The notes beneath the pieces are model-generated. The model saw nothing but the letters and a program-made list of their open reading frames with translations. It had not been told where the DNA came from and searched no databases. Source: Bacteroidales bacterium (GTDB lineage: Bacteria; Bacteroidota; Bacteroidia; Bacteroidales; JAUNSR01). From it: a DNA stretch of 64,000 bases. Where the stretch lies: contig JAUNSR010000003.1 in the NCBI GenBank assembly GCA_030539115.1, positions 25,359-89,358 of the forward strand. The letters are read 5' to 3'. Positions 1 through 64,000 of this stretch are shown here, piece after piece; the stretch's first letter is position 1, and every line of letters starts with the position of its first letter. Both the position numbers and the translations under genes were made by a program.

Positions 1-1454
1 ACAGAGGCTTTCTTTGTCGACCACTCGTTTTGAGCGTACACTCCAACAAGATTTGTTTTCTGGTCGATGGTTCTGTTATACCCGAGCATCTTGTCGGTAA
101 GGCTGTTGTAGGTGTAGTCTGTTCCAGCTGTAAACGAAGCGGGCATAAACCAAAGGTTTTCAAAGCGATGAATCCACTGAGCCCCCGCATTGAAAGTAAT
201 ATCATCAGTTTTGCCATAGGCATCAAGATTCATATTGGTTCCGAAATATGATTTACGGTCGATATTCTGGGCGGAAGAGTATATGTTGAATGAATTTCTT
301 AAATTTTTTGACAAATAGTCATAGTTAATGCCACCGCCATATATAGAATGTTCTATTTGCTCAGCCAAGGATGCTTCATGAGGCGGGTTTTCCAGATTGT
401 CACCTCCTCTTCTAAACTCATCTATGGCATGAAATTCGGCTGTAAGCTTAGAGGATTGACCGATTTTCCTGTATGCCCTGAAACCCATTGTTTTATTGTT
501 TATCTGAGGCAGTTCACTATATCCGTCATCATTTCTATCATATACGGAACGATCTCTCATCATTGAAAAGAGATAGACACCTGTTTTGTAATCGTCGGAA
601 ACGATCGAGCCGTTGAGGGATGTGTTTATATCCGACGAGCCTTTTCCTAAAAAAACCGACTGATTAGAGAGCTGAATCAATGATGAGGTTGGCTCCTTTG
701 TTATAATGTTTACAGTTCCTCCGATTGCATTTGAGCCGAATAGAGCAGAACCGCCACCTCTGACAACCTCAACGCGTTCGATCATTGCCGCAGGCAGCTG
801 TTCCAATCCGTAAACCATTCCCAATGAACTGAAAATAGGACGGCTGTCAAGGAGCATTTGAGTGTATTGTCCCGACAATCCGTTAATTCTAAGCTGAGGC
901 ACACCGCAGTTACCGCAATCATACTCCACCCTTAATCCCGGTTGAAAATCGAGGATATCCGCAGGACATTTCGCCATTGTGTTTTCAAACATTTTCGGTG
1001 AAACAACGCTTACAATCGATGCAGTCTCCCTCTTTTTAGTGGCATATCTGTTTCCCGTCACCACGACCTCTTCGAGGTCAGTCTGAGATGGGTCAAGCTG
1101 AAAATGCAATATAGAAGTATTCCCCATAGATGTTTTAATTGAGGCTGTCATCGGCTCATAACCAATAAATGAGGCTTTAAACGTGAGGGTTCCCTCCGGA
1201 AGATTTGTAATCATGTAATGGCCGCTCTCATCAGAAACTGCGCCGAAGCTTTGAGAGCCCGAATTTTGCTTAACACCATTCTCATCAGTTACCGACAAAA
1301 GCACAATCGTTGCATAGGGAATATGCTCGCCTGTAGTTTTATCCTTTACATGTCCGGTTATATTTATATCTGTTTTAAGCTTTTTGCTCTGAGAATAAAG
1401 AGGAGATATCATTGCAGAAAGCAACGATATGAAAAGTATTATTTTAATTTTCAT
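1..1454 (-). CDS. TonB-dependent outer-membrane receptor (N-terminal 484 codons; 3' end lies beyond window start)
   Basis: Absent from the ORF track because it is open at the window edge. My translation of the minus strand from the ATG at 1454-1452 gives MKIKIILFISLLSAMISPLYSQ (signal peptide), ITGHVKDKTTGEHIPYATIVL (CarboxypepD_reg-like), VVVTGNRYATKKRETASIVSVV and ERVEVVRGGGSALFGSNAIGGTVNIITK (plug). There is no stop down to base 1. It contains an EYDCGNCGVPQLRINGL motif. Confidence 0.8.
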   Translation of the reverse strand, partial: MKIKIILFISLLSAMISPLYSQSKKLKTDINITGHVKDKTTGEHIPYATIVLLSVTDENGVKQNSGSQSFGAVSDESGHYMITNLPEGTLTFKASFIGYEPMTASIKTSMGNTSILHFQLDPSQTDLEEVVVTGNRYATKKRETASIVSVVSPKMFENTMAKCPADILDFQPGLRVEYDCGNCGVPQLRINGLSGQYTQMLLDSRPIFSSLGMVYGLEQLPAAMIERVEVVRGGGSALFGSNAIGGTVNIITKEPTSSLIQLSNQSVFLGKGSSDINTSLNGSIVSDDYKTGVYLFSMMRDRSVYDRNDDGYSELPQINNKTMGFRAYRKIGQSSKLTAEFHAIDEFRRGGDNLENPPHEASLAEQIEHSIYGGGINYDYLSKNLRNSFNIYSSAQNIDRKSYFGTNMNLDAYGKTDDITFNAGAQWIHRFENLWFMPASFTAGTDYTYNSLTDKMLGYNRTIDQKTNLVGVYAQNEWSTKKAS

Positions 1455-1560
1455 TTGTATATATTTTAATTAAATATTTTTACACTAAGGTACAAATGCT
1501 CCATTTATATACCTTTGGGCGGGGTATCTCATCTTAATGTGAGTTATGGCGATTGAATTG
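1452..1560 (-). repeat. 105-bp start-codon-abutting repeat, copy A (subfamily 1, distal ATGAAA degenerate)
   Basis: The sense-strand core TCGCCATAACTCACATTAAGATGAGATACCCCGCCCAAAGGTATATAAATGGAGCATTTGTACCTTAG plus an AT-rich tail ends in the receptor ATG. It is homologous to the copies at 6905, 22362, 26193 and 41930. Confidence 0.85.
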
Positions 1561-1710
1561 ATTTGCAGTTCAATTATTTTCAATAAGGAATAAACAAGGC
1601 ATTTACATATCCTTTTTTAAAAATCTCAGCCTGAATAAGCCGGGCATAAGCTCACCCTATCTCCTTAAAAACAAGGAGATAAATCTAAGGAAATGAGATA
1701 AAATACAAAA

Positions 1711-2055
1711 TCAAGAAAAAATTGGAGGTGCTCTTAGTGCAGGATGATTCCCTGATATAGTTATAGGGAAATATTCTACGGAAGGATTGATTATTGAGGC
1801 AATACCGAGAAATGGATTAAGAAACAGATTCTGCTCCTGCCATAAAGCCGCATTAAGGGCAATTGCAGAGATAAAGGAGACTTCAGAAGCCGAATGTCCA
1901 TGATTGCCTGACTGATAAGGATGAGAGTGGGTAATTAAAATGCCATCTATCTCATGAGTATGAATAAACAAATTTGAAGATATCCAAATGCCGACATACA
2001 ATGATATAAAAAACATTGCAACAAGCATTTTCATATTTCTAATTTTATTTGTCAA
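1711..2055 (-). CDS. small membrane protein with a His-rich motif (hypothetical)
   Basis: ORF track entry. It has an N-terminal hydrophobic helix (MLVAMFFISLYVGIWISS) followed by HTHEIDGILITHSHPYQSGNHGHS. The start may instead be an internal Met (2034 or 2028). It lies directly upstream of the TonB-dependent receptor. Confidence 0.4.
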   Translation of the reverse strand: MTNKIRNMKMLVAMFFISLYVGIWISSNLFIHTHEIDGILITHSHPYQSGNHGHSASEVSFISAIALNAALWQEQNLFLNPFLGIASIINPSVEYFPITISGNHPALRAPPIFS

Positions 2056-2240
2056 ACTCTTTCCTTAATAAAAATTGGTAAATCTTAGCGTGAAAACGAA
2101 CTTTGTGCAAAAGTATTAAAAAAACAGTAAACAGCCTGTATTTTAATTCTCCTTTTAGTTAATAGATGATTAAAGCAATAAAAAAATTTTCTAACAAATA
2201 GATTTAAACCTGTTTGCAAAATTATACCGTAACTTCTTTT

Positions 2241-2248
2241 TACCTTTG
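2241..2248 (+). promoter_or_regulatory. Bacteroidota -7 promoter box (TACCTTTG)
   Basis: Matches the TAnnTTTG consensus about 42 nt upstream of the M16 peptidase ATG. Confidence 0.5.
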
Positions 2249-2289
2249 GCATCATTTTATAAGAAGATAAAAAGTAAACAGAAAAAGAT

Positions 2290-3513
2290 ATGATATATCA
2301 AAACACTACTCTTGAAAGCGGACTCAGGATTGTTCACATGCCGGTAAATTCGCCGGTTTTTTATTGCGGCTTTGCAATAAATACGGGCAGCCGCGATGAG
2401 AGTGAGGAGATTTTCGGGATGGCTCATTTCACAGAACACATGATATTTAAGGGAACCAAGAAAAGAAGCTCTTACAACATTCTTAACCGAATGGAAAGAG
2501 TCGGCGGCGACCTTAATGCCTACACCTCCAAAGAGGAGACCTTTGTTTATTCTATTTTTCTTAAAGAAAACTTTGACAGGGCGTGCCAGCTGCTCTGCGA
2601 CCTTGTCGTAAACTCGACCTTTCCTGCAAAGGAGATCGAGAAAGAGGTCGGAGTTATTGTCGATGAGATAAATTCCTATCGTGACAACCCTCCTGAAATG
2701 ATTTACGATGAATTCGAGAACATGATTTTCGCCGGTCATTCTATGGGACACAACATTTTGGGTGATGAAAAAACTCTCGAGAGTTTTGATTCCGCCAAGG
2801 GAGTCAGCTTTCTTAAGGAAAGATATATTCCTGAAAAGATGGTGTTTTTTACCATGGGCGATCTTCCTTTTGACAGCATAGTAAAGAGTGTGGCAAAATA
2901 TTATGAACCGGATTCAAAGTCCAATCATCCTGTGCCAAAAAGAGAGATGCCGGAAGAATATAACAAGGCTTTCAGAAAGGAGGAGCTCGACACTTACCAA
3001 AGCCATGTAATCATTGGGGGACGTGCCTATAACATGTTTGATGAAAAAAGATACTCTTTAGCTCTTTTAAACAATATACTTGGAGGTCCCGGCATGAACA
3101 GCCGTCTCAATGTAAGCATGAGGGAGAAAAGAGGATATGTTTATAATGTGGAGTCAGTCTATACTCCATATACCGACACCGGTGTTTTCAGCATCTATTT
3201 CGGTTCTGATCAGAAGAAGACTGAGAAATGTATTTCACTGATAAACTCCGAACTTAAGACTCTTCGTGACAAAAAGCTCTCTTCAATAGAGCTTGAAAGG
3301 GCAAAGCGTCAGATAAAAGGGCAGCTTGGCGTTGCCACCGACAATAGGGAGAATGTGTGCATGAACATGGCAAAGGCATTTCTTCATTTTAACAAATATG
3401 ACTCTTTGGAGACGGTATGCAAAGAGATCGACGCGGTAACGGAATCTCAAATACTTGAGTGTGCCAATGAGATAATGGATGATTCTAAGCTCTCTACTCT
3501 GATATTTCAATAG
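2290..3513 (+). CDS. M16 family (pitrilysin/insulinase-like) zinc metallopeptidase
   Basis: Carries the inverted zinc motif HxxEH in GMAHFTEHMIFKGT. Length and overall pattern are typical of M16 peptidases. Confidence 0.85.
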   Translation: MIYQNTTLESGLRIVHMPVNSPVFYCGFAINTGSRDESEEIFGMAHFTEHMIFKGTKKRSSYNILNRMERVGGDLNAYTSKEETFVYSIFLKENFDRACQLLCDLVVNSTFPAKEIEKEVGVIVDEINSYRDNPPEMIYDEFENMIFAGHSMGHNILGDEKTLESFDSAKGVSFLKERYIPEKMVFFTMGDLPFDSIVKSVAKYYEPDSKSNHPVPKREMPEEYNKAFRKEELDTYQSHVIIGGRAYNMFDEKRYSLALLNNILGGPGMNSRLNVSMREKRGYVYNVESVYTPYTDTGVFSIYFGSDQKKTEKCISLINSELKTLRDKKLSSIELERAKRQIKGQLGVATDNRENVCMNMAKAFLHFNKYDSLETVCKEIDAVTESQILECANEIMDDSKLSTLIFQ

Positions 3514-3600
3514 AATGATGTTCATTTTAGCCTGAACATCTGAAATGCTTTTCGGCATTATCATCATAAAGTGTAAAAAAATTTAATCAACAGCTTATCA

Positions 3601-4746
3601 ATGATACCTCACAGCGGGATACCTGACGATAAAAACAGTATAGAAAATAATAAAACCAAGGTGCTTTTGGGGATGAGCGGAGGCACTGACAGTTCGACTT
3701 CTGCACTCATTCTTTTGGAGCAGGGATATGAGGTTATTGGGATAACATTTGTATTTTGCGATGGCAACGACCACCATATTGCCGATGCCGCTTCTCTTGC
3801 CGAGCGTTTGAATATTAAACACATCGTATATGATGCAAGAGAAATATTCAAGAAAAACATTCTTTCTTATTTTATTTCAGAATATATGTCGGGACGTACC
3901 CCTGTTCCATGTATTAAATGCAACAATTATCTTAAGTGGCCTCTTTTAGCTAAAACAGCCGATGAAATGGGTATTTATTATATTGCCACCGGGCATTATA
4001 TAAAAACTATAAAGAGAGGCACAGTCGAAGATGAAAAAATTTATATTTCCCGGGGCAATGACCCCGACAAAGACCAGTCGTTTTTTATGTGGGGCTTAAA
4101 GCCTGATCTTCTTAAAAGAATTGTTGTGCCTTTAGGTTCATTGTCTAAAAGTCAAGTAAGAGAAATAGCGGCAAACAAGGGTCATAAAAAAGTTGCTGAA
4201 AAGAAAGACAGTCTGGGGGTTTGTTTCTGCCCCGGTGATTACAGGGACTTTCTTAAATCAAATGTGCCGTCGGGATCGATTAAAGAGGGATATTTCGTGG
4301 ATACAAACGGCAAAATATTGGGCAAACACAGCGGTTATCCGTTCTTTACAGTTGGGCAAAGACGCAATCTTGGCATACACCTCAACAAGGCGATTTTTGT
4401 CAAGGAGATAATAGCTCAGGAGAACAAGGTAGTTATTGCGTCAGGTGATGAGATGTATAAAACCGTTATGTATCTTAAGGAGGTAAATGTGAATTATCCT
4501 GAGGATTTAAGCTCTGATTCTGCCAATCTGAATTATACTGACCCGGCAAATGTGGCTGACAATACAATTATTTGCAGAATAAGGTACAGGAAACAAAACA
4601 CTCCATGTTCTGTTGAACTGCTCGATGGAAACAGGGCAAAGGTTACTTTTCATGAACCGCTGAATTCTGTTGCTCCCGGTCAAGGCGCGGCATTCTATAA
4701 AGGAGAGATACTTGTGGGCGGAGGAATAATAGATTATGCTCTATAA
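3601..4746 (+). CDS. mnmA: tRNA 2-thiouridine(34) synthase MnmA
   Basis: PP-loop VLLGMSGGTDSS, CIKCN cysteine motif, and C-terminal GQGAAFY. Confidence 0.85.
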   Translation: MIPHSGIPDDKNSIENNKTKVLLGMSGGTDSSTSALILLEQGYEVIGITFVFCDGNDHHIADAASLAERLNIKHIVYDAREIFKKNILSYFISEYMSGRTPVPCIKCNNYLKWPLLAKTADEMGIYYIATGHYIKTIKRGTVEDEKIYISRGNDPDKDQSFFMWGLKPDLLKRIVVPLGSLSKSQVREIAANKGHKKVAEKKDSLGVCFCPGDYRDFLKSNVPSGSIKEGYFVDTNGKILGKHSGYPFFTVGQRRNLGIHLNKAIFVKEIIAQENKVVIASGDEMYKTVMYLKEVNVNYPEDLSSDSANLNYTDPANVADNTIICRIRYRKQNTPCSVELLDGNRAKVTFHEPLNSVAPGQGAAFYKGEILVGGGIIDYAL

Positions 4747-4855
4747 AAGTATCTTTCTGTAAGTAGTCGGCAAAAAAGCATCGTACAAGGCGGTGTGCTC
4801 TGCTCTATAAAAGACTCTTTTTGTAAAGTGAACCTGAAAAGTTTATTTTAAGAAT

Positions 4856-6907
4856 CTATTTCACCATCACTTTGCCAGAAGAGACTTTGTTTCTTTCCCT
4901 TATATTAACGATGTAGACTCCCGGAGAACTTATATCAAATTGAGCGACAACATCCAAAGTCTTTGACACTGAAATAATTTTTCCATCCGGAGCGGCAATT
5001 GTTATTTCTGCTCCTATGCTTACTCCTAAGACAATGATTTTACCCGACTGAGCGTAAATCAAAGGCTTTATCTCTTTTTCGTTTTCTATCGATGAAGGGA
5101 TTGTATATGGGATAAACTGCCATAATTTGTCAGAAGCATCATCGTTGTTATTGTACATAACAATGCGGTTGTCATCTTCACGAAGTCGGTGGCGAAGAAG
5201 AAAGCCGTCAGCCTTGGAAACGATTTTGAAAGATGTGGTATAATTCTGAAGATTCCACACCTGACGTTCATCATTTTTATCTGTATCAAGCATTTGGGGC
5301 ACAACATTGTTTACTCCCGCTGCCGTGTTGGCAAGAGCTGAGTTTTCATTTGAATAGGAAATCGTTATATCGTTGGGAGCATCGTCATCATAATCAACTC
5401 TCCAGAAGGAGTTTTGACTGTTTGATTCAGTCATAATAGGATTGCCTGAATTGTCAACGCTCAAATATTGTGACGAGGAAACATTTCGTATCATATAATT
5501 TCCTTTTTCAATCATCGGCTTGAGAAGCCAGTTTTCATCAAGAAATGCGAGTCTCAAAGAGATCCAGTTTTTAAGATAGTCAATCTCATCGCTGTAAGAT
5601 GTGGAGACATAATAGTTTGGCCAGATATATTCGCCCCATTTGGGCCATGCAGCACTGTTTCTCTGCTCGGCATCTTCAACAGTTAAAATCAAGGAGAGAG
5701 AATCTATAACATTATCTATTCTTTCATCTGAAAAAGAGGACTTACGATAGTTTGCCCAGTTGTTTCTTAGAAGTTTCATGAAACTTTGGTCGGCAAGCAT
5801 CTTATACCACCAGAACGGAACGAGCTGATCATTGCCTATGTTGTTGTAATTGTACGCCCAAGAGGAGGTATTCCAGCCGTCGGCATAATCGCAGTTGCCT
5901 AAAGAGATATTAAAATCCCATAAAGCTGTCCTAAACTTGCCTCCGTCCTTTGAATCACGGTATTTGTATAATGGTGAGCTGAGGCGGTAACCATCGGTAT
6001 TTCTTGAAAACTCGGTTGAAATCATAAAATTGACAAAAGAGTTTTCATCAGCATATTTTCTCCAGCCATTGTCGGGGTCCTGATAGTAGGATGAGGTAAA
6101 AGATGCTTCAAATGTGTTGATAGACTGATGAAGATAGAAAAGCTGCTTTGCATCCATATCCTCATAATCGGGATATTTGTATTGAAAGAAGGTGCGTTGA
6201 TTTCTTTCAGAGCCATCAGGGTTGATCGAATAGAAAATAGATGTGTAATAGTTGGGCTCGTCATTCCTGTCAACCTCAACCATATATCCTCCTGAAAGGG
6301 CATCACCCTCAAGACCGGGCTTTTCAAGATTTATTCTGTTTTCGCCTTGTCGGATACGGCTTCCGATAATATAGATGCCGTAGTAAGTATTGTCGAGAAT
6401 AAGCTCGCAGTATTTAAGTTGGGGTGTATATTCAAAATTGTGTTTTGAAAGGGTGTAAACCAAGACATCCCTTATCATGCTTCTATCTGAAAAAGGAGCA
6501 AGAAGAACCCAATCGGTATCTTCTCCTATTCCAAGAATTGAGGCATTCATTTTCTTTCCTTTTGCATTCTGAGTTCTAAAGCCGAATGGCTTTTTATCTG
6601 ATGAATTGAAAGAGGAATTGCCTCTGTATTTTAAGCCGATTTTTCCTGAATAGTCGAATTTCTGAGTCGGATTGGCGATAGTATCCAAATAATTAAGGTT
6701 TCCGTCTCCATTATAATATATCTTCATGTCAGCCTCGATCCTCTCCTCTCGGTCGATAATCTGATTGTTGGTATTGATCACCACAATAGGAAGATTGGTT
6801 TTCTCTAATTTGACGGATATCAAAGGCTTGTAGTTATCTGCCCTTTGAGCCTGCAAAGCACCTGCCAAAGAGAAAAAAATGATAATCGAGGAGAGAAAAA
6901 CTTTCAT
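4856..6907 (-). CDS. secreted CotH-family protein with ricin-type (QxW) lectin module and T9SS C-terminal sorting domain
   Basis: Signal peptide MKVFLSSIIIFFSLAGALQA; CotH-like segments (DTDWVLLAPFSDRSMIRD, GGYMVEVDR, WDFNISLGNCDY); three QxW-like repeats (NSFWRV, RQVWNL, DKLWQF). The last ~70 aa (..ITIAAPDGKIISV..FDISSPGVYIVNI..KVMVK) resemble a Por/T9SS C-terminal domain. Confidence 0.65.
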   Translation of the reverse strand: MKVFLSSIIIFFSLAGALQAQRADNYKPLISVKLEKTNLPIVVINTNNQIIDREERIEADMKIYYNGDGNLNYLDTIANPTQKFDYSGKIGLKYRGNSSFNSSDKKPFGFRTQNAKGKKMNASILGIGEDTDWVLLAPFSDRSMIRDVLVYTLSKHNFEYTPQLKYCELILDNTYYGIYIIGSRIRQGENRINLEKPGLEGDALSGGYMVEVDRNDEPNYYTSIFYSINPDGSERNQRTFFQYKYPDYEDMDAKQLFYLHQSINTFEASFTSSYYQDPDNGWRKYADENSFVNFMISTEFSRNTDGYRLSSPLYKYRDSKDGGKFRTALWDFNISLGNCDYADGWNTSSWAYNYNNIGNDQLVPFWWYKMLADQSFMKLLRNNWANYRKSSFSDERIDNVIDSLSLILTVEDAEQRNSAAWPKWGEYIWPNYYVSTSYSDEIDYLKNWISLRLAFLDENWLLKPMIEKGNYMIRNVSSSQYLSVDNSGNPIMTESNSQNSFWRVDYDDDAPNDITISYSNENSALANTAAGVNNVVPQMLDTDKNDERQVWNLQNYTTSFKIVSKADGFLLRHRLREDDNRIVMYNNNDDASDKLWQFIPYTIPSSIENEKEIKPLIYAQSGKIIVLGVSIGAEITIAAPDGKIISVSKTLDVVAQFDISSPGVYIVNIRERNKVSSGKVMVK

Positions 6908-7004
6908 TTTTTTATAATTTAATTTTTAACACCAAGGTACAAATGCGCCTTTTATATACCTTTTGCCGGGTATCCCGACTTTGGGTGAGTTATGGCGTTT
7001 TCAT
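6905..7004 (-). repeat. start-codon-abutting repeat, copy B (subfamily 1, 97-bp ATG-to-ATG variant)
   Basis: Sense strand reads ATGAAAACGCCATAACTCACCCAAAGTCGGGATACCCGGCAAAAGGTATATAAAAGGCGCATTTGTACCTTGG, then an AT tail ending in the CotH-like gene ATG. Confidence 0.85.
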
Positions 7005-7062
7005 TTGTTTGTCATTATAATAAACCTGACATTTGAAACTTGAAAAAAGAGCCTGTAATAAT

Positions 7063-7097
7063 GTGCCGGCATTTAATGTGTGAAGATATGCCGGCAC
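7063..7097 (-). terminator. hairpin terminator downstream of the BSP-like gene
   Basis: GTGCCGGCAT-15 nt-ATGCCGGCAC forms a 10-bp GC-rich stem with only a modest T-rich tail on the minus strand. Confidence 0.5.
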
Positions 7098-7162
7098 TTA
7101 ATAAGCATTAATTAAAAAAAAGTGATGAATTCGACAGTGAGATAAAAGAAGAACATTGACAT

Positions 7163-8002
7163 TTATTCTTTTATGTCACCGACTGCAATTTGATATTCTT
7201 TCCAAAGATTTTCTATCTTGTATTTTTCATTTTTTCCAAAAATCTTTTTGAAAGCACCCTCAAAAGACCATGGAATTACTTCAAGAGTCGTGCGGTTTAG
7301 CTTTTTAAGAAAGTCCTTGTCCTTGTTGTTCATTATCCAGCAGAAGAAGAAACCTGTAGTGCGGTAGCCATCCATATAATTTCCGCCTTTTGGTCTGTCC
7401 TTATCGGTAAAGCATCCGTTTGCAACCCTGACGGCATCTGCCATTCCTTCAATCAGAGTCCAAAAAGGACCGCCGTCACCATAGGAACCGCACTGCTGAG
7501 GCTCCAATTGATAGGCATGAGTAAGTTCATGGTAAAGCACTCCCTTGGTTTCATAGTCGAGTTTGTCGGCACCGCCGTTTTCAAAAGTTTTTTCCACCCA
7601 ACGTGTGCTGTAAGCAATCTGAATAAAGTCACCGTTACCGCTTTTGGCAGAGATTCCATCATAGTCCTTAAGAATATATTTTATCTCCTTAATATATGGG
7701 ATGCTGTCTTTGGGAGAAAAATAGAGTGTATTGAGCACTTCCCTTGCGGCATCCTGAATATAAGTTTTTGGATCAGTGATCATGTTGTTGTAAAGCTCGG
7801 TTCCTTTTGCTTCGGGAGAAGCGACGATGAAGTTTACATTTCCTGTAAAGTATTTATCCCACTTAGACTTCTTATGATTTTTAACTTTACTGTCGGAGGC
7901 AAAAGATGTGCCCGCCTTATCAGCCTTACCGTTTGTCCCGGCAGATAATTCTACGGGACAAACAGATAAAGCCATGATAAAAATTAATAATAGATTTTTC
8001 AT
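7163..8002 (-). CDS. basic secretory protein-like (PF04450-type) putative metallopeptidase, secreted
   Basis: Signal peptide plus YHELTHAYQ (HExxH) followed by FWTLIEGMADAVRV, the pattern I associate with the BSP 'peptidase of plants and bacteria' family. Confidence 0.6.
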   Translation of the reverse strand: MKNLLLIFIMALSVCPVELSAGTNGKADKAGTSFASDSKVKNHKKSKWDKYFTGNVNFIVASPEAKGTELYNNMITDPKTYIQDAAREVLNTLYFSPKDSIPYIKEIKYILKDYDGISAKSGNGDFIQIAYSTRWVEKTFENGGADKLDYETKGVLYHELTHAYQLEPQQCGSYGDGGPFWTLIEGMADAVRVANGCFTDKDRPKGGNYMDGYRTTGFFFCWIMNNKDKDFLKKLNRTTLEVIPWSFEGAFKKIFGKNEKYKIENLWKEYQIAVGDIKE

Positions 8003-8097
8003 TAAATAATTTGTTGTGGAAAAATTGCGCTGTTTGATGGGTGGTAAATATTAATGAATATTTATATCATCATTTTTACCCTCCTGTTTAGTGCAAT

Positions 8098-9558
8098 TTA
8101 TCTTATAGAATTTAAAAGTTCAGGCTTCTCTTTTGAAAGCTTATACAGCAATTCGCCAAGGAGTGTATTTGCCCATGCAAACCAAGAACGGGTAAATTTG
8201 GATGCATCATCCTTTTGGAAAGATTCATGCATAAAGCCTGTGCCTGCATGAGTGTTTAGAAGCTGAAGCACACACTCTTTTATTTCATTGTCATCTTGAG
8301 ATGTAAAAGCCTGAGAGATTATTCCCATTGGCCAAATCCATTCTCTGCCAATATGAGGGCCTCCTACACCATGACCTGCAGCACCTTTGCTGTAATAAGG
8401 GTTTCTTTCGCTTAGAAGATGCTTTCTTGTGTTTTGATATAGTTTTGAATTGACATCGATGGCGCCAAGATATGGAAGAGAAAGCAGATTGGGAATATTG
8501 CCGTCGTCCATAGACATTTGGTTTCCAAAGCCGTCAACCTCGAAAGCAAGGATATCGCCCGATACCTCATCTTTTTTAACTGCATATTTGTAAAGTGCAT
8601 CTTCAACCTCTTTAGCCATTGCACGGCAGTCGGAAGCAAAAGATTTGTCGTTGAAAATCTCTTCTACCATCTCTGCACTTTGACGAAGAGAAACGACAGC
8701 AAAGAAATTGGATGGCACTAAGAAAGGAAGAATGGTTGCATCATCAGATGGACGGAAGGCTGAGACAATAAGACCGACCGGATTGATAGGATTGCCATAG
8801 CCATGACAAGGCTGGCTGTCCTCGACTCTGTCGCCGTTTCTTAAAAATGAATATGGACCTTTGTTCTCTTTTCTTTGTTGCTCTTTGAAAGTTCTATAGA
8901 TAATCTTTTGCGCCTCAAGCCATTTGTCATCAAAGGGTTCTTTGTTTTTTGTTTGCTTCCAATAGCCATAAGAAAGACGAATGGTGTAGCAAAGGGAGTC
9001 AATTTCCCATTTTCTTTCATGAAGCTCGGGCTTCATATCAGTAATATCTGTTTCCCAATGACTTCCTACAGGAGCATTATTGAAAGCGTTGGCATAAGGA
9101 TCGAAATGTACGCATTCAGTATGTTTATTGATTACCCCTTGTATCATTTTGTCAAGCTTCTTATCCTTTGAGACAAATGAAACGTAAGGATAGACTTGAG
9201 CAGAACTGTCGCGGAGCCACATAGCGTCGATATCTCCGGTAATAACATAAGTAAACGGCTTGCCGTTTTTCTCTTCATAAAATACAGTCGTATCAATTGT
9301 ATTTGGAAAACAGTTTGAGAAAAGCCATTGTAGTTCCTGGTCTTTTACTGTTTTGTTGAAGTCCTTAATTGTCTGCTCAATAATAGTACTGACAAATTTT
9401 CTCTCTGCCTGAGCAGGACGTTTGTCAAGGAAAAGCGTTTTAGCATCAACTTTAGTCTTGTTTTTTGGCTGAGAAGCCAAAACAGTTGAGGGCATAACCG
9501 AAAATGCCATAGCAGACATTCCCAAATTCTTTAAAAATTTTCTTCTTGAAATGCTCAT
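8098..9558 (-). CDS. GH125 exo-alpha-1,6-mannosidase (DUF1237 family)
   Basis: Twin-arginine-like signal MSISRRKFLKNLGMSAMAF and the hallmark TGDIDAMWLRDSSAQVYPY. Confidence 0.8.
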   Translation of the reverse strand: MSISRRKFLKNLGMSAMAFSVMPSTVLASQPKNKTKVDAKTLFLDKRPAQAERKFVSTIIEQTIKDFNKTVKDQELQWLFSNCFPNTIDTTVFYEEKNGKPFTYVITGDIDAMWLRDSSAQVYPYVSFVSKDKKLDKMIQGVINKHTECVHFDPYANAFNNAPVGSHWETDITDMKPELHERKWEIDSLCYTIRLSYGYWKQTKNKEPFDDKWLEAQKIIYRTFKEQQRKENKGPYSFLRNGDRVEDSQPCHGYGNPINPVGLIVSAFRPSDDATILPFLVPSNFFAVVSLRQSAEMVEEIFNDKSFASDCRAMAKEVEDALYKYAVKKDEVSGDILAFEVDGFGNQMSMDDGNIPNLLSLPYLGAIDVNSKLYQNTRKHLLSERNPYYSKGAAGHGVGGPHIGREWIWPMGIISQAFTSQDDNEIKECVLQLLNTHAGTGFMHESFQKDDASKFTRSWFAWANTLLGELLYKLSKEKPELLNSIR

Positions 9559-9790
9559 ATTCTCTTTGTTATTAGTTTAAGTGTATCTTTTAAATCTATT
9601 AATATATTTATTTATCTATCATGTAATGAAGATCTCTTTAATAATAATGTGAGGGATTAATCGAATCTAAATTTATCGATTTATTTATCCTTTAAAGTAT
9701 AAAGAGAGTATTAATAGCGTGAATTATGTTTTAATATTAATAGTTTATTCCGGTAAAAATGCCGATAAAACAAAATTTCAGATAATAGAA

Positions 9791-9916
9791 ATCAATAAAT
9801 GTTCTATAAGGATCTGGAAATGCTTTATATGCATCTATAAATATTCTATAGAGATCTACAAATGTTACATATGCATCTATAAATGTTTTTTACTGATCTA
9901 TAAATGTTTAATATGT
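9791..9916. repeat. six tandem 21-bp repeats (consensus ATCTATAAATGTTnTATAnGn)
   Basis: Units start at 9791, 9812, 9833, 9854, 9875 and 9896 with an exact 21-bp period. A degenerate seventh unit follows. Confidence 0.9.
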
Positions 9917-9955
9917 ATTTATTATTTGTTTGATAATAAATGAAAAATCTTCAAT

Positions 9956-10762
9956 TTAAAAGAAATTTAAATCCTTTTGATATTCATTCCACAGGTTTTC
10001 AACTGTAAATTTCTCATTCGGTCCGAAGATTTGCCTGAAAGCTTTTTCAGTTGACCAAGGATTAATATTTACCGCTGTTTTATTAAGTTTTTTAATAAAG
10101 TCGGAATCCTTGTTTTTAACAAGCCAACAATAGAAATAACCGGTTGTACGGTAGCCTGAATAATAGCTTCCACCCTCTTTTGGCTTTGAATCATGAAAAC
10201 CGCCGTTAAGTATTCTCACAGCATCGCCCAAACCCTCGACATAAGCCCTGTAATCTTTATTATCCAAATAGGTTCCGCACCCAACAGGATTAAACAAATA
10301 AGCGTAAGTAAGTTGATGAAGCAAAAGTCCTTTCATCTCTATGAAAGAGGCTGTGCTGTCGTTTGGAGAAAAGGTTTTCTCAATCCATTGGGTGCTCAGC
10401 CTAATAGCTATTGTTTTAGACTCTCCTGTTTTTTCAGTTATTCCTGAGAAATTGCTCAATGAATAATGAATGTTTTCTCTTTCAGGAATGGAATCCAAGG
10501 GAGAATAGTATAAAGTCTCAAGCACTCTTATGGCATTCTGCCTGATAAAAAGCGATGGATTTTTTATTATTCCGTGATAGATTTTGGAGCCCTGTGTTTC
10601 CGGAGCCAAATCAACAAATTGGAAATCCTGAAAGTTATAAGATTTCCATTTTATCTCAAGTTTCTCAATATCTTTATCCTCATCCTCCCATACAGTTTCA
10701 GATTTGCATGCTGTAAAAAGGAAGACAAAAGATAAAAATACAAATAGTAATATTCTGTTCAT
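9956..10762 (-). CDS. BSP-like lipoprotein paralog with degenerate active-site motif
   Basis: Paralogous to 7163..8002 along its length (shared YYSP.DSIP, TGYFYCW, ENLW.EYQ), but HELTH is replaced by HQLTY. I placed the start at the internal ATG (10762), which gives MNRILLFVFLSFVFLFTAC (lipoprotein signal) and removes the 47-nt overlap with the GH92 gene. Confidence 0.6.
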   Translation of the reverse strand: MNRILLFVFLSFVFLFTACKSETVWEDEDKDIEKLEIKWKSYNFQDFQFVDLAPETQGSKIYHGIIKNPSLFIRQNAIRVLETLYYSPLDSIPERENIHYSLSNFSGITEKTGESKTIAIRLSTQWIEKTFSPNDSTASFIEMKGLLLHQLTYAYLFNPVGCGTYLDNKDYRAYVEGLGDAVRILNGGFHDSKPKEGGSYYSGYRTTGYFYCWLVKNKDSDFIKKLNKTAVNINPWSTEKAFRQIFGPNEKFTVENLWNEYQKDLNFF

Positions 10763-10769
10763 TTTTATC

Positions 10770-13142
10770 TTAGTTGATGCCCTCGGTAAAAGAATAAGGT
10801 TTTGAATCCCTGTCAATACATCTTTTATAATTAGGGCGGGAACTCATTTCAAACTCGATAACAGCACCATTTATAAGGTCTTGATGAGTAAAATATGACT
10901 TTGAATAAGCCTTTCCATTTAATTTTACCGATTTTATATACCTGTTTTTGTCGCTGACATTGGGAGCTTTAACCACTATCTTGTTGCCATTGTCGAGATT
11001 GACGGAAATAAATGGCAAATATGGAGCTCCTATGACATATTGGTCGGTTCCGGGACAGACTGGATAGAAACCCATAGCGGAAAACAGGTACCAAGCCGAC
11101 ATTTGTCCGCAGTCGTCATTGCCGCATAAGCCGTCAATATTGTTTTTATACATTTTATTCATTACTTCACGAATCCAATACTGCGATTTCCAAGGCTGAG
11201 AACTCCAAGCATAAAGATAAATAATGTGATGGCTCGGCTCATTGCCGTGAACATAGTTTCCCATAAGTCCCTCTTCGGTCACATCTTCAGTATTCTCAAA
11301 GAACTCTTTTGGAAGATGCATCGAGAAAAGAGAATCGAGATTGTTTACAAACTTTTTGTCACCTCCCATAGCATCTATCAACCCGAAAACATCGTGAGGG
11401 ACATAGAAAGAATAGTTCCATGAGTTTCCTTCAATAAAACCTTCGTTATGTGTGTTTAAAAGAGAAAAATTCTCTTTCCATTTGCCGTCTGAGTATTTAG
11501 GACGTGCAAAACCAATATTGTAATCGAAAACATTCCTGTAATTAAGAGCTCTTTTTCCATACTCTTCAGCCATCTCCTTGTTGCCCGCTTTCAAGGCAGT
11601 ATTATAAATGGCCCAATCATCGTAGGAATATTCCAATGTAACCGACGCGGCACTGCCATCCTTGTCAAAAGGGACATATCCAAGAGAGATATAATCTTTA
11701 AGATTTCCGTAATATGGGATTGTAGAGCTGGTTTTCATAGCTGAAAGAGCTTTTGACAAATCTATGTCAGCTCCTTTTGTTATTGCATCGGCTATAACAG
11801 AAACGGCATGGTAGCCGATCATGCACCAATTTTCATTTGCCATGTGCGACCAAACCGGAAGCGCCTTATGAACGCTCTGAGAAGAGTGGGCAAGCATGGA
11901 ATTGACCATATCCTTATTTTTTGATGGATGAAGGATATTCAAAAATGGATGAAAAGCTCTGAAAGTATCCCAAAGAGAAAAGACTGTATAGTTTGTAAAA
12001 TTATCTGCCTGATGAATATTATGATCAAGACCGCGATACTTACCGTCCAGATCCATATAAACAGACGGATTAATCATTGTATGGTATAAAGAGGTGTAAA
12101 ACATTGCCTCCTGGTCGGTTGTACCTTTTATCTCGATGCGTTCAAGTTCATTTTCCCATTTGTTTTGAGTGATTTGAGCAATCTGGTCAAAAGTTTTTCC
12201 ATCTGTTTCCGTCAAATTAAGAAGAGCGCCTTCGGTACTGACTGCTGAAAGAGCGACTTTCACCTCTAACACCTCATCTTTTGACAAGTCGAAATCAAAA
12301 TATGAAACTATCTTGCGGCCTGTAATCTCAGGGAAATTGTTTTCCATCTTGAATTTTCTCCAAAAACCGTTATATAAAGGCTTATCCTTTTCTACATAAC
12401 CGTAGTTTTTAATAGGCTTTGAGAATTTTACGGCAAAATAAGTGTAATTTGTCCTTGCCCAGCCGTTAGTTATTCTATATCCTGTTAAAATTGTATCATT
12501 CTCTACTCTTAAGTTAGCCCAAAGGACTTTCCCGTCATAATTGTAAATGCCATGAACAAGATCCAAAATCAAATGCGAAGGCTTATCTTTTGGAAAAGTA
12601 TATTGATGAACCCCCACTCTTTGAGTAGCAGTCAAACGTGCCTTAATATTATAGTCATCAAGAACAACCTCATAGTATCCGGGAGTGGCTTTTTCCGTAT
12701 TATGAGAAAACCTCGAGCGATATCCATTGTCAGGATTGTCTGAAGTGCCGGGATTTAACTTTAAATCGCCGACAATAGGCATAATAAGAATGTCTCCCAA
12801 ATCTGAATGACCGGTACCGCTGAGATGAGTATGGCTGAAACCGACAATTGTCTTATCCTTATATTGATATCCGGCACAATATTCGTAAACATTCTTTTGA
12901 TAAACGCCATCTACATTGTGAGGAATCGTATCCGTATCAGGGCTTAACTGAACCAAACCAAAGGGGGAGCAGGCGCCGGGAAAGGTATGTCCCATACCGT
13001 TTGTGCCGATTATCGTATTAACCTTTGAAACGACTTTTGAATCTCGGGTCTCAATTTCTTTGTTTATATTATTGGAATATAGATTTCCAAGGAATCCTTG
13101 GGCGATAGGCAAAAGTAAAAGGAATAAGGTTTTTGTTTGCAT
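10770..13142 (-). CDS. GH92 alpha-mannosidase
   Basis: GTNGMGHTFPGACSPFGLVQLSPDT near the N-terminus and a ~790-aa length are typical of GH92. Confidence 0.9.
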   Translation of the reverse strand: MQTKTLFLLLLPIAQGFLGNLYSNNINKEIETRDSKVVSKVNTIIGTNGMGHTFPGACSPFGLVQLSPDTDTIPHNVDGVYQKNVYEYCAGYQYKDKTIVGFSHTHLSGTGHSDLGDILIMPIVGDLKLNPGTSDNPDNGYRSRFSHNTEKATPGYYEVVLDDYNIKARLTATQRVGVHQYTFPKDKPSHLILDLVHGIYNYDGKVLWANLRVENDTILTGYRITNGWARTNYTYFAVKFSKPIKNYGYVEKDKPLYNGFWRKFKMENNFPEITGRKIVSYFDFDLSKDEVLEVKVALSAVSTEGALLNLTETDGKTFDQIAQITQNKWENELERIEIKGTTDQEAMFYTSLYHTMINPSVYMDLDGKYRGLDHNIHQADNFTNYTVFSLWDTFRAFHPFLNILHPSKNKDMVNSMLAHSSQSVHKALPVWSHMANENWCMIGYHAVSVIADAITKGADIDLSKALSAMKTSSTIPYYGNLKDYISLGYVPFDKDGSAASVTLEYSYDDWAIYNTALKAGNKEMAEEYGKRALNYRNVFDYNIGFARPKYSDGKWKENFSLLNTHNEGFIEGNSWNYSFYVPHDVFGLIDAMGGDKKFVNNLDSLFSMHLPKEFFENTEDVTEEGLMGNYVHGNEPSHHIIYLYAWSSQPWKSQYWIREVMNKMYKNNIDGLCGNDDCGQMSAWYLFSAMGFYPVCPGTDQYVIGAPYLPFISVNLDNGNKIVVKAPNVSDKNRYIKSVKLNGKAYSKSYFTHQDLINGAVIEFEMSSRPNYKRCIDRDSKPYSFTEGIN

Positions 13143-13630
13143 ATATATTTATTTGTATGATTTAGCATCAATATCCTTAAAATCCGAATTATATATCTCC
13201 GATATTGAAATCTATAATTGCATGATCTGATTTCTCTATAAAGGAAAAAGATTTTTGGAGGAGCTATAATAATTATGATACATCCCTTTCCCAAAAGAAA
13301 AGATTCAGAAGTAAAAGCTGCCTAAGCGCGAACTATTATTTTTTTTGCATCTTTTAAAACGAAGTTCTTTTAGGAAGCGGGATGACATAAACAACCCTTA
13401 ATCAAAAAGGCTGCATAACAAAAATATATATATATACTTAGTAAGTAAGAATCTTAATTCGTCATAAATGTATAGAATTTAGGTATTCATATAAATAGAC
13501 ACAACTTTGATAAAATAAGACACAAAGAATCAATTATACAATAGACAAATTGTATAGGCTTTATACATGAATTACATATGCAGATTAAGCAAATATTTAT
13601 GCGAGAGACAAATTGAATAAGATTTTTCTG

Positions 13631-16600
13631 CTATGGTTTGTCGGAATTTAATATAGTAGAATCGATTTCACGGTTTGATTCGCGGTAGTTCTTAGGCGTC
13701 ATTCCGTAAATCTTAGAGAAATCCCTGTAAAAGTATGATCGATTTGAAATGCCAACTTTATAAATCACCTCCTGTATTGACAGATTTGTCGTTAAAAGAA
13801 GCTTTGCCGCAAAAGCAAATCTTCTCTTTTTAATAAAATCACCGGGAGAAAAGGAAGAGACATTTTTGAATTTGCGATAGAACGATTGATAAGAGTATCC
13901 CATTTCGCTTGCTATGAAAGCCGCATCCAAATTTCCGTCCGACATATTTTGATCTATCTTGTCAATTACTTTAGAAAGGAATTCAGTATCTTCATGATGT
14001 CTTGGAGTACCGTTATCAATGTCAAAAGCACTTGCAGAGGAATTAAAATATTTTTTTCTATTCTCCATATTAACAATAAGCCTTTCTGTTGTTGCCTGCA
14101 AAAGAGAAAAATCGAAAGGTTTTGTAAAATAAGCATCTGCTCCCGCATTTAATCCGTTAACCTTATCTTCATTGCCGTTTTTGGCAGATATGATAATTAT
14201 TGGAAGATGCTTAAAGAACCTATCCTCCCTGATAATATTGACAAGTTTTATTCCATCAATGCTTCCCGGCATCATAATATCGGTAATTATAAGCCCCGGC
14301 ATCTCCTGTTTTAATATTTCTAAGGCATTCTCACCATTTGAAGCATTTGCTATCCTGTATTTCTGAGAAAGCAAATCGGTAAGCATGAATATTATCTCTT
14401 TATTGTCATCAACCAAAAGAATTAAAGGCTTTTGATTGACAGAGGAATAATTATTATCGATTGAACCATTATTTGAACCTGATATTAAAGAGTTGTAATC
14501 TTTATGAGTTATTTGCTCATTTGATTGAGCAGGCTTCTCATTATTAAAACCGGAGGCAGAATTGTCAGACATTTCTATAACATCATTTCCTTTATTGCCA
14601 ATCAAATCATTTTCACTGCCGCCAATAGTTACGGAGGCGACAGGCTCATCAAAAACACAACGGTCTTTAGCTTTCGGATCACATTGAGCATTAGGAATTG
14701 CAACTTCAAAACAGGCATATCTGTTCTCTTTACTTTCAACACTGATAGTTCCACCAAGAAGCTTGACCATACTCCAGCAAATATGCAGCCCAAGGCCATT
14801 TTGATACCTGAACTCATCATTCTTCTTGGAAGAAAAATTATCAAGGACAACAAATCTATTGAAAACCGATTTCAATTCTTCGCTTTTAATGCCGTGTCCG
14901 GTATTAAAAACTTTAATCAGCAGGCTATTTTCATCATTAACAGAGATTGATATTCTTATCTCACCATCATTATTTACATACTTTACAGCATTTGATACAA
15001 GATTAATGATTATTTTATTCAGACAAAGAGAATCGGTATTCCATAAAATGGTATCAGGGGCTTCAATATTGAAAGAGATATTTTTTCTGTCGGTGATATC
15101 GGAAAATTGATACTTAATAGACTCTACAACCTTGTTTATATTAAGTTCCTCAATATTTTTGGTGTACTGACCTAACTCCTCAAATCTTTGAATATTGATT
15201 ACCTCCTGAATAAGGCTTTGCAGTTTGTCGGCATTAACCTTAAGCAGATTTGTATATTTAAGAACAAAATTATCTGCATTTTCATAATTTAAAATCCTAT
15301 CACAAGGTCCCTGAATAAGAGTCAACGGAGTAAGGAACTCATGAGTAATGTTGGTAAAGAACTTCATTTTTGCCTCATAAAGTTCTGTTTTCTGCTTCTC
15401 CTCCATTTCAGACATCCTTTTTAAAGCCTTTTTCTTTTGATATCTTATAAAGATTATAAAGCAAATAAAAATTATCAGAGCAATAAGAGAGTCAAATATG
15501 ATTAAAACTATTGTGGTTTTATACCAAGGAGGCAGAATCCTGATGTTTATGGAATAGATTTGAGAATCGTTATCATAAACATCCTTTTTGTATTTAACCT
15601 TTAGGACATAATTGCCTGATGGTAAATTCTCAAAAGCAGCGTTGTTAACCCTGTTGATATTTACCCATTCGTCATTATAATTATCAAGCTTGTAGGAATA
15701 CTCTATATTATCGCCTCTAAGATAATCTATGGCAATAAAATTCACAGTAAAACTGTTCTGCTTGTTTTTTAAGACAATTGTTTTACTATCCTCTTTTGGA
15801 TCTATATAAGAGTTTATGGGCACACGCATCCCGCCAATATTAAGACCTGTAAACTGGACCGGGATATTAATATTATTTTCTACGTCCTTTGACAAATCGA
15901 TCTTTACAAACCCATCTACACCACCAAATAAAAGACAATCGGAGTTTTCAGACTTTAAATAAGCGTCATCACTGAATTCAAAAGTCTCAAGGCCGCGGTA
16001 ATTAAAGTAATTATGAAATATTCCATTGTCAGGATTGTATTTTGTCAGCCCCTTATTGGTGCTCAACCAAAGACAACCGGTATTATCAGTAAGTATGCCA
16101 TGAATCATTTCATTTAAAAGGCCGCTTCTTTGATTGTAAACAGATACATAGGAGCTTCCATCCTTGCTTGTTTCAATTTTCAGCATTCCGCCGCTTGTGC
16201 CGAAGAAAGTTACTTTATCCGAATAGGGGCATATTGAAAGAATATCGTCCGACATCGAAAATGAGGAGAAATTTGTAAGAATCTGTTTATAATTTCCTGT
16301 ATTCTTATTATATCTTATCACTCCATAACCACGGCTTGCAAACCAAAGATTATCTTTATCGGCAGCCTCAATGTCAAAAAATTCATCTATTTCATGTTCC
16401 CCCTCATTAAAAATTATTTGATCAATATCTTTGGCGTTTATTTCATATCCAAGATTTTCAATTTTCACCTTTATAATGCCATCTCTCTGAGTAGCCAGCC
16501 ATAAAACATTGTTTTCTTCAAAATAAATATCATGAATGCCATTTAAAAGAGAGTCGTCATTTGTTTTTAACTTATGGATCAGCCTGTCTTCAAAGGAATA

Positions 16601-17869
16601 ATAGTATAATCCTTTTTCATCTCCACCTATCCAAATAAGGTTTAAATCTTTGTTTTCCTTTAAGGCAAAAATTTGAGTCAAACCCAATGAGGAGCTTTTA
16701 TCAAAAACAGAGACTGAATTTATCGGTATGTTTCTTTCAGCAAGATTCCTGTAGTCTGCTATTCTTATCAAGCCGTCACCTTTTGTTCCTATCCAGAGAT
16801 TACCCAATCTATCTTCCAAAAGTGTTCTCAAAGGTTTTCTAATATTTATTGGCAAAGAAGATGACAGTGTTGTAGAAAAAAGGGAGTATCTTTTTGTGTA
16901 ACTTATCAATCCCCGTCCGTCTGATCCCGCCCATAATATGTCCTGATTTCTGTCTTTATACAGACAAAAGATTCCTGAATTGATATCTACAACCTCTTCA
17001 CCGTAATTTTTCTCAGGCACCAAACGAATAAGTCCGCTTGATTTAAATGAAATAAATACACTATTGTCAAATTCCACTATTGAAGATACTTTCCCATATT
17101 TAGATGTGAGCAATGAAACATTTTTTAAAAGCTTCTTCTGTCGATTATTATAGTCATACTCAAACAATTCACCATTTTCTGTTATATAAAAGACGTTGCC
17201 TCCATCCTTAAAAACATATTCCGCCCTATCATCACCTAAAAAATCATCCTCCTTTACATCATAATCCAACTTTTCCTGATTTATTGAATCATGAAAATAT
17301 ATTTTATACACCTTGCTCTTGGTAAAAATCCACATAATATCATTTTCATCAAAGAACGCAGACATTATTTCTGAGGGATCGATCTTTAGAAAAGGATACT
17401 CATTAAATTTCTTGTTTGAAATGATATATTTGTCTATTGTCCCCTTGGAAGTGATAACAAATGAATATTGTTTGCCATTTGTTACCAATCGATATGGGTC
17501 CTTATAGTCATTAAAACTTTCGATTATTTTTTCATTTTCAATAGAATACTTATGAAGTCCCATAAATGTGGATATCCAAAGACAATTGTCATCACAATCT
17601 GATATGGAATGAATTATCCCACTCTGGATATTCATTTTGTCAAAATAGATTTGCTCAATAAAATTCCCGTCATATTTATTCATCCCATCATAGGTCCCTA
17701 TCCAAAGGAAACCTTTGTTATCCTGAAAAACAGACAATACGGCACTATGAGAGAGGCCGCTTCTAATATCAACATTATTGCTTTGATATGCAGTGGCTGA
17801 TTCAGAATAACCATTTAAAGAGTTAAAGAATAATATAGTTAACAGGAATAGACAGATAAAATACTTCAT
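13631..17869 (-). CDS. hybrid two-component system sensor kinase/response regulator (HTCS) with AraC-type output
   Basis: 1412 aa. Periplasmic propeller-type repeats, a TM helix (TIVLIIFDSLIALIIFICFIIFI), H-box FFTNITHEFLTPL, an HATPase region, a receiver (ILLVDDNKE..ITDIMMPG) and a C-terminal AraC helix-turn-helix. Confidence 0.9.
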   Translation of the reverse strand: MKYFICLFLLTILFFNSLNGYSESATAYQSNNVDIRSGLSHSAVLSVFQDNKGFLWIGTYDGMNKYDGNFIEQIYFDKMNIQSGIIHSISDCDDNCLWISTFMGLHKYSIENEKIIESFNDYKDPYRLVTNGKQYSFVITSKGTIDKYIISNKKFNEYPFLKIDPSEIMSAFFDENDIMWIFTKSKVYKIYFHDSINQEKLDYDVKEDDFLGDDRAEYVFKDGGNVFYITENGELFEYDYNNRQKKLLKNVSLLTSKYGKVSSIVEFDNSVFISFKSSGLIRLVPEKNYGEEVVDINSGIFCLYKDRNQDILWAGSDGRGLISYTKRYSLFSTTLSSSLPINIRKPLRTLLEDRLGNLWIGTKGDGLIRIADYRNLAERNIPINSVSVFDKSSSLGLTQIFALKENKDLNLIWIGGDEKGLYYYSFEDRLIHKLKTNDDSLLNGIHDIYFEENNVLWLATQRDGIIKVKIENLGYEINAKDIDQIIFNEGEHEIDEFFDIEAADKDNLWFASRGYGVIRYNKNTGNYKQILTNFSSFSMSDDILSICPYSDKVTFFGTSGGMLKIETSKDGSSYVSVYNQRSGLLNEMIHGILTDNTGCLWLSTNKGLTKYNPDNGIFHNYFNYRGLETFEFSDDAYLKSENSDCLLFGGVDGFVKIDLSKDVENNINIPVQFTGLNIGGMRVPINSYIDPKEDSKTIVLKNKQNSFTVNFIAIDYLRGDNIEYSYKLDNYNDEWVNINRVNNAAFENLPSGNYVLKVKYKKDVYDNDSQIYSINIRILPPWYKTTIVLIIFDSLIALIIFICFIIFIRYQKKKALKRMSEMEEKQKTELYEAKMKFFTNITHEFLTPLTLIQGPCDRILNYENADNFVLKYTNLLKVNADKLQSLIQEVINIQRFEELGQYTKNIEELNINKVVESIKYQFSDITDRKNISFNIEAPDTILWNTDSLCLNKIIINLVSNAVKYVNNDGEIRISISVNDENSLLIKVFNTGHGIKSEELKSVFNRFVVLDNFSSKKNDEFRYQNGLGLHICWSMVKLLGGTISVESKENRYACFEVAIPNAQCDPKAKDRCVFDEPVASVTIGGSENDLIGNKGNDVIEMSDNSASGFNNEKPAQSNEQITHKDYNSLISGSNNGSIDNNYSSVNQKPLILLVDDNKEIIFMLTDLLSQKYRIANASNGENALEILKQEMPGLIITDIMMPGSIDGIKLVNIIREDRFFKHLPIIIISAKNGNEDKVNGLNAGADAYFTKPFDFSLLQATTERLIVNMENRKKYFNSSASAFDIDNGTPRHHEDTEFLSKVIDKIDQNMSDGNLDAAFIASEMGYSYQSFYRKFKNVSSFSPGDFIKKRRFAFAAKLLLTTNLSIQEVIYKVGISNRSYFYRDFSKIYGMTPKNYRESNREIDSTILNSDKP

Positions 17870-17941
17870 GAAAATGAATGGTTCTACTGATAAATTAATA
17901 AAAAGGCATTTACAAAAATATAATAATTTTAATATCTATAT

Positions 17942-17979
17942 AAAAAAAAGGGCATCGACTTTAAACAAGTGATACCCTT
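17942..17979 (-). terminator. rho-independent terminator after korB
   Basis: Minus strand reads AAGGGTATC..GATGCCCTT followed by TTTTTTTA. Confidence 0.6.
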
Positions 17980-18005
17980 TATACGTAATATTAATAAATT
18001 TTAAT

Positions 18006-19016
18006 TTATTTAATTTCCCATGTATCCCCTTTCAGCAAGAAATCCTGAAGAGAACGCTCGCTTTTCTTTGTCTGAACATCTTTAATTTGGTTTTCAACCT
18101 CCTCATCATAAACAGGAGCATCAACACAGCGAATCACACCAAAGGCAACAGGAAGCTCACCGCTGCCCATCATAGCAAGTTTGAAATGCAATCCATTATC
18201 TTTTGTTGTTGCATCATGAACAAGCAAATCTTTCTCTGTAATTCCGTTCTCTCCTATTTTAACAACCTTAAGATTAAGACCGTCAAGAACAAGTCCCTTG
18301 TCTCTGTTTGCTCCAAAAATCATAGGCTTACCCTGTTCAAGAATTATTGAACGGTCTGCGCGGAACTCTTTATCAGAAACATATTTGTGAATGCCGTCAT
18401 TAAAAATCACACAATTCTGAAGTATTTCAACAACAGACGCGCCTTTATGCTTGGCAGCGGCAATCATTACATCTTTCGATGTTGTCAAATCCACATCAAG
18501 AGCTCTTGCAAAAAAGTTTCCTCTTGCACCAAGAGCAAGTTCAGCAGGAATAAATGGCTCCTCAACAGTGCCATAAGGAGAAGACTTTGTAATGGCGCCT
18601 TTATCGGAAGTTGGGGAATACTGCCCCTTTGTAAGGCCATAAATTTTATTATTCAAAAGAAGAATATTTAGATTTACGTTTCTTCTTACTGCATGAATAA
18701 AGTGATTTCCACCAATTGCCAAGCAATCGCCATCACCCGTAATAGACCAAACAGTTAACTTTGGATTAGCTACTTTTACACCCGTTGCAATAGCAAGTCC
18801 ACGACCATGAATAGTATGAAAACCATAAGTATTCATATAATATGGCAAACGAGAAGAGCAACCGATACCTGAAATAACCACAGTATCATAAGGAGCTACT
18901 CCAACTTCAGCCATAGCTTTCTGTAAAGTATTTACAACAGCATGATCTCCGCAACCCGGACACCATCTTACATATTGATCACTTTTATAATCTTTTGCTG
19001 TATAGTTCATATCCAT
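18006..19016 (-). CDS. korB: 2-oxoacid:ferredoxin oxidoreductase beta subunit (TPP-binding)
   Basis: WCPGCGDH motif and GDGD TPP motif (ITGDGDCLAIGGNH). It starts 4 nt downstream of the alpha subunit stop. Confidence 0.85.
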   Translation of the reverse strand: MDMNYTAKDYKSDQYVRWCPGCGDHAVVNTLQKAMAEVGVAPYDTVVISGIGCSSRLPYYMNTYGFHTIHGRGLAIATGVKVANPKLTVWSITGDGDCLAIGGNHFIHAVRRNVNLNILLLNNKIYGLTKGQYSPTSDKGAITKSSPYGTVEEPFIPAELALGARGNFFARALDVDLTTSKDVMIAAAKHKGASVVEILQNCVIFNDGIHKYVSDKEFRADRSIILEQGKPMIFGANRDKGLVLDGLNLKVVKIGENGITEKDLLVHDATTKDNGLHFKLAMMGSGELPVAFGVIRCVDAPVYDEEVENQIKDVQTKKSERSLQDFLLKGDTWEIK

Positions 19017-19019
19017 TTT

Positions 19020-20867
19020 CTAATCCTCCATAATTTTTGTTATAGCCTCTTCAATATCCTTAACTTGGAAAGGCTGTCCCTGAACCCTGTTAAACTGATG
19101 AATCATTCTGCCCTCAACTTTTGAACGTAAGTAAGATGCAAACTGGCCATTGTTTAGTTCACAGACAATAATCTTTGGATATTTATTTAATATCTCCTGA
19201 GTATTCTTCGGAAGTGGATTTATATAATTAAAATGAACATATGCCACAGCCTTATTCTGATTATTCAATGATTCAACTGCAGAATAAATATGACCGTATG
19301 TTCCTCCCCATCCAATAACCAAAGTATCGGAATCCGGATTGCCTAAAACATTTAATAGAGGTATATCATTGGCAATGGCATCAATTTTCGCCTGACGTGT
19401 GTCAGTCATTATTTGATGGTTTTCAGGATTTGTAGATATAGCACTTGTATTATAATCTTTTTCCAACCCTCCCAAGCGATGCATAAAGCCTTCCATACCA
19501 GGAATAGCCTTATATCTTACATTATTCTCGGGATTTCTCTTATAAGGGCGCCATCCGTCCTTTATTTCTTCACTCACCCAAGGAGATTTAATCTCCGGAT
19601 AAGATGATATATCAGGTATTCTCCATGCAGAAGAGCCATTTCCAATAAAGGCATCTGTAAGAAGAATTACCGGGGTCATATGTTCGAGCGCTATTTTGCA
19701 AGCATTAAATGACATATCAAAACAATCGGTTGGTGTTGATGCCGCAACAACTACAGCGGGACATTCACCATTTCTTCCATATAAAGCCTGAAGAAGATCT
19801 GTCTGTTCCGTCTTTGTTGGAAGTCCTGTTGAGGGTCCTCCCCTTTGAACATCAATTACCACTAAAGGAATTTCAGCCATAACAGCAAGACCTATGGCTT
19901 CACTCTTCAAAGCAAGACCCGGTCCTGATGTGGATGTAGCAGCAAGGTTGCCTGCAAAAGATGCACCAATGGCAGTACAAACTCCCGCTATCTCATCTTC
20001 AGCTTGAACCGTCTTTACGCCAAGTTCCTTTCTTTTAGCCAGTTCATGAAGTATGTCCGTTGCGGGAGTTATAGGATAACTTCCAAGAAAAAGTGGGCGT
20101 CCGCTTTTTTCCGATGCTGCAATCAAGCCGTAAGCTGTGGCTTTATTGCCGTTAATATCCATATATACTCCTTTTTGAGCATCATCTTTTTCTATTCTAT
20201 AGGTTGACACTCCGGCATGGATGTTATTTCCATAGTTGTATCCATCGGTAAGAACTTTAATGTTTGCTTCAAGAACAGATGGTTTTTTCCCAAATTTATT
20301 CTTAAGCATATCCATGGCATGTTCCAAAGGACGGTTAAAAAGCCAGCAAATAAGTCCTAAAGCAAACATATTCTTGCTTCTTAACATAGCCTTATTATCC
20401 ATTCCCATATCTGCCAATGAGCTTTTGACCATTGTCTCCATCGGAACACCTACCAACTGAACATTTTTTAATCCTAATTCTTCAAATGGATTTAGTGTTT
20501 TATAGTCCGCTTTCTTTAAATCAGTTTCTGTAAAGCTGTCTTCATCAAACAAAATTACAGTATTTGATTTTACATATTTTGAATTTGTTTTTAATGCAGC
20601 CGGATTCATTGCTACAAGAACATCACATTTATCACCAGGTGTATAAATATTTTTACCTAAATGAACCTGGAAACCCGAAACACCACCCAATGTACCTTGC
20701 GGAGCACGAATTTCTGCCGGATAATCCGGGAAAGTGGAAATTTCATTTCCAAACACTGCAGACAAATTAGAAAATATCGTTCCGGCAAGCTGCATTCCAT
20801 CTCCGGAATCGCCAGAAAAACGAATTACGACTTTTTCTGCATCAATAATCTTTGTTTTTTCAGACAT
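19020..20867 (-). CDS. korA: 2-oxoacid:ferredoxin oxidoreductase alpha subunit (fused alpha/gamma)
   Basis: 615 aa. The N-terminal gamma-like region (RFSGDSGDGMQLAG) and pyruvate-flavodoxin/ferredoxin oxidoreductase core are typical of Bacteroidota KorA. Confidence 0.85.
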   Translation of the reverse strand: MSEKTKIIDAEKVVIRFSGDSGDGMQLAGTIFSNLSAVFGNEISTFPDYPAEIRAPQGTLGGVSGFQVHLGKNIYTPGDKCDVLVAMNPAALKTNSKYVKSNTVILFDEDSFTETDLKKADYKTLNPFEELGLKNVQLVGVPMETMVKSSLADMGMDNKAMLRSKNMFALGLICWLFNRPLEHAMDMLKNKFGKKPSVLEANIKVLTDGYNYGNNIHAGVSTYRIEKDDAQKGVYMDINGNKATAYGLIAASEKSGRPLFLGSYPITPATDILHELAKRKELGVKTVQAEDEIAGVCTAIGASFAGNLAATSTSGPGLALKSEAIGLAVMAEIPLVVIDVQRGGPSTGLPTKTEQTDLLQALYGRNGECPAVVVAASTPTDCFDMSFNACKIALEHMTPVILLTDAFIGNGSSAWRIPDISSYPEIKSPWVSEEIKDGWRPYKRNPENNVRYKAIPGMEGFMHRLGGLEKDYNTSAISTNPENHQIMTDTRQAKIDAIANDIPLLNVLGNPDSDTLVIGWGGTYGHIYSAVESLNNQNKAVAYVHFNYINPLPKNTQEILNKYPKIIVCELNNGQFASYLRSKVEGRMIHQFNRVQGQPFQVKDIEEAITKIMED

Positions 20868-21149
20868 AGGAATTGCGATTTAAACTATAAGATTTGTAAC
20901 ACTTTATAAGCTTTTCTTTTTTATTGGGCGAAAATTACTGTAAAACAATCTAAAAAGAAAACATTATGTAATAAAAATTTATTTTTATTGATAAAAGCTA
21001 CTATTAATTGCATATTGTTGCAATTATTTATGAAATCAATGCTGCTTTATATCAATTTTTATTCATTTTATCATTAATCCATTACTGTTTTAATGATAAA
21101 GAATTGAATATTCTTGTTAATGGTAACTATTAAAAAATAATAAATTATT

Positions 21150-22364
21150 CTATTGAAAAGGTGCAAGAAACAACATTATATCGCTCCAAGGTAAATTAAA
21201 ATGCTCACCAACAAATTTATTTACAATCTTCCCGTTATATATATATACTCCGTTTCTAAAGTTCCTCTCTTTTCTCATATGGTCATTTATATTCCCTGAA
21301 TCTGCTATTTTTATCAACAGAGGCAGGCAATGATTGCTTAAAGCTATGGATGTGGTTCTTGCCACCCTTGAACTAATGTTCGGAATGCAATAATGTATTA
21401 CTCCGCACTGTTCATAGAGAGTCTCTTTCATTGAATCAGGACAGACAGAAGTTTCAAAGCAACCACCTTGGTCAATACTTAAATCGATTATCAGAGCACC
21501 TTTCTTCATATTTGCTATCATATCTTCCGATACAATAAATTTTTTTTCCCCATTTTCAAATCTAAGAGTACCAATAACAATATCTGCAGACTTAAAAGCA
21601 TTTATCAAAACGTTCGGATGAAGAGTTGATGTGAATGTCGATGGAGAAACAAAAGTTTGTATTTCTCTAAGCAAATCAATATTATTGTCAAATACCTTAA
21701 CTAAAGCGCCCAAAGCATCGGCAGTTCTTGCCGCCTCTCTTCCCGCTCTCCCTGCTCCAATGATTACTATTTCCGTAGGAGTAACTCCCGGACATCCCCC
21801 AAGCAAAATTCCTTTTCCGCCATTGGTATTAGTCAGAAGTTCTGCCGCCAGCACAATTGCCGTCTTACCTTCAATTTCAAGTATTGAATTAATTATAGAA
21901 TGCTTATTTTGTGAGTCTGATATTAGTTCAAGAGAAACTGCATTTATTCTCTTTTCTGTGATTTTCTCAAGTGCTTCTTTTGAGAACATAGAAAGCTGCA
22001 GGAAAGAAAGAAATGTAGATTTGTTTTTCATCATTTTCACCTCGTTTGCACTTGGTGGAGCAATTTTAATAACGATATCACACTGCCAAATTTCTGCAAT
22101 ATCTTCACAAACCAAGGCTCCTGCCTCACTGTAAGCCAGATCCGAATAAAAGACATATTCTCCTACTCCTTTTTCAATAAAAATTTTGTGACCCATTGAA
22201 GTCAATATTTTCACTGATTCGGGAGTTAAAGGCACTCTTCTTTCAAACTCTCCATTTTCTTTAGGGATTCCAATGGTTAAGAAAGAATTTTTCTCCTCCT
22301 TAATATACAATTTTTCCTGTGGAACAATCGATTCTGAAGCGAAAGTCATAAGTGTCTTTTTCAT
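21150..22364 (-). CDS. AlaDH/PNT-family NAD(P)-dependent dehydrogenase (alanine dehydrogenase-like)
   Basis: IGIPKENGEFERRVPLTPESV N-terminal domain and Rossmann motif VIIGAGRAGREAA. Confidence 0.7.
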   Translation of the reverse strand: MKKTLMTFASESIVPQEKLYIKEEKNSFLTIGIPKENGEFERRVPLTPESVKILTSMGHKIFIEKGVGEYVFYSDLAYSEAGALVCEDIAEIWQCDIVIKIAPPSANEVKMMKNKSTFLSFLQLSMFSKEALEKITEKRINAVSLELISDSQNKHSIINSILEIEGKTAIVLAAELLTNTNGGKGILLGGCPGVTPTEIVIIGAGRAGREAARTADALGALVKVFDNNIDLLREIQTFVSPSTFTSTLHPNVLINAFKSADIVIGTLRFENGEKKFIVSEDMIANMKKGALIIDLSIDQGGCFETSVCPDSMKETLYEQCGVIHYCIPNISSRVARTTSIALSNHCLPLLIKIADSGNINDHMRKERNFRNGVYIYNGKIVNKFVGEHFNLPWSDIMLFLAPFQ

Positions 22365-22574
22365 TTGTATATATTTTATTTTCCTAACCGTTACCTCTAA
22401 GGTACAAATGCGCCATTTATATACCTTTTGTGGGGTATCTCTTCTTTTGGTGAGTTATGGCGGTTTCATTTGTATATATTTTATTTTCCTAACCGTTACC
22501 TCTAAGGTACAAATGCGCCATTTATATACCTTTTTGGGGGCATCTCATCTTTTGGTGAGTTATGGCGTTTTCAT
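22362..22574 (-). repeat. start-codon-abutting repeat, copies C1 and C2 (tandem doublet, 105-bp period)
   Basis: CAT (ATG on the gene strand) recurs at 22362-64, 22467-69 and 22572-74. The two units are near-identical to each other and roughly nine-tenths identical by eye to the units at 26193. Confidence 0.95.
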
Positions 22575-22686
22575 TTCATTCTTTAATTTATTTAATTAAA
22601 GCATTTATATGCCAATACAAAAAGCGTTTGTAAAGGTTATATCAGGTAATAATTTAAAGCATGGTCATTTATTAAAGATTGGAATA

Positions 22687-23220
22687 TCAATCGTAATCTT
22701 TAAGCAATGAACAGAGTTTGTTTGTTGCAGCCTCGATTTGTTTATAATCGTCCAACTCGTTTGCATCAAAAATCAATTTTGCCGCCTCATAGGCTGATTC
22801 TCTTTTGTTAAGGTTCTCCTCTATAAAAGAATACAATTCCTCATCAGTTTTATCCTTCAATATTGGTCGGCTTGCTTTTGCTATCTTAAGTCTCTTAAAA
22901 AGCACAGGCACACCGGTCTTCAGATATATCGTTACACCTTGTTGATTCATATACTCCTTGTTGTCAAAAAAACAAGGCACTCCTCCTCCCGTTGCAATTA
23001 CCACATCTTCAAACTCACCAACCTCATGAAGGGCTTTTCTTTCAATCTCTCTAAATCCATCTTCGCCCTTTTCTTGGAAGATTTCATTAATGGTTTTTCT
23101 GTAGCGGCTCTCTATATATAAATCAAGGTCAATGAATGAAAGCTCCATTTTTTGAGAAATAAACTTTCCCAATGTTGTCTTTCCTGCCCCCATATAACCT
23201 ATAAGAAAATATCTTTTCAT
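22687..23220 (-). CDS. aroK: shikimate kinase
   Basis: P-loop LIGYMGAGKTTLGK, ~177 aa, and GGG motif ATGGGVP. Confidence 0.9.
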   Translation of the reverse strand: MKRYFLIGYMGAGKTTLGKFISQKMELSFIDLDLYIESRYRKTINEIFQEKGEDGFREIERKALHEVGEFEDVVIATGGGVPCFFDNKEYMNQQGVTIYLKTGVPVLFKRLKIAKASRPILKDKTDEELYSFIEENLNKRESAYEAAKLIFDANELDDYKQIEAATNKLCSLLKDYD

Positions 23221-23806
23221 TTATTATAAATATGTTTTTTACATCAGGATATAAATATGACATTTATAAACCTTCTATCTTTTATCTCCACTTTTATTTG
23301 CTAATGCAATATCTATTAGCCACTTGGGTAAAACTAAGGTTGTAAATATGGCATCATAAATAGGCAATATTTTCAATAAAACTAAAGCATTACAATTTAA
23401 GCTGCAATAATAAATCTTTTAAATATCTATGGTTTGTATTTTGTTTAACCTTCAGATGAAATACTACCGAGATTAATAAATATGCATTTATTATTTATTT
23501 TAGCAAATTTCTAATTTTTTTTAGCTGCCCAACAATATTTACCCTCTTTTAACATCTAAATAAACTGTTTGTTTCAAATTTCATAAAATCCGAATGTCCC
23601 GATATCCCTTTGATAATAATTTTCAATATATGTGAACAGAATAATAAACAGTGACATTTATAAAACTCTTGATATAAATATAAACTTTGATGATGCGCCA
23701 TAAAAGAGGTATGAAATTTTTCTGACCAATAAATTAAATTATTCTTTGAGGATAAACTATATACCTGTTTGTTCCATTCTTATTATTAAATTTGTCAAAA
23801 CAAAAA

Positions 23807-24451
23807 ATGTATTCTATGGCTAATTCTAAATATTACGTTGTTTGGGAGGGCTTTGCTCCCGGAGTTTATGATTCATGGGAGGAGTGCAGGCAGCAAATAG
23901 AGGGATATAAGAATGCCAAATACAAAAGCTTTTCAACAAAGGAAAAAGCCGTCGATGCTTTCCGTGCCGATTATTCCGAGCACATCGGCATTCTTGACGG
24001 TGTTGCCAAAGCTCTTTCGGCTACTGCTCCCGTCAAATCAAACTACATCATCGAATCGCTTGCTGTTGATGCCGCATGCAGTGGAAATCCCGGGAAAATG
24101 GAGTATAGAGGTGTTTATGTCCGTACAGGTGAAGAGATTTTTCGAATAGGTCCTTTAGATGACGGCACAAACAATATAGGAGAATTTCTTGCTATTGTGC
24201 ACGGCATATCGCTTCTAAAACAAAAAAATATTTTACTTCCAATCTATTCTGACAGTGTAAATGCAATGTTGTGGGTAAAAAACAAGAAATGCAGAACAAA
24301 ACTGGAAAAAACGCCTCGCAATCAAAAAATATTTGAAATGATTGAACGCGCCGAAAAATGGCTTGAAAACAACACCTATTCAACAAAGATAATGAAATGG
24401 GAAACCAAGCAATGGGGTGAAATTCCCGCTGATTTCGGAAGAAAGAAATAA
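23807..24451 (+). CDS. rnhA: ribonuclease HI with N-terminal hybrid-binding (viroplasmin-like) domain
   Basis: KYYVVWEGFAPGVYDSWEEC..YKSF followed by an RNase H core (VDAACSGNPG..EYRG, NNIGEFLA, IYSDS). The track start at 23792 is TTG; the first ATG is at 23807, with another at 23816. Confidence 0.85.
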   Translation: MYSMANSKYYVVWEGFAPGVYDSWEECRQQIEGYKNAKYKSFSTKEKAVDAFRADYSEHIGILDGVAKALSATAPVKSNYIIESLAVDAACSGNPGKMEYRGVYVRTGEEIFRIGPLDDGTNNIGEFLAIVHGISLLKQKNILLPIYSDSVNAMLWVKNKKCRTKLEKTPRNQKIFEMIERAEKWLENNTYSTKIMKWETKQWGEIPADFGRKK

Positions 24452-24491
24452 GGTTATAATGTTTATAAAGTTCGCTTAAAAAAAGATGTAT

Positions 24492-25217
24492 CTATTTAAG
24501 CGAACTTTTCATAAAATATTGTCTCTCCTCATCAGACAATTTCTCAATTGCATATCTCAATGATGTACGGGAAAGCCTTTTTTTGTTTTCTTCAAGATAA
24601 TCCAATAAAAGCTCCTTATCCTTTTTCCCAACTTCACGGAGCATCCATCCAACAGCTTTTCTTATTAAATCATGAGGATGAGATATTAATATATCACTAA
24701 GAGCAAGAGTGTCCTTATAATCATATTCCCTTATTATTGTCCAAGTGGAAACGATGGCTATCCTATTTTGCCACAAATTCTCACTCTTGGCATAGTCATA
24801 CAATATTGTCCTGTCTTTGTCTTTAAGCCAATATCCAAGAATCTTTGGAGCGGAAAGATCTACCAAATCCCAATTATTTGCCTTATGAGAATTTAAAAGG
24901 TAGAAATCAACTATCTCTTCTTGTTTTGAAATATTCTTTTTATTTTTAGAGTAAAGAGTAACAAGAATCAAAAAACCGCACAGTCTAACTTCATGATAAG
25001 GGCTGTCAATCAACTTTTGGATCTCTTGAAAAGAAAGCCCCAATGATTCCTTTACCACCATCTTCACCTCCGGATTTTTTAGACCAAGAAAAATATCACC
25101 TTCGCCATACTCACCTTTTCCTGTTTTAAAAAATCGAGATAAAATCTTTGCCTTATTCTCATCGGCAAACATGCAAAGAGCCTCAATGACATCATCCGAT
25201 TTTAGATTCTCTTTCAT
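24492..25217 (-). CDS. DNA alkylation repair protein (AlkD-like HEAT-repeat)
   Basis: The NWDLVDLSAPKILG and AVGWMLREVGK motifs are typical of the PF08713 family. Confidence 0.75.
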   Translation of the reverse strand: MKENLKSDDVIEALCMFADENKAKILSRFFKTGKGEYGEGDIFLGLKNPEVKMVVKESLGLSFQEIQKLIDSPYHEVRLCGFLILVTLYSKNKKNISKQEEIVDFYLLNSHKANNWDLVDLSAPKILGYWLKDKDRTILYDYAKSENLWQNRIAIVSTWTIIREYDYKDTLALSDILISHPHDLIRKAVGWMLREVGKKDKELLLDYLEENKKRLSRTSLRYAIEKLSDEERQYFMKSSLK

Positions 25218-25235
25218 ATCAATAATTATTAAAAA

Positions 25236-26195
25236 TTAATTTACCCTTGTAATTTTACCCCCTTCAAAGAAATTTATTATGTTTTCCGAAACGCAGTAAG
25301 CCATTTCATTTCTTACATCAAAAGTTTGAGTACCGATATGAGGAGTTAATACCACATTGTCAAGTTCAAGCAGTTCATCGCTCACCTTATGTCCAAATTC
25401 AAAGACATCAAGTCCTGCTCCGTAAATAGTCTTATTCTTCAGAGCCTTGGCAAGAGCCGCCTCATCCACCAAAGGTCCACGAGCTGTATTGATAAGAATT
25501 GCCGTTTTCTTCATTTTCTCAAGCACTTTCTCATTGATAATATGATGAGTTTCATTTGTATGAGGTGCATTAATGGAAACGACATCAGAAGTCGTTATCA
25601 ATTCTTCAAAAGAAACATATCTTGCATTAAGAAGTTTTTCCTGCTCCTCGCTTATTGGCTTGTGATTATGATAAACAATCTTCATGCCCGAAGCAATCGC
25701 CCTTCTTGCCAATGCTTTTCCAATTCTTCCCATACCGAATATACCCAGCTGTTTTCCATATAGAGAATAGCCCAAGTTATCAAGTAAACCCCATTCTATT
25801 TTGCCTGGTATTCTTAAGTTTCTGTCACATTCGCTTATTCTCCTTGCAACAGAAAGCAAAAGCCCCATAGCCATATCGGCAGTGGGTTCAGTGACAGGGT
25901 CGGGTGTATTTGTAACCACAACACCCTTTTGAGTTGCATAGGGAATATCTATATTATCATATCCTACAGCATAGTTTGATACAATCTTTAGTTTTGTGGC
26001 TTTGTCTAAAAGATTCTTGTCTACCGGGAAATTATACATAGACTGAAGTGCATCATACTGGTCTATCACCTCCATAACCTCATCATAAGAAAAGCATTCT
26101 CTGTCAGCAGGCGGAAAAGTCACATCATATTTTTCAATAAGTTTGGAATATCCTTCACGAAACATATTATATGTTACAAGCACTCTCTTTTTCAT
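25236..26195 (-). CDS. D-isomer-specific 2-hydroxyacid dehydrogenase (glyoxylate/hydroxypyruvate reductase-like)
   Basis: Rossmann motif GIFGMGRIGKALA and the catalytic region NTARGPLVDE..TPHIG. Confidence 0.85.
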   Translation of the reverse strand: MKKRVLVTYNMFREGYSKLIEKYDVTFPPADRECFSYDEVMEVIDQYDALQSMYNFPVDKNLLDKATKLKIVSNYAVGYDNIDIPYATQKGVVVTNTPDPVTEPTADMAMGLLLSVARRISECDRNLRIPGKIEWGLLDNLGYSLYGKQLGIFGMGRIGKALARRAIASGMKIVYHNHKPISEEQEKLLNARYVSFEELITTSDVVSINAPHTNETHHIINEKVLEKMKKTAILINTARGPLVDEAALAKALKNKTIYGAGLDVFEFGHKVSDELLELDNVVLTPHIGTQTFDVRNEMAYCVSENIINFFEGGKITRVN

Positions 26196-26405
26196 TTGTA
26201 TATAATTTAATTTACTAACCGTTACCTCTAAGGTACAAATGCGCCATTTATATACCTTTTGTAAGGTATCTCATTTTTAGGTGAGTTATGGCGATTTCAT
26301 TTGTATATAATTTAATTTACTAACCGTTACCTCTAAGGTACAAATGCGCCATTTATATACCTTTTGTGGGGTATCTCATTTTTAGGTGAGTTATGGCGAT
26401 TTCAT
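26193..26405 (-). repeat. start-codon-abutting repeat, copies D1 and D2 (tandem doublet, 105-bp period)
   Basis: CAT recurs at 26193-95, 26298-300 and 26403-05. I see only two differences between the units (GTAAGG vs GTGGGG). Confidence 0.95.
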
Positions 26406-26709
26406 TTACAGTTTATTTAAGTTTTAAAAATAAGGTAAATCAGTTTTCTCAACAAGACTTACTGTGTCTGCCAAGCACAACAATCAGCCATAAAACCAAA
26501 TTAAAGATTGATGTATCTTCAATTATATGGCAAAGCTAAAATATTTATAAAAAACAAATAAGCTATATGGTGAATATATTTATCCAAAAAAATGAATCAT
26601 TTTGAATGATGGTATTAAAAATTATAATTTTAACATTTTATCAACAATTAATTTATCATTTCATGCTTAATAAGTATATTTAAAATCATTTTAACAATAT
26701 GCTTAAATT

Positions 26710-27942
26710 ATGGTTTTAAATTATATTTGGATAGGCTTCTTCTTAATTGCTTTTATTATAGCTGTTGCAGCAAGCATTTTCTCAGGAAACATCAATATAT
26801 GGTCTGAAATAATGAATTCCACATTCTCGTCGGCAAAAACAGCCTTTGAAATATCGTTGGGGCTAACCGGAGTGCTCTCTCTTTGGCTTGGTCTAATGAA
26901 AGTTGGCGAAAAAGGCGGCGTAATAAGTCTTTTTTCAAAATTTGTTTCCCCTCTTTTTAGGAAAATATTCCCGGGCATTCCGGAAAACAACCCAGCCACA
27001 GGTGCAATTTTTATGAACCTTTCCGCAAACATGCTCGGTCTTGACAACGCTGCAACTCCTTTGGGATTAAAAGCCATGCAGGAGATGCAGAACATCAATC
27101 CCGATAAAACCACTGCAAGCGATCCGATGATTATGTTTCTTGTGCTGAATACTTCAGGGCTCACCATAATTCCAATAAGCGTTATGATGTATCGCGCCCA
27201 GCTTGGGGCAATGAATCCTTCTGATGTTTTTCTTCCAATATTAATTGCGACATTTATGTCCACTCTTGCAGGACTTCTCATTTGTTGTATAAGACAAAAG
27301 ATCAACATTTTTGATAAAGTTATTATTGGCTCTATTGGAACTCTTTGCGCTGTGATCGGAGCAATAATATTTGCCGTGAGCCGAATGGATCAGCAGACCA
27401 TAACAACCTACTCCTCCTTAATTTCCAATGCTATCCTTTTCACAATAATCTGCGGGTTTATTTTTGCAGGTGTAAAAAAGAGGATAAACGTTTACAATGC
27501 CTTTATTGAGGGAGCCAAAGAGGGATTTCAGACTGCAGTAACTATTATTCCCTATTTGGTTGCTGTGTTGGTTGGAGTTGGCGTCTTCCGCGCCTCCGGA
27601 GCTATGGATTTTATGACAGACACCTTTGCTTATATTTTCAGCGCCATTGGAATCCCCGCTGATTTTGTCGGAGCTTTGCCTACTGCCTTTATGAAGCCTC
27701 TTAGTGGCAGTGGTGCAAGGGGTATGATGGTCGATGCGATCAACACCTATGGAGCAGACTCATTTGTAGCTCGAGTGTCGTCAACTATACAGGGAGCTAC
27801 TGATACCACATTCTATATAGTTGCTCTATATTTCGGCAGCGTGGGTATTTCAAAGACAAGATATGCGGTTAGTGCAGGTTTAATTGCAGACTTTGTTGGA
27901 ATAATATCCGCTATTTTAGTTTCATATTTGTTTTTTGGATAA
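26710..27942 (+). CDS. nucleoside-recognition-domain membrane protein (SpmA/SpmB-like fusion)
   Basis: 410-aa polytopic membrane protein. MVLNYIWIGFFLIAF and MLGLDNAATPLGLKAM are typical of the spore-maturation/Gate-domain family. Confidence 0.7.
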   Translation: MVLNYIWIGFFLIAFIIAVAASIFSGNINIWSEIMNSTFSSAKTAFEISLGLTGVLSLWLGLMKVGEKGGVISLFSKFVSPLFRKIFPGIPENNPATGAIFMNLSANMLGLDNAATPLGLKAMQEMQNINPDKTTASDPMIMFLVLNTSGLTIIPISVMMYRAQLGAMNPSDVFLPILIATFMSTLAGLLICCIRQKINIFDKVIIGSIGTLCAVIGAIIFAVSRMDQQTITTYSSLISNAILFTIICGFIFAGVKKRINVYNAFIEGAKEGFQTAVTIIPYLVAVLVGVGVFRASGAMDFMTDTFAYIFSAIGIPADFVGALPTAFMKPLSGSGARGMMVDAINTYGADSFVARVSSTIQGATDTTFYIVALYFGSVGISKTRYAVSAGLIADFVGIISAILVSYLFFG

Positions 27943-27970
27943 CTTTGATATAAACTAAAATCTTAAGATT

Positions 27971-28405
27971 ATGGCTATAAATTTTTACGCACAGGATGTA
28001 ACTCTTCCAAATATAAAAAAGAATGAGACAAAAGAATGGATAAAAAAGGTCGCTCAAAAATATGATATGAAGGTTGGCGATGTTTCTTACATCTTTTGTA
28101 ATGACGAGAAAATTCTTGAAGTAAACAACGAATTTTTAAAGCATGACTACTATACAGATATTATAACTTTCGATTATACAGAAGGCAATAAAATAGGAGG
28201 TGATATCTTTATCAGCCTCGACACAGTGAAGAGCAATGCAGAACAATTTCAGCAGGAATATGATCAGGAAATACATCGTGTAATTATCCATGGCATTCTT
28301 CACCTTTGCGGCATAGACGATCAGTCTCCGGAACAAAGAGCCAATATGATCAGTAAGGAGAACGAAGCTCTCGAGCTTTTAAAAGAGATGACTCAGGAGA
28401 ATTAA
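27971..28405 (+). CDS. ybeY: rRNA maturation RNase YbeY
   Basis: Zinc motif HGILHLCGIDD in a 144-aa protein. Confidence 0.9.
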   Translation: MAINFYAQDVTLPNIKKNETKEWIKKVAQKYDMKVGDVSYIFCNDEKILEVNNEFLKHDYYTDIITFDYTEGNKIGGDIFISLDTVKSNAEQFQQEYDQEIHRVIIHGILHLCGIDDQSPEQRANMISKENEALELLKEMTQEN

Positions 28406-28648
28406 TATTCATCATTATCTGTTTAAAGGAATATATTATATATCCGTTTTTGCTTTTATTGCTGTTATTTAAATTTACCCGTTGCTTCACATATAAACCT
28501 TATTAAAACTAAAACCGTTTTCTTAATAGTCAATACAGCAATCTATTACTGACACTTTTTAATTTTACTTGTCGAACCTTTAATTTCGATTGTCAAAAAA
28601 ATTAAAATACTTAAGTTATTGTAAAATTTTATTATAATAAAGTTCAGT

Positions 28649-28693
28649 AAACACTCTAATATATTTAATGATATATTAGAGTGTTTTTATTTT
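28649..28693 (+). terminator. orphan strong hairpin terminator in the ybeY-mnmG spacer
   Basis: AAACACTCTAATATAT-TTAATG-ATATATTAGAGTGTTT is a perfect 16-bp stem followed by TTATTTT. It lies about 245 nt after the ybeY stop. Confidence 0.6.
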
Positions 28694-28925
28694 TATGAAA
28701 ATCAAAATTACAAAACAACTGATGAAAAAATTTCAGTTGAGAGTCTTATTAATAATATGCTTTGAAACGATCAATAAATGAAAGCTGAGCCACATTATTA
28801 ATAAAATAAAAAACGCCAGTTTAAACAGAACCTAAACATTATAAATGAGTTAATAATAATCTCTTTTAGGGCAATTTAAGTTGATTTGGGTTAACGGCAC
28901 AAAAGTTATTGTATCTTTGCATAAG

Positions 28926-28998
28926 ATATGCTTCACCTCATTAATGACAATTTGAAAGCTTACTCTTTCAATTGTTTATTGAATTGGGTTTGCAATAT
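28926..28998 (+). ncRNA. conserved hairpin RNA/leader element, copy 1 (upstream of mnmG)
   Basis: Preceded by the -7 box TATCTTTG (28912-28919). About 73 nt fold into a long interrupted hairpin (apical GAAAG/CTTTC). Homologous to 51137-51211 with compensatory pair changes. Confidence 0.45.
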
Positions 28999-29167
28999 AT
29001 TGGCATCATTATTAAATTTAGACATCTAAAGTTTAAAGTTTCAGTCATTAATTATCATACAATCCAAAACACATATAGTGATAGATGGAAAAGGCAAACA
29101 AGTCAATTTGCCTGAGATAATTCATGTAAAAAATAAAAAAGGTAATAAAAGAAAAGTATCAAAATAA

Positions 29168-31042
29168 ATGGATTTTAAATATGACGTTATAGTAGTTGGG
29201 GGTGGTCATGCGGGCTGTGAAGCGGCATGTGCTTCAGCTAACTTAGGTTCAAAGACCTGTTTGATTACAATGGACATGAATAAGATTGGCCAGATGAGCT
29301 GTAATCCCGCTGTTGGAGGTATAGCCAAAGGTCAGATTGTTCGCGAGATTGATGCATTGGGAGGATATATGGGAATTATCAGTGACAGGACTGCCATTCA
29401 ATTCAGAATGCTTAACCGTTCTAAGGGTCCTGCCATGTGGAGTCCGAGAAGCCAAGCCGACAGAGCAAAATTTATTGATACTTGGAGAGAGATGATTGAC
29501 AGTACGCCCAATCTAAATGTTTGGCAGGACACCGTCATAGAACTTATTCTTGAGGACGGCAGGGTCAAAGGACTTAAGACTTCAATGGGAGTGACTTTCC
29601 ATGCAGACTCGGTGGTTCTCACTTCAGGAACTTTCATGAACGGTCTTATGCATTTCGGCCGCACAAAGCTGCCGGGAGGAAGGATTGCAGAACCTGCATC
29701 TTATGGCATTTCCGATCAATTGAAGAATGCCGGAATTATCACCGGAAGAATGAAAACAGGAACTCCGGCAAGAATTGACGGAAGAAGCATCGACTTTTCA
29801 TTGGCTGAAAAAAATGAAGGCGACAGCGATTTTCATAAATTTTCATATCTGAATTATCAGACTCCGATTTTGAAAGCCAGACCCTGCTGGACAATATATA
29901 CAAACGAAGAGTGTCATGAGGTTTTAAGAAGAGGACTTCCCGATTCGCCTCTTTATAATGGGCAGATCCAAAGTATCGGACCCCGCTATTGTCCAAGCAT
30001 CGAGACAAAGATTGTAACTTTCCCTGACAAGACAAGACATCAGCTTTTTCTTGAGCCGGAGGGTGAGACAACAGAGGAATACTACATAAATGGATTTTCT
30101 TCTTCTCTTCCTTTGGATATACAGCTTGAGGCTTTAAAGACAATACCTGCTCTTAGAAATGTGGTTATTTATCGTCCCGGCTATGCAATAGAATATGATT
30201 ATTTTGATCCAACTCAACTTAAACATTCTCTTGAAACAAAAGCTGTCGGGGGTCTTTTCTTTGCAGGGCAAATAAATGGAACCACGGGTTATGAAGAAGC
30301 GGGCGGTCAAGGGTTAATTGCAGGTATCAATGCTCACCTTAAAGCTCACAAAAAGGATCCGTTTATTCTTGGACGTGAAGAGGCTTACATAGGAGTCTTG
30401 ATTGATGATCTTGTAACCAAAGGTGTGGATGAACCATACAGAATGTTTACTTCCAGAGCAGAGTATAGAATCCTGCTTCGTCAGGATGATGCTGACATGA
30501 GGCTTACCGAAAAATCATATAAACTTGGATTGGCTTCAAGAGAGAGATACGATCTTCTTGTAGAGAAGAAAGAACATCGAGACAGAATAATCGAGTTTTG
30601 CCGAAACTATTCCATCAAGGCTTCTTATGTAAATGACGAGCTTGAGAAATATAATACTGCAACATTAAAAGACGGATGCAAACTCATAAGTCTTGTTGTA
30701 AGACCTCAGCTTTCGCTTGAAATAATCAGTTCCTTTGTCCCCGCTCTTAAGGCTGAAATAGAAAAGATACCAAACAGGAAAGAGGAAATAATTGAAGCAG
30801 CAGAGATTTTGATGAAGTATGAAGGCTATATTGAAAGGGAAAAGATGATCGCCGAAAAGATTTCAAGACTTGAAAATATCCCTATTAAGGGCAGATTCGA
30901 ATATGATTCAATCAAGTCGCTCTCTACTGAAGCAAGACAAAAGCTGACCCGAATTGACCCGGAGACAATTGGTCAGGCATCAAGAATTCCCGGAATTTCG
31001 CCAAGTGATATAAATATATTATTAATTTTACTGGGAAGATAA
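29168..31042 (+). CDS. mnmG: tRNA uridine-5-carboxymethylaminomethyl(34) synthesis enzyme MnmG (GidA)
   Basis: [19 protein letters not shown] motif, GPRYCPSIE, and 624 aa. Confidence 0.95.
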
Positions 31043-31069
31043 TCAGAGTATAAGACGTATTGCCATATT

Positions 31070-31119
31070 AAAGTAAAACTTCAAAATGTTTCACGTGAAA
31101 CAATATAAAGTTTTACTTT
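31070..31119 (+). other. nested palindrome (12-bp outer stem enclosing the perfect 16-bp palindrome TGTTTCACGTGAAACA)
   Basis: AAAGTAAAACTT (31070-81) pairs with AAGTTTTACTTT (31108-19). The inner palindrome is at 31087-31102. It lies between the mnmG stop and the apt start. Confidence 0.7.
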
Positions 31120-31151
31120 AACAGCGGACAAGAAAATAAAAGACAAATATT

Positions 31152-31676
31152 ATGGGAATAAATAGAATTAAAGAAAAAATTAGAGTAGTAGAGGATTTCC
31201 CAAAGAAAGGAATTCTCTTCAGGGATCTCACAACTGTTTTTAAAGACTCTAAATGCTTGTACGATCTTTCTACTCTTATGACAGACCTTTATAAAGATAA
31301 AGGGATAACAAAAGTTGTAGGAATTGAGTCAAGAGGCTTTATTATGGGTCCTGTTGTTGCAACCAACCTAAAGGCCGGATTTGTCACTCTTCGTAAACCG
31401 GGCAAGTTACCAGCAGAAACTTTTAAAGAGAGCTATGAAAAGGAATATGGTCTTGACACTATAGAGATACACAAGGATGCTCTTAATGAAAATGATGTTG
31501 TGCTGATACATGATGACTTGCTTGCAACTGGTGGCACAATGCTTGCGGCTTTTGAACTTGTAAAGAAGTTTAAAGTAAAAAAGATCTATATTAATTTCAT
31601 AGTTGAACTTGAAGATTTAAATGGACGTTCTTTATTCCCGGAGAATATAGAGATAGAGTCTTTGATAAAATATTAG
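31152..31676 (+). CDS. apt: adenine phosphoribosyltransferase
   Basis: PRPP motif VVLIHDDLLATGGT in a 174-aa protein. Confidence 0.9.
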   Translation: MGINRIKEKIRVVEDFPKKGILFRDLTTVFKDSKCLYDLSTLMTDLYKDKGITKVVGIESRGFIMGPVVATNLKAGFVTLRKPGKLPAETFKESYEKEYGLDTIEIHKDALNENDVVLIHDDLLATGGTMLAAFELVKKFKVKKIYINFIVELEDLNGRSLFPENIEIESLIKY

Positions 31677-31693
31677 CATTTACATATAGTGAG

Positions 31694-31759
31694 CCGGGGT
31701 AAAAATGGCGTTTAAAAATTATTTTAAACTCATCATTTTTATCCCGGTTTTTGTTTTTT
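31694..31759 (+). terminator. rho-independent terminator after apt
   Basis: CCGGGGTAAAAATG..CATTTTTATCCCGG forms a 14-bp stem (one G-U) followed by TTTTTGTTTTTT. Confidence 0.7.
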
Positions 31760-31790
31760 AATATTATATATTGTCATCAATATAGTTATT

Positions 31791-33644
31791 ATGAAAATAA
31801 ACGCGGCGCGAATAAAAAATGATAGAATAGAGCATCTGAAATCTATTATTTCAATAATGCCGGAAACACCCGGAGTATATCAGTATTTCAATAAAGAGGG
31901 CGAAATAATATATGTAGGAAAAGCAAAATGTCTAAAAAGAAGGGTCAGCTCTTATTTCAACAAGGTGCATGATTCTAACAGAACAAACAGGCTTGTAAGG
32001 AACATCCATGACCTTAAATATATTGTCGTAAATACAGAAGAGGATGCATTGAAGCTGGAGAACTATATGATAAAAGCTCATCAGCCAAGATACAATGTAC
32101 TTCTTAAAGATGACAAGACATATCCTTACATTTGCATAAAAAATGAACCTTTTCCCAGAGTTATGATGACAAGAAAGGTGATAAAGGACGGTTCACTATA
32201 TTTTGGACCATATACTAATTTAAAGGTTGCGTATGCTCTTTTGGAACTTTTCAGACAAATATATAAGGTCAGGACATGCAATCTGAACTTAAATAATGAT
32301 AATATAAATTCTCACAAATATAAAGTCTGTCTTCAATATCATATAAAGAATTGTAAGGGTCCATGCGAGGGAAGAGTGACTCATGAGGAATATGACAAGG
32401 ATGTTGCTGAAATAAAACAGATATTGCAGGGGCACACTAAGGATGTTTTGGATTTTCTTTACAATGAAATGATGGTCTATGCATCGAAACTTAAGTTTGA
32501 AGAGGCTGAAGAGATAAAACACAAGCATAGGATTATAGAAAATTATCATATTAAAACATCAATAGTTCAGCCTGTAATTACCAATGTGGATGTCTATTCA
32601 TATTCAGAGGAGGAAAATTCTGCTTATATCAATTATTTTCATATTATAAAGGGTGCAATAATTCAGTCCTACAGTTTCGAATATAAAAGAAGAATAGATG
32701 AGCCTAAGGAGGAGATTTTAGCTCTTGGTATTTCAGAAATGAGAGAGAGGTTTAACTCACCTGCAAAGGAGATTATTGTTCCGTTTGTGCCTGAAATGAA
32801 TATTGAGGGGGTTACATTTACTGTTCCTCAAAGGGGAGAAAAGAAAAAGCTTCTTGATCTGTCAGACAAGAATCTTAAGCAATTTCTAATCGACAAACTT
32901 AAGCAGGCAGAAAAACTCGACCCTGAGCAAAGAAGTATCCGCCTAATGAAGGAGATTCAAAAGGAGCTTTCCTTGGAAAAGATGCCCATGCATATTGAAT
33001 GCTTCGACAATTCTAATATTTCCGGCAGTGATGCTGTGGCTGCCTGTGTTGTTTTCAAGAAAGCAATGCCGGTGAAGCAGGAATATCGCAAGTATAATAT
33101 AAAAAGTGTTGTTGGTCCTGATGATTATGCTTCGATGAAAGAGGTAGTCAAAAGAAGATATTCGAGACTTATTGAAGAAGGCTCACCCCTGCCCGACTTG
33201 ATTATTGCTGATGGCGGCAAAGGTCAGATGGAGGTTATAAGGCAGGTCGTGGAGGATGAGCTTAATTTGAAAATTCCTATTGCAGGGCTTGCAAAAGACA
33301 GCAGACATAGGACCTCTGAACTTCTTTTTGGTTTTCCTCAAAAGGTTATCGGGATAAAGCCTCAAAGTCAACTGTTCAGACTAATGGAACAAATACAAAA
33401 TGAGGTTCATCGTTTTGCCATAACATTTCATAAAGACAAAAGGAGCAAGCGTCAAATAGCCTCTGCTCTCGACAGCATAAAAGGTATCGGCGATAAGACA
33501 AAGGAGATGCTTCTTAAGGAATTTAAGAGCATAAAAAGGATAAAAGAGGCAAATCCTGAGGATATAGAAAAAGTAATTGGTAAGGCTAAAGCTAAAATAC
33601 TTTTGGATTCATTTTCCAAAGATCAAGCAAAAATAAATAATTGA
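31791..33644 (+). CDS. uvrC: excinuclease ABC subunit C
   Basis: GIY-YIG region (PGVYQYF..GEIIYVGKA), UvrBC motif, and C-terminal HhH. Confidence 0.9.
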   Translation: MKINAARIKNDRIEHLKSIISIMPETPGVYQYFNKEGEIIYVGKAKCLKRRVSSYFNKVHDSNRTNRLVRNIHDLKYIVVNTEEDALKLENYMIKAHQPRYNVLLKDDKTYPYICIKNEPFPRVMMTRKVIKDGSLYFGPYTNLKVAYALLELFRQIYKVRTCNLNLNNDNINSHKYKVCLQYHIKNCKGPCEGRVTHEEYDKDVAEIKQILQGHTKDVLDFLYNEMMVYASKLKFEEAEEIKHKHRIIENYHIKTSIVQPVITNVDVYSYSEEENSAYINYFHIIKGAIIQSYSFEYKRRIDEPKEEILALGISEMRERFNSPAKEIIVPFVPEMNIEGVTFTVPQRGEKKKLLDLSDKNLKQFLIDKLKQAEKLDPEQRSIRLMKEIQKELSLEKMPMHIECFDNSNISGSDAVAACVVFKKAMPVKQEYRKYNIKSVVGPDDYASMKEVVKRRYSRLIEEGSPLPDLIIADGGKGQMEVIRQVVEDELNLKIPIAGLAKDSRHRTSELLFGFPQKVIGIKPQSQLFRLMEQIQNEVHRFAITFHKDKRSKRQIASALDSIKGIGDKTKEMLLKEFKSIKRIKEANPEDIEKVIGKAKAKILLDSFSKDQAKINN

Positions 33645-33692
33645 AATATTAAGCTGTTATAATCATTACATTTGCATAAAACTTTTTTAAAG

Positions 33693-34145
33693 ATGAGAGT
33701 AATTATACAAAGGGTTACGAAAGCATCGGTAACGATAGACAATAATTTAAAATCCAAAATAGCTAAAGGATTGTTAGTATTGGTAGGATTTGAAGCTGAA
33801 GATAATAGTGATGATATCGACTGGATGTGTAAAAAGATTCTGAATCTGCGTATCTTTGACGATGCCGATGGAGTAATGAATCTTTCTGTAAAGGATATTG
33901 ACGGAGATATTCTTCTTGTGAGTCAATTTACCTTACATGCAATGACAGCCAAAGGAAACAGGCCATCTTATATTAAGGCTGCCAGACCGGAAATTGCAAT
34001 TCCTTTATATGAATCCACTATAAAGAAATTAACTGATATGCTGGCAAAAGAGATTCAAACAGGCACTTTTGGAGCAGACATGAAGGTGGAACTTATTAAT
34101 GATGGTCCTGTAACAATAGCTATAGATACAAAAAACAAGGAGTAA
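33693..34145 (+). CDS. dtd: D-aminoacyl-tRNA deacylase
   Basis: MRVIIQRV start and SQFTL..GNRPS motif. The track start at 33672 is TTG; I use the ATG at 33693. Confidence 0.9.
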   Translation: MRVIIQRVTKASVTIDNNLKSKIAKGLLVLVGFEAEDNSDDIDWMCKKILNLRIFDDADGVMNLSVKDIDGDILLVSQFTLHAMTAKGNRPSYIKAARPEIAIPLYESTIKKLTDMLAKEIQTGTFGADMKVELINDGPVTIAIDTKNKE

Positions 34146-34202
34146 TTCTTATATTTGAATATATAGCATTGAAGTAAAATAATAAAGGATATTCTAAATA
34201 TT

Positions 34203-34556
34203 ATGGAAATAATTGATTCTGCCGAGCAGATTACATTGTCACAGGCGCAGAAAACTGTTGATAATTGGATAAAAACCTATGGCGTCAGGTATTTCAGTGA
34301 ACTTACCAATATGGCAATACTTACTGAAGAGGTTGGTGAGGTTGCGAGGATTATGGCAAGGACTTATGGCGACCAATCATTTAAAAAGGAGGATTTATCT
34401 AAGAATCTTGGGGACGAAATGGCAGATGTCTTGTGGGTTTTAATATGCCTCGCCAATCAAACAGGAATAGATCTTACAGAAGCTTTTAGAAAAAATATAG
34501 AAAAGAAAACTAACAGAGATAAGGACAGACATATTACAAATACTAAACTATACTAA
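34203..34556 (+). CDS. MazG-like nucleotide pyrophosphohydrolase
   Basis: EEVGEVARI and DEMADVLWVLICLAN motifs. Confidence 0.8.
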   Translation: MEIIDSAEQITLSQAQKTVDNWIKTYGVRYFSELTNMAILTEEVGEVARIMARTYGDQSFKKEDLSKNLGDEMADVLWVLICLANQTGIDLTEAFRKNIEKKTNRDKDRHITNTKLY

Positions 34557-34559
34557 CTT

Positions 34560-35453
34560 ATGGACGAAATGGATAAATATAATCTGGTATTGAAACAATA
34601 TAATACGGATTTAAAAGACGAAGAGGTTAAACAGGCAGTTGATAAAATCTTAACTGAGAATTTGGAGAAGTATAAAAATACTGACGTCTATAAGTTCTTG
34701 TTGAGTATTATCGATCTTACTACCCTTTCTTCAACCGACAATAGGGAAAGAGTTTCAGCATTTACTAAGAAGGTAAATGATTTTGAGATTGAACATCCTG
34801 AACTTGAAAATGTAGCTGCAATCTGCGTTTATCCGAATTTTGCAGAAATAGTAAGGATGAATCTTGAAGTTTCCGAGGTTAATATTGCTGCTGTTGCAGG
34901 CGGCTTTCCATCATCTCAGACATTTCCTGAAATAAAGGTGGCAGAGATTGCAATGGCAGTACTTGCCGGTGCAAATGAAATAGATATTGTGATAAATCAA
35001 GGTGAATTTTTGGAAGGAAATTATGGCGATATGTGCGATACAATTTCAGAATGTAAAGCAGCCTGCCATGATGCGCATTTAAAGGTTATCCTTGAAACTG
35101 GAGCTTTAAAAAGTGCTTCAAACATTATGAAAGCTTCTATTTTATCTATGTATTCAGATGCTGATTTCATAAAAACTTCAACAGGGAAAATGGAACCTGC
35201 CGCTACTCCTTTCGCTGCCTATGTAATGTGCAAAGCTATTAAGGCTTATTATGAAAAAACAGGCAGAATGATTGGCTTTAAACCTGCCGGCGGTATTGTA
35301 ACTCCGGAAGATGCTGTAAAATATTATTGCATTGTTAAGGAAGTTTTGGGTGATGAATGGTTGGATAAGACAAAATTCAGACTTGGGGCAAGCCGTCTTG
35401 CTAACAATTTATTGAGTGAGATTTTAGGAAAAGAAACTAAATTTTTCATTTAG
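34560..35453 (+). CDS. deoC: deoxyribose-phosphate aldolase (long form)
   Basis: IDLTTL, the Schiff-base lysine context FIKTSTGK, and GFKPAGGI. Confidence 0.85.
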   Translation: MDEMDKYNLVLKQYNTDLKDEEVKQAVDKILTENLEKYKNTDVYKFLLSIIDLTTLSSTDNRERVSAFTKKVNDFEIEHPELENVAAICVYPNFAEIVRMNLEVSEVNIAAVAGGFPSSQTFPEIKVAEIAMAVLAGANEIDIVINQGEFLEGNYGDMCDTISECKAACHDAHLKVILETGALKSASNIMKASILSMYSDADFIKTSTGKMEPAATPFAAYVMCKAIKAYYEKTGRMIGFKPAGGIVTPEDAVKYYCIVKEVLGDEWLDKTKFRLGASRLANNLLSEILGKETKFFI

Positions 35454-35485
35454 TTTTTAGAGACAGGTAATAATCTATTATAATA

Positions 35486-35532
35486 AAAATGCATCATAAT
35501 TGGCGTTTGTCATTTATGATGCACTTTTTTTT
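35486..35532. terminator. bidirectional terminator between deoC and the GH20 gene
   Basis: TGCATCATAA..TTATGATGCA stem with T-runs on both strands. Confidence 0.6.
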
Positions 35533-35557
35533 ATATAATAATATGTAATTTGAAAGT

Positions 35558-37615
35558 CTACTTTTGCTGTTGGAGAATCCAATCATTTATAGCTTTATTC
35601 ATTGGAATTTCGTACAAAAACATCCAATCATTGTTATTAGTCTTTGAGGCAAGGTGCCTTGCATGATTCATATCCAACATATAGCCTGAAGGATTGGACA
35701 AGAAACGTGTTTTAGAGTACACATTTTCAATTTCATTTCTTAAATCTGTAAATCCATCATTGATTGTCTTTATTTTTTCAAGCGCCTCTCTCCTTTCATT
35801 TTCATTTTTTGAAAGGTCATATTCGTTTAAAGCAATAATGATTTGTGCAGGGAAATAGAAGAGATTGCTTAATTGTTGGTAAATCTCTAAAGTATATCTA
35901 TTCCTTAATGCATTTGATTTTGCTTTTTCAATTTCGGCAGAAATGGTTATGAATCTCTCCTTTTGAGCTTTTGCCTCCTCAATTCTGTCAATGTATTTTT
36001 CATTCCATTTTCCTTTGTTGTTAATATCGGGAAGGTCTATTATTTCAAAGTAGTTTACTCCCCATGCAGGATTTCTTCTTCCTGATTTTACTAAGGCACC
36101 ATCAAAAAAGAATACTGACTTTTCAAGAGAATCGATAAACTGAGTGTAATTATCGTCATAATTAAGTCCAAATTCTCTTTGAGAATGTGCTTTTTTGAAC
36201 TCATCAATAGAGCGTTTGGTAGGGTTCCATCCAAATTCACCCTGTCCAATAAATCCTCTCCAAACTGTTTCCCAATGTGGAGAGCCATCATCCCAGGCTG
36301 TAGCCAATATTCCTTCCAAATGATTGTTTGCGGTTAAAGTACTAAAGGCTTTAATGTATGGAGTTCGGGTGTTATTGCGAGGCATAAAGGGAGAATCGCC
36401 GGCAGAAGCGGATGTTGCAGCCATTACTTTAAGACCTTTGTCATGATACCACTTTAGGATTTTTTTATGTGCTGTTCTTTCAGGATCTTCATAGCACCAT
36501 CTCATATAGATACAATCTTTGGGGAACATTTCAATTGCCTTATCGAGTTTTTCTGTATTCCAAACCTCATTTATCTCTTCGTCTGTCTTATCGGCAAAGA
36601 TAAGGTCCCAGACTTGAGCGTATTTTAAGGGCATATCGTCCCAGAAAATTGGAGTTCGACCATTCTTAACAGCAAAATCACAGACTTTAGAGAGCCATTC
36701 CATCTGCAACTGGAAGGCAGACAAGCCTCTTTCTGTGCATCGCTGATCAATTCCTATTTGTGTTATTTCATCTCCTCCAACATGAAGATAACGACCGTAA
36801 GGCATTGCTTCTAAAGCGTCTCTATATAAATCGAATTGTATTTCATAAGTTTGAGGATTTGAAGGACAGAATTCCCAATCGCTTTCGGGATTTTCTCTTA
36901 CCTCCCAATGATGTTTTAAGATAAAACTTGCATGACCTAAGCCTTGAATTAGTGGAGAAATTTCAACATTTCTATCAATAGCATATTTAGATAAGGCTTG
37001 CATTTCTTCGATGCTCATGGCATTTTGAGCGCCGACTTCAGGACGTCTGACATATCTTAGTTTATCTTCTATCTCCCATATAACAGCATTGATTTTGTAA
37101 TGTGCAAGTTTGTCGATACATCTGTAATAATAATCCATCTTGTCAAGATGATGTTTGGTATCAAAGTGGACTGCACGATAATCTATTGATGGAAAATCTT
37201 CAATGTGTAATAAAGGTATCGATTTGTTGAAATCTCTGCTGTCTTCCAAAAGCTGTTCAAGAGTTTGAACTCCATAAAAAAGACCTTTATTGCTGTTAGC
37301 TTTTATTTCAACTCCGGATTTTTGAATATCCAAGATATATCCTTCCTCATAATTTGGTGTAACCGATTTATCAATTTTTAGAGTTACCCCTTTCCCACTC
37401 CTTTTTGTTCTTGGAAGTTTATCTGTTATATCTCCTAACACCGGAAAATCGTTATTCTCTGATGATATATATGTAATGTCATTGAATTTTATTCCATTTA
37501 AACTCCTTACTTCCACTTTTTGAGGAGAAGGTATTAATTGGAATTGCTTAGGCAGGTCTAGAGCAGTAGCCAAGCAAGAAAATAGAAGGAAAATTGAAAA
37601 AAATGTGCACTTCAT
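35558..37615 (-). CDS. GH20 beta-N-acetylhexosaminidase-like glycoside hydrolase
   Basis: Signal peptide, IEDFPSIDYRAVHFDTKHH, and the catalytic context YLHVGGDE. Confidence 0.7.
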   Translation of the reverse strand: MKCTFFSIFLLFSCLATALDLPKQFQLIPSPQKVEVRSLNGIKFNDITYISSENNDFPVLGDITDKLPRTKRSGKGVTLKIDKSVTPNYEEGYILDIQKSGVEIKANSNKGLFYGVQTLEQLLEDSRDFNKSIPLLHIEDFPSIDYRAVHFDTKHHLDKMDYYYRCIDKLAHYKINAVIWEIEDKLRYVRRPEVGAQNAMSIEEMQALSKYAIDRNVEISPLIQGLGHASFILKHHWEVRENPESDWEFCPSNPQTYEIQFDLYRDALEAMPYGRYLHVGGDEITQIGIDQRCTERGLSAFQLQMEWLSKVCDFAVKNGRTPIFWDDMPLKYAQVWDLIFADKTDEEINEVWNTEKLDKAIEMFPKDCIYMRWCYEDPERTAHKKILKWYHDKGLKVMAATSASAGDSPFMPRNNTRTPYIKAFSTLTANNHLEGILATAWDDGSPHWETVWRGFIGQGEFGWNPTKRSIDEFKKAHSQREFGLNYDDNYTQFIDSLEKSVFFFDGALVKSGRRNPAWGVNYFEIIDLPDINNKGKWNEKYIDRIEEAKAQKERFITISAEIEKAKSNALRNRYTLEIYQQLSNLFYFPAQIIIALNEYDLSKNENERREALEKIKTINDGFTDLRNEIENVYSKTRFLSNPSGYMLDMNHARHLASKTNNNDWMFLYEIPMNKAINDWILQQQK

Positions 37616-37662
37616 AAGCTTTGGTATTACAAATTAAAAGGTAAACGAAGATAATGAATTAG

Positions 37663-37693
37663 TATATAAAATAAAAGCCCGAATTGACGGGCT
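37663..37693 (-). terminator. rho-independent terminator after ispB
   Basis: Minus strand reads AAGCCCG-TCAATT-CGGGCTT followed by TTATTTTA. Confidence 0.7.
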
Positions 37694-37886
37694 TGAAATT
37701 TATAATTTGTCTTATTATGTTTTTAGTTGTAATATTTAGAAATTCAATAGGAATAACAATTTGTTTGTTTTATTGAACGATTAAGGACAAATATTTATGC
37801 GGCTAAAAAGAAATGATAATCAAATAAACATTTAATGAAGTCTGTTTTTAAACTCATATATGAGATAGTAAAACAAGAGTTTTCAT

Positions 37887-38867
37887 TTACTTATCTCTAT
37901 CTATAATATAATCGACAAGAATAATGAAAGCTTGTTTTGAAGGGGAATCTTCAAACATGTCCAATATAGTTTTTGCTTCGTAAGCATATCTTAGCATTGT
38001 AGCTTGGGCATATTCTATTCCTCCGTTGGCCTTAGCATAATTAACTAAAGAAGAGATATCTTCTTTGCTGAGAATATCCTTGTTTAATAGAGACATCATA
38101 TTTTGATGTTCAACTCCAGAACCATTTTTTAAAGCGAACAATAAAGGAAGAGTAATTTTTCCCTCTCTAATGTCATTTCCTGTGGGTTTGCCAATAGTTG
38201 TGTCATCAAAATAATCAAATATATCGTCCCTAATCTGGAAGATAATTCCTAATTTTTCGCCGAAAAGAGCAAGCCTGTCAACAACAGATTGAGAAGCATT
38301 AACAGAAATAGCACCCAACTTCATACAGGCTATGAATAAAGAAGCAGTCTTATTCTTAATGACAGAGAAATAAGAATCTTCGTTGATTACACAGCCTCTT
38401 GCATTGGCCAATTGCTCTAATTCACCCTCAGCAAGGGAAGAAGACAGCTTGGCTAATACCTGTTGTATCTCTAAAGATTTAGTAAGAGTGGACTGTTCCA
38501 AGCATCTTGCAAGGAAAAAATCTCCCATTAAAACAGCAACTTTGTTATCCCAAACTGCATTTACTGAAGAATGACCACGTCTTTGCTTTGCCTCGTCAAC
38601 AACATCATCATGGATAAGGCTTGCATTGTGAAGAAGCTCCAAAGCAACAGCTGAATGCATACTGTTTTTTGTAACATTCCCATTGCTGCAAAGTTTTGAG
38701 GCTAAAAGCAGCATAATTGGTCTTATCATTTTGCCTTTGTTCTCAAGGAAATAATGAACAACTGAATTAATAAGAGGAATTTGGGATTTCAATGAATCTC
38801 TAAGAAGTAAGTTTTGCTCTTTTAGTTCTTTAAGGATGGGATTTTGTATTTTAGCCAGTATATCCAT
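37887..38867 (-). CDS. ispB: polyprenyl diphosphate synthase (octaprenyl-type)
   Basis: First DDxxD in LIHDDVVDE and second in IRDDIFDY. Confidence 0.85.
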   Translation of the reverse strand: MDILAKIQNPILKELKEQNLLLRDSLKSQIPLINSVVHYFLENKGKMIRPIMLLLASKLCSNGNVTKNSMHSAVALELLHNASLIHDDVVDEAKQRRGHSSVNAVWDNKVAVLMGDFFLARCLEQSTLTKSLEIQQVLAKLSSSLAEGELEQLANARGCVINEDSYFSVIKNKTASLFIACMKLGAISVNASQSVVDRLALFGEKLGIIFQIRDDIFDYFDDTTIGKPTGNDIREGKITLPLLFALKNGSGVEHQNMMSLLNKDILSKEDISSLVNYAKANGGIEYAQATMLRYAYEAKTILDMFEDSPSKQAFIILVDYIIDRDK

Positions 38868-39003
38868 AAATTATATAATATGTTGCAAAAATAGTAATTA
38901 TACCTTTTCTGCAAGGAAAATGTAGTAAATTTACGTCAAGGAGAAAACATTGATTAGTTAATGAATGTTCACCCAGTAATATTGATTCATTAATATAGAA
39001 AAA

Positions 39004-41775
39004 ATGGAAGAGAAAAAGTTATTCCTCTTGGATGCCTACGCTTTGATTTATAGAGCATACTATGCTTTTATCCGTGCTCCCAGAATTAACTCAAAAGGAG
39101 TGAATACTTCTGCAATATTTGGTTTTGTAAATTCACTTGAGGAGGTTCTTAAAAAAGAGAATCCCACTCATATTGCAGTATGCTTTGATCCTTCGGGACC
39201 GACTTTCCGTCATGAATTGTTTGAGAACTACAAAGCTCAAAGAGAGGAAACACCGGAAGTAATCAGAGCTTCTATTCCTGTAATAAAGGAGATTATTAAG
39301 GCATATAACATTCCTATTATTGAAGTTAAAGGCTATGAAGCGGATGACGTGATCGGAACTCTTGCAAAAAAGGCTGAGAAGAATGGTTTTACTACATATA
39401 TGATGACTCCTGACAAGGATTATGGTCAGCTTGTCGACACTCATACTTTTATGTACAAGCCAAGAACAATGGCTGCCGGCTTTGATATTTTAGGTATTGA
39501 GGAGATTACAAAAAAATATGAAATAGAAAATGTATCTCAGGTTATCGATCTTTTAGGTTTGATGGGAGATGCAGCAGATAATATTCCGGGCTGTCCGGGA
39601 GTTGGTGCCAAAACTGCGCAGAAGCTTATTGCCGAATTTGGTTCAATCGAGAACATCATCGCAAATGTTGATTCTTTAAAAGGTGCGTTAAAAACAAAAG
39701 TTGAAAACAACGTTCAACAAATTTTAGATTCCAAGTTTCTTGCTACAATAAAAACTGATGTTCCGGTTGAGTTTGATGAAAAAAGTTTAAAGAGGGATCC
39801 TTTGAACGAAGAGGACTTATCAAAAATTTTTCAGGATTTGGAGTTTCGACAACTTAGTGATAGAATTTTAAAAAACAATCTAAAAATACCTCAAACTGTA
39901 CCAATTCAAGGCGATCTCTTTTCAAAATTTACGGAAGAAAGTACAGAGATTGAAAAATATTCAAATCTCGAGAACTTAAAATCGGTCGACAACAAATATT
40001 ATCTTGTTGATAATCAAGAGAAAATCGACGATTTAATCTTAAAATTAAGCTTCCAAAATTTTTGGGCATTTGACACTGAATCTACATCAATTGATCCTAT
40101 TAAAGGAGAAATTGTCGGAATCTCCTTTGCCCTTGAAGAAAATGAAGCATTCTATATTCCACTTCCTGCCGACAAGCAAGAAGTCGAGAAAATTCTCTCT
40201 AAATTTAAAGGTGTCTTTGAAAATGAGCAAATTTTAAAAATTGGTCAAAACATTAAGTATGACTATATCATTCTTAAAAAATATGGAATTGATATTAAAG
40301 GCAAGATGTTTGATACAATGATTGCTCATTATCTTATTCAACCTGAGCAAAGGCACAACCTCGATTATTTAGCTGAGATTTACTTAAAATACGACACTAT
40401 AAAAATTGAAGAACTTATAGGAAGCGGTAAGAATCAATTAAACATGAGGCAGATTGCACCTGAAAAAGTTTATGAATATGCTTGCGAGGACGCCGATGTT
40501 ACACTTCGTCTTAAAAACATTCTTGAAAAGGAATTAAAAAAGGATAATCTTGAGAATCTGTTCTACAACATTGAGATGCCTTTGGTTCCTGTTCTTGCTG
40601 ATATGGAAATTGAGGGTGTCAAAATTGACACCAATGCTCTAAAAGATACATCCGTCATTCTAACCAAGAAAATGCAGGAGGTAGAAAAAGAAATTCACCA
40701 AATAACCGGAATTGAGTTTAATATCTCCTCACCTAAGGTTGTTGGTGAAATACTTTTTGAAAAGCTTAATCTTGATGAGAAGGCTAAGAAAACAAAAACC
40801 GGTCAGTATTCTACTTCCGAAGAGGTTCTTGAAAAATTAAAGGACAAACATCCCGCAGTTGAGCTTATTCTTGAATACAGAGGTCTTAAAAAACTTTTGA
40901 GCACTTATGTCGATGCTTTGCCTGCATTAATTAATAGTAATTCGGGGAAGATTCATACATCGTTTAATCAGGCTGTCACTGCAACAGGAAGGCTTAGTTC
41001 GAGCAATCCTAATCTTCAGAACATTCCAGTTCGCACCGATGTTGGACGAGAGTTAAGAAAAGCTTTCATTCCTGACAAGGGGTGTAGCTTCTTTTCAGCC
41101 GACTATTCTCAGATTGAGCTTAGAATCATGGCAGAACTTAGCCGGGATGAAAATATGTTGGAGGCTTTTCGCTCCGGTAATGACATCCATTCGGCTACTG
41201 CAGCCAAAATTTATAAAATTCCTATTGAAGAGGTTACTTCCGATATGAGAAGAAAAGCTAAGACAGCCAACTTTGGCATTATCTATGGCATCTCCACTTT
41301 TGGGTTAGCCAATCGTTTGAATATTCCAAGAGGTGAAGCAAAAGAGTTGATTGACGGTTACTTTGAGACCTACCCTGGAGTTAAAAAATATATGGATAAA
41401 AGTATTGAGATTGCCCGTCAAAACGGATATGTTGAGACTCTTTTTGGAAGAAAAAGGATGCTTCCGGACATTAATTCCAAAAACTCTGTAGTCAGAAGCT
41501 TTGCCGAAAGAAATGCAATCAATGCTCCTATTCAAGGAAGCGCAGCTGATATTATTAAAATTGCTATGATTAACATTGCTAAAAGATTTAAAGAAAACAA
41601 GATTAAATCTACAATGATTCTTCAAGTTCACGATGAATTGAATTTCAATGTTATTGAAAATGAAAAGCAGAAAGTCAAGGATATAGTTATCGAAGAGATG
41701 CAGAAAGCCTACAAAATGAGTATTCCTTTAATTGCAGACTGCGGTTTTGGCGCAAACTGGCTCGAAGCTCATTGA
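39004..41775 (+). CDS. polA: DNA polymerase I
   Basis: 923 aa with a 5'-3' exonuclease N-terminus, 3'-5' exo motifs (FDTES), and polymerase motifs (DYSQIELR, QVHDEL). Confidence 0.95.
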   Translation: MEEKKLFLLDAYALIYRAYYAFIRAPRINSKGVNTSAIFGFVNSLEEVLKKENPTHIAVCFDPSGPTFRHELFENYKAQREETPEVIRASIPVIKEIIKAYNIPIIEVKGYEADDVIGTLAKKAEKNGFTTYMMTPDKDYGQLVDTHTFMYKPRTMAAGFDILGIEEITKKYEIENVSQVIDLLGLMGDAADNIPGCPGVGAKTAQKLIAEFGSIENIIANVDSLKGALKTKVENNVQQILDSKFLATIKTDVPVEFDEKSLKRDPLNEEDLSKIFQDLEFRQLSDRILKNNLKIPQTVPIQGDLFSKFTEESTEIEKYSNLENLKSVDNKYYLVDNQEKIDDLILKLSFQNFWAFDTESTSIDPIKGEIVGISFALEENEAFYIPLPADKQEVEKILSKFKGVFENEQILKIGQNIKYDYIILKKYGIDIKGKMFDTMIAHYLIQPEQRHNLDYLAEIYLKYDTIKIEELIGSGKNQLNMRQIAPEKVYEYACEDADVTLRLKNILEKELKKDNLENLFYNIEMPLVPVLADMEIEGVKIDTNALKDTSVILTKKMQEVEKEIHQITGIEFNISSPKVVGEILFEKLNLDEKAKKTKTGQYSTSEEVLEKLKDKHPAVELILEYRGLKKLLSTYVDALPALINSNSGKIHTSFNQAVTATGRLSSSNPNLQNIPVRTDVGRELRKAFIPDKGCSFFSADYSQIELRIMAELSRDENMLEAFRSGNDIHSATAAKIYKIPIEEVTSDMRRKAKTANFGIIYGISTFGLANRLNIPRGEAKELIDGYFETYPGVKKYMDKSIEIARQNGYVETLFGRKRMLPDINSKNSVVRSFAERNAINAPIQGSAADIIKIAMINIAKRFKENKIKSTMILQVHDELNFNVIENEKQKVKDIVIEEMQKAYKMSIPLIADCGFGANWLEAH

Positions 41776-41792
41776 TAAATTTTTTTATTTAT

Positions 41793-41843
41793 TCCTTGAT
41801 TAAGCATTTGAAATGATTTATACTTAATCAAGGATTATATATT
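41793..41843 (+). terminator. hairpin terminator after polA
   Basis: TCCTTGATTAAG..CTTAATCAAGGA forms a 12-bp stem. The downstream T-tract is weak. Confidence 0.55.
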
Positions 41844-41929
41844 AAATCGATCAAAAGTTTAAATAAAAAAATGTTTTTTAAAACCTTATTGTGATTAAGA
41901 TATTTTAAATCAATTAAAACAATGATTAT

Positions 41930-42037
41930 ATGAAATCGCCATAACACACCTAAAGATGAGATATCAAACAAAAGGTATATAAATGGTGCATTTGTACCTT
42001 AGAGGTAACGGTTAGAAAAATAAATAATATACAAATG
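41930..42037 (+). repeat. start-codon-abutting repeat, copy E (plus orientation)
   Basis: ATGAAATCGCCATAACACACCTAAAGATGAGATATCAAACAAAAGGTATATAAATGGTGCATTTGTACCTTAGAGGTAACGGTTAG, then an AT tail ending in the ATG at 42035. ATG-to-ATG spacing is exactly 105 bp. Confidence 0.9.
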
Positions 42038-42655
42038 AAAACAAAAATCTTTTTATTTCTAATGATTATGATGTCTGTGAATATTATCGCCCAAGATATC
42101 AAACTGCCTGTTGCGCAAAAAAACGGCGGCAAACCTTTGATGCAAGTCTTGAATGAAAGGATGTCGATAAGGGAATATTCTCAAAAAGAGATCTCAATGC
42201 AGACTCTTTCCAATCTTCTTTGGGCAGCTTGGGGCTTTAACAGAGACTTTAAGCGCACTGCTCCTTCGGCAATGGACAAGCAAGAGATTGATATATATGT
42301 CTTTCTTAAAAAAGGCACTTATCTGTATCTGGCTAAAGAGAACATTCTTAAATTTATAAACAACAAAGATTTAAGAAAGACAACAGGTATGCAGCCTTAT
42401 GTTGAGACAGCTCCTTTAAATATTGTTTATATTGCAAATGCCGACAAGGCTGCCGGAAATAGTCTTGAAGAAAAAATGCCTTATATGTATGCCGATGCAG
42501 CCTTTATAGCTGAAAATGTTTATCTTTTCTGTGCTTCTTTTGATTTGGGCTGTGTTGTCAGGGGTTATATCAATAGGTCAGAACTAAAGAAGGAACTTCA
42601 GCTCAAACCCAACCAAGAAATTACATTGGCTCAGACTGTTGGATACAAGAAATAA
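42035..42655 (+). CDS. nitroreductase-family protein with N-terminal signal peptide
   Basis: MKTKIFLFLMIMMSVNIIAQ signal, then RMSIREYS..LSNLLWAAWGFNR and a C-terminal LAQTVGY, typical of the nitroreductase fold. Confidence 0.7.
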   Translation: MKTKIFLFLMIMMSVNIIAQDIKLPVAQKNGGKPLMQVLNERMSIREYSQKEISMQTLSNLLWAAWGFNRDFKRTAPSAMDKQEIDIYVFLKKGTYLYLAKENILKFINNKDLRKTTGMQPYVETAPLNIVYIANADKAAGNSLEEKMPYMYADAAFIAENVYLFCASFDLGCVVRGYINRSELKKELQLKPNQEITLAQTVGYKK

Positions 42656-42708
42656 AATAAGGATAATTTTTACAGCCAATATTTAACAGCTTAAAAAATA
42701 CAAAACTT

Positions 42709-42867
42709 ATGATTATGTTTATAGCTCTTGCATTTATAGTAATTATAGTATTTGTCTGGGTTCAATTTTTCAATTCTAAGAAAAAAAGAAAGAATAAAGT
42801 AAATAGATATAAATCGGACATTAAGAAGTCTTTCAAAAATGTCTCTTCAAAAAAGAGAAAAAAATAG
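42709..42867 (+). CDS. possible 52-aa membrane micro-protein with polybasic tail
   Basis: Below the track's length cutoff. ATG 42709 to TAG 42865-67 gives MIMFIALAFIVIIVFVWVQFFNSKKKRKNKVNRYKSDIKKSFKNVSSKKRKK. A terminator follows at 42943. Confidence 0.3.
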   Translation: MIMFIALAFIVIIVFVWVQFFNSKKKRKNKVNRYKSDIKKSFKNVSSKKRKK

Positions 42868-42942
42868 ATCATTTTGAAAAGTTCTATTTTATATATTGCT
42901 TAGATAGACAAGAAATAGAATTTCAGCAAAAAAAATATATCA

Positions 42943-42981
42943 CCGGACTAAATATAAATAAATTTTAGTCCGGTATTTTTT
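42943..42981 (+). terminator. rho-independent terminator
   Basis: CCGGACTAAA..TTTAGTCCGG forms a 10-bp stem followed by TATTTTTT. Confidence 0.75.
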
Positions 42982-43110
42982 GCCTCTGTTTAATCTTAAA
43001 AAAGCTGTCACTTGGCAATAAAATCACCAAATCGTCTCAAAAAAGCAATAAAAAGCTAAAGAATAATTGTCCCATTAAATATATAAAAGATTTATCTGCA
43101 AATATTTTTG

Positions 43111-43118
43111 TACTTTTG
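43111..43118 (+). promoter_or_regulatory. Bacteroidota -7 promoter box (TACTTTTG) for ychF
   Basis: Matches TAnnTTTG about 60 nt upstream of the ychF ATG. Confidence 0.5.
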
Positions 43119-43178
43119 CGCCTGTTTGAATAATAATCAAACACTTAAGCAAAAAGAATTTAATCCAATCAATATAAA

Positions 43179-44282
43179 ATGGCATTACAATGTGGTATAG
43201 TGGGCTTACCTAACGTTGGTAAATCTACTCTTTTCAACTGTCTTTCAAATGCGAAAGCTCAATCAGCTAATTTTCCGTTCTGTACAATAGAACCTAACGT
43301 TGGTGTTATTACTGTTCCTGATGAAAGGCTTAATAAACTTGCTGAATTAGTTCATCCTAATAGAATTGTTCCTACAACTGTTGAGATTGTCGATATTGCC
43401 GGTCTTGTTAAGGGTGCTTCAAAAGGTGAGGGTCTTGGAAACAAGTTTCTTGCCAACATTCGTGAGACTGACGCTATTCTTCATGTTCTTCGTTGCTTTG
43501 ATGACGACAATATCACTCACGTTGATGGATCTATAAACCCTATAAGAGACAAAGAGATTATAGATTTTGAACTTCAGCTAAAGGATCTTGAAACAATAGA
43601 TAGCCGTATCTCAAGAGTTCAGAAACAGGCTCAGACAGGTGGCGACAAGGCAGCAAAACTTCAATATGAAGTTTTAAAAAAATACCAGGATGCTCTTTTA
43701 CAAGGCAAGTCTGCAAGAACAGTCTCTTTTGAATCTAAAGATGAGCAAAAGATTGCTCGCGAGCTGTTCCTTCTTACAAGCAAACCTGTAATGTATGTCT
43801 GCAACGTTGATGAAGCAAGCGCTGTCTCAGGCAACAAATATGTTGAGATGGTTAAAGAAGCTGTAAAAGATGAGGATGCTCAAATTCTTGTGGTTGCAGC
43901 AAAGATTGAATCTGAGATTGCAGAGCTTGAAACTTATGAAGAACGTCAAATGTTCCTTAATGAAATCGGGTTGGATGAATCTGGTGTCTCCCGTTTGATT
44001 CGTTCCGCCTACGCTTTGCTTAATCTTGAAACTTATTTCACTGTAGGTGTTCAGGAAGTTAGAGCATGGACTTATCTTAAAGGCAGCAAAGCTCCTCAAT
44101 GTGCAGGAGTTATCCACACTGATTTTGAGAAAGGGTTCATTCGTGCTGAGGTAATTAAATATGATGATTTCATCTCTTTAGGTTCTGAAGCCGCATGTAA
44201 AGAAGCAGGCAAGATGAATGTCGAAGGTAAAGATTATGTTGCACATGATGGTGATATTATGCACTTCCGTTTTAATGTATAA
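43179..44282 (+). CDS. ychF: redox-regulated ribosome-binding ATPase YchF
   Basis: [15 protein letters not shown], the G-domain motifs, a C-terminal TGS-like domain, and 367 aa. Confidence 0.95.
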
Positions 44283-44309
44283 AGTTAGTTTTATCACTAA
44301 ATAATATTT

Positions 44310-44342
44310 AAAGGCAAACGAAATCATCGTTTGCCTTTTTTA
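44310..44342 (+). terminator. rho-independent terminator after ychF
   Basis: AAGGCAAACGA-AATCA-TCGTTTGCCTT followed by TTTTA. Confidence 0.8.
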
Positions 44343-44896
44343 TTAAAAAAAAGCAATGATATTAATTGTATTTTTATAAATTTTCATTTTATTTGTAATC
44401 ACTATTTATTCAACATATTCAATTTTAAATTTTAATTAAAGATTGATAGTTATTATTCAGAGTGTAAGTTAATCCTATTAGTTTTTAATAATTAATTGTT
44501 TATATTGTTATGTCTAATAAAAAACCGGACACCGATAATCAATTGAAGAAATAGCTAATATTTATTCGCCACTAAATCATTTTTATCAAATAACAGACGC
44601 CAAAAACATTTTAAATTTAATATAAGCACGCCGAAAAACACTATTTTCCATTGATTCTGTAACGCTATAGAATTTTTACAATCACGAAACATATTATTCT
44701 CACAAAAAAGAATCAAAATATAAATTATATAATTCTTATTCAGAATTATATAATTTCTCATACTTTATCTTACCAAATGATAAAGATTAATAATGGATTT
44801 GTAAAAAAAGGACTTTTTCGTGATGAAAAGGTCCTTTTGCTTAAAAATAAACCGATAGTTCAGAATTCATTTCAATATTATAATCACCATATTACC

Positions 44897-44944
44897 AGAA
44901 AAAATAAAGGAGTGAAAATTTCATATTAAAATTTTTACTCCTTT
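44897..44944 (-). terminator. rho-independent terminator after lpdA
   Basis: Minus strand reads AAAGGAGTAAAAATTT..AAATTTTCACTCCTTT followed by ATTTTTT. Confidence 0.7.
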
Positions 44945-44966
44945 ATAGAGAATAAAAAAATATGTT

Positions 44967-46316
44967 TTACTCGTTTATTGCTTCTTTTAAGATTTCACTG
45001 ACAGTTGGATGAGGAAAAATAGTTTTTGACCATTCCTCTTTTGATATTCCAAATTGAATAGCCATTCCTGCAGAGGCAATAAACTCAGATGATTGGTTTC
45101 CGAGAATATGAACACCAAGAATTTTATCATTCTTATCAAATAATATTTTGCAGAGCCCCTGAACCGTTTCATTTTCAACAACAAATCTGCCGGCATAAGT
45201 CATTGGCAACTTGGAAATGCCAAAACATATATTACTTTTTATAAGCTCCTCTTCGGTATAACCAACAGATGCCACTTCCGGTGAGGTATAAACCACACCC
45301 GGTACTGCATTAAATCTCATTAAATCATCATTTCCTAAAATATTATTGACTGCCGCCATAGCCTCTCTTTCGGCAACATGAGCAAGCATCATTTTCCCCG
45401 TTATATCTCCGCAGGCATAAACATTCGGATAGGAGGTCTGCATTTTATCATTTACCTTTAAACGTCTGTTGTCAAACTCAAGGTTTAAGACATCAACAAA
45501 GCTCTTATCTATAACGCTTCTTCTTCCTGAAGCAATAAGTATATTATCAAAACTCAAGTTCTTAATTCCATCTTCATTCTCAATACAAACAGTCTTAGGA
45601 TCGGCAAAAGAGGTAACCTTAGTATTTAAATAAAACTCAATACCCCTCTTTTGAAAATCCTCTCTAAGCATCTGAGATATCTCCTTATCCATGTTGCCTA
45701 ATATTTCAGGAAGCATCTCAACGACAGTCACCTTTGAACCCATAGAATTAAAAAATGAAGCAAACTCCATCCCTATCACTCCACCCCCAACTATTATTAT
45801 TCTTTCAGGTATACTTTTAATCTGAAGGGCATCAGTGCTGGTCCAATAATCAACATTTTCAATCCCATTAATCGGAGGAACTGACGGTTCCGAACCGGTA
45901 GCCAAAATAATTTTTGAAACTTCGTATTGCTCATTGTCGGTTTTCAAGATAAACAAACCGTTGCTCACAGACTCGATATGGGCATGTTCATTCACAACGG
46001 TCACACCCGCACTCTTAAGCCTTGCTTTTATACCTGCAGAGAGTTTTCTAATGATTTTATTTTTTCTTGACATTATTTTATCAAGGCTGAAAGAAACATC
46101 CGAGGCAGAAATTCCATATTTATCACCATTTCTCGAATGATCGAAAAGCTTTGCCGAATACAAAAGGGTTTTAGTTGGAATACAGCCACAGTTTAGGCAT
46201 ACACCTCCAATACTATTTTTTTCAAAAAGGACTACAGAAAGCCCTTTCTTAGCAGCTTTTTCGGCAGCTGTATATCCGGCAGGGCCACCACCGATTATTG
46301 CCAATGTGTAATTCAT
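44967..46316 (-). CDS. lpdA: dihydrolipoyl dehydrogenase
   Basis: IIGGGPAGYTAA, redox-active GGVCLNCGCIPTK, and C-terminal HPHPTVSE. The track start at 46346 is TTG; I use the ATG at 46316 (MNYTLAIIGGG). Confidence 0.8.
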   Translation of the reverse strand: MNYTLAIIGGGPAGYTAAEKAAKKGLSVVLFEKNSIGGVCLNCGCIPTKTLLYSAKLFDHSRNGDKYGISASDVSFSLDKIMSRKNKIIRKLSAGIKARLKSAGVTVVNEHAHIESVSNGLFILKTDNEQYEVSKIILATGSEPSVPPINGIENVDYWTSTDALQIKSIPERIIIVGGGVIGMEFASFFNSMGSKVTVVEMLPEILGNMDKEISQMLREDFQKRGIEFYLNTKVTSFADPKTVCIENEDGIKNLSFDNILIASGRRSVIDKSFVDVLNLEFDNRRLKVNDKMQTSYPNVYACGDITGKMMLAHVAEREAMAAVNNILGNDDLMRFNAVPGVVYTSPEVASVGYTEEELIKSNICFGISKLPMTYAGRFVVENETVQGLCKILFDKNDKILGVHILGNQSSEFIASAGMAIQFGISKEEWSKTIFPHPTVSEILKEAINE

Positions 46317-46361
46317 AACTATTTTTTTTAAATTAAGGTTTTGCAAGCACTTTAAAAGTAT

Positions 46362-46766
46362 TTACTTGGTAACGATAATCATGTGATTATATTTTCTTAT
46401 TTCTTTTATAAATTCCTCGGGGTTTTCAGGAGATAGCATTCTGTTTGCATAAGGAGTAATAATCTGTAGCCGTTCAAAAGAAAGGGCATAGGCGATTCTG
46501 TTATTCCTTATATATTTTATCTGCTCTATATCTGCCATATTAATCTTGTAGCTCGGCAAAAAACCTGATTGAACCCTTAAATACCCATCGGCATCGATGA
46601 TATATTCTGTATGTATTAAAGTTTCAACCAAAAACATAAATACAATAAGCATTACTATTCCAAATGCCACATATCTCTGCCAGAAAGAATAAAACACCAA
46701 ACCCAAGATTATCCATACCAATAAATGATACCATCTATCTATTTTTGATTTAAAAGTTCTTACCAT
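46362..46766 (-). CDS. hypothetical membrane protein (two TM helices plus a PH-like C-terminal region)
   Basis: From the internal ATG: MVRTFKSKIDRWYHLLVWIILGLVFYSFWQRYVAFGIVMLIVFMF... No family assignment is possible from memory. Confidence 0.4.
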   Translation of the reverse strand: MVRTFKSKIDRWYHLLVWIILGLVFYSFWQRYVAFGIVMLIVFMFLVETLIHTEYIIDADGYLRVQSGFLPSYKINMADIEQIKYIRNNRIAYALSFERLQIITPYANRMLSPENPEEFIKEIRKYNHMIIVTK

Positions 46767-46932
46767 ATTTTTTATTTGCAAGTTAGCAATAATATTTTTT
46801 TGAGAATCAAAACCATTATGCTCAAATTTAATAAATAACACTATTGAGGCTCATATAATTTGTTTTAAATATTAAAATAACTACATTGAGCCGTTAATTA
46901 ACAACTCCATAATTTTTTAAAATCTATCATAT

Positions 46933-47580
46933 ATGAAAAAGTTATTAACTCTGATTATATCTCTTTTAATTTTTTGCTCTTTTTCCTTTTCTCAGAAATT
47001 AAACGGGATTCAAGTTGTCAGCTTCAACCAGCCGGTAGTTGTATATTTAAACGGGCAGTCGGTTTCACCTCCTGTTTTCAGCACATTTATTGCCAATCTG
47101 CGCCCGGGATATTATAAAATCTCGGCAACAGTCGAAGACTTCAATCAATATGGGCAGTCAAGAGAAAGGGAAATCTTTCAAACTCGCATATATTACAATG
47201 GCGGTGGGGTTGAAACTCTTGAAGTCGACAAGCCACAGGGCAACTATCCTCAATACAACAATAACAATGACAGGCTGTTTTCAAGAGAAGATTTTAAACG
47301 CTTTTACAAAGAATTTTCAAGCCGGCAGTTTTATAAAGAAAAGTTGAAATTTATTTCAGTTTCCATCAATTCCGGCGCTCTCTTTAACTGCGAACAGGCT
47401 GTAAAAATTATTAATGGCTTAAATTTTGACAATGAAAAGCTTGAAATTGCCAAAATGTTACTTCCTGCCATAGTCGACCAAAAGAATATTTATACTTTAA
47501 TAAATAGTTTCTCGTTTATGTCTACAAAGGAAAAGTTTGAAGAATATGTCAAATCTTATCGAAAACCATCAAGACATTAA
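46933..47580 (+). CDS. secreted DUF4476-like protein
   Basis: Signal peptide. The C-terminal segment FNCEQAVKIINGLNFDNEKLEIAKMLLPAIVD resembles the DUF4476 repeat. Confidence 0.45.
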   Translation: MKKLLTLIISLLIFCSFSFSQKLNGIQVVSFNQPVVVYLNGQSVSPPVFSTFIANLRPGYYKISATVEDFNQYGQSREREIFQTRIYYNGGGVETLEVDKPQGNYPQYNNNNDRLFSREDFKRFYKEFSSRQFYKEKLKFISVSINSGALFNCEQAVKIINGLNFDNEKLEIAKMLLPAIVDQKNIYTLINSFSFMSTKEKFEEYVKSYRKPSRH

Positions 47581-47818
47581 CTTTACAACATTGTTTTTTG
47601 TTTAAAAAAGCAAAACAAACGGATATTCTTAAATAAAAAAATAACAAAACAGTTTTGCTCAATCGATTTTTTGCAACTTTGCATATAATTAAGAAATTAA
47701 ACTATATCAGCTGACAGTCTTAAATAGGAATTTAATCAGGAAAGAAATAATATTTTAATTATTTATCCCTTTTCTGATTAAAATGGACGTCTGTCTGAAA
47801 TTAGAAGCGGTAAAATAT

Positions 47819-49396
47819 ATGGAACAGAAATTTGATTTCTTGGTAATTGGCTCCGGCATTGCCGGAATGAGTTTTGCACTTAAAGTTGCCCACAAAGGAA
47901 GTGTTGCGCTTGTTTGTAAAACCACTCTTGAGGAGGCAAATACCTTTTTTGCCCAGGGAGGTGTTTCTTCTGTAACAAACCTTCTTGTTGACAGCTTTGA
48001 CAAGCATATTGAAGATACTATGATTGCAGGCGACTACTTGAGCGACAGATATGCCGTTGAGAAAGTTGTCAGAGAGGCTCCATCACAAATCAATGAACTT
48101 GTAAACTGGGGCGTAGATTTTGATAAAAACGATAAAGGTGAATACGATCTTCATCGTGAAGGGGGACATTCCGAGTTTCGCATTCTTCATCACAAGGACA
48201 ATACCGGTGCTGAGATTCAGGAGAGCCTCATCAGAGCTATAAAGACTCATCCAAACATAAAGGTTTTCGAAAACCATTTTGCCATTGAAATACTTACTCA
48301 GCATCATCTTGGAATAAATGTCACCCGTCACACTCCTGACATCGAGTGTTACGGAGCATATATTTTAGATCAAAAAACAGGCAAGATTTCCACTTTCCTT
48401 TCTAAAGTTACCTTAATGGCTACAGGCGGTGTCGGCTCTGTTTATCAGACCACAACCAACCCTATTGTTGCCACAGGCGACGGAATTGCAATGGTCTACA
48501 GGGCAAAAGGCACTGTTAAAGACATGGAATTTATTCAATTTCATCCCACGGCACTTTATCACCCTGGCGACCGTCCTTCATTTTTGATTACTGAGGCAAT
48601 GCGCGGTTACGGCGGCATTCTGCGCACAATGGATGGCAAGGAATTTATGCAGAAATATGATGAGCGCCTGTCACTTGCTCCACGTGACATCGTTGCAAGG
48701 GCTATAGACAATGAAATGAAAAATCGCGGCGAAGACCATGTCTATCTCGATGTCACTCATAAAAATCCCGAGGAAACGAAAAAACACTTCCCTAACATTT
48801 ATGCAAAATGCATGAGTCTTGGAATAGATATCACCAAGGATTATATACCGGTTGCTCCCGCAGCACATTATCTTTGCGGAGGTATTAAGGTTGATTTAGA
48901 CGGACGCTCATCTATTGACAGGCTTTACGCTGTTGGTGAATGTTCCTGCACTGGACTTCACGGCGGAAACCGACTTGCTTCAAACTCTCTTATTGAAGCT
49001 GTTGTTTATGCTGATGCAGCTGCCAAACATTCCCTTTCGAGAATAGACTCTTTAAACTATCAAAACAATCTTCCTGCATGGAATGATGAGGGAACATGCT
49101 CACCTGAAGAGATGGTTCTTATTAATCAAAGCATAAAAGAGGTTTGTCAAATAATGAGTACTTATGTTGGTATAGTACGTTCCGATCTTCGCTTAAAAAG
49201 AGCCTGGACCCGTTTGGATATTATTTATGAAGAAACCGAGTCTTTGTTCCAACGCTCAGTCGTTTCAAGAGAAATATGTGAACTTAGAAACATGGTCAAT
49301 GTCGGATATCTTATTATGCGTCAGGCATTGGAAAGAAAGGAGAGCCGAGGGTTGCATTACACTATAGATTATCCTCCTCACAAAAAGGAATGTTAA
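47819..49396 (+). CDS. nadB: L-aspartate oxidase
   Basis: FDFLVIGSGIAGMSFA FAD motif, HPTAL, and GGNRLASNSL. I prefer the ATG at 47819 to the one at 47783. Confidence 0.9.
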   Translation: MEQKFDFLVIGSGIAGMSFALKVAHKGSVALVCKTTLEEANTFFAQGGVSSVTNLLVDSFDKHIEDTMIAGDYLSDRYAVEKVVREAPSQINELVNWGVDFDKNDKGEYDLHREGGHSEFRILHHKDNTGAEIQESLIRAIKTHPNIKVFENHFAIEILTQHHLGINVTRHTPDIECYGAYILDQKTGKISTFLSKVTLMATGGVGSVYQTTTNPIVATGDGIAMVYRAKGTVKDMEFIQFHPTALYHPGDRPSFLITEAMRGYGGILRTMDGKEFMQKYDERLSLAPRDIVARAIDNEMKNRGEDHVYLDVTHKNPEETKKHFPNIYAKCMSLGIDITKDYIPVAPAAHYLCGGIKVDLDGRSSIDRLYAVGECSCTGLHGGNRLASNSLIEAVVYADAAAKHSLSRIDSLNYQNNLPAWNDEGTCSPEEMVLINQSIKEVCQIMSTYVGIVRSDLRLKRAWTRLDIIYEETESLFQRSVVSREICELRNMVNVGYLIMRQALERKESRGLHYTIDYPPHKKEC

Positions 49397-49443
49397 TAAA
49401 CCATCTTTATATTGACTTTTTGAAAGCTAAATATATTATTTAT

Positions 49444-49484
49444 AAGAGCACCTCTGCATTAAAGCCAAGGTGCTCTTTTTGTTT
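49444..49484 (+). terminator. rho-independent terminator after nadB
   Basis: AAGAGCACCT..AGGTGCTCTT forms a 10-bp stem followed by TTTGTTTG. Confidence 0.75.
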
Positions 49485-49816
49485 GTATAATTAATATTAA
49501 ATAAAGCAAAGCCAGAAGTTGTTTCAAATAGCTTGATTTCAATCTTGTCTCTAAATAATGATAATCTTACTTATCAATCAATTAAATATTTCTTCTCTTT
49601 TTTTGATTGCAATCAAAAATAAATCTAACATACCCAACAACTTATAAATTTTGATTAATAAAAATTTGGATTTACTAAAGTATTTAAAATAAAACATTTA
49701 AATTATTTTAGCTATATACTATAATATTTTACTAATATTACATAAGTATTAAATATAAATGATCAATAAAAAAAAATCAATCATCAATCAAAATAAAATA
49801 TGGATAAAGTGAAAAA

Positions 49817-51088
49817 TCAAAATTTTTGAGAAAGCAGTTTATGTCCTATTCTGCAAAACATGCACTTCTTTGTTTCGCAATAGTTTCGTTGCAGTTCAAT
49901 GATTGCCTGAGAATCAAAAGCGTTTTTAACAGGCATACCATTTGAGCTCCACATTCTAACAAATTTATTGTTTTCAGGGGGAATATTTTCCAAGAAATAT
50001 AAAGCCTTTTGCTGACATTTTTCATTTCCGGTTCTGTATCCATAGGCAAAAAGGAATGGCACTACAGAGTTAATTATTATAGAATCTATGGTTTGAGTTC
50101 CGAGTGATTTCTCTTTAGTTTCTGAGTGGTCCTCAAATTGATAATGTTTATCCCAGAAAGAGGACAATTTCAGGTCAAACAACTCCCTTAAAACTGTCAG
50201 CGAACGTGCATCAATAATCAGGCTTGGCAGACGTTTTTTTGTATAGAAAAGCGATGCAAGAAAAGCTATTCTAAGCTGAGGAAATGAGTTAGGCCGCAGT
50301 CTAAATAATTTCCATGAACTTTTGTCAATATTTTTAAGTTTGAATTTGGTTTTAAGAAGCCCATATTCACGCTTAAGGAGCAAATAATAAGGATCGGAAA
50401 AGTTGTCACAGAGAAAGCCAGCCTGACCAAAGAAAAGGGCTTCAGTTTGGAGGCGTGAATCCAAATGTTTAAGTATATAGTTGAAAGGCAAGGAGCGTGC
50501 CATTCGTTCAAAGGAATCGCTGTTGATACCGGTTCCAAAGCTTCGTGAAAGGATTATATAAAAAACCTCCTCCCAATTCCCCTTGTAAATATCAACCAGT
50601 TCATAAATCCGTTTTGATTTGTTTATGAGTCTTTGGTTAGAAAGGGCGCAGAACCAATCCTCAATATACATTTTATCAATTTTTCCCAAAGAACAAAGGC
50701 AAGCTGGGTAGTCGGGAGCACGAGCGCAAAGGAATTCTACATCCTTAATAAAGCTGTCAGGGATTGAAAGCTTGAATTGATTGATTTTATCACCGTCAAT
50801 TCTGAATATCTCAGTGTCCTTATTGAGCACAACATTTAATATTACAGAGTCGTAGGCTCTGTCTTTGTGATGATTATGGTTGTACCAATCTGAAGAATTG
50901 TTGTGTAATTCAACATTACCTGCCCATATAGTATCTTTATATTTGATTTTTGCATTAAAAAAGTCAGGACCGGAATTTGTATTAATAATACCCGGGTCAA
51001 TAATTTCAAAGGGGACACCATCTGTGGTATGAAGTTCGGATTTATCAAACAAACCGAATTTCCAGACATATTGCATAAGTTGTTCCAT
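49817..51088 (-). CDS. DUF2851 family protein
   Basis: The N-terminal pattern EQLMQYVWKFGLF..GPDFFNAKIKY..GNVELHNNSSDWYNHNHHKD..VILNVV matches my recollection of DUF2851. Confidence 0.7.
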   Translation of the reverse strand: MEQLMQYVWKFGLFDKSELHTTDGVPFEIIDPGIINTNSGPDFFNAKIKYKDTIWAGNVELHNNSSDWYNHNHHKDRAYDSVILNVVLNKDTEIFRIDGDKINQFKLSIPDSFIKDVEFLCARAPDYPACLCSLGKIDKMYIEDWFCALSNQRLINKSKRIYELVDIYKGNWEEVFYIILSRSFGTGINSDSFERMARSLPFNYILKHLDSRLQTEALFFGQAGFLCDNFSDPYYLLLKREYGLLKTKFKLKNIDKSSWKLFRLRPNSFPQLRIAFLASLFYTKKRLPSLIIDARSLTVLRELFDLKLSSFWDKHYQFEDHSETKEKSLGTQTIDSIIINSVVPFLFAYGYRTGNEKCQQKALYFLENIPPENNKFVRMWSSNGMPVKNAFDSQAIIELQRNYCETKKCMFCRIGHKLLSQKF

Positions 51089-51136
51089 ATAACAACGATT
51101 TAGCTTATTTACTTATCTTTGTATATCTTTAAATAA

Positions 51137-51211
51137 GATAAGCTTCGCCTTATCAAATACAATCTGAAAGCTGGCGCTTTCAATTGCTTATTGAACTCGG
51201 CTTGCATTATC
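51137..51211 (+). ncRNA. conserved hairpin RNA/leader element, copy 2 (upstream of dapB)
   Basis: Homologous to 28926-28998 with the same fold. TATCTTTG lies at 51114-51121 and the aligned TATCTTTA at 51124-51131. Confidence 0.45.
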
Positions 51212-51334
51212 TTTGAAAAAGAAAATGAAGCATTTAAAAAATAGAATCAATTTAAAAAACTAATATATTTGAAGTCCGTTCTTATTTTTTAAAATATTCA
51301 GACATTACAAATTAGATATTTAAAAACTATATAT

Positions 51335-52051
51335 ATGAAAATTGCATTAATCGGATATGGAAAGATGGGGCACATCATCGAAAATATTGCTTTAACCCGC
51401 GGTCACGAAATCGTCGCTATCATTGATAAGGACAATCAAGAAGACTTCACTTCAGAGGCTTTTAAGAGCGCAGATGTTGCAATTGAATTTTCCATGCCCT
51501 CAGCAGCTTTGGAAAATTACCATAAATGCTTTGCTGCAAATATCCCTGTTGTTGCCGGCACTACCGGCTGGATAGATAAAATGCCGGAAATTAAGAATGC
51601 CTGCAAAGACGGTAAACAAACTTTCTTCTATGCTTCAAACTACAGCATAGGTGTAAATATCTTCTTTGAACTTAACAAACATTTAGCGCACATTATGAAC
51701 AACTATCCCGCTTATAATGTTCGCATGGAGGAAGTTCATCACGTTCATAAACTTGATTCTCCTAGTGGAACAGCAATTTCTCTTGCAGATGGAATAATAG
51801 AGAATATGGACTCTAAACAGGCTTGGGTTGAAGGTGTTGAACCAAAAGAAAATGAGATAGGCATTACATCTTTCAGAAGAGGTGAGGTGCCCGGCATTCA
51901 TACCATTATTTATGAATCGGATGTTGACACTATTTCCATTACTCACGATGCCAAATCACGAGAGGGCTTTGCCTTAGGCGCCGTTGTAGCGGCTGAATAC
52001 CTGAATGGGAAAAAGGGATTTCACACAATGGCAGATTTGATGAAATTTTAA
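51335..52051 (+). CDS. dapB: 4-hydroxy-tetrahydrodipicolinate reductase
   Basis: MKIALIGYGKMG, E.HH..K.D.PSGTA motif (EEVHHVHKLDSPSGTA). Confidence 0.9.
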   Translation: MKIALIGYGKMGHIIENIALTRGHEIVAIIDKDNQEDFTSEAFKSADVAIEFSMPSAALENYHKCFAANIPVVAGTTGWIDKMPEIKNACKDGKQTFFYASNYSIGVNIFFELNKHLAHIMNNYPAYNVRMEEVHHVHKLDSPSGTAISLADGIIENMDSKQAWVEGVEPKENEIGITSFRRGEVPGIHTIIYESDVDTISITHDAKSREGFALGAVVAAEYLNGKKGFHTMADLMKF

Positions 52052-52073
52052 TTACAGAACAAAAATTATCGTT

Positions 52074-53525
52074 ATGGGAAACGAAACAAATATCGAGCGC
52101 GGATTCAAAAGAAAGCCCACCAAGCCACAAATAATTAAGTGCGTTATCGCCTGCGTATTATTTATAATTTGGGTTATCTGGGTTGGAAATCCATTTTTAT
52201 TAATAATCCTTCCTTTTATAATTGATATATATTATACTAAGTTCATTCCGTGGACTTTCTGGAAAAAGTCAAAAAACAAGACTGTCAGAAGTGTGATGGA
52301 ATGGGTAGATGCAATTGTATTTGCTCTTGTAGCTGTATACTTTATCAATACTTTCTTTTTTCAGAACTATCAGATACCTACCCCATCACTTGAGAAATCT
52401 CTTCTGGTTGGTGACTATCTTTTTGTAAGCAAGATGAGCTATGGACCTCGTATTCCAAATACCCCCCTTTCCTTTCCTCTTGCTCAGCATACCTTACCTA
52501 TTGTCAATACAAAATCTTATCTTGACTGGCCTCAGTGGGGATATAAACGTCTGAAAGGTTTTGGAAAGGTTGAACGTAATAATATTGTTGTATTCAACTT
52601 CCCTGCCGGCGATACAGTGGCTTTAAAGTTCCAAGACAGAGATTATTATTCTCTTGCATACTATAATGGCGGCTCAGAAGCTATTCATAGAAACCCGGGA
52701 TTATACGGCAAAGTGGTTTACAGACCGGTTGACAGAAGGGAAAACTATGTAAAAAGATGTATCGGACTTCCGGGAGATACCCTTGAATTAATAAACAATC
52801 AGGTATATATTGACTCGAAACCAATTGCCAATCCGAAACAGATGCAGTTCGTTTATTACGTTGAAACCAACGGTACCCGCTTTGGCGAAAAGAACTGGGA
52901 AACATTGGGAGTCAACAAGGATGACAGAGGCACCGAAGATGGATCATTCTATGTAAATATGGGAGGCCAAAATGTTTCACTTTTGGAATATATGGGATTC
53001 AGCCGTAATGCAAACGGCACTTTCAACCCTGTCTACAGAATTCCCTTAACACAAGAGGGCTTGGCTAAAGTAAAGGGAATGTCTATCGTAACCAAAGTTG
53101 TTGAGGAACCCGGATTCATTGGCGGACTTACTTATCCTATTGGATACAATGACAATTGGACAAGAGCAAATTACGGTCCTATTTGGATTCCGAAAAAAGG
53201 AGCTACTATATATCTTACGCCTGATAATGTTGCACTGTATATTCGCTGTATAAGAAATTATGAAGACAACACATTTGAAGAAAAGAATGGCAAATACTTC
53301 ATTAATGGAAAAGAGGCAACACAATATACTTTTGAAATGGACTATTATTGGATGATGGGTGACAACAGAGACAATTCTCTTGATTCACGTTCCTGGGGCT
53401 TTGTTCCTGAAGACCATATTGTGGGCAGACCATTGTTTGTTTGGCTTTCCATAGAAAAAGATAAGTCTTTGTTTAATGGCGGAATAAGATTTAACCGTCT
53501 ATTTATGAATGCAAAAAACCTTTAG
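52074..53525 (+). CDS. lepB: signal peptidase I (long Bacteroidota form)
   Basis: Catalytic Ser region PTPSLEKSLLVGDYLFV, KRCIGLPGD, and GDNRDNSLDSR. Confidence 0.9.
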   Translation: MGNETNIERGFKRKPTKPQIIKCVIACVLFIIWVIWVGNPFLLIILPFIIDIYYTKFIPWTFWKKSKNKTVRSVMEWVDAIVFALVAVYFINTFFFQNYQIPTPSLEKSLLVGDYLFVSKMSYGPRIPNTPLSFPLAQHTLPIVNTKSYLDWPQWGYKRLKGFGKVERNNIVVFNFPAGDTVALKFQDRDYYSLAYYNGGSEAIHRNPGLYGKVVYRPVDRRENYVKRCIGLPGDTLELINNQVYIDSKPIANPKQMQFVYYVETNGTRFGEKNWETLGVNKDDRGTEDGSFYVNMGGQNVSLLEYMGFSRNANGTFNPVYRIPLTQEGLAKVKGMSIVTKVVEEPGFIGGLTYPIGYNDNWTRANYGPIWIPKKGATIYLTPDNVALYIRCIRNYEDNTFEEKNGKYFINGKEATQYTFEMDYYWMMGDNRDNSLDSRSWGFVPEDHIVGRPLFVWLSIEKDKSLFNGGIRFNRLFMNAKNL

Positions 53526-53526
53526 G

Positions 53527-54165
53527 ATGACGAAAGCCATTTTAAGTACTGCTTTTCTTGCTCCTGTCGAATACTATTCAAAAATTTACAATTATGATGA
53601 AATTTGGATAGAGGCGTGTGACAATTTTATCAAACAGACCTACAGAAACCGTTGCTTTATCGGGGCTGTTAATCTTGTTCAAAACCTTTCCATTCCGATA
53701 GAAAAGGGAACAGAACTTAAGACATCAATTAAAGATGTCAGACTTTCAGAACATGGCAACTGGAGGCATCAACATTGGTTTGCAATTAGAAGCACCTACA
53801 ACAATACTCCTTTTTTTGAATATTACGAGGATGACTTTGCTCCGTTTTTCGAAAAAAGATTTGATTTTCTTTTTGATTTAAATGAGCAGCTTAGAGAGCT
53901 GATTTGCTCGTTGATAGGTATAGAAAAGAAAATTAATTATACCACTGAGTATCTAAAGAGAGAGGAGATTGATGGGAGTGATTTTAGAGAAATAATACAT
54001 CCGAAGAGAGATTATAAAGAGCTTGACAAGGAGTTTATTGCAAACCCATATTATCAAACATTCCAAGATAAATGGGGCTTCAGAGATAATTTGAGCGTAA
54101 TAGACTTATTGTTTAATATGGGTCCTGAATCTATTCTTGTATTAAAAAACAGTATTAAAAGATAA
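53527..54165 (+). CDS. WbqC-like family protein
   Basis: AILSTAFLAPVEYY..IKQTYRNRC is characteristic of the WbqC family. The ATG at 53527 follows the lepB stop by 1 nt; an alternative ATG at 53509 would overlap lepB. Confidence 0.7.
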   Translation: MTKAILSTAFLAPVEYYSKIYNYDEIWIEACDNFIKQTYRNRCFIGAVNLVQNLSIPIEKGTELKTSIKDVRLSEHGNWRHQHWFAIRSTYNNTPFFEYYEDDFAPFFEKRFDFLFDLNEQLRELICSLIGIEKKINYTTEYLKREEIDGSDFREIIHPKRDYKELDKEFIANPYYQTFQDKWGFRDNLSVIDLLFNMGPESILVLKNSIKR

Positions 54166-54225
54166 TTGATATTTTTTCTTTCTGATTTAAATTGGAATCA
54201 AAAGATTTACATATAATTTAGACAT

Positions 54226-54270
54226 AAAAATGACGGAGAGTAATCAATCTTACTTCTCCGTCATTTTTGT
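54226..54270. terminator. bidirectional terminator between the WbqC-like and GH51 genes
   Basis: AAAATGACGGAGA..TCTCCGTCATTTT forms a 13-bp stem with A/T runs on both sides. Confidence 0.75.
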
Positions 54271-54289
54271 TTATAGTTATTCAAATCCT

Positions 54290-56254
54290 CTATTTAATAC
54301 ATTCGATTTTATACACATAAAAACACTTTGAAGGCATAGTTGTCTTTATTGCCTTGTCATTTATGGTCATGTCGACTCTTCTTGGAGCAACTAAATCAGG
54401 CATCTCAATGGTGTTTTCCGCATCCAAATCGGGAGCCTGCAAAGCAGTGCAATTCCAGCTTTTAATTTTGTCGAACTTCTTTCCCTTGAGAGAAATATCT
54501 ATCTTCTGAGCCTTATCTGAAGTATTTATAATTTTGACAATATAGCTGTTTGAATTTTTATCATATACAGCACTTGCATACAGACCATCTTCTCCTGTGA
54601 CAGGCAGATTGTTTTCAGTTATAGATGCGATATTAGACCCCTTGTTTAGGGAATAAAGCTGCTGGACATAATAATTTATGCTTTTCACTAATCTAAGATT
54701 ATCAAACCAAATCAAATCAGGCTTCCATTGCCACCCATCTTTATGGGCGAAAAGAGGAGCATAAGTAGCCATTGCAACAATATCAGCATTTCTTTCCAAT
54801 CCGGTCATAAAAGCAGCCTCGCAAAGTGCCGATTCAAAATTATTTTTTCTATTCGAAGTATGGCAGGCGTATTCACCTGCAAAAACTTTTGGTGACTTTC
54901 TGCTGTAATTGTCATAACGTTTTGCCTGTGAGAGAAACCATTCAGGAGATCTGTAATAATGTTCATCAACAAGGTCTGCTTTAAGTTCTTTCATCTTTGA
55001 CCACAAATAATCAAAATCCTTTCCATCGGGTGATGGACCTGCACTTCCTATAATATTCATTTTTGGGTATTTCCGTTTAATCGCCTTGATAAAAGGTTCC
55101 AATCTTACAGGATACTCCTCACCCCATTGTTCATTGCCAATAGCAATATATTTTAGATTAAAAGGTTGAGGATGCCCCATTTTTGCACGTATTTTACCCC
55201 ATTTTGAATTTTCATCACCATTTGCAAACTCAATTAAATCAAGAGCGTCATCAATAAAAGGCTGCAAACTATCAACTGGTGCATGATCTTGAGGACCACG
55301 GCATTGATACTGACAGGCAAGACCGCAATTGAGTACAGGTAAAGGCTCTGCTCCTATTTCTTCTGAGAGAAGAAAATATTCATAAAATCCAAGTCCATAG
55401 CTTTGAAAATAATCGGGGAAATATCTGTTTGAGAAAGTATATTCCCATCGGTTTTGATTTAAAGGTCTGTTTTCAACCTCTCCTATTGTATTTTTCCAGT
55501 TATAACGTGTATCCAATTCAGTTCCCTCAACTATGCAGCCACCCGGGAAACGAAACACATTTGGTTTTAAATCTGCCAGCGCCAGAGCTAAATCTTTTCT
55601 CATTCCATTTTCATGGTTGTTGAATGTTTCTACGGGAAATAAAGAGATATGATCAAGGTCAACACTGTTTGGAGAGGAAAGAAATATCCTCACTTTACAT
55701 TTATCGTCTGTTATCGGAGATTTTAAAATTGCAGTATATTTTATCCACTTATCTCCATTAACATTGAGTCTTGATTCAGCGACAGGACTGTTTGAAGAGG
55801 CTATAAATTCCACTTTGATTTGGGAAGAGATATTCTCACCGGTTGTTCTTGCCCAAACGCTGAATCTATACTCAGCATCTTTTTTCAAGCCTATTCCAAA
55901 ATAGCCCTCATTGTCTAAACCTGTGCTTCTTTGATGATGTCCGGGGTCGGATAATCTGACATAGTTGGGATTTTTTTCAAATGCAGGGTTCTTATCATCA
56001 ATAGCCACTTTACCGAAAGTGTTCCATCCCATCAAATTCTGAGGAAATTCAAAGGAACGATTCTTAATCAACTCTGCATATAATCCGCCGTCAGCTCCAT
56101 AATTAATATCTTCAAAGAAGATGCCATACATAGTTGGTGAAATCTCTGCTCCATTTTGTTTGTCAGACAGCTCGAGTCTTCTATCTGTTTGACCAAATGA
56201 TAGAATTGCAGAAGTAAATAGAGATAGAAATGCAGCAGAAAACTTAAAATACAT
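54290..56254 (-). CDS. GH51-like alpha-L-arabinofuranosidase
   Basis: Signal peptide, FRFPGGCIVEG, and acid/base context IAIGNEQWG. Length is ~650 aa with an N-terminal CBM-like region. Confidence 0.7.
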   Translation of the reverse strand: MYFKFSAAFLSLFTSAILSFGQTDRRLELSDKQNGAEISPTMYGIFFEDINYGADGGLYAELIKNRSFEFPQNLMGWNTFGKVAIDDKNPAFEKNPNYVRLSDPGHHQRSTGLDNEGYFGIGLKKDAEYRFSVWARTTGENISSQIKVEFIASSNSPVAESRLNVNGDKWIKYTAILKSPITDDKCKVRIFLSSPNSVDLDHISLFPVETFNNHENGMRKDLALALADLKPNVFRFPGGCIVEGTELDTRYNWKNTIGEVENRPLNQNRWEYTFSNRYFPDYFQSYGLGFYEYFLLSEEIGAEPLPVLNCGLACQYQCRGPQDHAPVDSLQPFIDDALDLIEFANGDENSKWGKIRAKMGHPQPFNLKYIAIGNEQWGEEYPVRLEPFIKAIKRKYPKMNIIGSAGPSPDGKDFDYLWSKMKELKADLVDEHYYRSPEWFLSQAKRYDNYSRKSPKVFAGEYACHTSNRKNNFESALCEAAFMTGLERNADIVAMATYAPLFAHKDGWQWKPDLIWFDNLRLVKSINYYVQQLYSLNKGSNIASITENNLPVTGEDGLYASAVYDKNSNSYIVKIINTSDKAQKIDISLKGKKFDKIKSWNCTALQAPDLDAENTIEMPDLVAPRRVDMTINDKAIKTTMPSKCFYVYKIECIK

Positions 56255-56505
56255 ATTTGTTGTGTTTTTTGGTTTATAAAAAGCAATAAAATAAAAGATT
56301 ATTAAAGGCTATTGCTCTGATTATATAGCATATATTTAAAAAAACTTTTATTTTTTAATTCATAATCGACTAAATTAGCAAACAAAAGATAATAATATCT
56401 ATATCTTAGACCCTAAGATATTTAAAACCTGTGAAAAATCTTCTATGGTGCTTGTTGCACCATAAAATCAAAAAAACCATTGATTAAAAACTAAATATAA
56501 TACAG

Positions 56506-57585
56506 ATGAAGAAAACTCTTTTATTTTTAGTCTCGTTGATGCCGCTTTTGGCATTCTCACAAAACGGGACAAATCTGAAATTCCCTGATTTTGATGGATA
56601 TAAAACTTTGAAATGTGACTTTCATGTACACACTGTGTTCTCCGATGGAGTTGTTTGGCCAACAACAAGGGTTGACGAGGCAGTTAGAGAGGGACTTGAC
56701 GCAATAGCTATTACCGATCATATAGAATATCGTCCTCATAAAGATGATATAAAGGCAGATCTTAACCGCTCTTATGATATAGCAAAGGCAGCAGCCGACA
56801 AAAAGAAGCTCCTTTTAATAAGAGGCAGTGAAATAACAAGACAAATGCCTCCGGGACACTTAAATGCAATTTTTACAAAAGACAACAATGCTCTTGATAC
56901 CCCTGAATGGAGAGATGCTTTAAAAGAGGCAAAAGCTCAAGGGGCATTTATATTTTGGAATCATCCGGGATGGAAAAAACAACAGCCTGACACAACTTTA
57001 TGGTGGAACGAACATACGGAAATATTTAATAATGGGTATATGCAGGCTATAGAAGTCGGCAATACACGTTCTTATTATCCTGAAGCTCATGGATGGTGCC
57101 TTGAGAAAAAGCTTGCAATGTTTGCAAACTCAGATATTCATCAGCCAACAAATGTCGTGTTTAATTTTGACAAGGGAGAACATCGTTTTATTACTCTTGT
57201 TTTTGCCAAAGAGAGATCTCTTGATGGAATCAGAGAGGCTATTGACAATGGCAGAACTGTGGCATATATGAAAGAAAGTCTTGTAGGGCCGGAAGAATAC
57301 CTTAAAACAATTTTTGAAAAAGGCATAAAAGTCAAAGAGTACAATAAGTCAAAAAATGATATCCAAATCACAGTAGTGAATACAACTCCCGTACCTTTCT
57401 TCCTTAAGGCAACAGAACACGATAAGAACATACAATATCTTAATACTTATGAACTTCGTCCCGGAAAAGAATATACCATAACTATTATGCTTAGGAATGG
57501 CATTCAAAAAGGAAAAATAAATTTTGAAGTTACCAATCTTTTGGCTGCTCCAAATAAAGGATTGGATTATTCATTCGATATATAA
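56506..57585 (+). CDS. secreted PHP-domain metallophosphoesterase
   Basis: Signal peptide, then CDFHVHTVFSDG and AITDHIEY, the PHP (polymerase/histidinol-phosphatase) metal motifs. Confidence 0.7.
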   Translation: MKKTLLFLVSLMPLLAFSQNGTNLKFPDFDGYKTLKCDFHVHTVFSDGVVWPTTRVDEAVREGLDAIAITDHIEYRPHKDDIKADLNRSYDIAKAAADKKKLLLIRGSEITRQMPPGHLNAIFTKDNNALDTPEWRDALKEAKAQGAFIFWNHPGWKKQQPDTTLWWNEHTEIFNNGYMQAIEVGNTRSYYPEAHGWCLEKKLAMFANSDIHQPTNVVFNFDKGEHRFITLVFAKERSLDGIREAIDNGRTVAYMKESLVGPEEYLKTIFEKGIKVKEYNKSKNDIQITVVNTTPVPFFLKATEHDKNIQYLNTYELRPGKEYTITIMLRNGIQKGKINFEVTNLLAAPNKGLDYSFDI

Positions 57586-57623
57586 GAGACTTTTTCTTAG
57601 AGAATAAATATCTATAAACAAGG

Positions 57624-57677
57624 AGACCTTTAAAAGCATTATTGTTAAAATAGGCTTTTGAAGGTCTTTTTGGTTTT
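57624..57677 (+). terminator. rho-independent terminator after the PHP gene
   Basis: AGACCTTTAAAAGC..GCTTTTGAAGGTCT forms a 14-bp stem (one G-U) followed by TTTTTGGTTTT. Confidence 0.75.
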
Positions 57678-57882
57678 AAATATATTAAATATCGAGGCTT
57701 CTTTTTGGTTTATAAATATCAAATATGCCACCTTACAATTATATCAATAAAAAGCTAAATAAACCGATTAAAGAGAAACGATGTTTTAACTTTACATTGC
57801 GAAAAGGCAACTGCAAAATACCATCTAAAGGCAATAAATTACAGTTTCAACATTTTAAAATATTTATAATAAAGACAATATC

Positions 57883-58605
57883 ATGGTACAAGAAAAGAAG
57901 GTAATATGTTTCATTACTAAAAAACAAATACCTGCAAACAAGGCTTTAAAAGGATCTGATTTAAGATATACTCTTTTCAATTATATAAAAGAAAAATATC
58001 CTGACTTTACAGCCAATGATTATATCTCCATTTCTGAGCTAAATACTTTTAGAAGGAATTATCTCCTCGAGCTTATGAAAATGGAAGATGAGGATGTCAG
58101 TCAAACAGAGAAGGAGGTAATAAATGCCATTACCAATAATAAGATTCTTTCTGAGAATATTGAGCCTATCATTGACAGCAAACTGACTTTAGGACAAAAG
58201 GCGGCAGATAAAATTGCTGAGTTTGGAGGAAGTTGGGCATTTATTATTGTATTCTTTTTGATTTTATTGGGTTGGATAATACTTAATGGCATTATATTAA
58301 CTCATAAATCGTTCGACCCCTATCCTTTTATCCTTTTAAATCTTGTACTTTCCTGCTTAGCGGCTGTACAGGCTCCTATTATCATGATGAGTCAGAACAG
58401 AGTTGAACAAAAGGATAGAATGAGAGGTGAAAATGATTTTAAGATAAATCTTAAAGCTGAACTTGAGATTAAACTTCTTCATGAGAAACTTGATCACCTT
58501 TCGATGCATCAGAATAAAATTCTTTTTGAGGTGCAGCAAATGCAGATTGAGTATATGGAGGATATTCTTAAAGAGATTCGGAGAAAAGAGGAGACGAAAA
58601 AGTAG
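57883..58605 (+). CDS. DUF1003 family membrane protein
   Basis: FGGSWAFIIVFFLILLGWIILN..DPYPFILLNLVLSCLAAVQAPIIMMSQNR is the DUF1003 core as I recall it. Confidence 0.7.
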   Translation: MVQEKKVICFITKKQIPANKALKGSDLRYTLFNYIKEKYPDFTANDYISISELNTFRRNYLLELMKMEDEDVSQTEKEVINAITNNKILSENIEPIIDSKLTLGQKAADKIAEFGGSWAFIIVFFLILLGWIILNGIILTHKSFDPYPFILLNLVLSCLAAVQAPIIMMSQNRVEQKDRMRGENDFKINLKAELEIKLLHEKLDHLSMHQNKILFEVQQMQIEYMEDILKEIRRKEETKK

Positions 58606-58695
58606 TAGTGCTCTGTATATGTTTACAAATTCTTCGGCTAAAAAAGCATTATTTTTTTAATAAGAAATTTCGGGATTTTTCTAAAATCTGTAATC

Positions 58696-60561
58696 ATGAT
58701 AAAACACGTATTAATATTAATAGAGATTATCTTTATTTCAGGATATTCTTGTATTGCTTATGCTCAGGATACATTTAAACACACTTTTTTGTCCTCTCAC
58801 CAGAGCAGTTATGTAACTTGGGCAGTAAAAGATATTACCTCATCTTTACCTAATAATTGGAATGAATATAACTATCTTACCATTAATTTAAAGGTATCCT
58901 CTCCACAGCTGATTTTCATGAGTTTAATAACTAAGAATGGTACGTTTACTCAAGGGATTCAGCCATTGTCTTGTGTAGGTGTTAAGTTTGTTATTCCTCT
59001 TGATTATTATAGACTTCCTCCTGAATCAGCTCATGATATGGCTGCAACTTATAAGAAATGGCAGCCTATGGGAATGATAAACATTGGGAATCCTAATATT
59101 GGCAAATTGGAGGGAGTGGACAGTATACGTTTTATAATAAATAGTCCTGTTAATAACCCTGAGATTGAAATTTATCCACCTTTTATATTGTCAAAGGATA
59201 AGCCTGAATCCAAACTTATTGACAATACAATAGCGGTAGATAAGTACGGGCAGTGGATTGTTGATGAATATAATAAAAAACATCGGGCAGAACAAGATAT
59301 TTTTAGAATATGGAATTCTGAAAAAAATAATCTTAACAATAAGTTTCCTGATGGCTTCACCTCCTTTGGTGGTGTTAGATCTATACAAAGGGAGAAAACC
59401 GGCTATTTTAGAAAAGAAAAAATAGATGGTAAATGGTGGTTTATTGACCCGGATGGATATCCTTTTCTTTCCTCAGGGGTTTGCTGTGTAAGGCTTGCAG
59501 ACGTGACCAATACAAAAGACAGGGAGTATATTTTTGAAAACAAACCAAAAGAGCAATATGTCTCTTTCTATAAAGAAAATATAATGCTTAGATATGGTAA
59601 AAATTGGCTGGAGAAATGGATGGACAATTCAGTAAAAAGGATGAAAAATTGGGGCATAAACAGCATTGGCAATTGGTCTTTACCTGAACTGTTTAATAAA
59701 AAGTTCCCGTTTACAATGACTATTGAGGGCTTGTTTATAAACAAATTTATTATGGGACTGCCTGATATTTATGATGAAAACTACAAGACTGAAATAGCCG
59801 GAAATATAAAAAATACAGCTTTAAAATTTAAAAATAACAAATGGCTTATTGGCTATTTTATCGGCAATGAACAACCTTGGCCCGGTCAGGAGGAGCTTCT
59901 CTGCAAAAGAATTATTGATGGAAAGGATACTCCAATGAAAGAGGCTTTAATTAGCTACCTTTCACAAAATGGAGATACAAAAGAAAATAGGAAGCAATTT
60001 ATTTATATCACTTTTGATAAGTTTTTAAGCTATGTAAATGATATGCTTAAAAGATATGATCCAAACCATCTTAACCTCGGCATTAGATTTGGAGGAAACA
60101 TCAGTGATGAATTGATATCTATGGCAGGTAAACATTTTGATGTATTTAGCTTTAATTGCTATAACATAAGGCCAAATGACGATTATATAAATAGGGTTGC
60201 CAAGATCAGCAATCTACCCTCCTTGATTGGAGAGTTTCATTTTGGAGTGCCTGCCAATGGTCTTGCCTCGGGGCTTGTAAGCGTTGAGGGATATAAACAA
60301 AGAGGCGAAGCATACAGCTATTATGTTGAAAACGGATACTCCAATCCTAATCTTATCGGGATACATTGGTTTCAATGGATTGATGAGCCTGTTACAGGTC
60401 GTCCTGATGGGGAAAACTACAATATAGGATTTGTAGATGTTACTGATTGTCCTTATCCTTTTTTGACAGAATCGGCAAAGGAGAGCTTTAAAAGAATTTA
60501 TGATATTCATCAAGGCAAAATAAGACCAACAGACAAATGTCCACGCTATAGACTTCAGTAA
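58696..60561 (+). CDS. secreted putative clan GH-A (TIM-barrel) glycoside hydrolase, family unassigned
   Basis: Signal peptide. Candidate acid/base FIGNEQPW and nucleophile IGEFHFG, plus HWFQWIDEPVTGRPDGENYNIGF. I cannot assign the family from memory. Confidence 0.4.
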   Translation: MIKHVLILIEIIFISGYSCIAYAQDTFKHTFLSSHQSSYVTWAVKDITSSLPNNWNEYNYLTINLKVSSPQLIFMSLITKNGTFTQGIQPLSCVGVKFVIPLDYYRLPPESAHDMAATYKKWQPMGMINIGNPNIGKLEGVDSIRFIINSPVNNPEIEIYPPFILSKDKPESKLIDNTIAVDKYGQWIVDEYNKKHRAEQDIFRIWNSEKNNLNNKFPDGFTSFGGVRSIQREKTGYFRKEKIDGKWWFIDPDGYPFLSSGVCCVRLADVTNTKDREYIFENKPKEQYVSFYKENIMLRYGKNWLEKWMDNSVKRMKNWGINSIGNWSLPELFNKKFPFTMTIEGLFINKFIMGLPDIYDENYKTEIAGNIKNTALKFKNNKWLIGYFIGNEQPWPGQEELLCKRIIDGKDTPMKEALISYLSQNGDTKENRKQFIYITFDKFLSYVNDMLKRYDPNHLNLGIRFGGNISDELISMAGKHFDVFSFNCYNIRPNDDYINRVAKISNLPSLIGEFHFGVPANGLASGLVSVEGYKQRGEAYSYYVENGYSNPNLIGIHWFQWIDEPVTGRPDGENYNIGFVDVTDCPYPFLTESAKESFKRIYDIHQGKIRPTDKCPRYRLQ

Positions 60562-60684
60562 TATAGATTAATATCTAAAATAATCTCATTTTAGCATTAC
60601 AACACATCTTAACAATGTTGAAGGAGGTGACAATTTCGAGGCAAAACAGAATTGGTGAAGATTGAAAGTTCTAAAATCAAAAAA

Positions 60685-60720
60685 AGCCAAGAATTTTATA
60701 AAATCAACTCTTGGCTCTTT
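60685..60720 (+). terminator. rho-independent terminator after the 58696..60561 gene
   Basis: AGCCAAGA-16 nt-TCTTGGCT followed by CTTTATT. Confidence 0.65.
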
Positions 60721-60874
60721 ATTGTACCCGGAGCCGCATTTGAAATAGTAAATACCGCTAAATTTGATTAAAAAGAAAATTGCAGAAAATAACAGCGAAC
60801 TAACTGATATGTAATTATTTCAATGACTGTTGCAATTTAATATGATTTAGTCTATTTGAAATATTTTTAGCGCG

Positions 60875-60909
60875 TGTGGGGAAAATGTGGGGAAAACTAC
60901 GTATATTTG
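60875..60909 (+). promoter_or_regulatory. integrase promoter region: tandem TGTGGGGAAAA x2 plus -7 box TATATTTG
   Basis: The 11-bp direct repeats are at 60875-85 and 60886-96. TATATTTG (TAnnTTTG) is at 60902-09, 27 nt before the integrase ATG. Confidence 0.5.
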
Positions 60910-60935
60910 TGCATTCAAATTAGTTTCAGGGTACA

Positions 60936-62282
60936 ATGAAGGTTTCTTTAATTATTAAAAAGAGCGTAAAGCGCTATGATACAGATTCTCAAGCAACAAT
61001 ATATGTGCGTTTGAGAGATGGAAGAACCGTTGATATGGTTGCTCCAACAAGCTTAACTATTAACCCAAATTTTTGGGATGACAAAGCAGAACAGATAAAA
61101 AGTAAGGTTCTTTGTGATGATAATCTCCGCACGAGTATCAATGATGAAGTGCGTAAATTGAAGTCTTATCTCGAAAAGGAGTATCAGTCAAATGAAGAGG
61201 AACTGACAAAAGATTGGCTGAAGATAGCTCTCGACAAATACTATAACCCCAAGAAATATTATACAGAAGAGGAGATTGCTGCTGAGTATAAACCGCCCCT
61301 TACGGAGCTTTTTGATGAATTTCTGACCAAGCATAAGCTCTCGGAGGTTCGTGCGAAAAACTACCGTGTCATCAAGCGTGGTATTCAACGGTACGAACTG
61401 TATACTCGTGCGACCAAAAGAGGAAAGAAAAACTTCACGCTCTACATAGATGAAGTTACTCCCGACACACTTCGTGATATGTGGGACTTTTTCGAGAATG
61501 AATACAAATATTTTGAGCAGCACCCCACTATCTACGAATCTATACCTGAAAAACGAACTCCGCAACCTCGAGGACGAAACACGTTGCTCGATTGTTTCTC
61601 TCGTATCCGCACGTTCTTCTATTGGTGTAATGACAACAAGAAGACACAGAACAAGCCGTTTGATGACTTTCCGTTGGAAGAGTGTACATACGGAACACCT
61701 TACTATATCACCATTGATGAGAGGAACAAGATATACGCCACCAACCTAGAACGCCACCCTCAGTTGGCAATTCAGCGTGATATTTTTGTTTTCCAATGCC
61801 TTATTGGTTGTCGTGTGGGCGACTTAATAAAGATGACAAAAGCCAACCTGATTAACGGAGCTATTGAGTATATTCCACGCAAAACCAAAGAGGGGCGACC
61901 GCTGACTGTTCGGGTTCCGTTGAACGCAACGGCACAGGAGATCGTGGAGCGATACAAAAATTGCGAGGGCAATAAACTGCTGCCATTTATCTCTGAGCAA
62001 AAGTACAACGTGGCAATCAAACGCATTTTCAAAGCGGCAGGTTTGAAACGTATGGTAACTGTCATTAATCCCACCACCAGAGAAGAGGAGAAGCGAGTGC
62101 TATATGAAATTGCCTCGTCACACTTAGCTCGTCGAACCTTTGTCGGCAACCTCTACAAACAAGTCAAAGACCCAAACCTTGTCGGCTCACTCAGCGGGCA
62201 CAAGGAGGGTAGCAAGGCTTTCGCACGCTACCGAGAGATTGACGACGAAATGAAAAAAGAGCTGGTCGATTTGTTGCAATAG
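60936..62282 (+). CDS. tyrosine-type site-specific recombinase/integrase (Bacteroidota type with Arm DNA-binding N-terminus)
   Basis: N-terminus MKVSLIIKKS..ATIYVRLRDGR, catalytic region CLIGCRVGDL..SSHLARRTFVGNLY..LSGHKEGSKAFARY (R..HxxR..Y pattern). Confidence 0.85.
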   Translation: MKVSLIIKKSVKRYDTDSQATIYVRLRDGRTVDMVAPTSLTINPNFWDDKAEQIKSKVLCDDNLRTSINDEVRKLKSYLEKEYQSNEEELTKDWLKIALDKYYNPKKYYTEEEIAAEYKPPLTELFDEFLTKHKLSEVRAKNYRVIKRGIQRYELYTRATKRGKKNFTLYIDEVTPDTLRDMWDFFENEYKYFEQHPTIYESIPEKRTPQPRGRNTLLDCFSRIRTFFYWCNDNKKTQNKPFDDFPLEECTYGTPYYITIDERNKIYATNLERHPQLAIQRDIFVFQCLIGCRVGDLIKMTKANLINGAIEYIPRKTKEGRPLTVRVPLNATAQEIVERYKNCEGNKLLPFISEQKYNVAIKRIFKAAGLKRMVTVINPTTREEEKRVLYEIASSHLARRTFVGNLYKQVKDPNLVGSLSGHKEGSKAFARYREIDDEMKKELVDLLQ

Positions 62283-62374
62283 AGATTGCGTACGCAGTGT
62301 GTTCGTAATTTTGCGCACAACGTATTCGCAATTAAAGCTACAAGTTTAATGGTATGATGATTGTGTGTAATAAT

Positions 62375-62421
62375 ATTATTACTAATAAAGTTGTTACTAA
62401 TAAAATTATTACTTAACTTTG
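62375..62421 (+). promoter_or_regulatory. 15-bp direct repeats (RTTRTTACTAATAAA x2.5) running into the -7 box TAACTTTG
   Basis: ATTATTACTAATAAA (62375-89), GTTGTTACTAATAAA (62390-404), ATTATTACTTAAC (62405-17), and TAACTTTG at 62414-21. Confidence 0.45.
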
Positions 62422-62445
62422 CGAAGAGATAAAACGATTACGACT

Positions 62446-63579
62446 ATGGAAAATAAGCCTTTTATATTTGGTGTAGCCACCTCCGGGGATAACTTTACAG
62501 ACAGAGAGAAAGAGACTGCACGCCTGTTGTCTAACTTTACTCACGGAGTAAATACGGTTCTTATTTCGCCTCGCAGGTGGGGTAAAACATCGTTAGTCAA
62601 TAAGGTTTGTAAATTAGCTCAATCAGACAAACTCAAGATTGTCTATTTGGATATTTTCTCGTGTCGAACAGACAGAGAGTTTTATGATGCTTTTGCCTCT
62701 GCCGTGCTAAAACAGACCTCTTCAAAATTTGATGAGGTATTGGAGAATGCTAAAATATTTCTCTCTCGCATCACTCCGAAGTTCTCTATGGGACCCGACC
62801 CGATGACGGATTTTTCCATATCGTTGGAGCTAAACCCTAAGAGTGATGATATTAACGAGATATTACAACTACCTGAAAAGATAGCTCAGAAAAAAGGGAT
62901 TAGTATTGTTGTCTGTATAGATGAATTTCAACAAATATCGGAGTTCAAAGATTCTAAAACATTTCAGAAAAAATTGCGTACAGTGTGGCAACTCCAGCAA
63001 TCAGTATCTTACTGTCTATTTGGAAGTAAAAAGCACCTAATGAACGAGCTTTTCGAGAAGAAGAGTCTTCCATTTTATAAATTTGGCGACTCAATATATT
63101 TGCCGAAAATTTCGACTACCGATTGGATCTCATATATCTGTGAACGATTTGAAAGCACGGGAAAACGCATCTCTAAGGAGTTGGCTGAGAGGGTTTGTTT
63201 GACCGTTGATAATCACTCTTCGTATGTTCAGCAGTTGGCGTGGCTATTGTGGATTCAAACAAAAAAGGAGGCAACAGAGCAGGATTTTGCAGGTGCCTAC
63301 CAAGACCTAATTGACCAAAACTCACCGCTATTTGAAAAACAGACCGAGAATCTATCTGCTTACCAGATGAACTTTCTCCGTGCGCTGGTTGACGGTGTTA
63401 ATAGTGAATTTACATCTGCCGAGATTCTGCAAAAATATCAGTTGGGCTCTTCTGCTAATGTAAGTATCGTCAAACGTGCCCTTGTTAAAAAGGAGATCAT
63501 TGAAACAGAGAATAAAAAAGTGCAATTAGCTGACCCTGTGATGAAATTGTGGTTAAAGCAGGAGTTTTATACAAATTAA
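62446..63579 (+). CDS. AAA-type ATP-binding protein (Arch_ATPase/DUF234-like)
   Basis: Walker A SPRRWGKTSL and Walker B VVCIDEFQ. The track start at 62419 is TTG inside the promoter box; I use the ATG at 62446 (MENKPFIFG). Confidence 0.7.
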   Translation: MENKPFIFGVATSGDNFTDREKETARLLSNFTHGVNTVLISPRRWGKTSLVNKVCKLAQSDKLKIVYLDIFSCRTDREFYDAFASAVLKQTSSKFDEVLENAKIFLSRITPKFSMGPDPMTDFSISLELNPKSDDINEILQLPEKIAQKKGISIVVCIDEFQQISEFKDSKTFQKKLRTVWQLQQSVSYCLFGSKKHLMNELFEKKSLPFYKFGDSIYLPKISTTDWISYICERFESTGKRISKELAERVCLTVDNHSSYVQQLAWLLWIQTKKEATEQDFAGAYQDLIDQNSPLFEKQTENLSAYQMNFLRALVDGVNSEFTSAEILQKYQLGSSANVSIVKRALVKKEIIETENKKVQLADPVMKLWLKQEFYTN

Positions 63580-63586
63580 TTAGCCT

Positions 63587-64000
63587 ATGGGACAAGCCGA
63601 ATACAATGCTTTTAAGGAGCAGATGAAACAGTGGATGTTGGAGAATGCCGACATCTACGACGAGTTTGAAGAGATGATGAACTCGCAAAGCGATGTGGGC
63701 GTGCAGCAGATTATGGCTCAAGCTATGGCATTGGTTCCGGAGTATGGCAAAGCAATATCAAAGAAGATAAATAGCGGAAATGCCGATAATTTGGCAGATA
63801 TTGAAACGATTTTCGCCGAGAACAACTTAGCATCGGAACTGGTGGGACATTTTGGCAAGGCGAGCACTGTCCCGGCTATGATATGTTGGTTGTTCTTCGG
63901 TCGTAGTTTTGAAACAATGGTCGAAAATCTTGAACGCATCGTAAAAGACCCAACTCAAAATCAATCGGATAAACTTTTCGCTATTCAGACAATCAACCTT
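63587..64000 (+). CDS. hypothetical protein (N-terminal 138 codons; runs off the window end)
   Basis: Absent from the track because it is open-ended. My translation from the ATG at 63587 gives MGQAEYNAFKEQMKQWMLENADIYDEFEEMM...KLFAIQTINL with no stop. It starts 8 nt after the ATPase stop. Confidence 0.5.
   Translation, partial: MGQAEYNAFKEQMKQWMLENADIYDEFEEMMNSQSDVGVQQIMAQAMALVPEYGKAISKKINSGNADNLADIETIFAENNLASELVGHFGKASTVPAMICWLFFGRSFETMVENLERIVKDPTQNQSDKLFAIQTINL

Follow-up and report, generated by a model that had tools for sequence, protein, structure and literature searches.

A repeat of about 100 nt joined to the start codons of unrelated genes in uncultured Bacteroidales: a candidate mobile element that rebuilds the translation start

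Correia-type MITEs of Neisseria are multi-copy, non-coding, intergenic sequences of ~100 nt that can alter the expression of neighbouring genes and break assemblies; MITEs in general, whose defining marks are terminal inverted repeats and a target-site duplication (TA for Correia), insert in either orientation. REP, BIME and REPIN sequences consist of a GC-rich palindrome of 20–40 nt with a conserved 5′ tetranucleotide and usually lie at gene 3′ ends or between convergent genes. Coding sequences also harbour small selfish inserts: Rickettsia palindromic elements are translated in frame, and mitochondrial ‘byp’ elements are bypassed by the ribosome. We know of no report of start-codon insertion for the IS200/IS605 family, and our reading of the literature found no bacterial repeat described as inserting at first codons and rebuilding start codons. 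Each end of an IS200/IS605 element has a subterminal imperfect hairpin with a guide tetranucleotide on the 5′ side of its foot, and cleavage takes place ~19 nt from the hairpin on the left and ~10 nt from that on the right (PMC3597680). Putative mobile promoters (Nijveen, Matus-Garcia and van Passel 2012, PMC3575422) are near-identical sequences that precede genes without homology to each other, both inside one genome and across genomes, and the FopS RNAs of Bacteroides are independent sRNA genes with sigma-ABfr promoters and terminators that act in trans and whose family is deposited in Rfam (PMC11697453).

The 64-kb stretch of Bacteroidales DNA analysed here (the window, 64,000 nt) contains seven intact units of one repeat at five loci, each terminating in its host gene’s own ATGAAA, with ATG-to-ATG lengths of 97 (B), 104 (A) and 105 nt (C1, C2, D1, D2 and E). 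The core GGTATATAAATGGCGCATTTGTACCTTAG, with up to three mismatches allowed, has exactly seven matches in the window and none in 100 dinucleotide-preserving shuffles. TRF reports a 105-nt period with 2.1 copies at 22359–22576 (95% matches) and again at 26190–26407 (98% matches), and the CAT/ATG triplets fall at 22362, 22467 and 22572 (locus C), 26193, 26298 and 26403 (locus D), and 41930 and 42035 (locus E). In a seven-way alignment the similarity begins at about AAATGAAA and ends directly 3′ of the terminal ATGAAA. A left ATGAAA precedes six of the seven units, copy A having ATTCAA at that place; a decayed tandem copy at 1566–1632 (nhmmer E 0.45, collinear with model positions 33–99) would account for this exception. 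The block AGAGGTAACGGTTAG is common to C, D and E and absent from A and B, giving two subfamilies, and Pfam supports the identities of the genes that follow (TonB-dependent receptor, or TBDR; CotH; AlaDH/PNT; 2-hydroxyacid dehydrogenase, or 2-HADH; nitroreductase). The repeat family is correctly observed and is not due to chance: the seven units at five start codons with their coordinates and spacings, the end of similarity right past ATGAAA, the ATGAAA to the left of all but copy A, the two subfamilies and the gene identities had all been put forward in an earlier note on this DNA, and all agree with our results. The unit is bounded by ATCGCCATAAC ... CAAATGAA, and the candidate junctions would fall between ATGAA and ATCGCC and directly after CAAATGAA.

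Table 1. Features of the repeat family in the window (D2 is the reference unit; positions are those of the 64-kb stretch)
Feature	Position	Strand	Remark
Core GGTATATAAATGGCGCATTTGTACCTTAG, six matches	1485, 6932, 22397, 22502, 26228, 26333	-	
Core GGTATATAAATGGCGCATTTGTACCTTAG, one match	41974	+	
Unit A, 104 nt, subfamily 1	1452..1561	-	terminal ATG 1452-1454 = TonB-dependent receptor start
Possible second unit, decayed, in tandem register with A and immediately 5′ of it	1566..1632	-	weak
Unit B, 97 nt, subfamily 1	6905..7004	-	left ATGAAA 6999-7004; terminal ATG 6905-6907 = CotH-like gene start
Unit C1, 105 nt, subfamily 2	22362..22466	-	terminal ATG 22362-22364 = AlaDH/PNT start
Unit C2, 105 nt, upstream tandem copy	22467..22574	-	left ATGAAA 22569-22574
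Spacer, shikimate kinase stop codon to unit C2	22575..22686	-	ATGA ~20 nt past the stop, position of the AlaDH start in relatives
Decayed unit adjoining the shikimate kinase start codon (ATG 23218-23220)	23218..23294	-	nhmmer match 23231-23294
Unit D1, 105 nt, subfamily 2	26193..26297	-	terminal ATG 26193-26195 = 2-hydroxyacid dehydrogenase start
Unit D2, 105 nt, reference unit	26298..26405	-	left ATGAAA 26400-26405
Mini-ORF of D2, ATG AAA TCG CCA TAA (Met-Lys-Ser-Pro-stop)	26391..26405	-	displaced start closed by in-frame TAA
Predicted three-way junction of D2	26347..26398	-	stems conserved, loops variable
Stem P1 of D2	CGCCAT 26393-26398 with ATGGCG 26347-26352	-	predicted
Stem P2 of D2	CTCA 26387-26390 with TGAG 26375-26378	-	predicted
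Stem P3 of D2	ATACC 26370-26374 with GGTAT 26357-26361	-	predicted
Octamer CATTTGTA of D2	26339..26346	-	complementary to TACAAATG, the right end of the unit including the start codon
A/U-rich tail of D2, ending TATATACAA-ATG	26298..26338	-	new translation-initiation region
Native Bacteroidetes -7 box TAGCTTTG of locus D	26531..26538	-	upstream of the insert; conserved in L009 and L012
Unit E, 105 nt, subfamily 2	41930..42040	+	left ATGAAA 41930-41935; terminal ATGAAA 42035-42040 starts the exported nitroreductase

Across the window and its relatives, a real gene starts with the last ATG of the unit at 13 of 15 loci (L035 and remnants counted), and at 11 of the 12 loci with intact or near-intact copies this ATG opens an ORF of 143 to >683 aa. 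The preference for start codons, which the earlier note had wished to see checked, persists in copies found without regard to genes: at four of the five loci recovered by DNA pattern alone, the last ATG is a real gene’s start. All 12 ORFs started by a unit ATG begin ATGAA, versus 10 of 38 other genes in the window. Since ATGAA occurs 329 times in the window, a 5-nt target alone would be insufficient for start-codon specificity; the non-disruptive ATGAA sites there comprise 15 start codons and 35 intergenic sites, and by our own calculation a random choice among them would place 13 of 14 insertions on start codons with P ~1.6e-6. The genes downstream (TBDR, CotH, AlaDH, 2-HADH, nitroreductase, SIS, mmdC, nrdG, EEP, C69 peptidase, ruvB and a DNA alkylation repair gene) are functionally unrelated and form no coherent regulated set, and at nine of the 14 tabulated loci the unit lies behind a co-directional gene, several times within an operon. 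Each intact copy has ATGAA, or a sequence decayed from it, on its left and is co-oriented with it. At nearly all loci ATGAA(A) stands on both sides and is always identical, which fits either a target duplication or a carried end combined with a fixed target, and the cut itself could lie at more than one point within it. As had been argued before, the unit is not a duplicated gene 5′ end; it is a discrete repeat, able to move from one gene to another unrelated one and joined to its genes through ATGAAA, or more exactly ATGAA(A). A replication origin near 26–28 kb was considered as the cause of the strand pattern and rejected: matches to the DnaA box do not exceed chance, and the skew goes with the strand of the genes.

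Comparison of orthologous loci, also proposed in the earlier note, reveals presence and absence of the unit at both AlaDH and SIS. The gap between shikimate kinase and AlaDH is 322 nt with two units in the window, compared with -8 to +49 nt in five species that have no unit there (L007, L009, L012/L013, L025 and L035); in a sixth relative, L026, the gap is 191 nt, again with no unit. The N-terminus of the window AlaDH is collinear with its orthologues residue for residue. At the SIS gene, empty sites (L007, L012, L025) have their ATG 40–43 nt past AAATACTTTTG, L035–L038 have 97 nt inserted, with an ATG at offset 41 on the left and a new ATGAAA on the right, and L009 carries a 170-nt insert behind an ATGAAA at offset 41, which includes 73–75 nt beyond the unit. 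These loci indicate that the unit is an insertion and not a conserved promoter. In the AlaDH tree every lineage with an occupied SIS site has an empty sister, which implies either two independent hits on one start codon or repeated precise loss. Within species, unit E is present in four of the four samples that carry the organism (SRR24915786, SRR31749841, SRR31749859 and SRR31749862), and no empty/occupied pair was seen within one species. Nitroreductase orthologues were dropped as an empty-site control, their contexts being non-syntenic. Two spacers were examined as decayed units and gave no support: the extra 75 nt in the L009 SIS insert has no significant similarity to a unit, nor has the 94-nt spacer upstream of C2, whose score was equalled or exceeded by 61 of 1000 shuffles.

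Old copies do occur. A remnant adjoins the start codon of shikimate kinase in the window (nhmmer match 23231–23294, E 0.025 for the whole window and 0.0014 for upstream regions only; its extension to the ATG at 23218 was read by eye), and the same gene carries an upstream remnant in L012/L013/L014 (9322–9374), which makes the family old. L012 has an internally deleted copy that keeps a 9–10 bp closing helix. Decay in place of the older copies is strongly indicated by these alignments. The same remnants would be expected of an ancient, vertically inherited leader lost from most loci with no mobility at all, but such a history requires many precise losses, each restoring a leader of 40–43 nt, and is at odds with intact copies at non-orthologous loci and with a derived subfamily-2 block common to three unlinked loci; we consider it extremely improbable. 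The presence of that block at C, D and E strongly indicates spread within the genome, with the caveat that gene conversion among existing copies could mimic a shared subfamily block. Tandem arrays occur at C, D and L001 and possibly at A. Four independent short-read assemblies break at the identical base inside unit E, as expected for a multi-copy repeat, and another assembly breaks at unit C. Intact copies at non-orthologous loci are ~85–90% alike (an estimate from alignments), while the AlaDH proteins of those species are 60–65% identical, which suggests that conservation is tied to propagation and not to host function.

As judged from the collections searched, the family, with copies of 94–105 nt, is confined to a clade of uncultured Bacteroidales. 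A pattern scan of GTDB genomes found copies in only two MAGs (it did not recover the genome of the window itself, and the L001 array is masked in part), two JGI metagenome scans with different patterns found none, IMG/VR scans gave chance-level pattern matches only and plasmid and phage collections held no match to the unit; a phage or plasmid origin is therefore not supported. The antisense open frame spanning the C units, used as a query for gene-caller artefacts on other contigs, found no match. It is conceivable that the copies mark junctions of gene gain or rearrangement, as recombination sites that act in an integron-like manner or by homologous recombination between repeats, since window copies precede 2-HADH, a CotH-GH-HTCS block and the TBDR, all absent from the syntenic region of relatives. 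However, AlaDH, SIS, nrdG and mmdC are ancestral, position-conserved genes that gained a unit without gene gain, no second site lies at the far end of the inserted blocks, and repeats promote rearrangements anyway; we regard this explanation as highly improbable.

The main idea of the earlier note was a portable promoter cassette that brings a transcription start to any gene it precedes. A putative mobile promoter is defined operationally by one and the same sequence standing before unrelated genes (PMC3575422), and possible terminator hairpins precede loci A, B and E, where the 450 nt upstream contain no canonical -7 box, so that some promoter is needed there. The units themselves, however, contain the Bacteroidetes -7 box TAnnTTTG in none of 14 copies (canonical sites only) and no sigma-70-like match, and their only TTTG stands at a variable distance from the ATG (33 or 43 nt). 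Moreover, a native -7 box lies upstream of the insert at window locus D and in L009, L012 and L035, and many copies are operon-internal. The promoter claim is not supported by these results, and we hold it to be very unlikely. Sigma-54 (GG-N10-GC) and ECF-like readings of TGGCGCATTTGTACC and GGTAAC were rejected on inspection only, as they give no fit and are not found in both subfamilies. In contrast to putative mobile promoters, with which it shares a near-identical sequence upstream of non-homologous genes within and between genomes, the unit has no recognisable promoter, is fused base for base to the start codon, has defined ends, forms tandem arrays and lies downstream of native promoters or inside operons.

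The anatomy of the unit centres on the start codon. The displaced start reads into a mini-ORF, Met-Lys-x-Pro-stop, that is intact in 9 of 13 copies; the stop falls at codon 5 in 12 of the 13 (TAG in L009), the exception being L003 (codon 8). Beyond its match to the right end, the octamer CATTTGTA is complementary to the internal TATAAATG and often to the left flank. The tail has A at -6 in 13/13 copies, at -13 in 12/13 and at -12 in 10/13, and C at -3 in 11/13; adenines at -6, -12 and -13 favour initiation in Bacteroidia (Baez et al. 2019, PMC6847099). No ORF and no terminator lies within any unit, and no inverted repeats were found between the unit’s own ends. The one internal inverted repeat, TACAAATG..CGCCAT with ATGGCG CATTTGTA (P0/P1), has a left arm that is not conserved in the outermost copies, and on this ground we rejected a MITE built on it with TA flanks. 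A hammerhead-like core was also rejected by inspection, the GAUGAG motif not being conserved (GUUGAG, GUGGAA, GCUGAG, GUCGGG). Rfam 15 yields no match in the whole window at gathering score and chance-level matches only for three copies at E up to 10, in line with the earlier note, which could not assign an RNA family. The refuting conditions that the note had set for itself, start-codon preference and orthologous loci among them, were all decided in its favour.

The fold invites a reading as a host cis-regulatory leader RNA (a translational switch, thermometer or riboswitch-like element) with the three-way junction as sensor, which would have spread by recombination because it is useful. As a switch, CAUUUGUA would pair either with the upstream UACAAAUG (the start of the mini-ORF) or with the gene’s own UACAAAUG, exposing or hiding the start codon. 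The RNAalifold consensus comprises P1-P2-P3 plus CAUUUGUA paired to the start-codon octamer, 89% of cells pair versus 21–47% when partners are slid by 1–3 columns, the folds of several individual copies are more stable than those of shuffles (z -2.9 to -3.5) and one-sided changes are often G-U in the sense strand. Repressive base-pairing at the start codon is, moreover, an established or proposed mode of control in Bacteroides (FopS sRNAs, PMC11697453). Against this, compensatory changes were seen in 0 of 23 pairs (13 copies) and did not exceed the shuffle control, in sequences too alike for a strong test, and the RNAalifold covariation term is +0.38. Diverged copies (L012, L035 and the shikimate kinase remnant) exchange G-C for A-U between the internal and terminal octamers, but this pattern is also expected from GC-to-AT decay. 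The initiation region is predicted to be at least as accessible as in other window genes (0.62 vs 0.54, p = 0.31), and strong sequestration of the start codon was rejected because ensemble accessibility is ordinary. The lack of a common function downstream, the decay of upstream and old copies and the empty Rfam result also speak against a leader RNA. A regulatory RNA role, the ‘shared regulatory leader’ of the earlier note, is unsupported, with no backing from covariation and an ordinarily accessible start codon, and we judge it possible but quite unlikely. The unit resembles the Bacteroides FopS/GibS RNAs in being multicopy in Bacteroidales and in a base-pairing with the start region that is the proposed or established mode of control (PMC11697453), but unlike FopS it has neither promoter nor terminator, lies in cis and matches no Rfam family.

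We think it somewhat probable that the unit is a non-autonomous, orientation-specific mobile element that closes the displaced start and supplies a leader and a new ATGAA. The copies show that it enters in one orientation at the very start of a gene, at or just past ATGAA, and that the old start codon remains at the left edge of the element. The first bases of the element (nCG CCA TAA) end the old frame after four codons, and its right end provides an A/U-rich leader and a new ATGAA in frame with the rest of the gene. The length of the protein is thereby unchanged, and genes tolerate the insertion, even in operons. A trans-acting enzyme, we infer, recognises the unit by its strongly conserved left 16 nt and central 29 nt; these comprise hairpins P1–P3 and the octamer CATTTGTA, a match to both the ends and the target TACAAATG. 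The mover that would fit best is a single-strand HUH-type transposase (peel-and-paste), with a site-specific recombinase as another possibility. The start-codon bias would arise from an extended target (A-rich plus ATGAA) and from purifying selection, which would remove any insertion that failed to rebuild a gene. The 64-kb window and the 8-kb flanks of L001–L005 showed no transposase, integrase or longer parent element, and neither the window nor the pieces of relatives examined showed a TnpA (Y1 HUH) or RAYT gene; the sequence covered for movers consists of genome fragments (64 kb of this genome and 8–21 kb pieces of relatives). The earlier note had likewise seen neither terminal inverted repeats at the ends of the unit nor a transposase in the window.

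Like the IS200/IS605 family, PATEs and REP/RAYT, the unit is free of terminal inverted repeats and has hairpins inside its ends, and like IS200/IS605 elements it is strictly oriented next to a fixed sequence of 4–5 nt (PMC3597680). It further resembles that family in its guide-like internal sequence complementary to end and target and in a size that suits a single-strand circle, and precise excision, as in IS200/IS605, would account for the empty sister sites. It differs in that its right end repeats the target ATGAA instead of presenting a different cleavage site, and in that its last strong hairpin is 33–45 nt and not ~10 nt from the right end: P1–P3 lie 2–26 nt from the left end, with nothing comparable within 33–45 nt of the right. 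The complementarity is also 8 nt and not 4, and is not 5′ of a hairpin foot. The earlier comparison with Correia elements and MITEs holds for behaviour (~100 nt, multi-copy, non-coding, intergenic, a cause of assembly breaks) and goes no further, because the defining inverted repeats are absent from the unit’s ends. From REP, BIME and REPIN sequences the unit is set apart by its ~100 nt length, its AT-richness and its constant position at gene 5′ ends. With RPE and byp it has in common that a small selfish insert in or at a coding sequence leaves the gene product functional; unlike them, it terminates the old frame and restarts translation from its own start codon.

A bolder proposal, which we put forward tentatively and consider rather unlikely, is that the unit represents a new class of mobile DNA whose site specificity is for translation starts, to which it would home by means of the internal guide CATTTGTA in its three-way junction. 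The guide would recognise TACAAATG, common to the element’s ends and to A-rich Bacteroidales start sites, either through base pairs formed in single-stranded DNA or RNA or, where one protein binds, as repeated half-sites, and the element would insert past ATGAA as a self-contained ‘stop, new leader, new start codon’ cassette. Each insertion would then be a scarless replacement of a gene’s initiation region, which could be co-opted to retune translation, operon-internal genes included.

If our preferred reading of the unit as a mobile element is right, a small selfish element would be able to enter a compact genome without killing genes, by targeting the start codon. Bacteroidia do without Shine-Dalgarno-based initiation, and the unit would constitute a natural means of swapping translation-initiation regions in this class. 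It would also account for the recurrent assembly breaks at gene starts in these MAGs and would point to an enzyme with an unusually useful target specificity. Finally, one gene with and without the unit in sister species would amount to a natural experiment that bears on how a leader and an upstream mini-ORF may tune expression in this phylum.

The repeat described in the earlier note, a ~105-bp sequence fused to the ATG of five unrelated genes, is real and lies where it had been placed: the window contains exactly seven matches to a 29-nt core (<=3 mismatches), and 100 shuffles gave none. The intact units fall at five loci, upstream of genes whose assignments were upheld by Pfam: a TonB-dependent receptor (A), a CotH-like protein (B), AlaDH/PNT (C1 and C2), a 2-hydroxyacid dehydrogenase (D1 and D2) and an exported nitroreductase (E). 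In a seven-way alignment similarity starts at about AAATGAAA and stops directly past the terminal ATGAAA, giving ATG-to-ATG lengths of 97 (B), 104 (A) and 105 nt (C1, C2, D1, D2 and E). The block AGAGGTAACGGTTAG is common to C, D and E and absent from A and B. The decayed copy adjoining shikimate kinase in the window, together with the element pieces near the same gene in L012, L013 and L014 (loci from other assemblies), suggests an old insertion there.

Coordinates of repeat copies and neighbouring features (window positions unless a locus from another assembly is named)
Feature	Position	Observation
Tandem repeat	22359-22576	105-nt period (TRF)
Tandem repeat	26190-26407	105-nt period (TRF)
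Decayed copy	23218-23294	Adjoins shikimate kinase start; profile-search match 23231-23294, extended by eye to ATG at 23218
Possible second decayed copy	1566-1632	Tandem register upstream of A (profile search)
Decayed element piece, L012/L013	9322-9374	Precedes shikimate kinase by ~100 nt; also upstream of the gene's -7 box
Decayed element piece, L014	2019-2071	As in L012/L013
Tandem array before mmdC, L001	~5843-5943	N run masks the middle; apparently three units, exact count precluded
AlaDH upstream flank, L034 (ENA contig NODE_9206)	~70-130	Illumina adapter-like ACACTCTTTCCCTACACGACGCTCTTCCGATCT just upstream of AlaDH; contig's upstream flank is an artefact
Region upstream of shikimate kinase	23221-23791 (minus)	Canonical TAnnTTTG absent from the 450 nt scanned, though gene divergent from neighbour
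CotH-BSP-GH125-BSP-GH92-HTCS block	4856-17869	Six related species lack it in a region that is otherwise syntenic; element copy at upstream edge
2-hydroxyacid dehydrogenase gene	25236-26195	As for the CotH...HTCS block
Six copies of ~ACATTTATAGAT	9785-9922	Intergenic between GH125 and BSP genes; 21-nt spacing (two helical turns)
Hybrid two-component regulator	13631-17869	A few kb from the ACATTTATAGAT array
Short AT-rich tandem repeats	23486-23525; 49704-49800	Intergenic, 21-nt period
Small His-rich membrane ORF	1711-2055 (minus)	Directly upstream of TonB-dependent receptor
Terminator-like hairpin	~1660-1690	After the His-rich ORF
Ten-codon ORF (MADCCAWQTQ)	26459-26491 (minus)	In locus D leader; relatives (L009) have an 83-aa TSCPD gene there
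GC skew	24000-30000	Sign flips around 26-28 kb, at a divergence in gene orientation; mnmG/gidA nearby

The window consists of ordinary chromosomal DNA from an uncultured Bacteroidales bacterium (~35% GC), with a gene order mostly common to related MAGs and an AlaDH whose nearest homologue is only 65% identical; a search of it for transposase or integrase genes found none. The ACATTTATAGAT array looks like a set of putative regulator binding sites, the His-rich ORF could serve the TonB-dependent receptor as an accessory gene, and the ten-codon ORF may be a remnant. DnaA-box matches near the skew flip do not rise above chance, so coding strand alone probably accounts for the skew.

Comparison of occupied and empty sites establishes that the unit is an insertion. 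The gap between shikimate kinase and AlaDH is -8 to +49 nt in five related species and 191 nt in a sixth (L026), all without a unit, and 322 nt in the window, with two units inside. Since the AlaDH N-terminus of the window matches its orthologues position for position, the end of the unit coincides with the orthologous start codon. The SIS gene provides a clearer case. At empty SIS sites (L007, L012, L025) a native -7 box, TACTTTTG, and a ~30-nt leader are followed by ATGAAA 40-43 nt past AAATACTTTTG. In L035-L038, which have an ATG at offset 41, exactly 97 nt of diverged unit separate it from ATGAAA and the remaining gene. L009 has ATGAAA at offset 41, and its insert before the next ATGAAA and the gene measures 170 nt: 73-75 nt that could not be assigned and one intact unit. 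A neighbour-joining tree of AlaDH, a single protein, gives each occupied species an empty sister (P0007/P0005; P0004/P0002); on a single-protein tree, the SIS start codon was either hit twice or the unit was precisely lost several times.

The preference for start codons is far from random. A scan of GTDB genomes with the core DNA pattern as sole query returned five loci in two MAGs; in four the last ATG of the unit opens an ORF of 143-539 aa, and at the remaining locus 38 nt separate it from ruvB downstream. Over all loci, L035 and remnants counted, fusion to the start codon is exact in 13 of 15. ATGAA opens all 12 unit-fused ORFs tabulated versus 10 of 38 other window genes, and the 329 ATGAA sites in the window include 15 start codons and 35 intergenic non-start sites. 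By our own calculation the bias has p ~1.6e-6 (13 of 14), even if selection removes insertions inside genes. Neither the 64-kb window nor 464 kb of fetched loci contained a significant copy within a gene or in opposite orientation.

What the unit replaces is the translation-initiation region. At its left edge the kept start codon reads ATG AAA nCG CCA TAA, with Met-Lys-x-Pro-stop intact in 9 of 13 copies and a stop at codon 5 in 12 of 13 (TAG in L009; L003 stops at codon 8). The right edge is an A/U-rich tail with A at -6 in all 13 copies, at -13 in 12 and at -12 in 10, and a suboptimal C at -3; A at -6, -12 and -13 is a positive initiation determinant in Bacteroidia, where Shine-Dalgarno pairing is not used (PMC6847099). 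Copies are frequently internal to operons, as in mmdA-mmdD / unit / mmdC-mmdB, nrdD / unit / nrdG, susC-susD-x / unit / EEP and shikimate kinase / unit / AlaDH-POR. The Bacteroidetes -7 box TAnnTTTG is missing from every copy; where one is present (D, L009, L012, L035), it lies upstream of the insert. Scans of the units found neither a sigma-70-like site nor a terminator. The earlier proposal of a portable promoter/leader cassette holds for portability and joining through ATGAA; at the sequence level, the unit is not a promoter in any recognisable sense.

Predicted single-strand folds, as RNA or DNA, form a three-way junction (P1 CGCCAT/ATGGCG, P2 CTCA/TGAG, P3 ATACC/GGTAT), with variable loops and stems conserved across copies; the internally deleted L012 copy keeps a 9-10 bp closing helix. 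On the 3' side, CATTTGTA is complementary to the right-end TACAAATG, start codon included, and also to the internal TATAAATG and, often, to the left flank. Folding predictions give ordinary accessibility for the start region. The 13 intact copies show no compensatory changes and do not surpass the shuffle control; a single G-C to A-U change, present in three diverged copies, is one that GC-to-AT decay would give anyway. The predicted hairpins probably matter, whether as RNA, single-stranded DNA or protein half-sites.

Several features recall peel-and-paste single-strand transposition (PMC3597680): one orientation, a fixed short flank, no terminal inverted repeats, internal hairpins, very small size, tandem arrays and possible precise loss. 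Unlike peel-and-paste elements, the unit has no hairpin near its right end, and its complement is 8 nt and outside the guide position. Because of this geometry, and because no TnpA gene was seen in the window or related loci, we do not place it in that family. A peel-and-paste-like single-strand reaction could nevertheless move the unit; equally, a recombinase recognising TAYAAATG half-sites could do so. Tandem arrays may arise because each insertion recreates its target site, or through slippage involving the flanking direct repeats.

The main rival reading is that the unit acts as a regulatory RNA, which does not preclude its being a mobile element as well. Intact copies at non-orthologous loci are ~85-90% alike (estimated from alignments), compared with 60-65% identity for housekeeping proteins of the same species, and copies that are old or lie upstream have decayed at their sites, a pattern that fits sequence constrained by propagation better than regulation maintained by the host. 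The derived block common to the three unlinked loci C, D and E implies copying within the genome, with gene conversion as the alternative source. Independent short-read assemblies from four samples (L039-L042) have their first base at one common position within unit E, and L006 starts inside unit C; such breaks indicate that the unit is multi-copy and occupies site E in every sampled population. The family is rare; two JGI metagenome scans yielded no member, and neither did IMG/VR or the plasmid and phage collections. Collectively, we lean towards a small non-autonomous mobile repeat distinguished by scarless insertion at start codons.

Follow-up and report, generated by a model that had tools for sequence, protein, structure and literature searches.

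Two unrelated genes in the window, the 64,000-nt stretch of contig JAUNSR010000003.1 (Bacteroidales bacterium, assembly GCA_030539115.1, positions 25,359 to 89,358) that was analysed as a whole, carry similar and foldable sequence upstream of their start codons, which raises the question of what kind of element this is. A sequence-only reading had aligned the two 87-nt stretches, proposed a promoter-plus-hairpin element upstream of mnmG and dapB, and listed an independent small RNA, a long structured leader and a hairpin-type extragenic repeat as options. Both stretches read as quoted there and align without gaps, with 70 of 87 bases identical. The two copies and their surroundings comprise the following parts.

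28912..28998, + strand: repeat unit copy 1, a single, fairly diverged unit (nhmmer E 1.7e-17), whose last 3 nt (TAT) are the start of the next box
28912..28919, + strand: first box of copy 1, TATCTTTG (TAnnTTTG -7 type)
28912..28928, + strand: hairpin A, TATCTT / 5-nt loop / AAGATA, with the box inside (helix 1; 93% paired, three pairs changed on both sides)
28929..28995, + strand: hairpin B, long and interrupted, with a closing helix, GCC/GGC-type and TCAA/TTGA-type helices and a variable apical stem-loop (helices 2-5; the same helices occur in other genomes)
28996..29003, + strand: terminal box position of copy 1, degenerate, TATATTGG
29168..31042, + strand: mnmG (Pfam GIDA), co-oriented gene downstream of copy 1
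51114..51121, + strand: extra perfect TATCTTTG box, 2 nt 5' of copy 2
51124..51210, + strand: repeat unit copy 2, with its own box TATCTTTA (nhmmer E 6.1e-21)
51208..51215, + strand: terminal box TATCTTTG directly 3' of copy 2
51335..52051, + strand: dapB (Pfam DapB_N, DapB_C), co-oriented gene downstream of copy 2

The two copies in the window

Both stretches adopt a common fold, a short 5' hairpin and a long, interrupted one that has a GAAAG/CTTTC apex but loops that differ between the copies (-19.2 and -20.0 kcal/mol, z -2.55 and -2.67). The three base pairs said to differ in a compensatory or compatible way are all as described: 28935-28989 is A-T in copy 1 and G-C in copy 2, 28929-28995 is T-A and A-T, and 28942-28981 is T-G and C-G. 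They correspond to pairs 26-83, 20-89 and 33-75, respectively, of the family-wide consensus structure, and the same alternatives occur at each in many other copies. The distance of 170 nt from the end of the copy-1 hairpin to the mnmG ATG (29168) was likewise recovered. The statement that both stretches begin with a TAnnTTTG-type box holds for copy 1 but not for copy 2, where the aligned box is TATCTTTA and perfect TATCTTTG boxes lie 10 nt upstream and directly after the unit.

The first box of copy 1 is probably the resident -7 box of mnmG, because its left flank, aaaagttattg, matches the gaaa(g/c)ttatt(a/g) that congeners G006 and G008 have in front of their only TATCTTTG. From the last box to the ATG it is 119 and 164 nt at the two window copies, farther than in congeners, and the spacers between unit and mnmG or dapB are unique sequence in which no other repeat was found. 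At dapB three boxes accompany one unit (TATCTTTG, ta and the TATCTTTA that opens the unit at window positions 51114-51131, and a closing TATCTTTG). The sequence 5' of the first of these, tttacttatctttgta, resembles the 3' end of a unit plus box and may be the remnant of a lost upstream unit.

A dispersed family of 84-bp units

BLAST of copy 1 against the window's own assembly (G000, 3.37 Mb in 89 contigs) gave dozens of matches, and iterated nhmmer identified 123 units at 64 loci, all intergenic, before unrelated genes and often in tandem. This disposes of a specific two-copy mnmG/dapB regulatory element and bears out the option of a hairpin-type extragenic repeat; the similarity of copies 1 and 2 is far above chance because the unit recurs about 123 times in the genome. 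Loci hold one (n = 26), two (n = 21), three (n = 14), four (n = 2) or five (n = 1) units, arranged head to tail with a period of 84 bp, adjacent units sharing TAT. These counts are minima, as several arrays contain 100-N scaffold gaps or lie at contig ends, and array lengths are underestimated because the repeat is a main cause of assembly breaks.

Gaps of this kind lie within arrays on contigs C24 (6569-6668), C67, C73, C79 and C12, several contigs end in the repeat, and the short-read Logan contigs of the species that carry dapB all begin at window position 51188, inside copy 2. Apparent insertions of about 100 bp inside units were rejected, being runs of 100 N at scaffold gaps.

Mean identity between loci is 78%, and many pairs from different loci are more than 80% identical over 87 nt before unrelated genes. 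The nearest relative of a unit lies in the same array for 64 of 72 units, and some arrays are mixed (A-B-B-A or A-B-A-B). This pattern of nearest relatives shows that arrays grow mostly by local duplication and sometimes by the arrival of a different unit. A CRISPR-like reading, with about 53 conserved and 30 variable nt, was rejected: the variable centre takes the form of one type of hairpin throughout, and neighbouring units often have it in identical form.

Comparison with Rfam 15, GibS/FopS sRNAs and Bacteroides motifs included, gave no match at the gathering threshold in the 64-kb window and, with E up to 10 allowed around either copy, only chance-level ones (E 0.7-6), in agreement with the earlier failure to name an Rfam family. 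A full-text literature search found no description of a repeat that sits on a TAnnTTTG box and restores it, and the family could not be filed under any described one.

Unit anatomy and conservation of the fold

The unit consensus in this genome is TATCTTTGAATAAGATAAGCTTCGCCTCATCAAT-(variable hairpin)-CTTATTGAGTTCGGCTTGCAT, followed by the next TATCTTTG. Each unit consists of the -7 box TATCTTTG within the 6-bp hairpin A and the roughly 55-nt interrupted hairpin B, the ends of which are conserved while its apex varies. The 3' arm of hairpin B contains TTG or TTTG 20-21 nt upstream of the following box, the place for a putative -33 element. Between boxes lie 76 bp, the two ends of which are imperfectly complementary (AAGC..GCC with GGC..GC.T, helices 2-3), and there is no long clean TIR.

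The structure tested on an alignment of 80 distinct units (A1) comprised hairpin A, the closing helix AGC with GC.T, the GCC/GGC and TCAA/TTGA helices and a 12-bp variable stem. Pairing reached 91.9% of cells in this alignment; column shuffles gave 85.0% and sliding the partner 26-50% (about 40%). The shuffle control ignores kinship among copies, so that independence is overstated. Both sides had changed in 19 of 28 pairs, in 153 cells where 50 were expected (kinship among copies uncorrected). The pairings first seen between two copies are thus preserved in the larger alignment, with covariation far stronger than a comparison of two copies can reveal. Three positions of the mnmG unit differ in another strain of the species, all of them in loops.

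An RNA fold that is selected on one strand should tolerate G-U far better than A-C. Non-Watson-Crick cells were G-U in 33 and A-C in 39 cases among the units of this genome, and 8 and 10, respectively, among copies from other genomes. This symmetry indicates a DNA-level hairpin or cruciform, or mismatches that are under no selection, and points to selection on the fold at the DNA rather than the RNA level. The earlier argument for selection on the fold in RNA or single-stranded DNA therefore stands as regards fold conservation and covariation, but not as regards RNA; a DNA hairpin fits better. For the method this is a clean case in which covariation is present, yet G-U/A-C symmetry argues for a DNA hairpin rather than an RNA hairpin.

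The palindromic TATCTT-N5-AAGATA and the conserved blocks could alternatively serve as operators that recur at 84-bp intervals (8 helical turns) and bind a dimeric regulator or a nucleoid protein. Such protein-binding-site arrays would account for the conserved palindromic motif, for sequence blocks that are strongly conserved even between families, and for the regular 84-bp period. However, the complementary double changes seen in hairpin A (TATTTT/AAAATA, TACCTT/AAGGTA, TGTCTT/AAGACA) alter both half-sites, which is tolerable for a hairpin but not for a fixed protein, and the variable centre covaries too. Operators would also leave the dispersal of the units and the empty sites described below unexplained, and we consider them very improbable.

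Position relative to -7 boxes and genes

The promoter recognized by sigma-ABfr has TAnnTTTG at -7 and TTTG near -33, and the median 5' UTR of B. thetaiotaomicron is 32 nt (PMC7366714). Every array in this genome has one extra copy of the box at its 3' end, positions 1-7 of which are conserved at 82-96%. Among first and internal boxes here, 64-65% are a perfect TAnnTTTG, and among terminal boxes 47%. The seemingly sharp end of the terminal partial copy after position 18 was not relied on, being at least partly compositional (A/T-rich unit positions against A/T-rich flanks). Almost no -33 TTTG peak was seen upstream of first boxes, which says little, since genome-wide TAnnTTTG control sites, mostly non-promoter, had none to speak of either.

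With gene positions taken from a crude ORF map, 23 loci lie in divergent and six in convergent spacers; in tandem spacers the arrays are co-oriented with the downstream gene at 21 loci and opposed at nine. A co-oriented ORF of at least 100 aa starts no more than 260 nt from the last box in 38 of the 57 arrays with an intact 3' end. Of 29 loci from other genomes, 26 have TAnnTTTG as terminal box, and 27 have a co-oriented ORF (at least 70 aa) that begins 1-196 nt downstream of that box, commonly at 8-35 nt. In those genomes the distance from terminal box to ORF fits that expected of a working Bacteroidales promoter.

Filled and empty sites

The congeners of this genome are distant (MnmG 81-83% identical). 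Four loci could nevertheless be compared with a congener that has a single -7 box.

engB-like: this genome has ...aaagtttgt TATCTTTG, 160 nt, TATCTTTG cataagaaatt..., then 32 nt to the ATG; congeners have a single box 23-44 nt before the ATG (G008 ...aaagtttgt TATCTTTG taaaag...; G007 ...TATCTTTG catatatac...)
hflX-like: this genome has ctttttatcta TATCTTTG, 244 nt, TATCTTTG tagaaatttataggagtg...; G001 has atttttatatc TATTTTTG taataataaggagtg...
radA-like: this genome has gaaaagaatgtag TATCTTTG, 160 nt, TATCTTTG aaaaatagga...; G001 has ggaaaataatag TATTTTTG aaaaaaaatagga...
mnmG: this genome has the left flank given above, TATCTTTG, 76 nt, TATATTGG...; G006 and G008 have their single TATCTTTG about 30 nt before the ATG

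At each of these loci, the sequences outside the array, to the left of its first box and to the right of its last, match those on either side of the single congener box, over short stretches of 7-18 nt. The simplest reading, for which this is good evidence and not proof, is that n x 84 bp were inserted at the -7 box, with the box now on both sides.

At the radA-like locus of congener G007 (L207), the resident box is followed by AATAAATAT, a hairpin-A-like palindrome (TATTTTTGAATAAATA), and the distance from box to ATG is about 90 nt, compared with 15 nt in G001. This palindrome may be a decayed unit that the covariance model missed.

Genomes G234 and G111 represent two species of one genus with alignable flanks. 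At one locus (L189/L200), G111 has only ...tatattatgc TATCTTTG taataaagtag..., where G234 has a unit and a box. G234 is exactly 84 nt longer than G111 at a second locus (L171/L205) and has one unit (75 nt) more at a third (L187/L202); in both cases the centre of the extra unit differs from that of the resident one. At a fourth (L184/L178), one hybrid unit of G111 takes the place of two units of G234.

Such differences might also arise if the repeat were a host promoter cassette (upstream hairpin, -33 and -7 elements) that is not mobile as such, was spread and homogenized by gene conversion, replication slippage or unequal recombination, and is kept for strong or insulated transcription. The predominance of local duplication in array growth would suit this reading, as would the exact one-unit gains and losses and the hybrid unit between G234 and G111, the promoter-like distance of terminal boxes from genes, and the lack of a transposase among the families tested (Y1 and IS110, see below). 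'Putative mobile promoters' are moreover a known class whose mobilization is unexplained (PMC3575422). On the other hand, a unit reaching a naive promoter for the first time would find homology only in the 8-bp box, neighbouring units can have different centres, and roughly one box in three is imperfect, which would be surprising for a promoter under selection. The occurrence of the repeat is also patchy across families, and its absence from all eight congeners argues for gain by transfer or in bursts. A host cassette is unlikely on balance, though it deserves some weight.

Distribution in other genomes

Consensus BLAST against 40 relatives showed the repeat to be absent from the eight congeners. 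An exact-pattern scan with the conserved unit ends of this genome gave no matches in the contigs of other genomes, since relatives differ in those letters. A covariance-model search, the check put forward with the sequence-only reading, did yield further homologs: the model built from A1 found the same architecture in about nine of 300 other genomes of the order, belonging to several families. Distant families were found by this model only, and two congeners among the 300 genomes had no match. Distribution across Bacteroidales families is patchy.

The consensus in other genomes is TATCTTTGnAnAAGATAGG..CGGCTCGGC-(hairpin)-CTCGCCTTTCACTAT, and some of these bearers also have tandem periods of 83-84 bp. 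Across families the helices are kept with other letters (GCC/GGC becomes GGC/GCC, TCAA/TTGA becomes GCAG/CTGC). Copies from other genomes are 89.9% paired, compared with 78.3% in shuffles, and 16 of 28 pairs have changed on both sides.

One unit lies on an unannotated 46-kb record labelled Phocaeicola massiliensis 'plasmid: 39' (OY726013.1, 16421-16510; L206), and a weak, 73%-identical match on an unannotated 4-kb faecal 'Bacteriophage sp.' contig (MT839815.1, 422-501). These records may represent transfer vehicles, or mis-binned chromosomal pieces.

Units in RNA

RNA data were unstranded Logan metatranscriptome contigs that derive from relatives (G234), not from the species of the window, and may include carried-over DNA. 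At a three-unit array of G234, contigs run from the last unit into the gene; one run has coverage from within the array onwards and none 5' of it. At a locus with a single unit, one contig covers the gene and the whole unit up to the first box and nothing upstream. The summed word depth of the conserved part of the unit exceeds 300, compared with 13-46 for genes. To judge from these unstranded contigs, then, units occur in RNA and are joined to the downstream mRNA.

This lends some substance to the option of a long structured leader, in so far as the contigs of relatives suggest that long 5' leaders also come to include the unit. The unit is unlikely to be an independent sRNA: a terminator is absent, the next box follows immediately and the RNA contigs continue into the gene. 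The multicopy sRNAs FopS and GibS were rejected as relatives, the unit having two hairpins, no U-run, the next box directly after it and no Rfam match.

More generally, the family could be an RNA-level element whose fold is selected in RNA, either a cis-acting structured 5' leader module that stabilizes or attenuates, or a small-RNA gene that has a -7 box of its own. The box at the start of the unit, the conserved and covarying fold, the confinement of the three strain differences in the mnmG copy to loops and the presence of units in metatranscriptome contigs, at depths similar to those of genes, are all consistent with this. But G-U is about as frequent as A-C, so that there is no strand-specific tolerance of wobble pairs, and the 5' arm of hairpin A is the box itself and would be missing from RNA started there. 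Hairpin B is followed by the next box without a terminator or U-run, and contigs run from the unit into the gene. The 64 loci precede unrelated genes in variable tandem number and no Rfam family matches, GibS and FopS included. We regard a function selected in RNA as quite unlikely.

A probable mobile repeat on promoters

We consider the family to be a non-coding, MITE-like dispersed 'mobile promoter' repeat that lives on promoters, with a probability of roughly 0.6. Single units or head-to-tail arrays of the form [box-A-B]n-box lie directly upstream of co-oriented genes. New copies would insert at the -7 box, and the 8-bp box would be duplicated or regenerated in the process. With the box restored, the gene would keep its promoter and would gain either several stacked promoters or a 5' leader lengthened by hairpins. 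Propagation, rather than a function in RNA, would explain why the hairpins are kept, in that it would require a single-stranded or cruciform form of the DNA. Array growth proceeds mainly by local duplication, with exact units gained or lost.

A narrower version, which we put forward as tentative, holds that the repeat is site-specific mobile DNA that recognizes and regenerates TAnnTTTG via a hairpin or single-stranded DNA intermediate, using a putative enzyme that is neither Y1 nor IS110; genes would keep their promoters and acquire copy-number-variable stacks of promoters and leader hairpins. An 8-mer duplicate that is always the same is unusual for a transposase, and it could be an integral end of the element or a recombination product.

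Two transposase families were tested as mobilizers and rejected, as neither is co-distributed with the repeat. Y1 transposases (PF01797; RAYT, IS200/IS605) are absent from this genome and from six of seven other bearers and are present in five of ten non-bearers. IS110 is absent from this genome and from most bearers and is uncorrelated with the repeat. No longer element with the same ends was found in this genome, where partial matches are contig ends, scaffold gaps or truncated units.

Relation to known repeat families

Like MITEs, the 84-bp repeat is small, non-coding, multi-copy and dispersed (123 units, 64 loci). Filled and empty sites at the four loci and between G234 and G111 suggest a flanking target duplication, which is atypical in always being the same 8-mer; no related autonomous IS with the same ends, as known for MITEs, was found, with Y1 and IS110 as the transposase families compared. 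The Correia/NEMIS elements of Neisseria are likewise small, non-coding, multi-copy and intergenic, form a hairpin via imperfectly complementary ends, have duplicated target flanks, carry promoter elements and end up in 5' leaders. The 84-bp repeat has no sequence similarity to them. It duplicates the whole 8-bp -7 box rather than TA, occurs in head-to-tail arrays, has no known parent IS or transposase, and carries a promoter box of the sigma-ABfr type (TAnnTTTG).

Putative mobile promoters (Matus-Garcia, Nijveen and van Passel 2012; PMC3575422) are highly similar upstream sequences before non-homologous genes, within a genome and across families. The 84-bp repeat shares this property, and many of its copies from different loci reach the 80% identity over 50 nt or more that is required there. 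That class is heterogeneous and defined only by similarity between -150 and -50 (PMC3575422), whereas the 84-bp repeat has a fixed anatomy with a conserved fold, joins its surroundings exactly at the -7 box and is amplified in tandem.

REP/BIME sequences with RAYT, and REPINs, resemble it as high-copy, clustered extragenic palindromes that maintain a hairpin and are probably recognized as structured DNA. Unlike these, the 84-bp repeat lacks a GTAG/CGTC head and starts with TATCTTTG, is 84 rather than 20-40 bp long, is arranged in direct tandem instead of inverted, and lies upstream of genes and not at their 3' ends, and Y1 is absent. Repeats of the MIRU, BOX and ERIC type are also intergenic, with tandem copy numbers that vary between strains or species, and have unrelated sequences. 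BrickBuilt of P. gingivalis is reportedly a Bacteroidales MITE that contains a minisatellite with an internal repeat of 23 bp; its sequence is unrelated as well. We know of no report that MIRU, BOX, ERIC or BrickBuilt sits on a promoter box and regenerates it.

Implications

If the reading of the junctions is true, the repeat would be mobile DNA that targets and restores a core promoter element, a cheap way of spreading through essential intergenic space. Many unrelated genes share an upstream module whose copy number varies, from which fast changes in expression might arise in gut Bacteroidales, and the unit may serve as a natural compact promoter cassette for Bacteroidales genetics. On the practical side, the repeat breaks short-read assemblies, and it is an annotation hazard in that scans may mistake it for riboswitch-like leaders or sRNAs.

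Other repeats and hairpins in the window

A second, unrelated repeat of about 105 bp occurs at window positions 22362-22574 (minus strand) and genome-wide (215 units by iterated nhmmer). Like the 84-bp family of the same genome it is small, structured and multi-copy, but its sequence differs, and the two are adjacent at only two loci. The spacer between ybeY and mnmG is unusually long, 760 nt here compared with about 20 nt in two congeners. It also contains a perfect 17-bp hairpin, AAACACTCTAATATATT / TAAT / GATATATTAGAGTGTTT, with a T-run after it (window positions 28649-28686). In another strain of the species, TTAATG at 28665-28670 reads CGTTAA, a block change centred on the loop of this hairpin.
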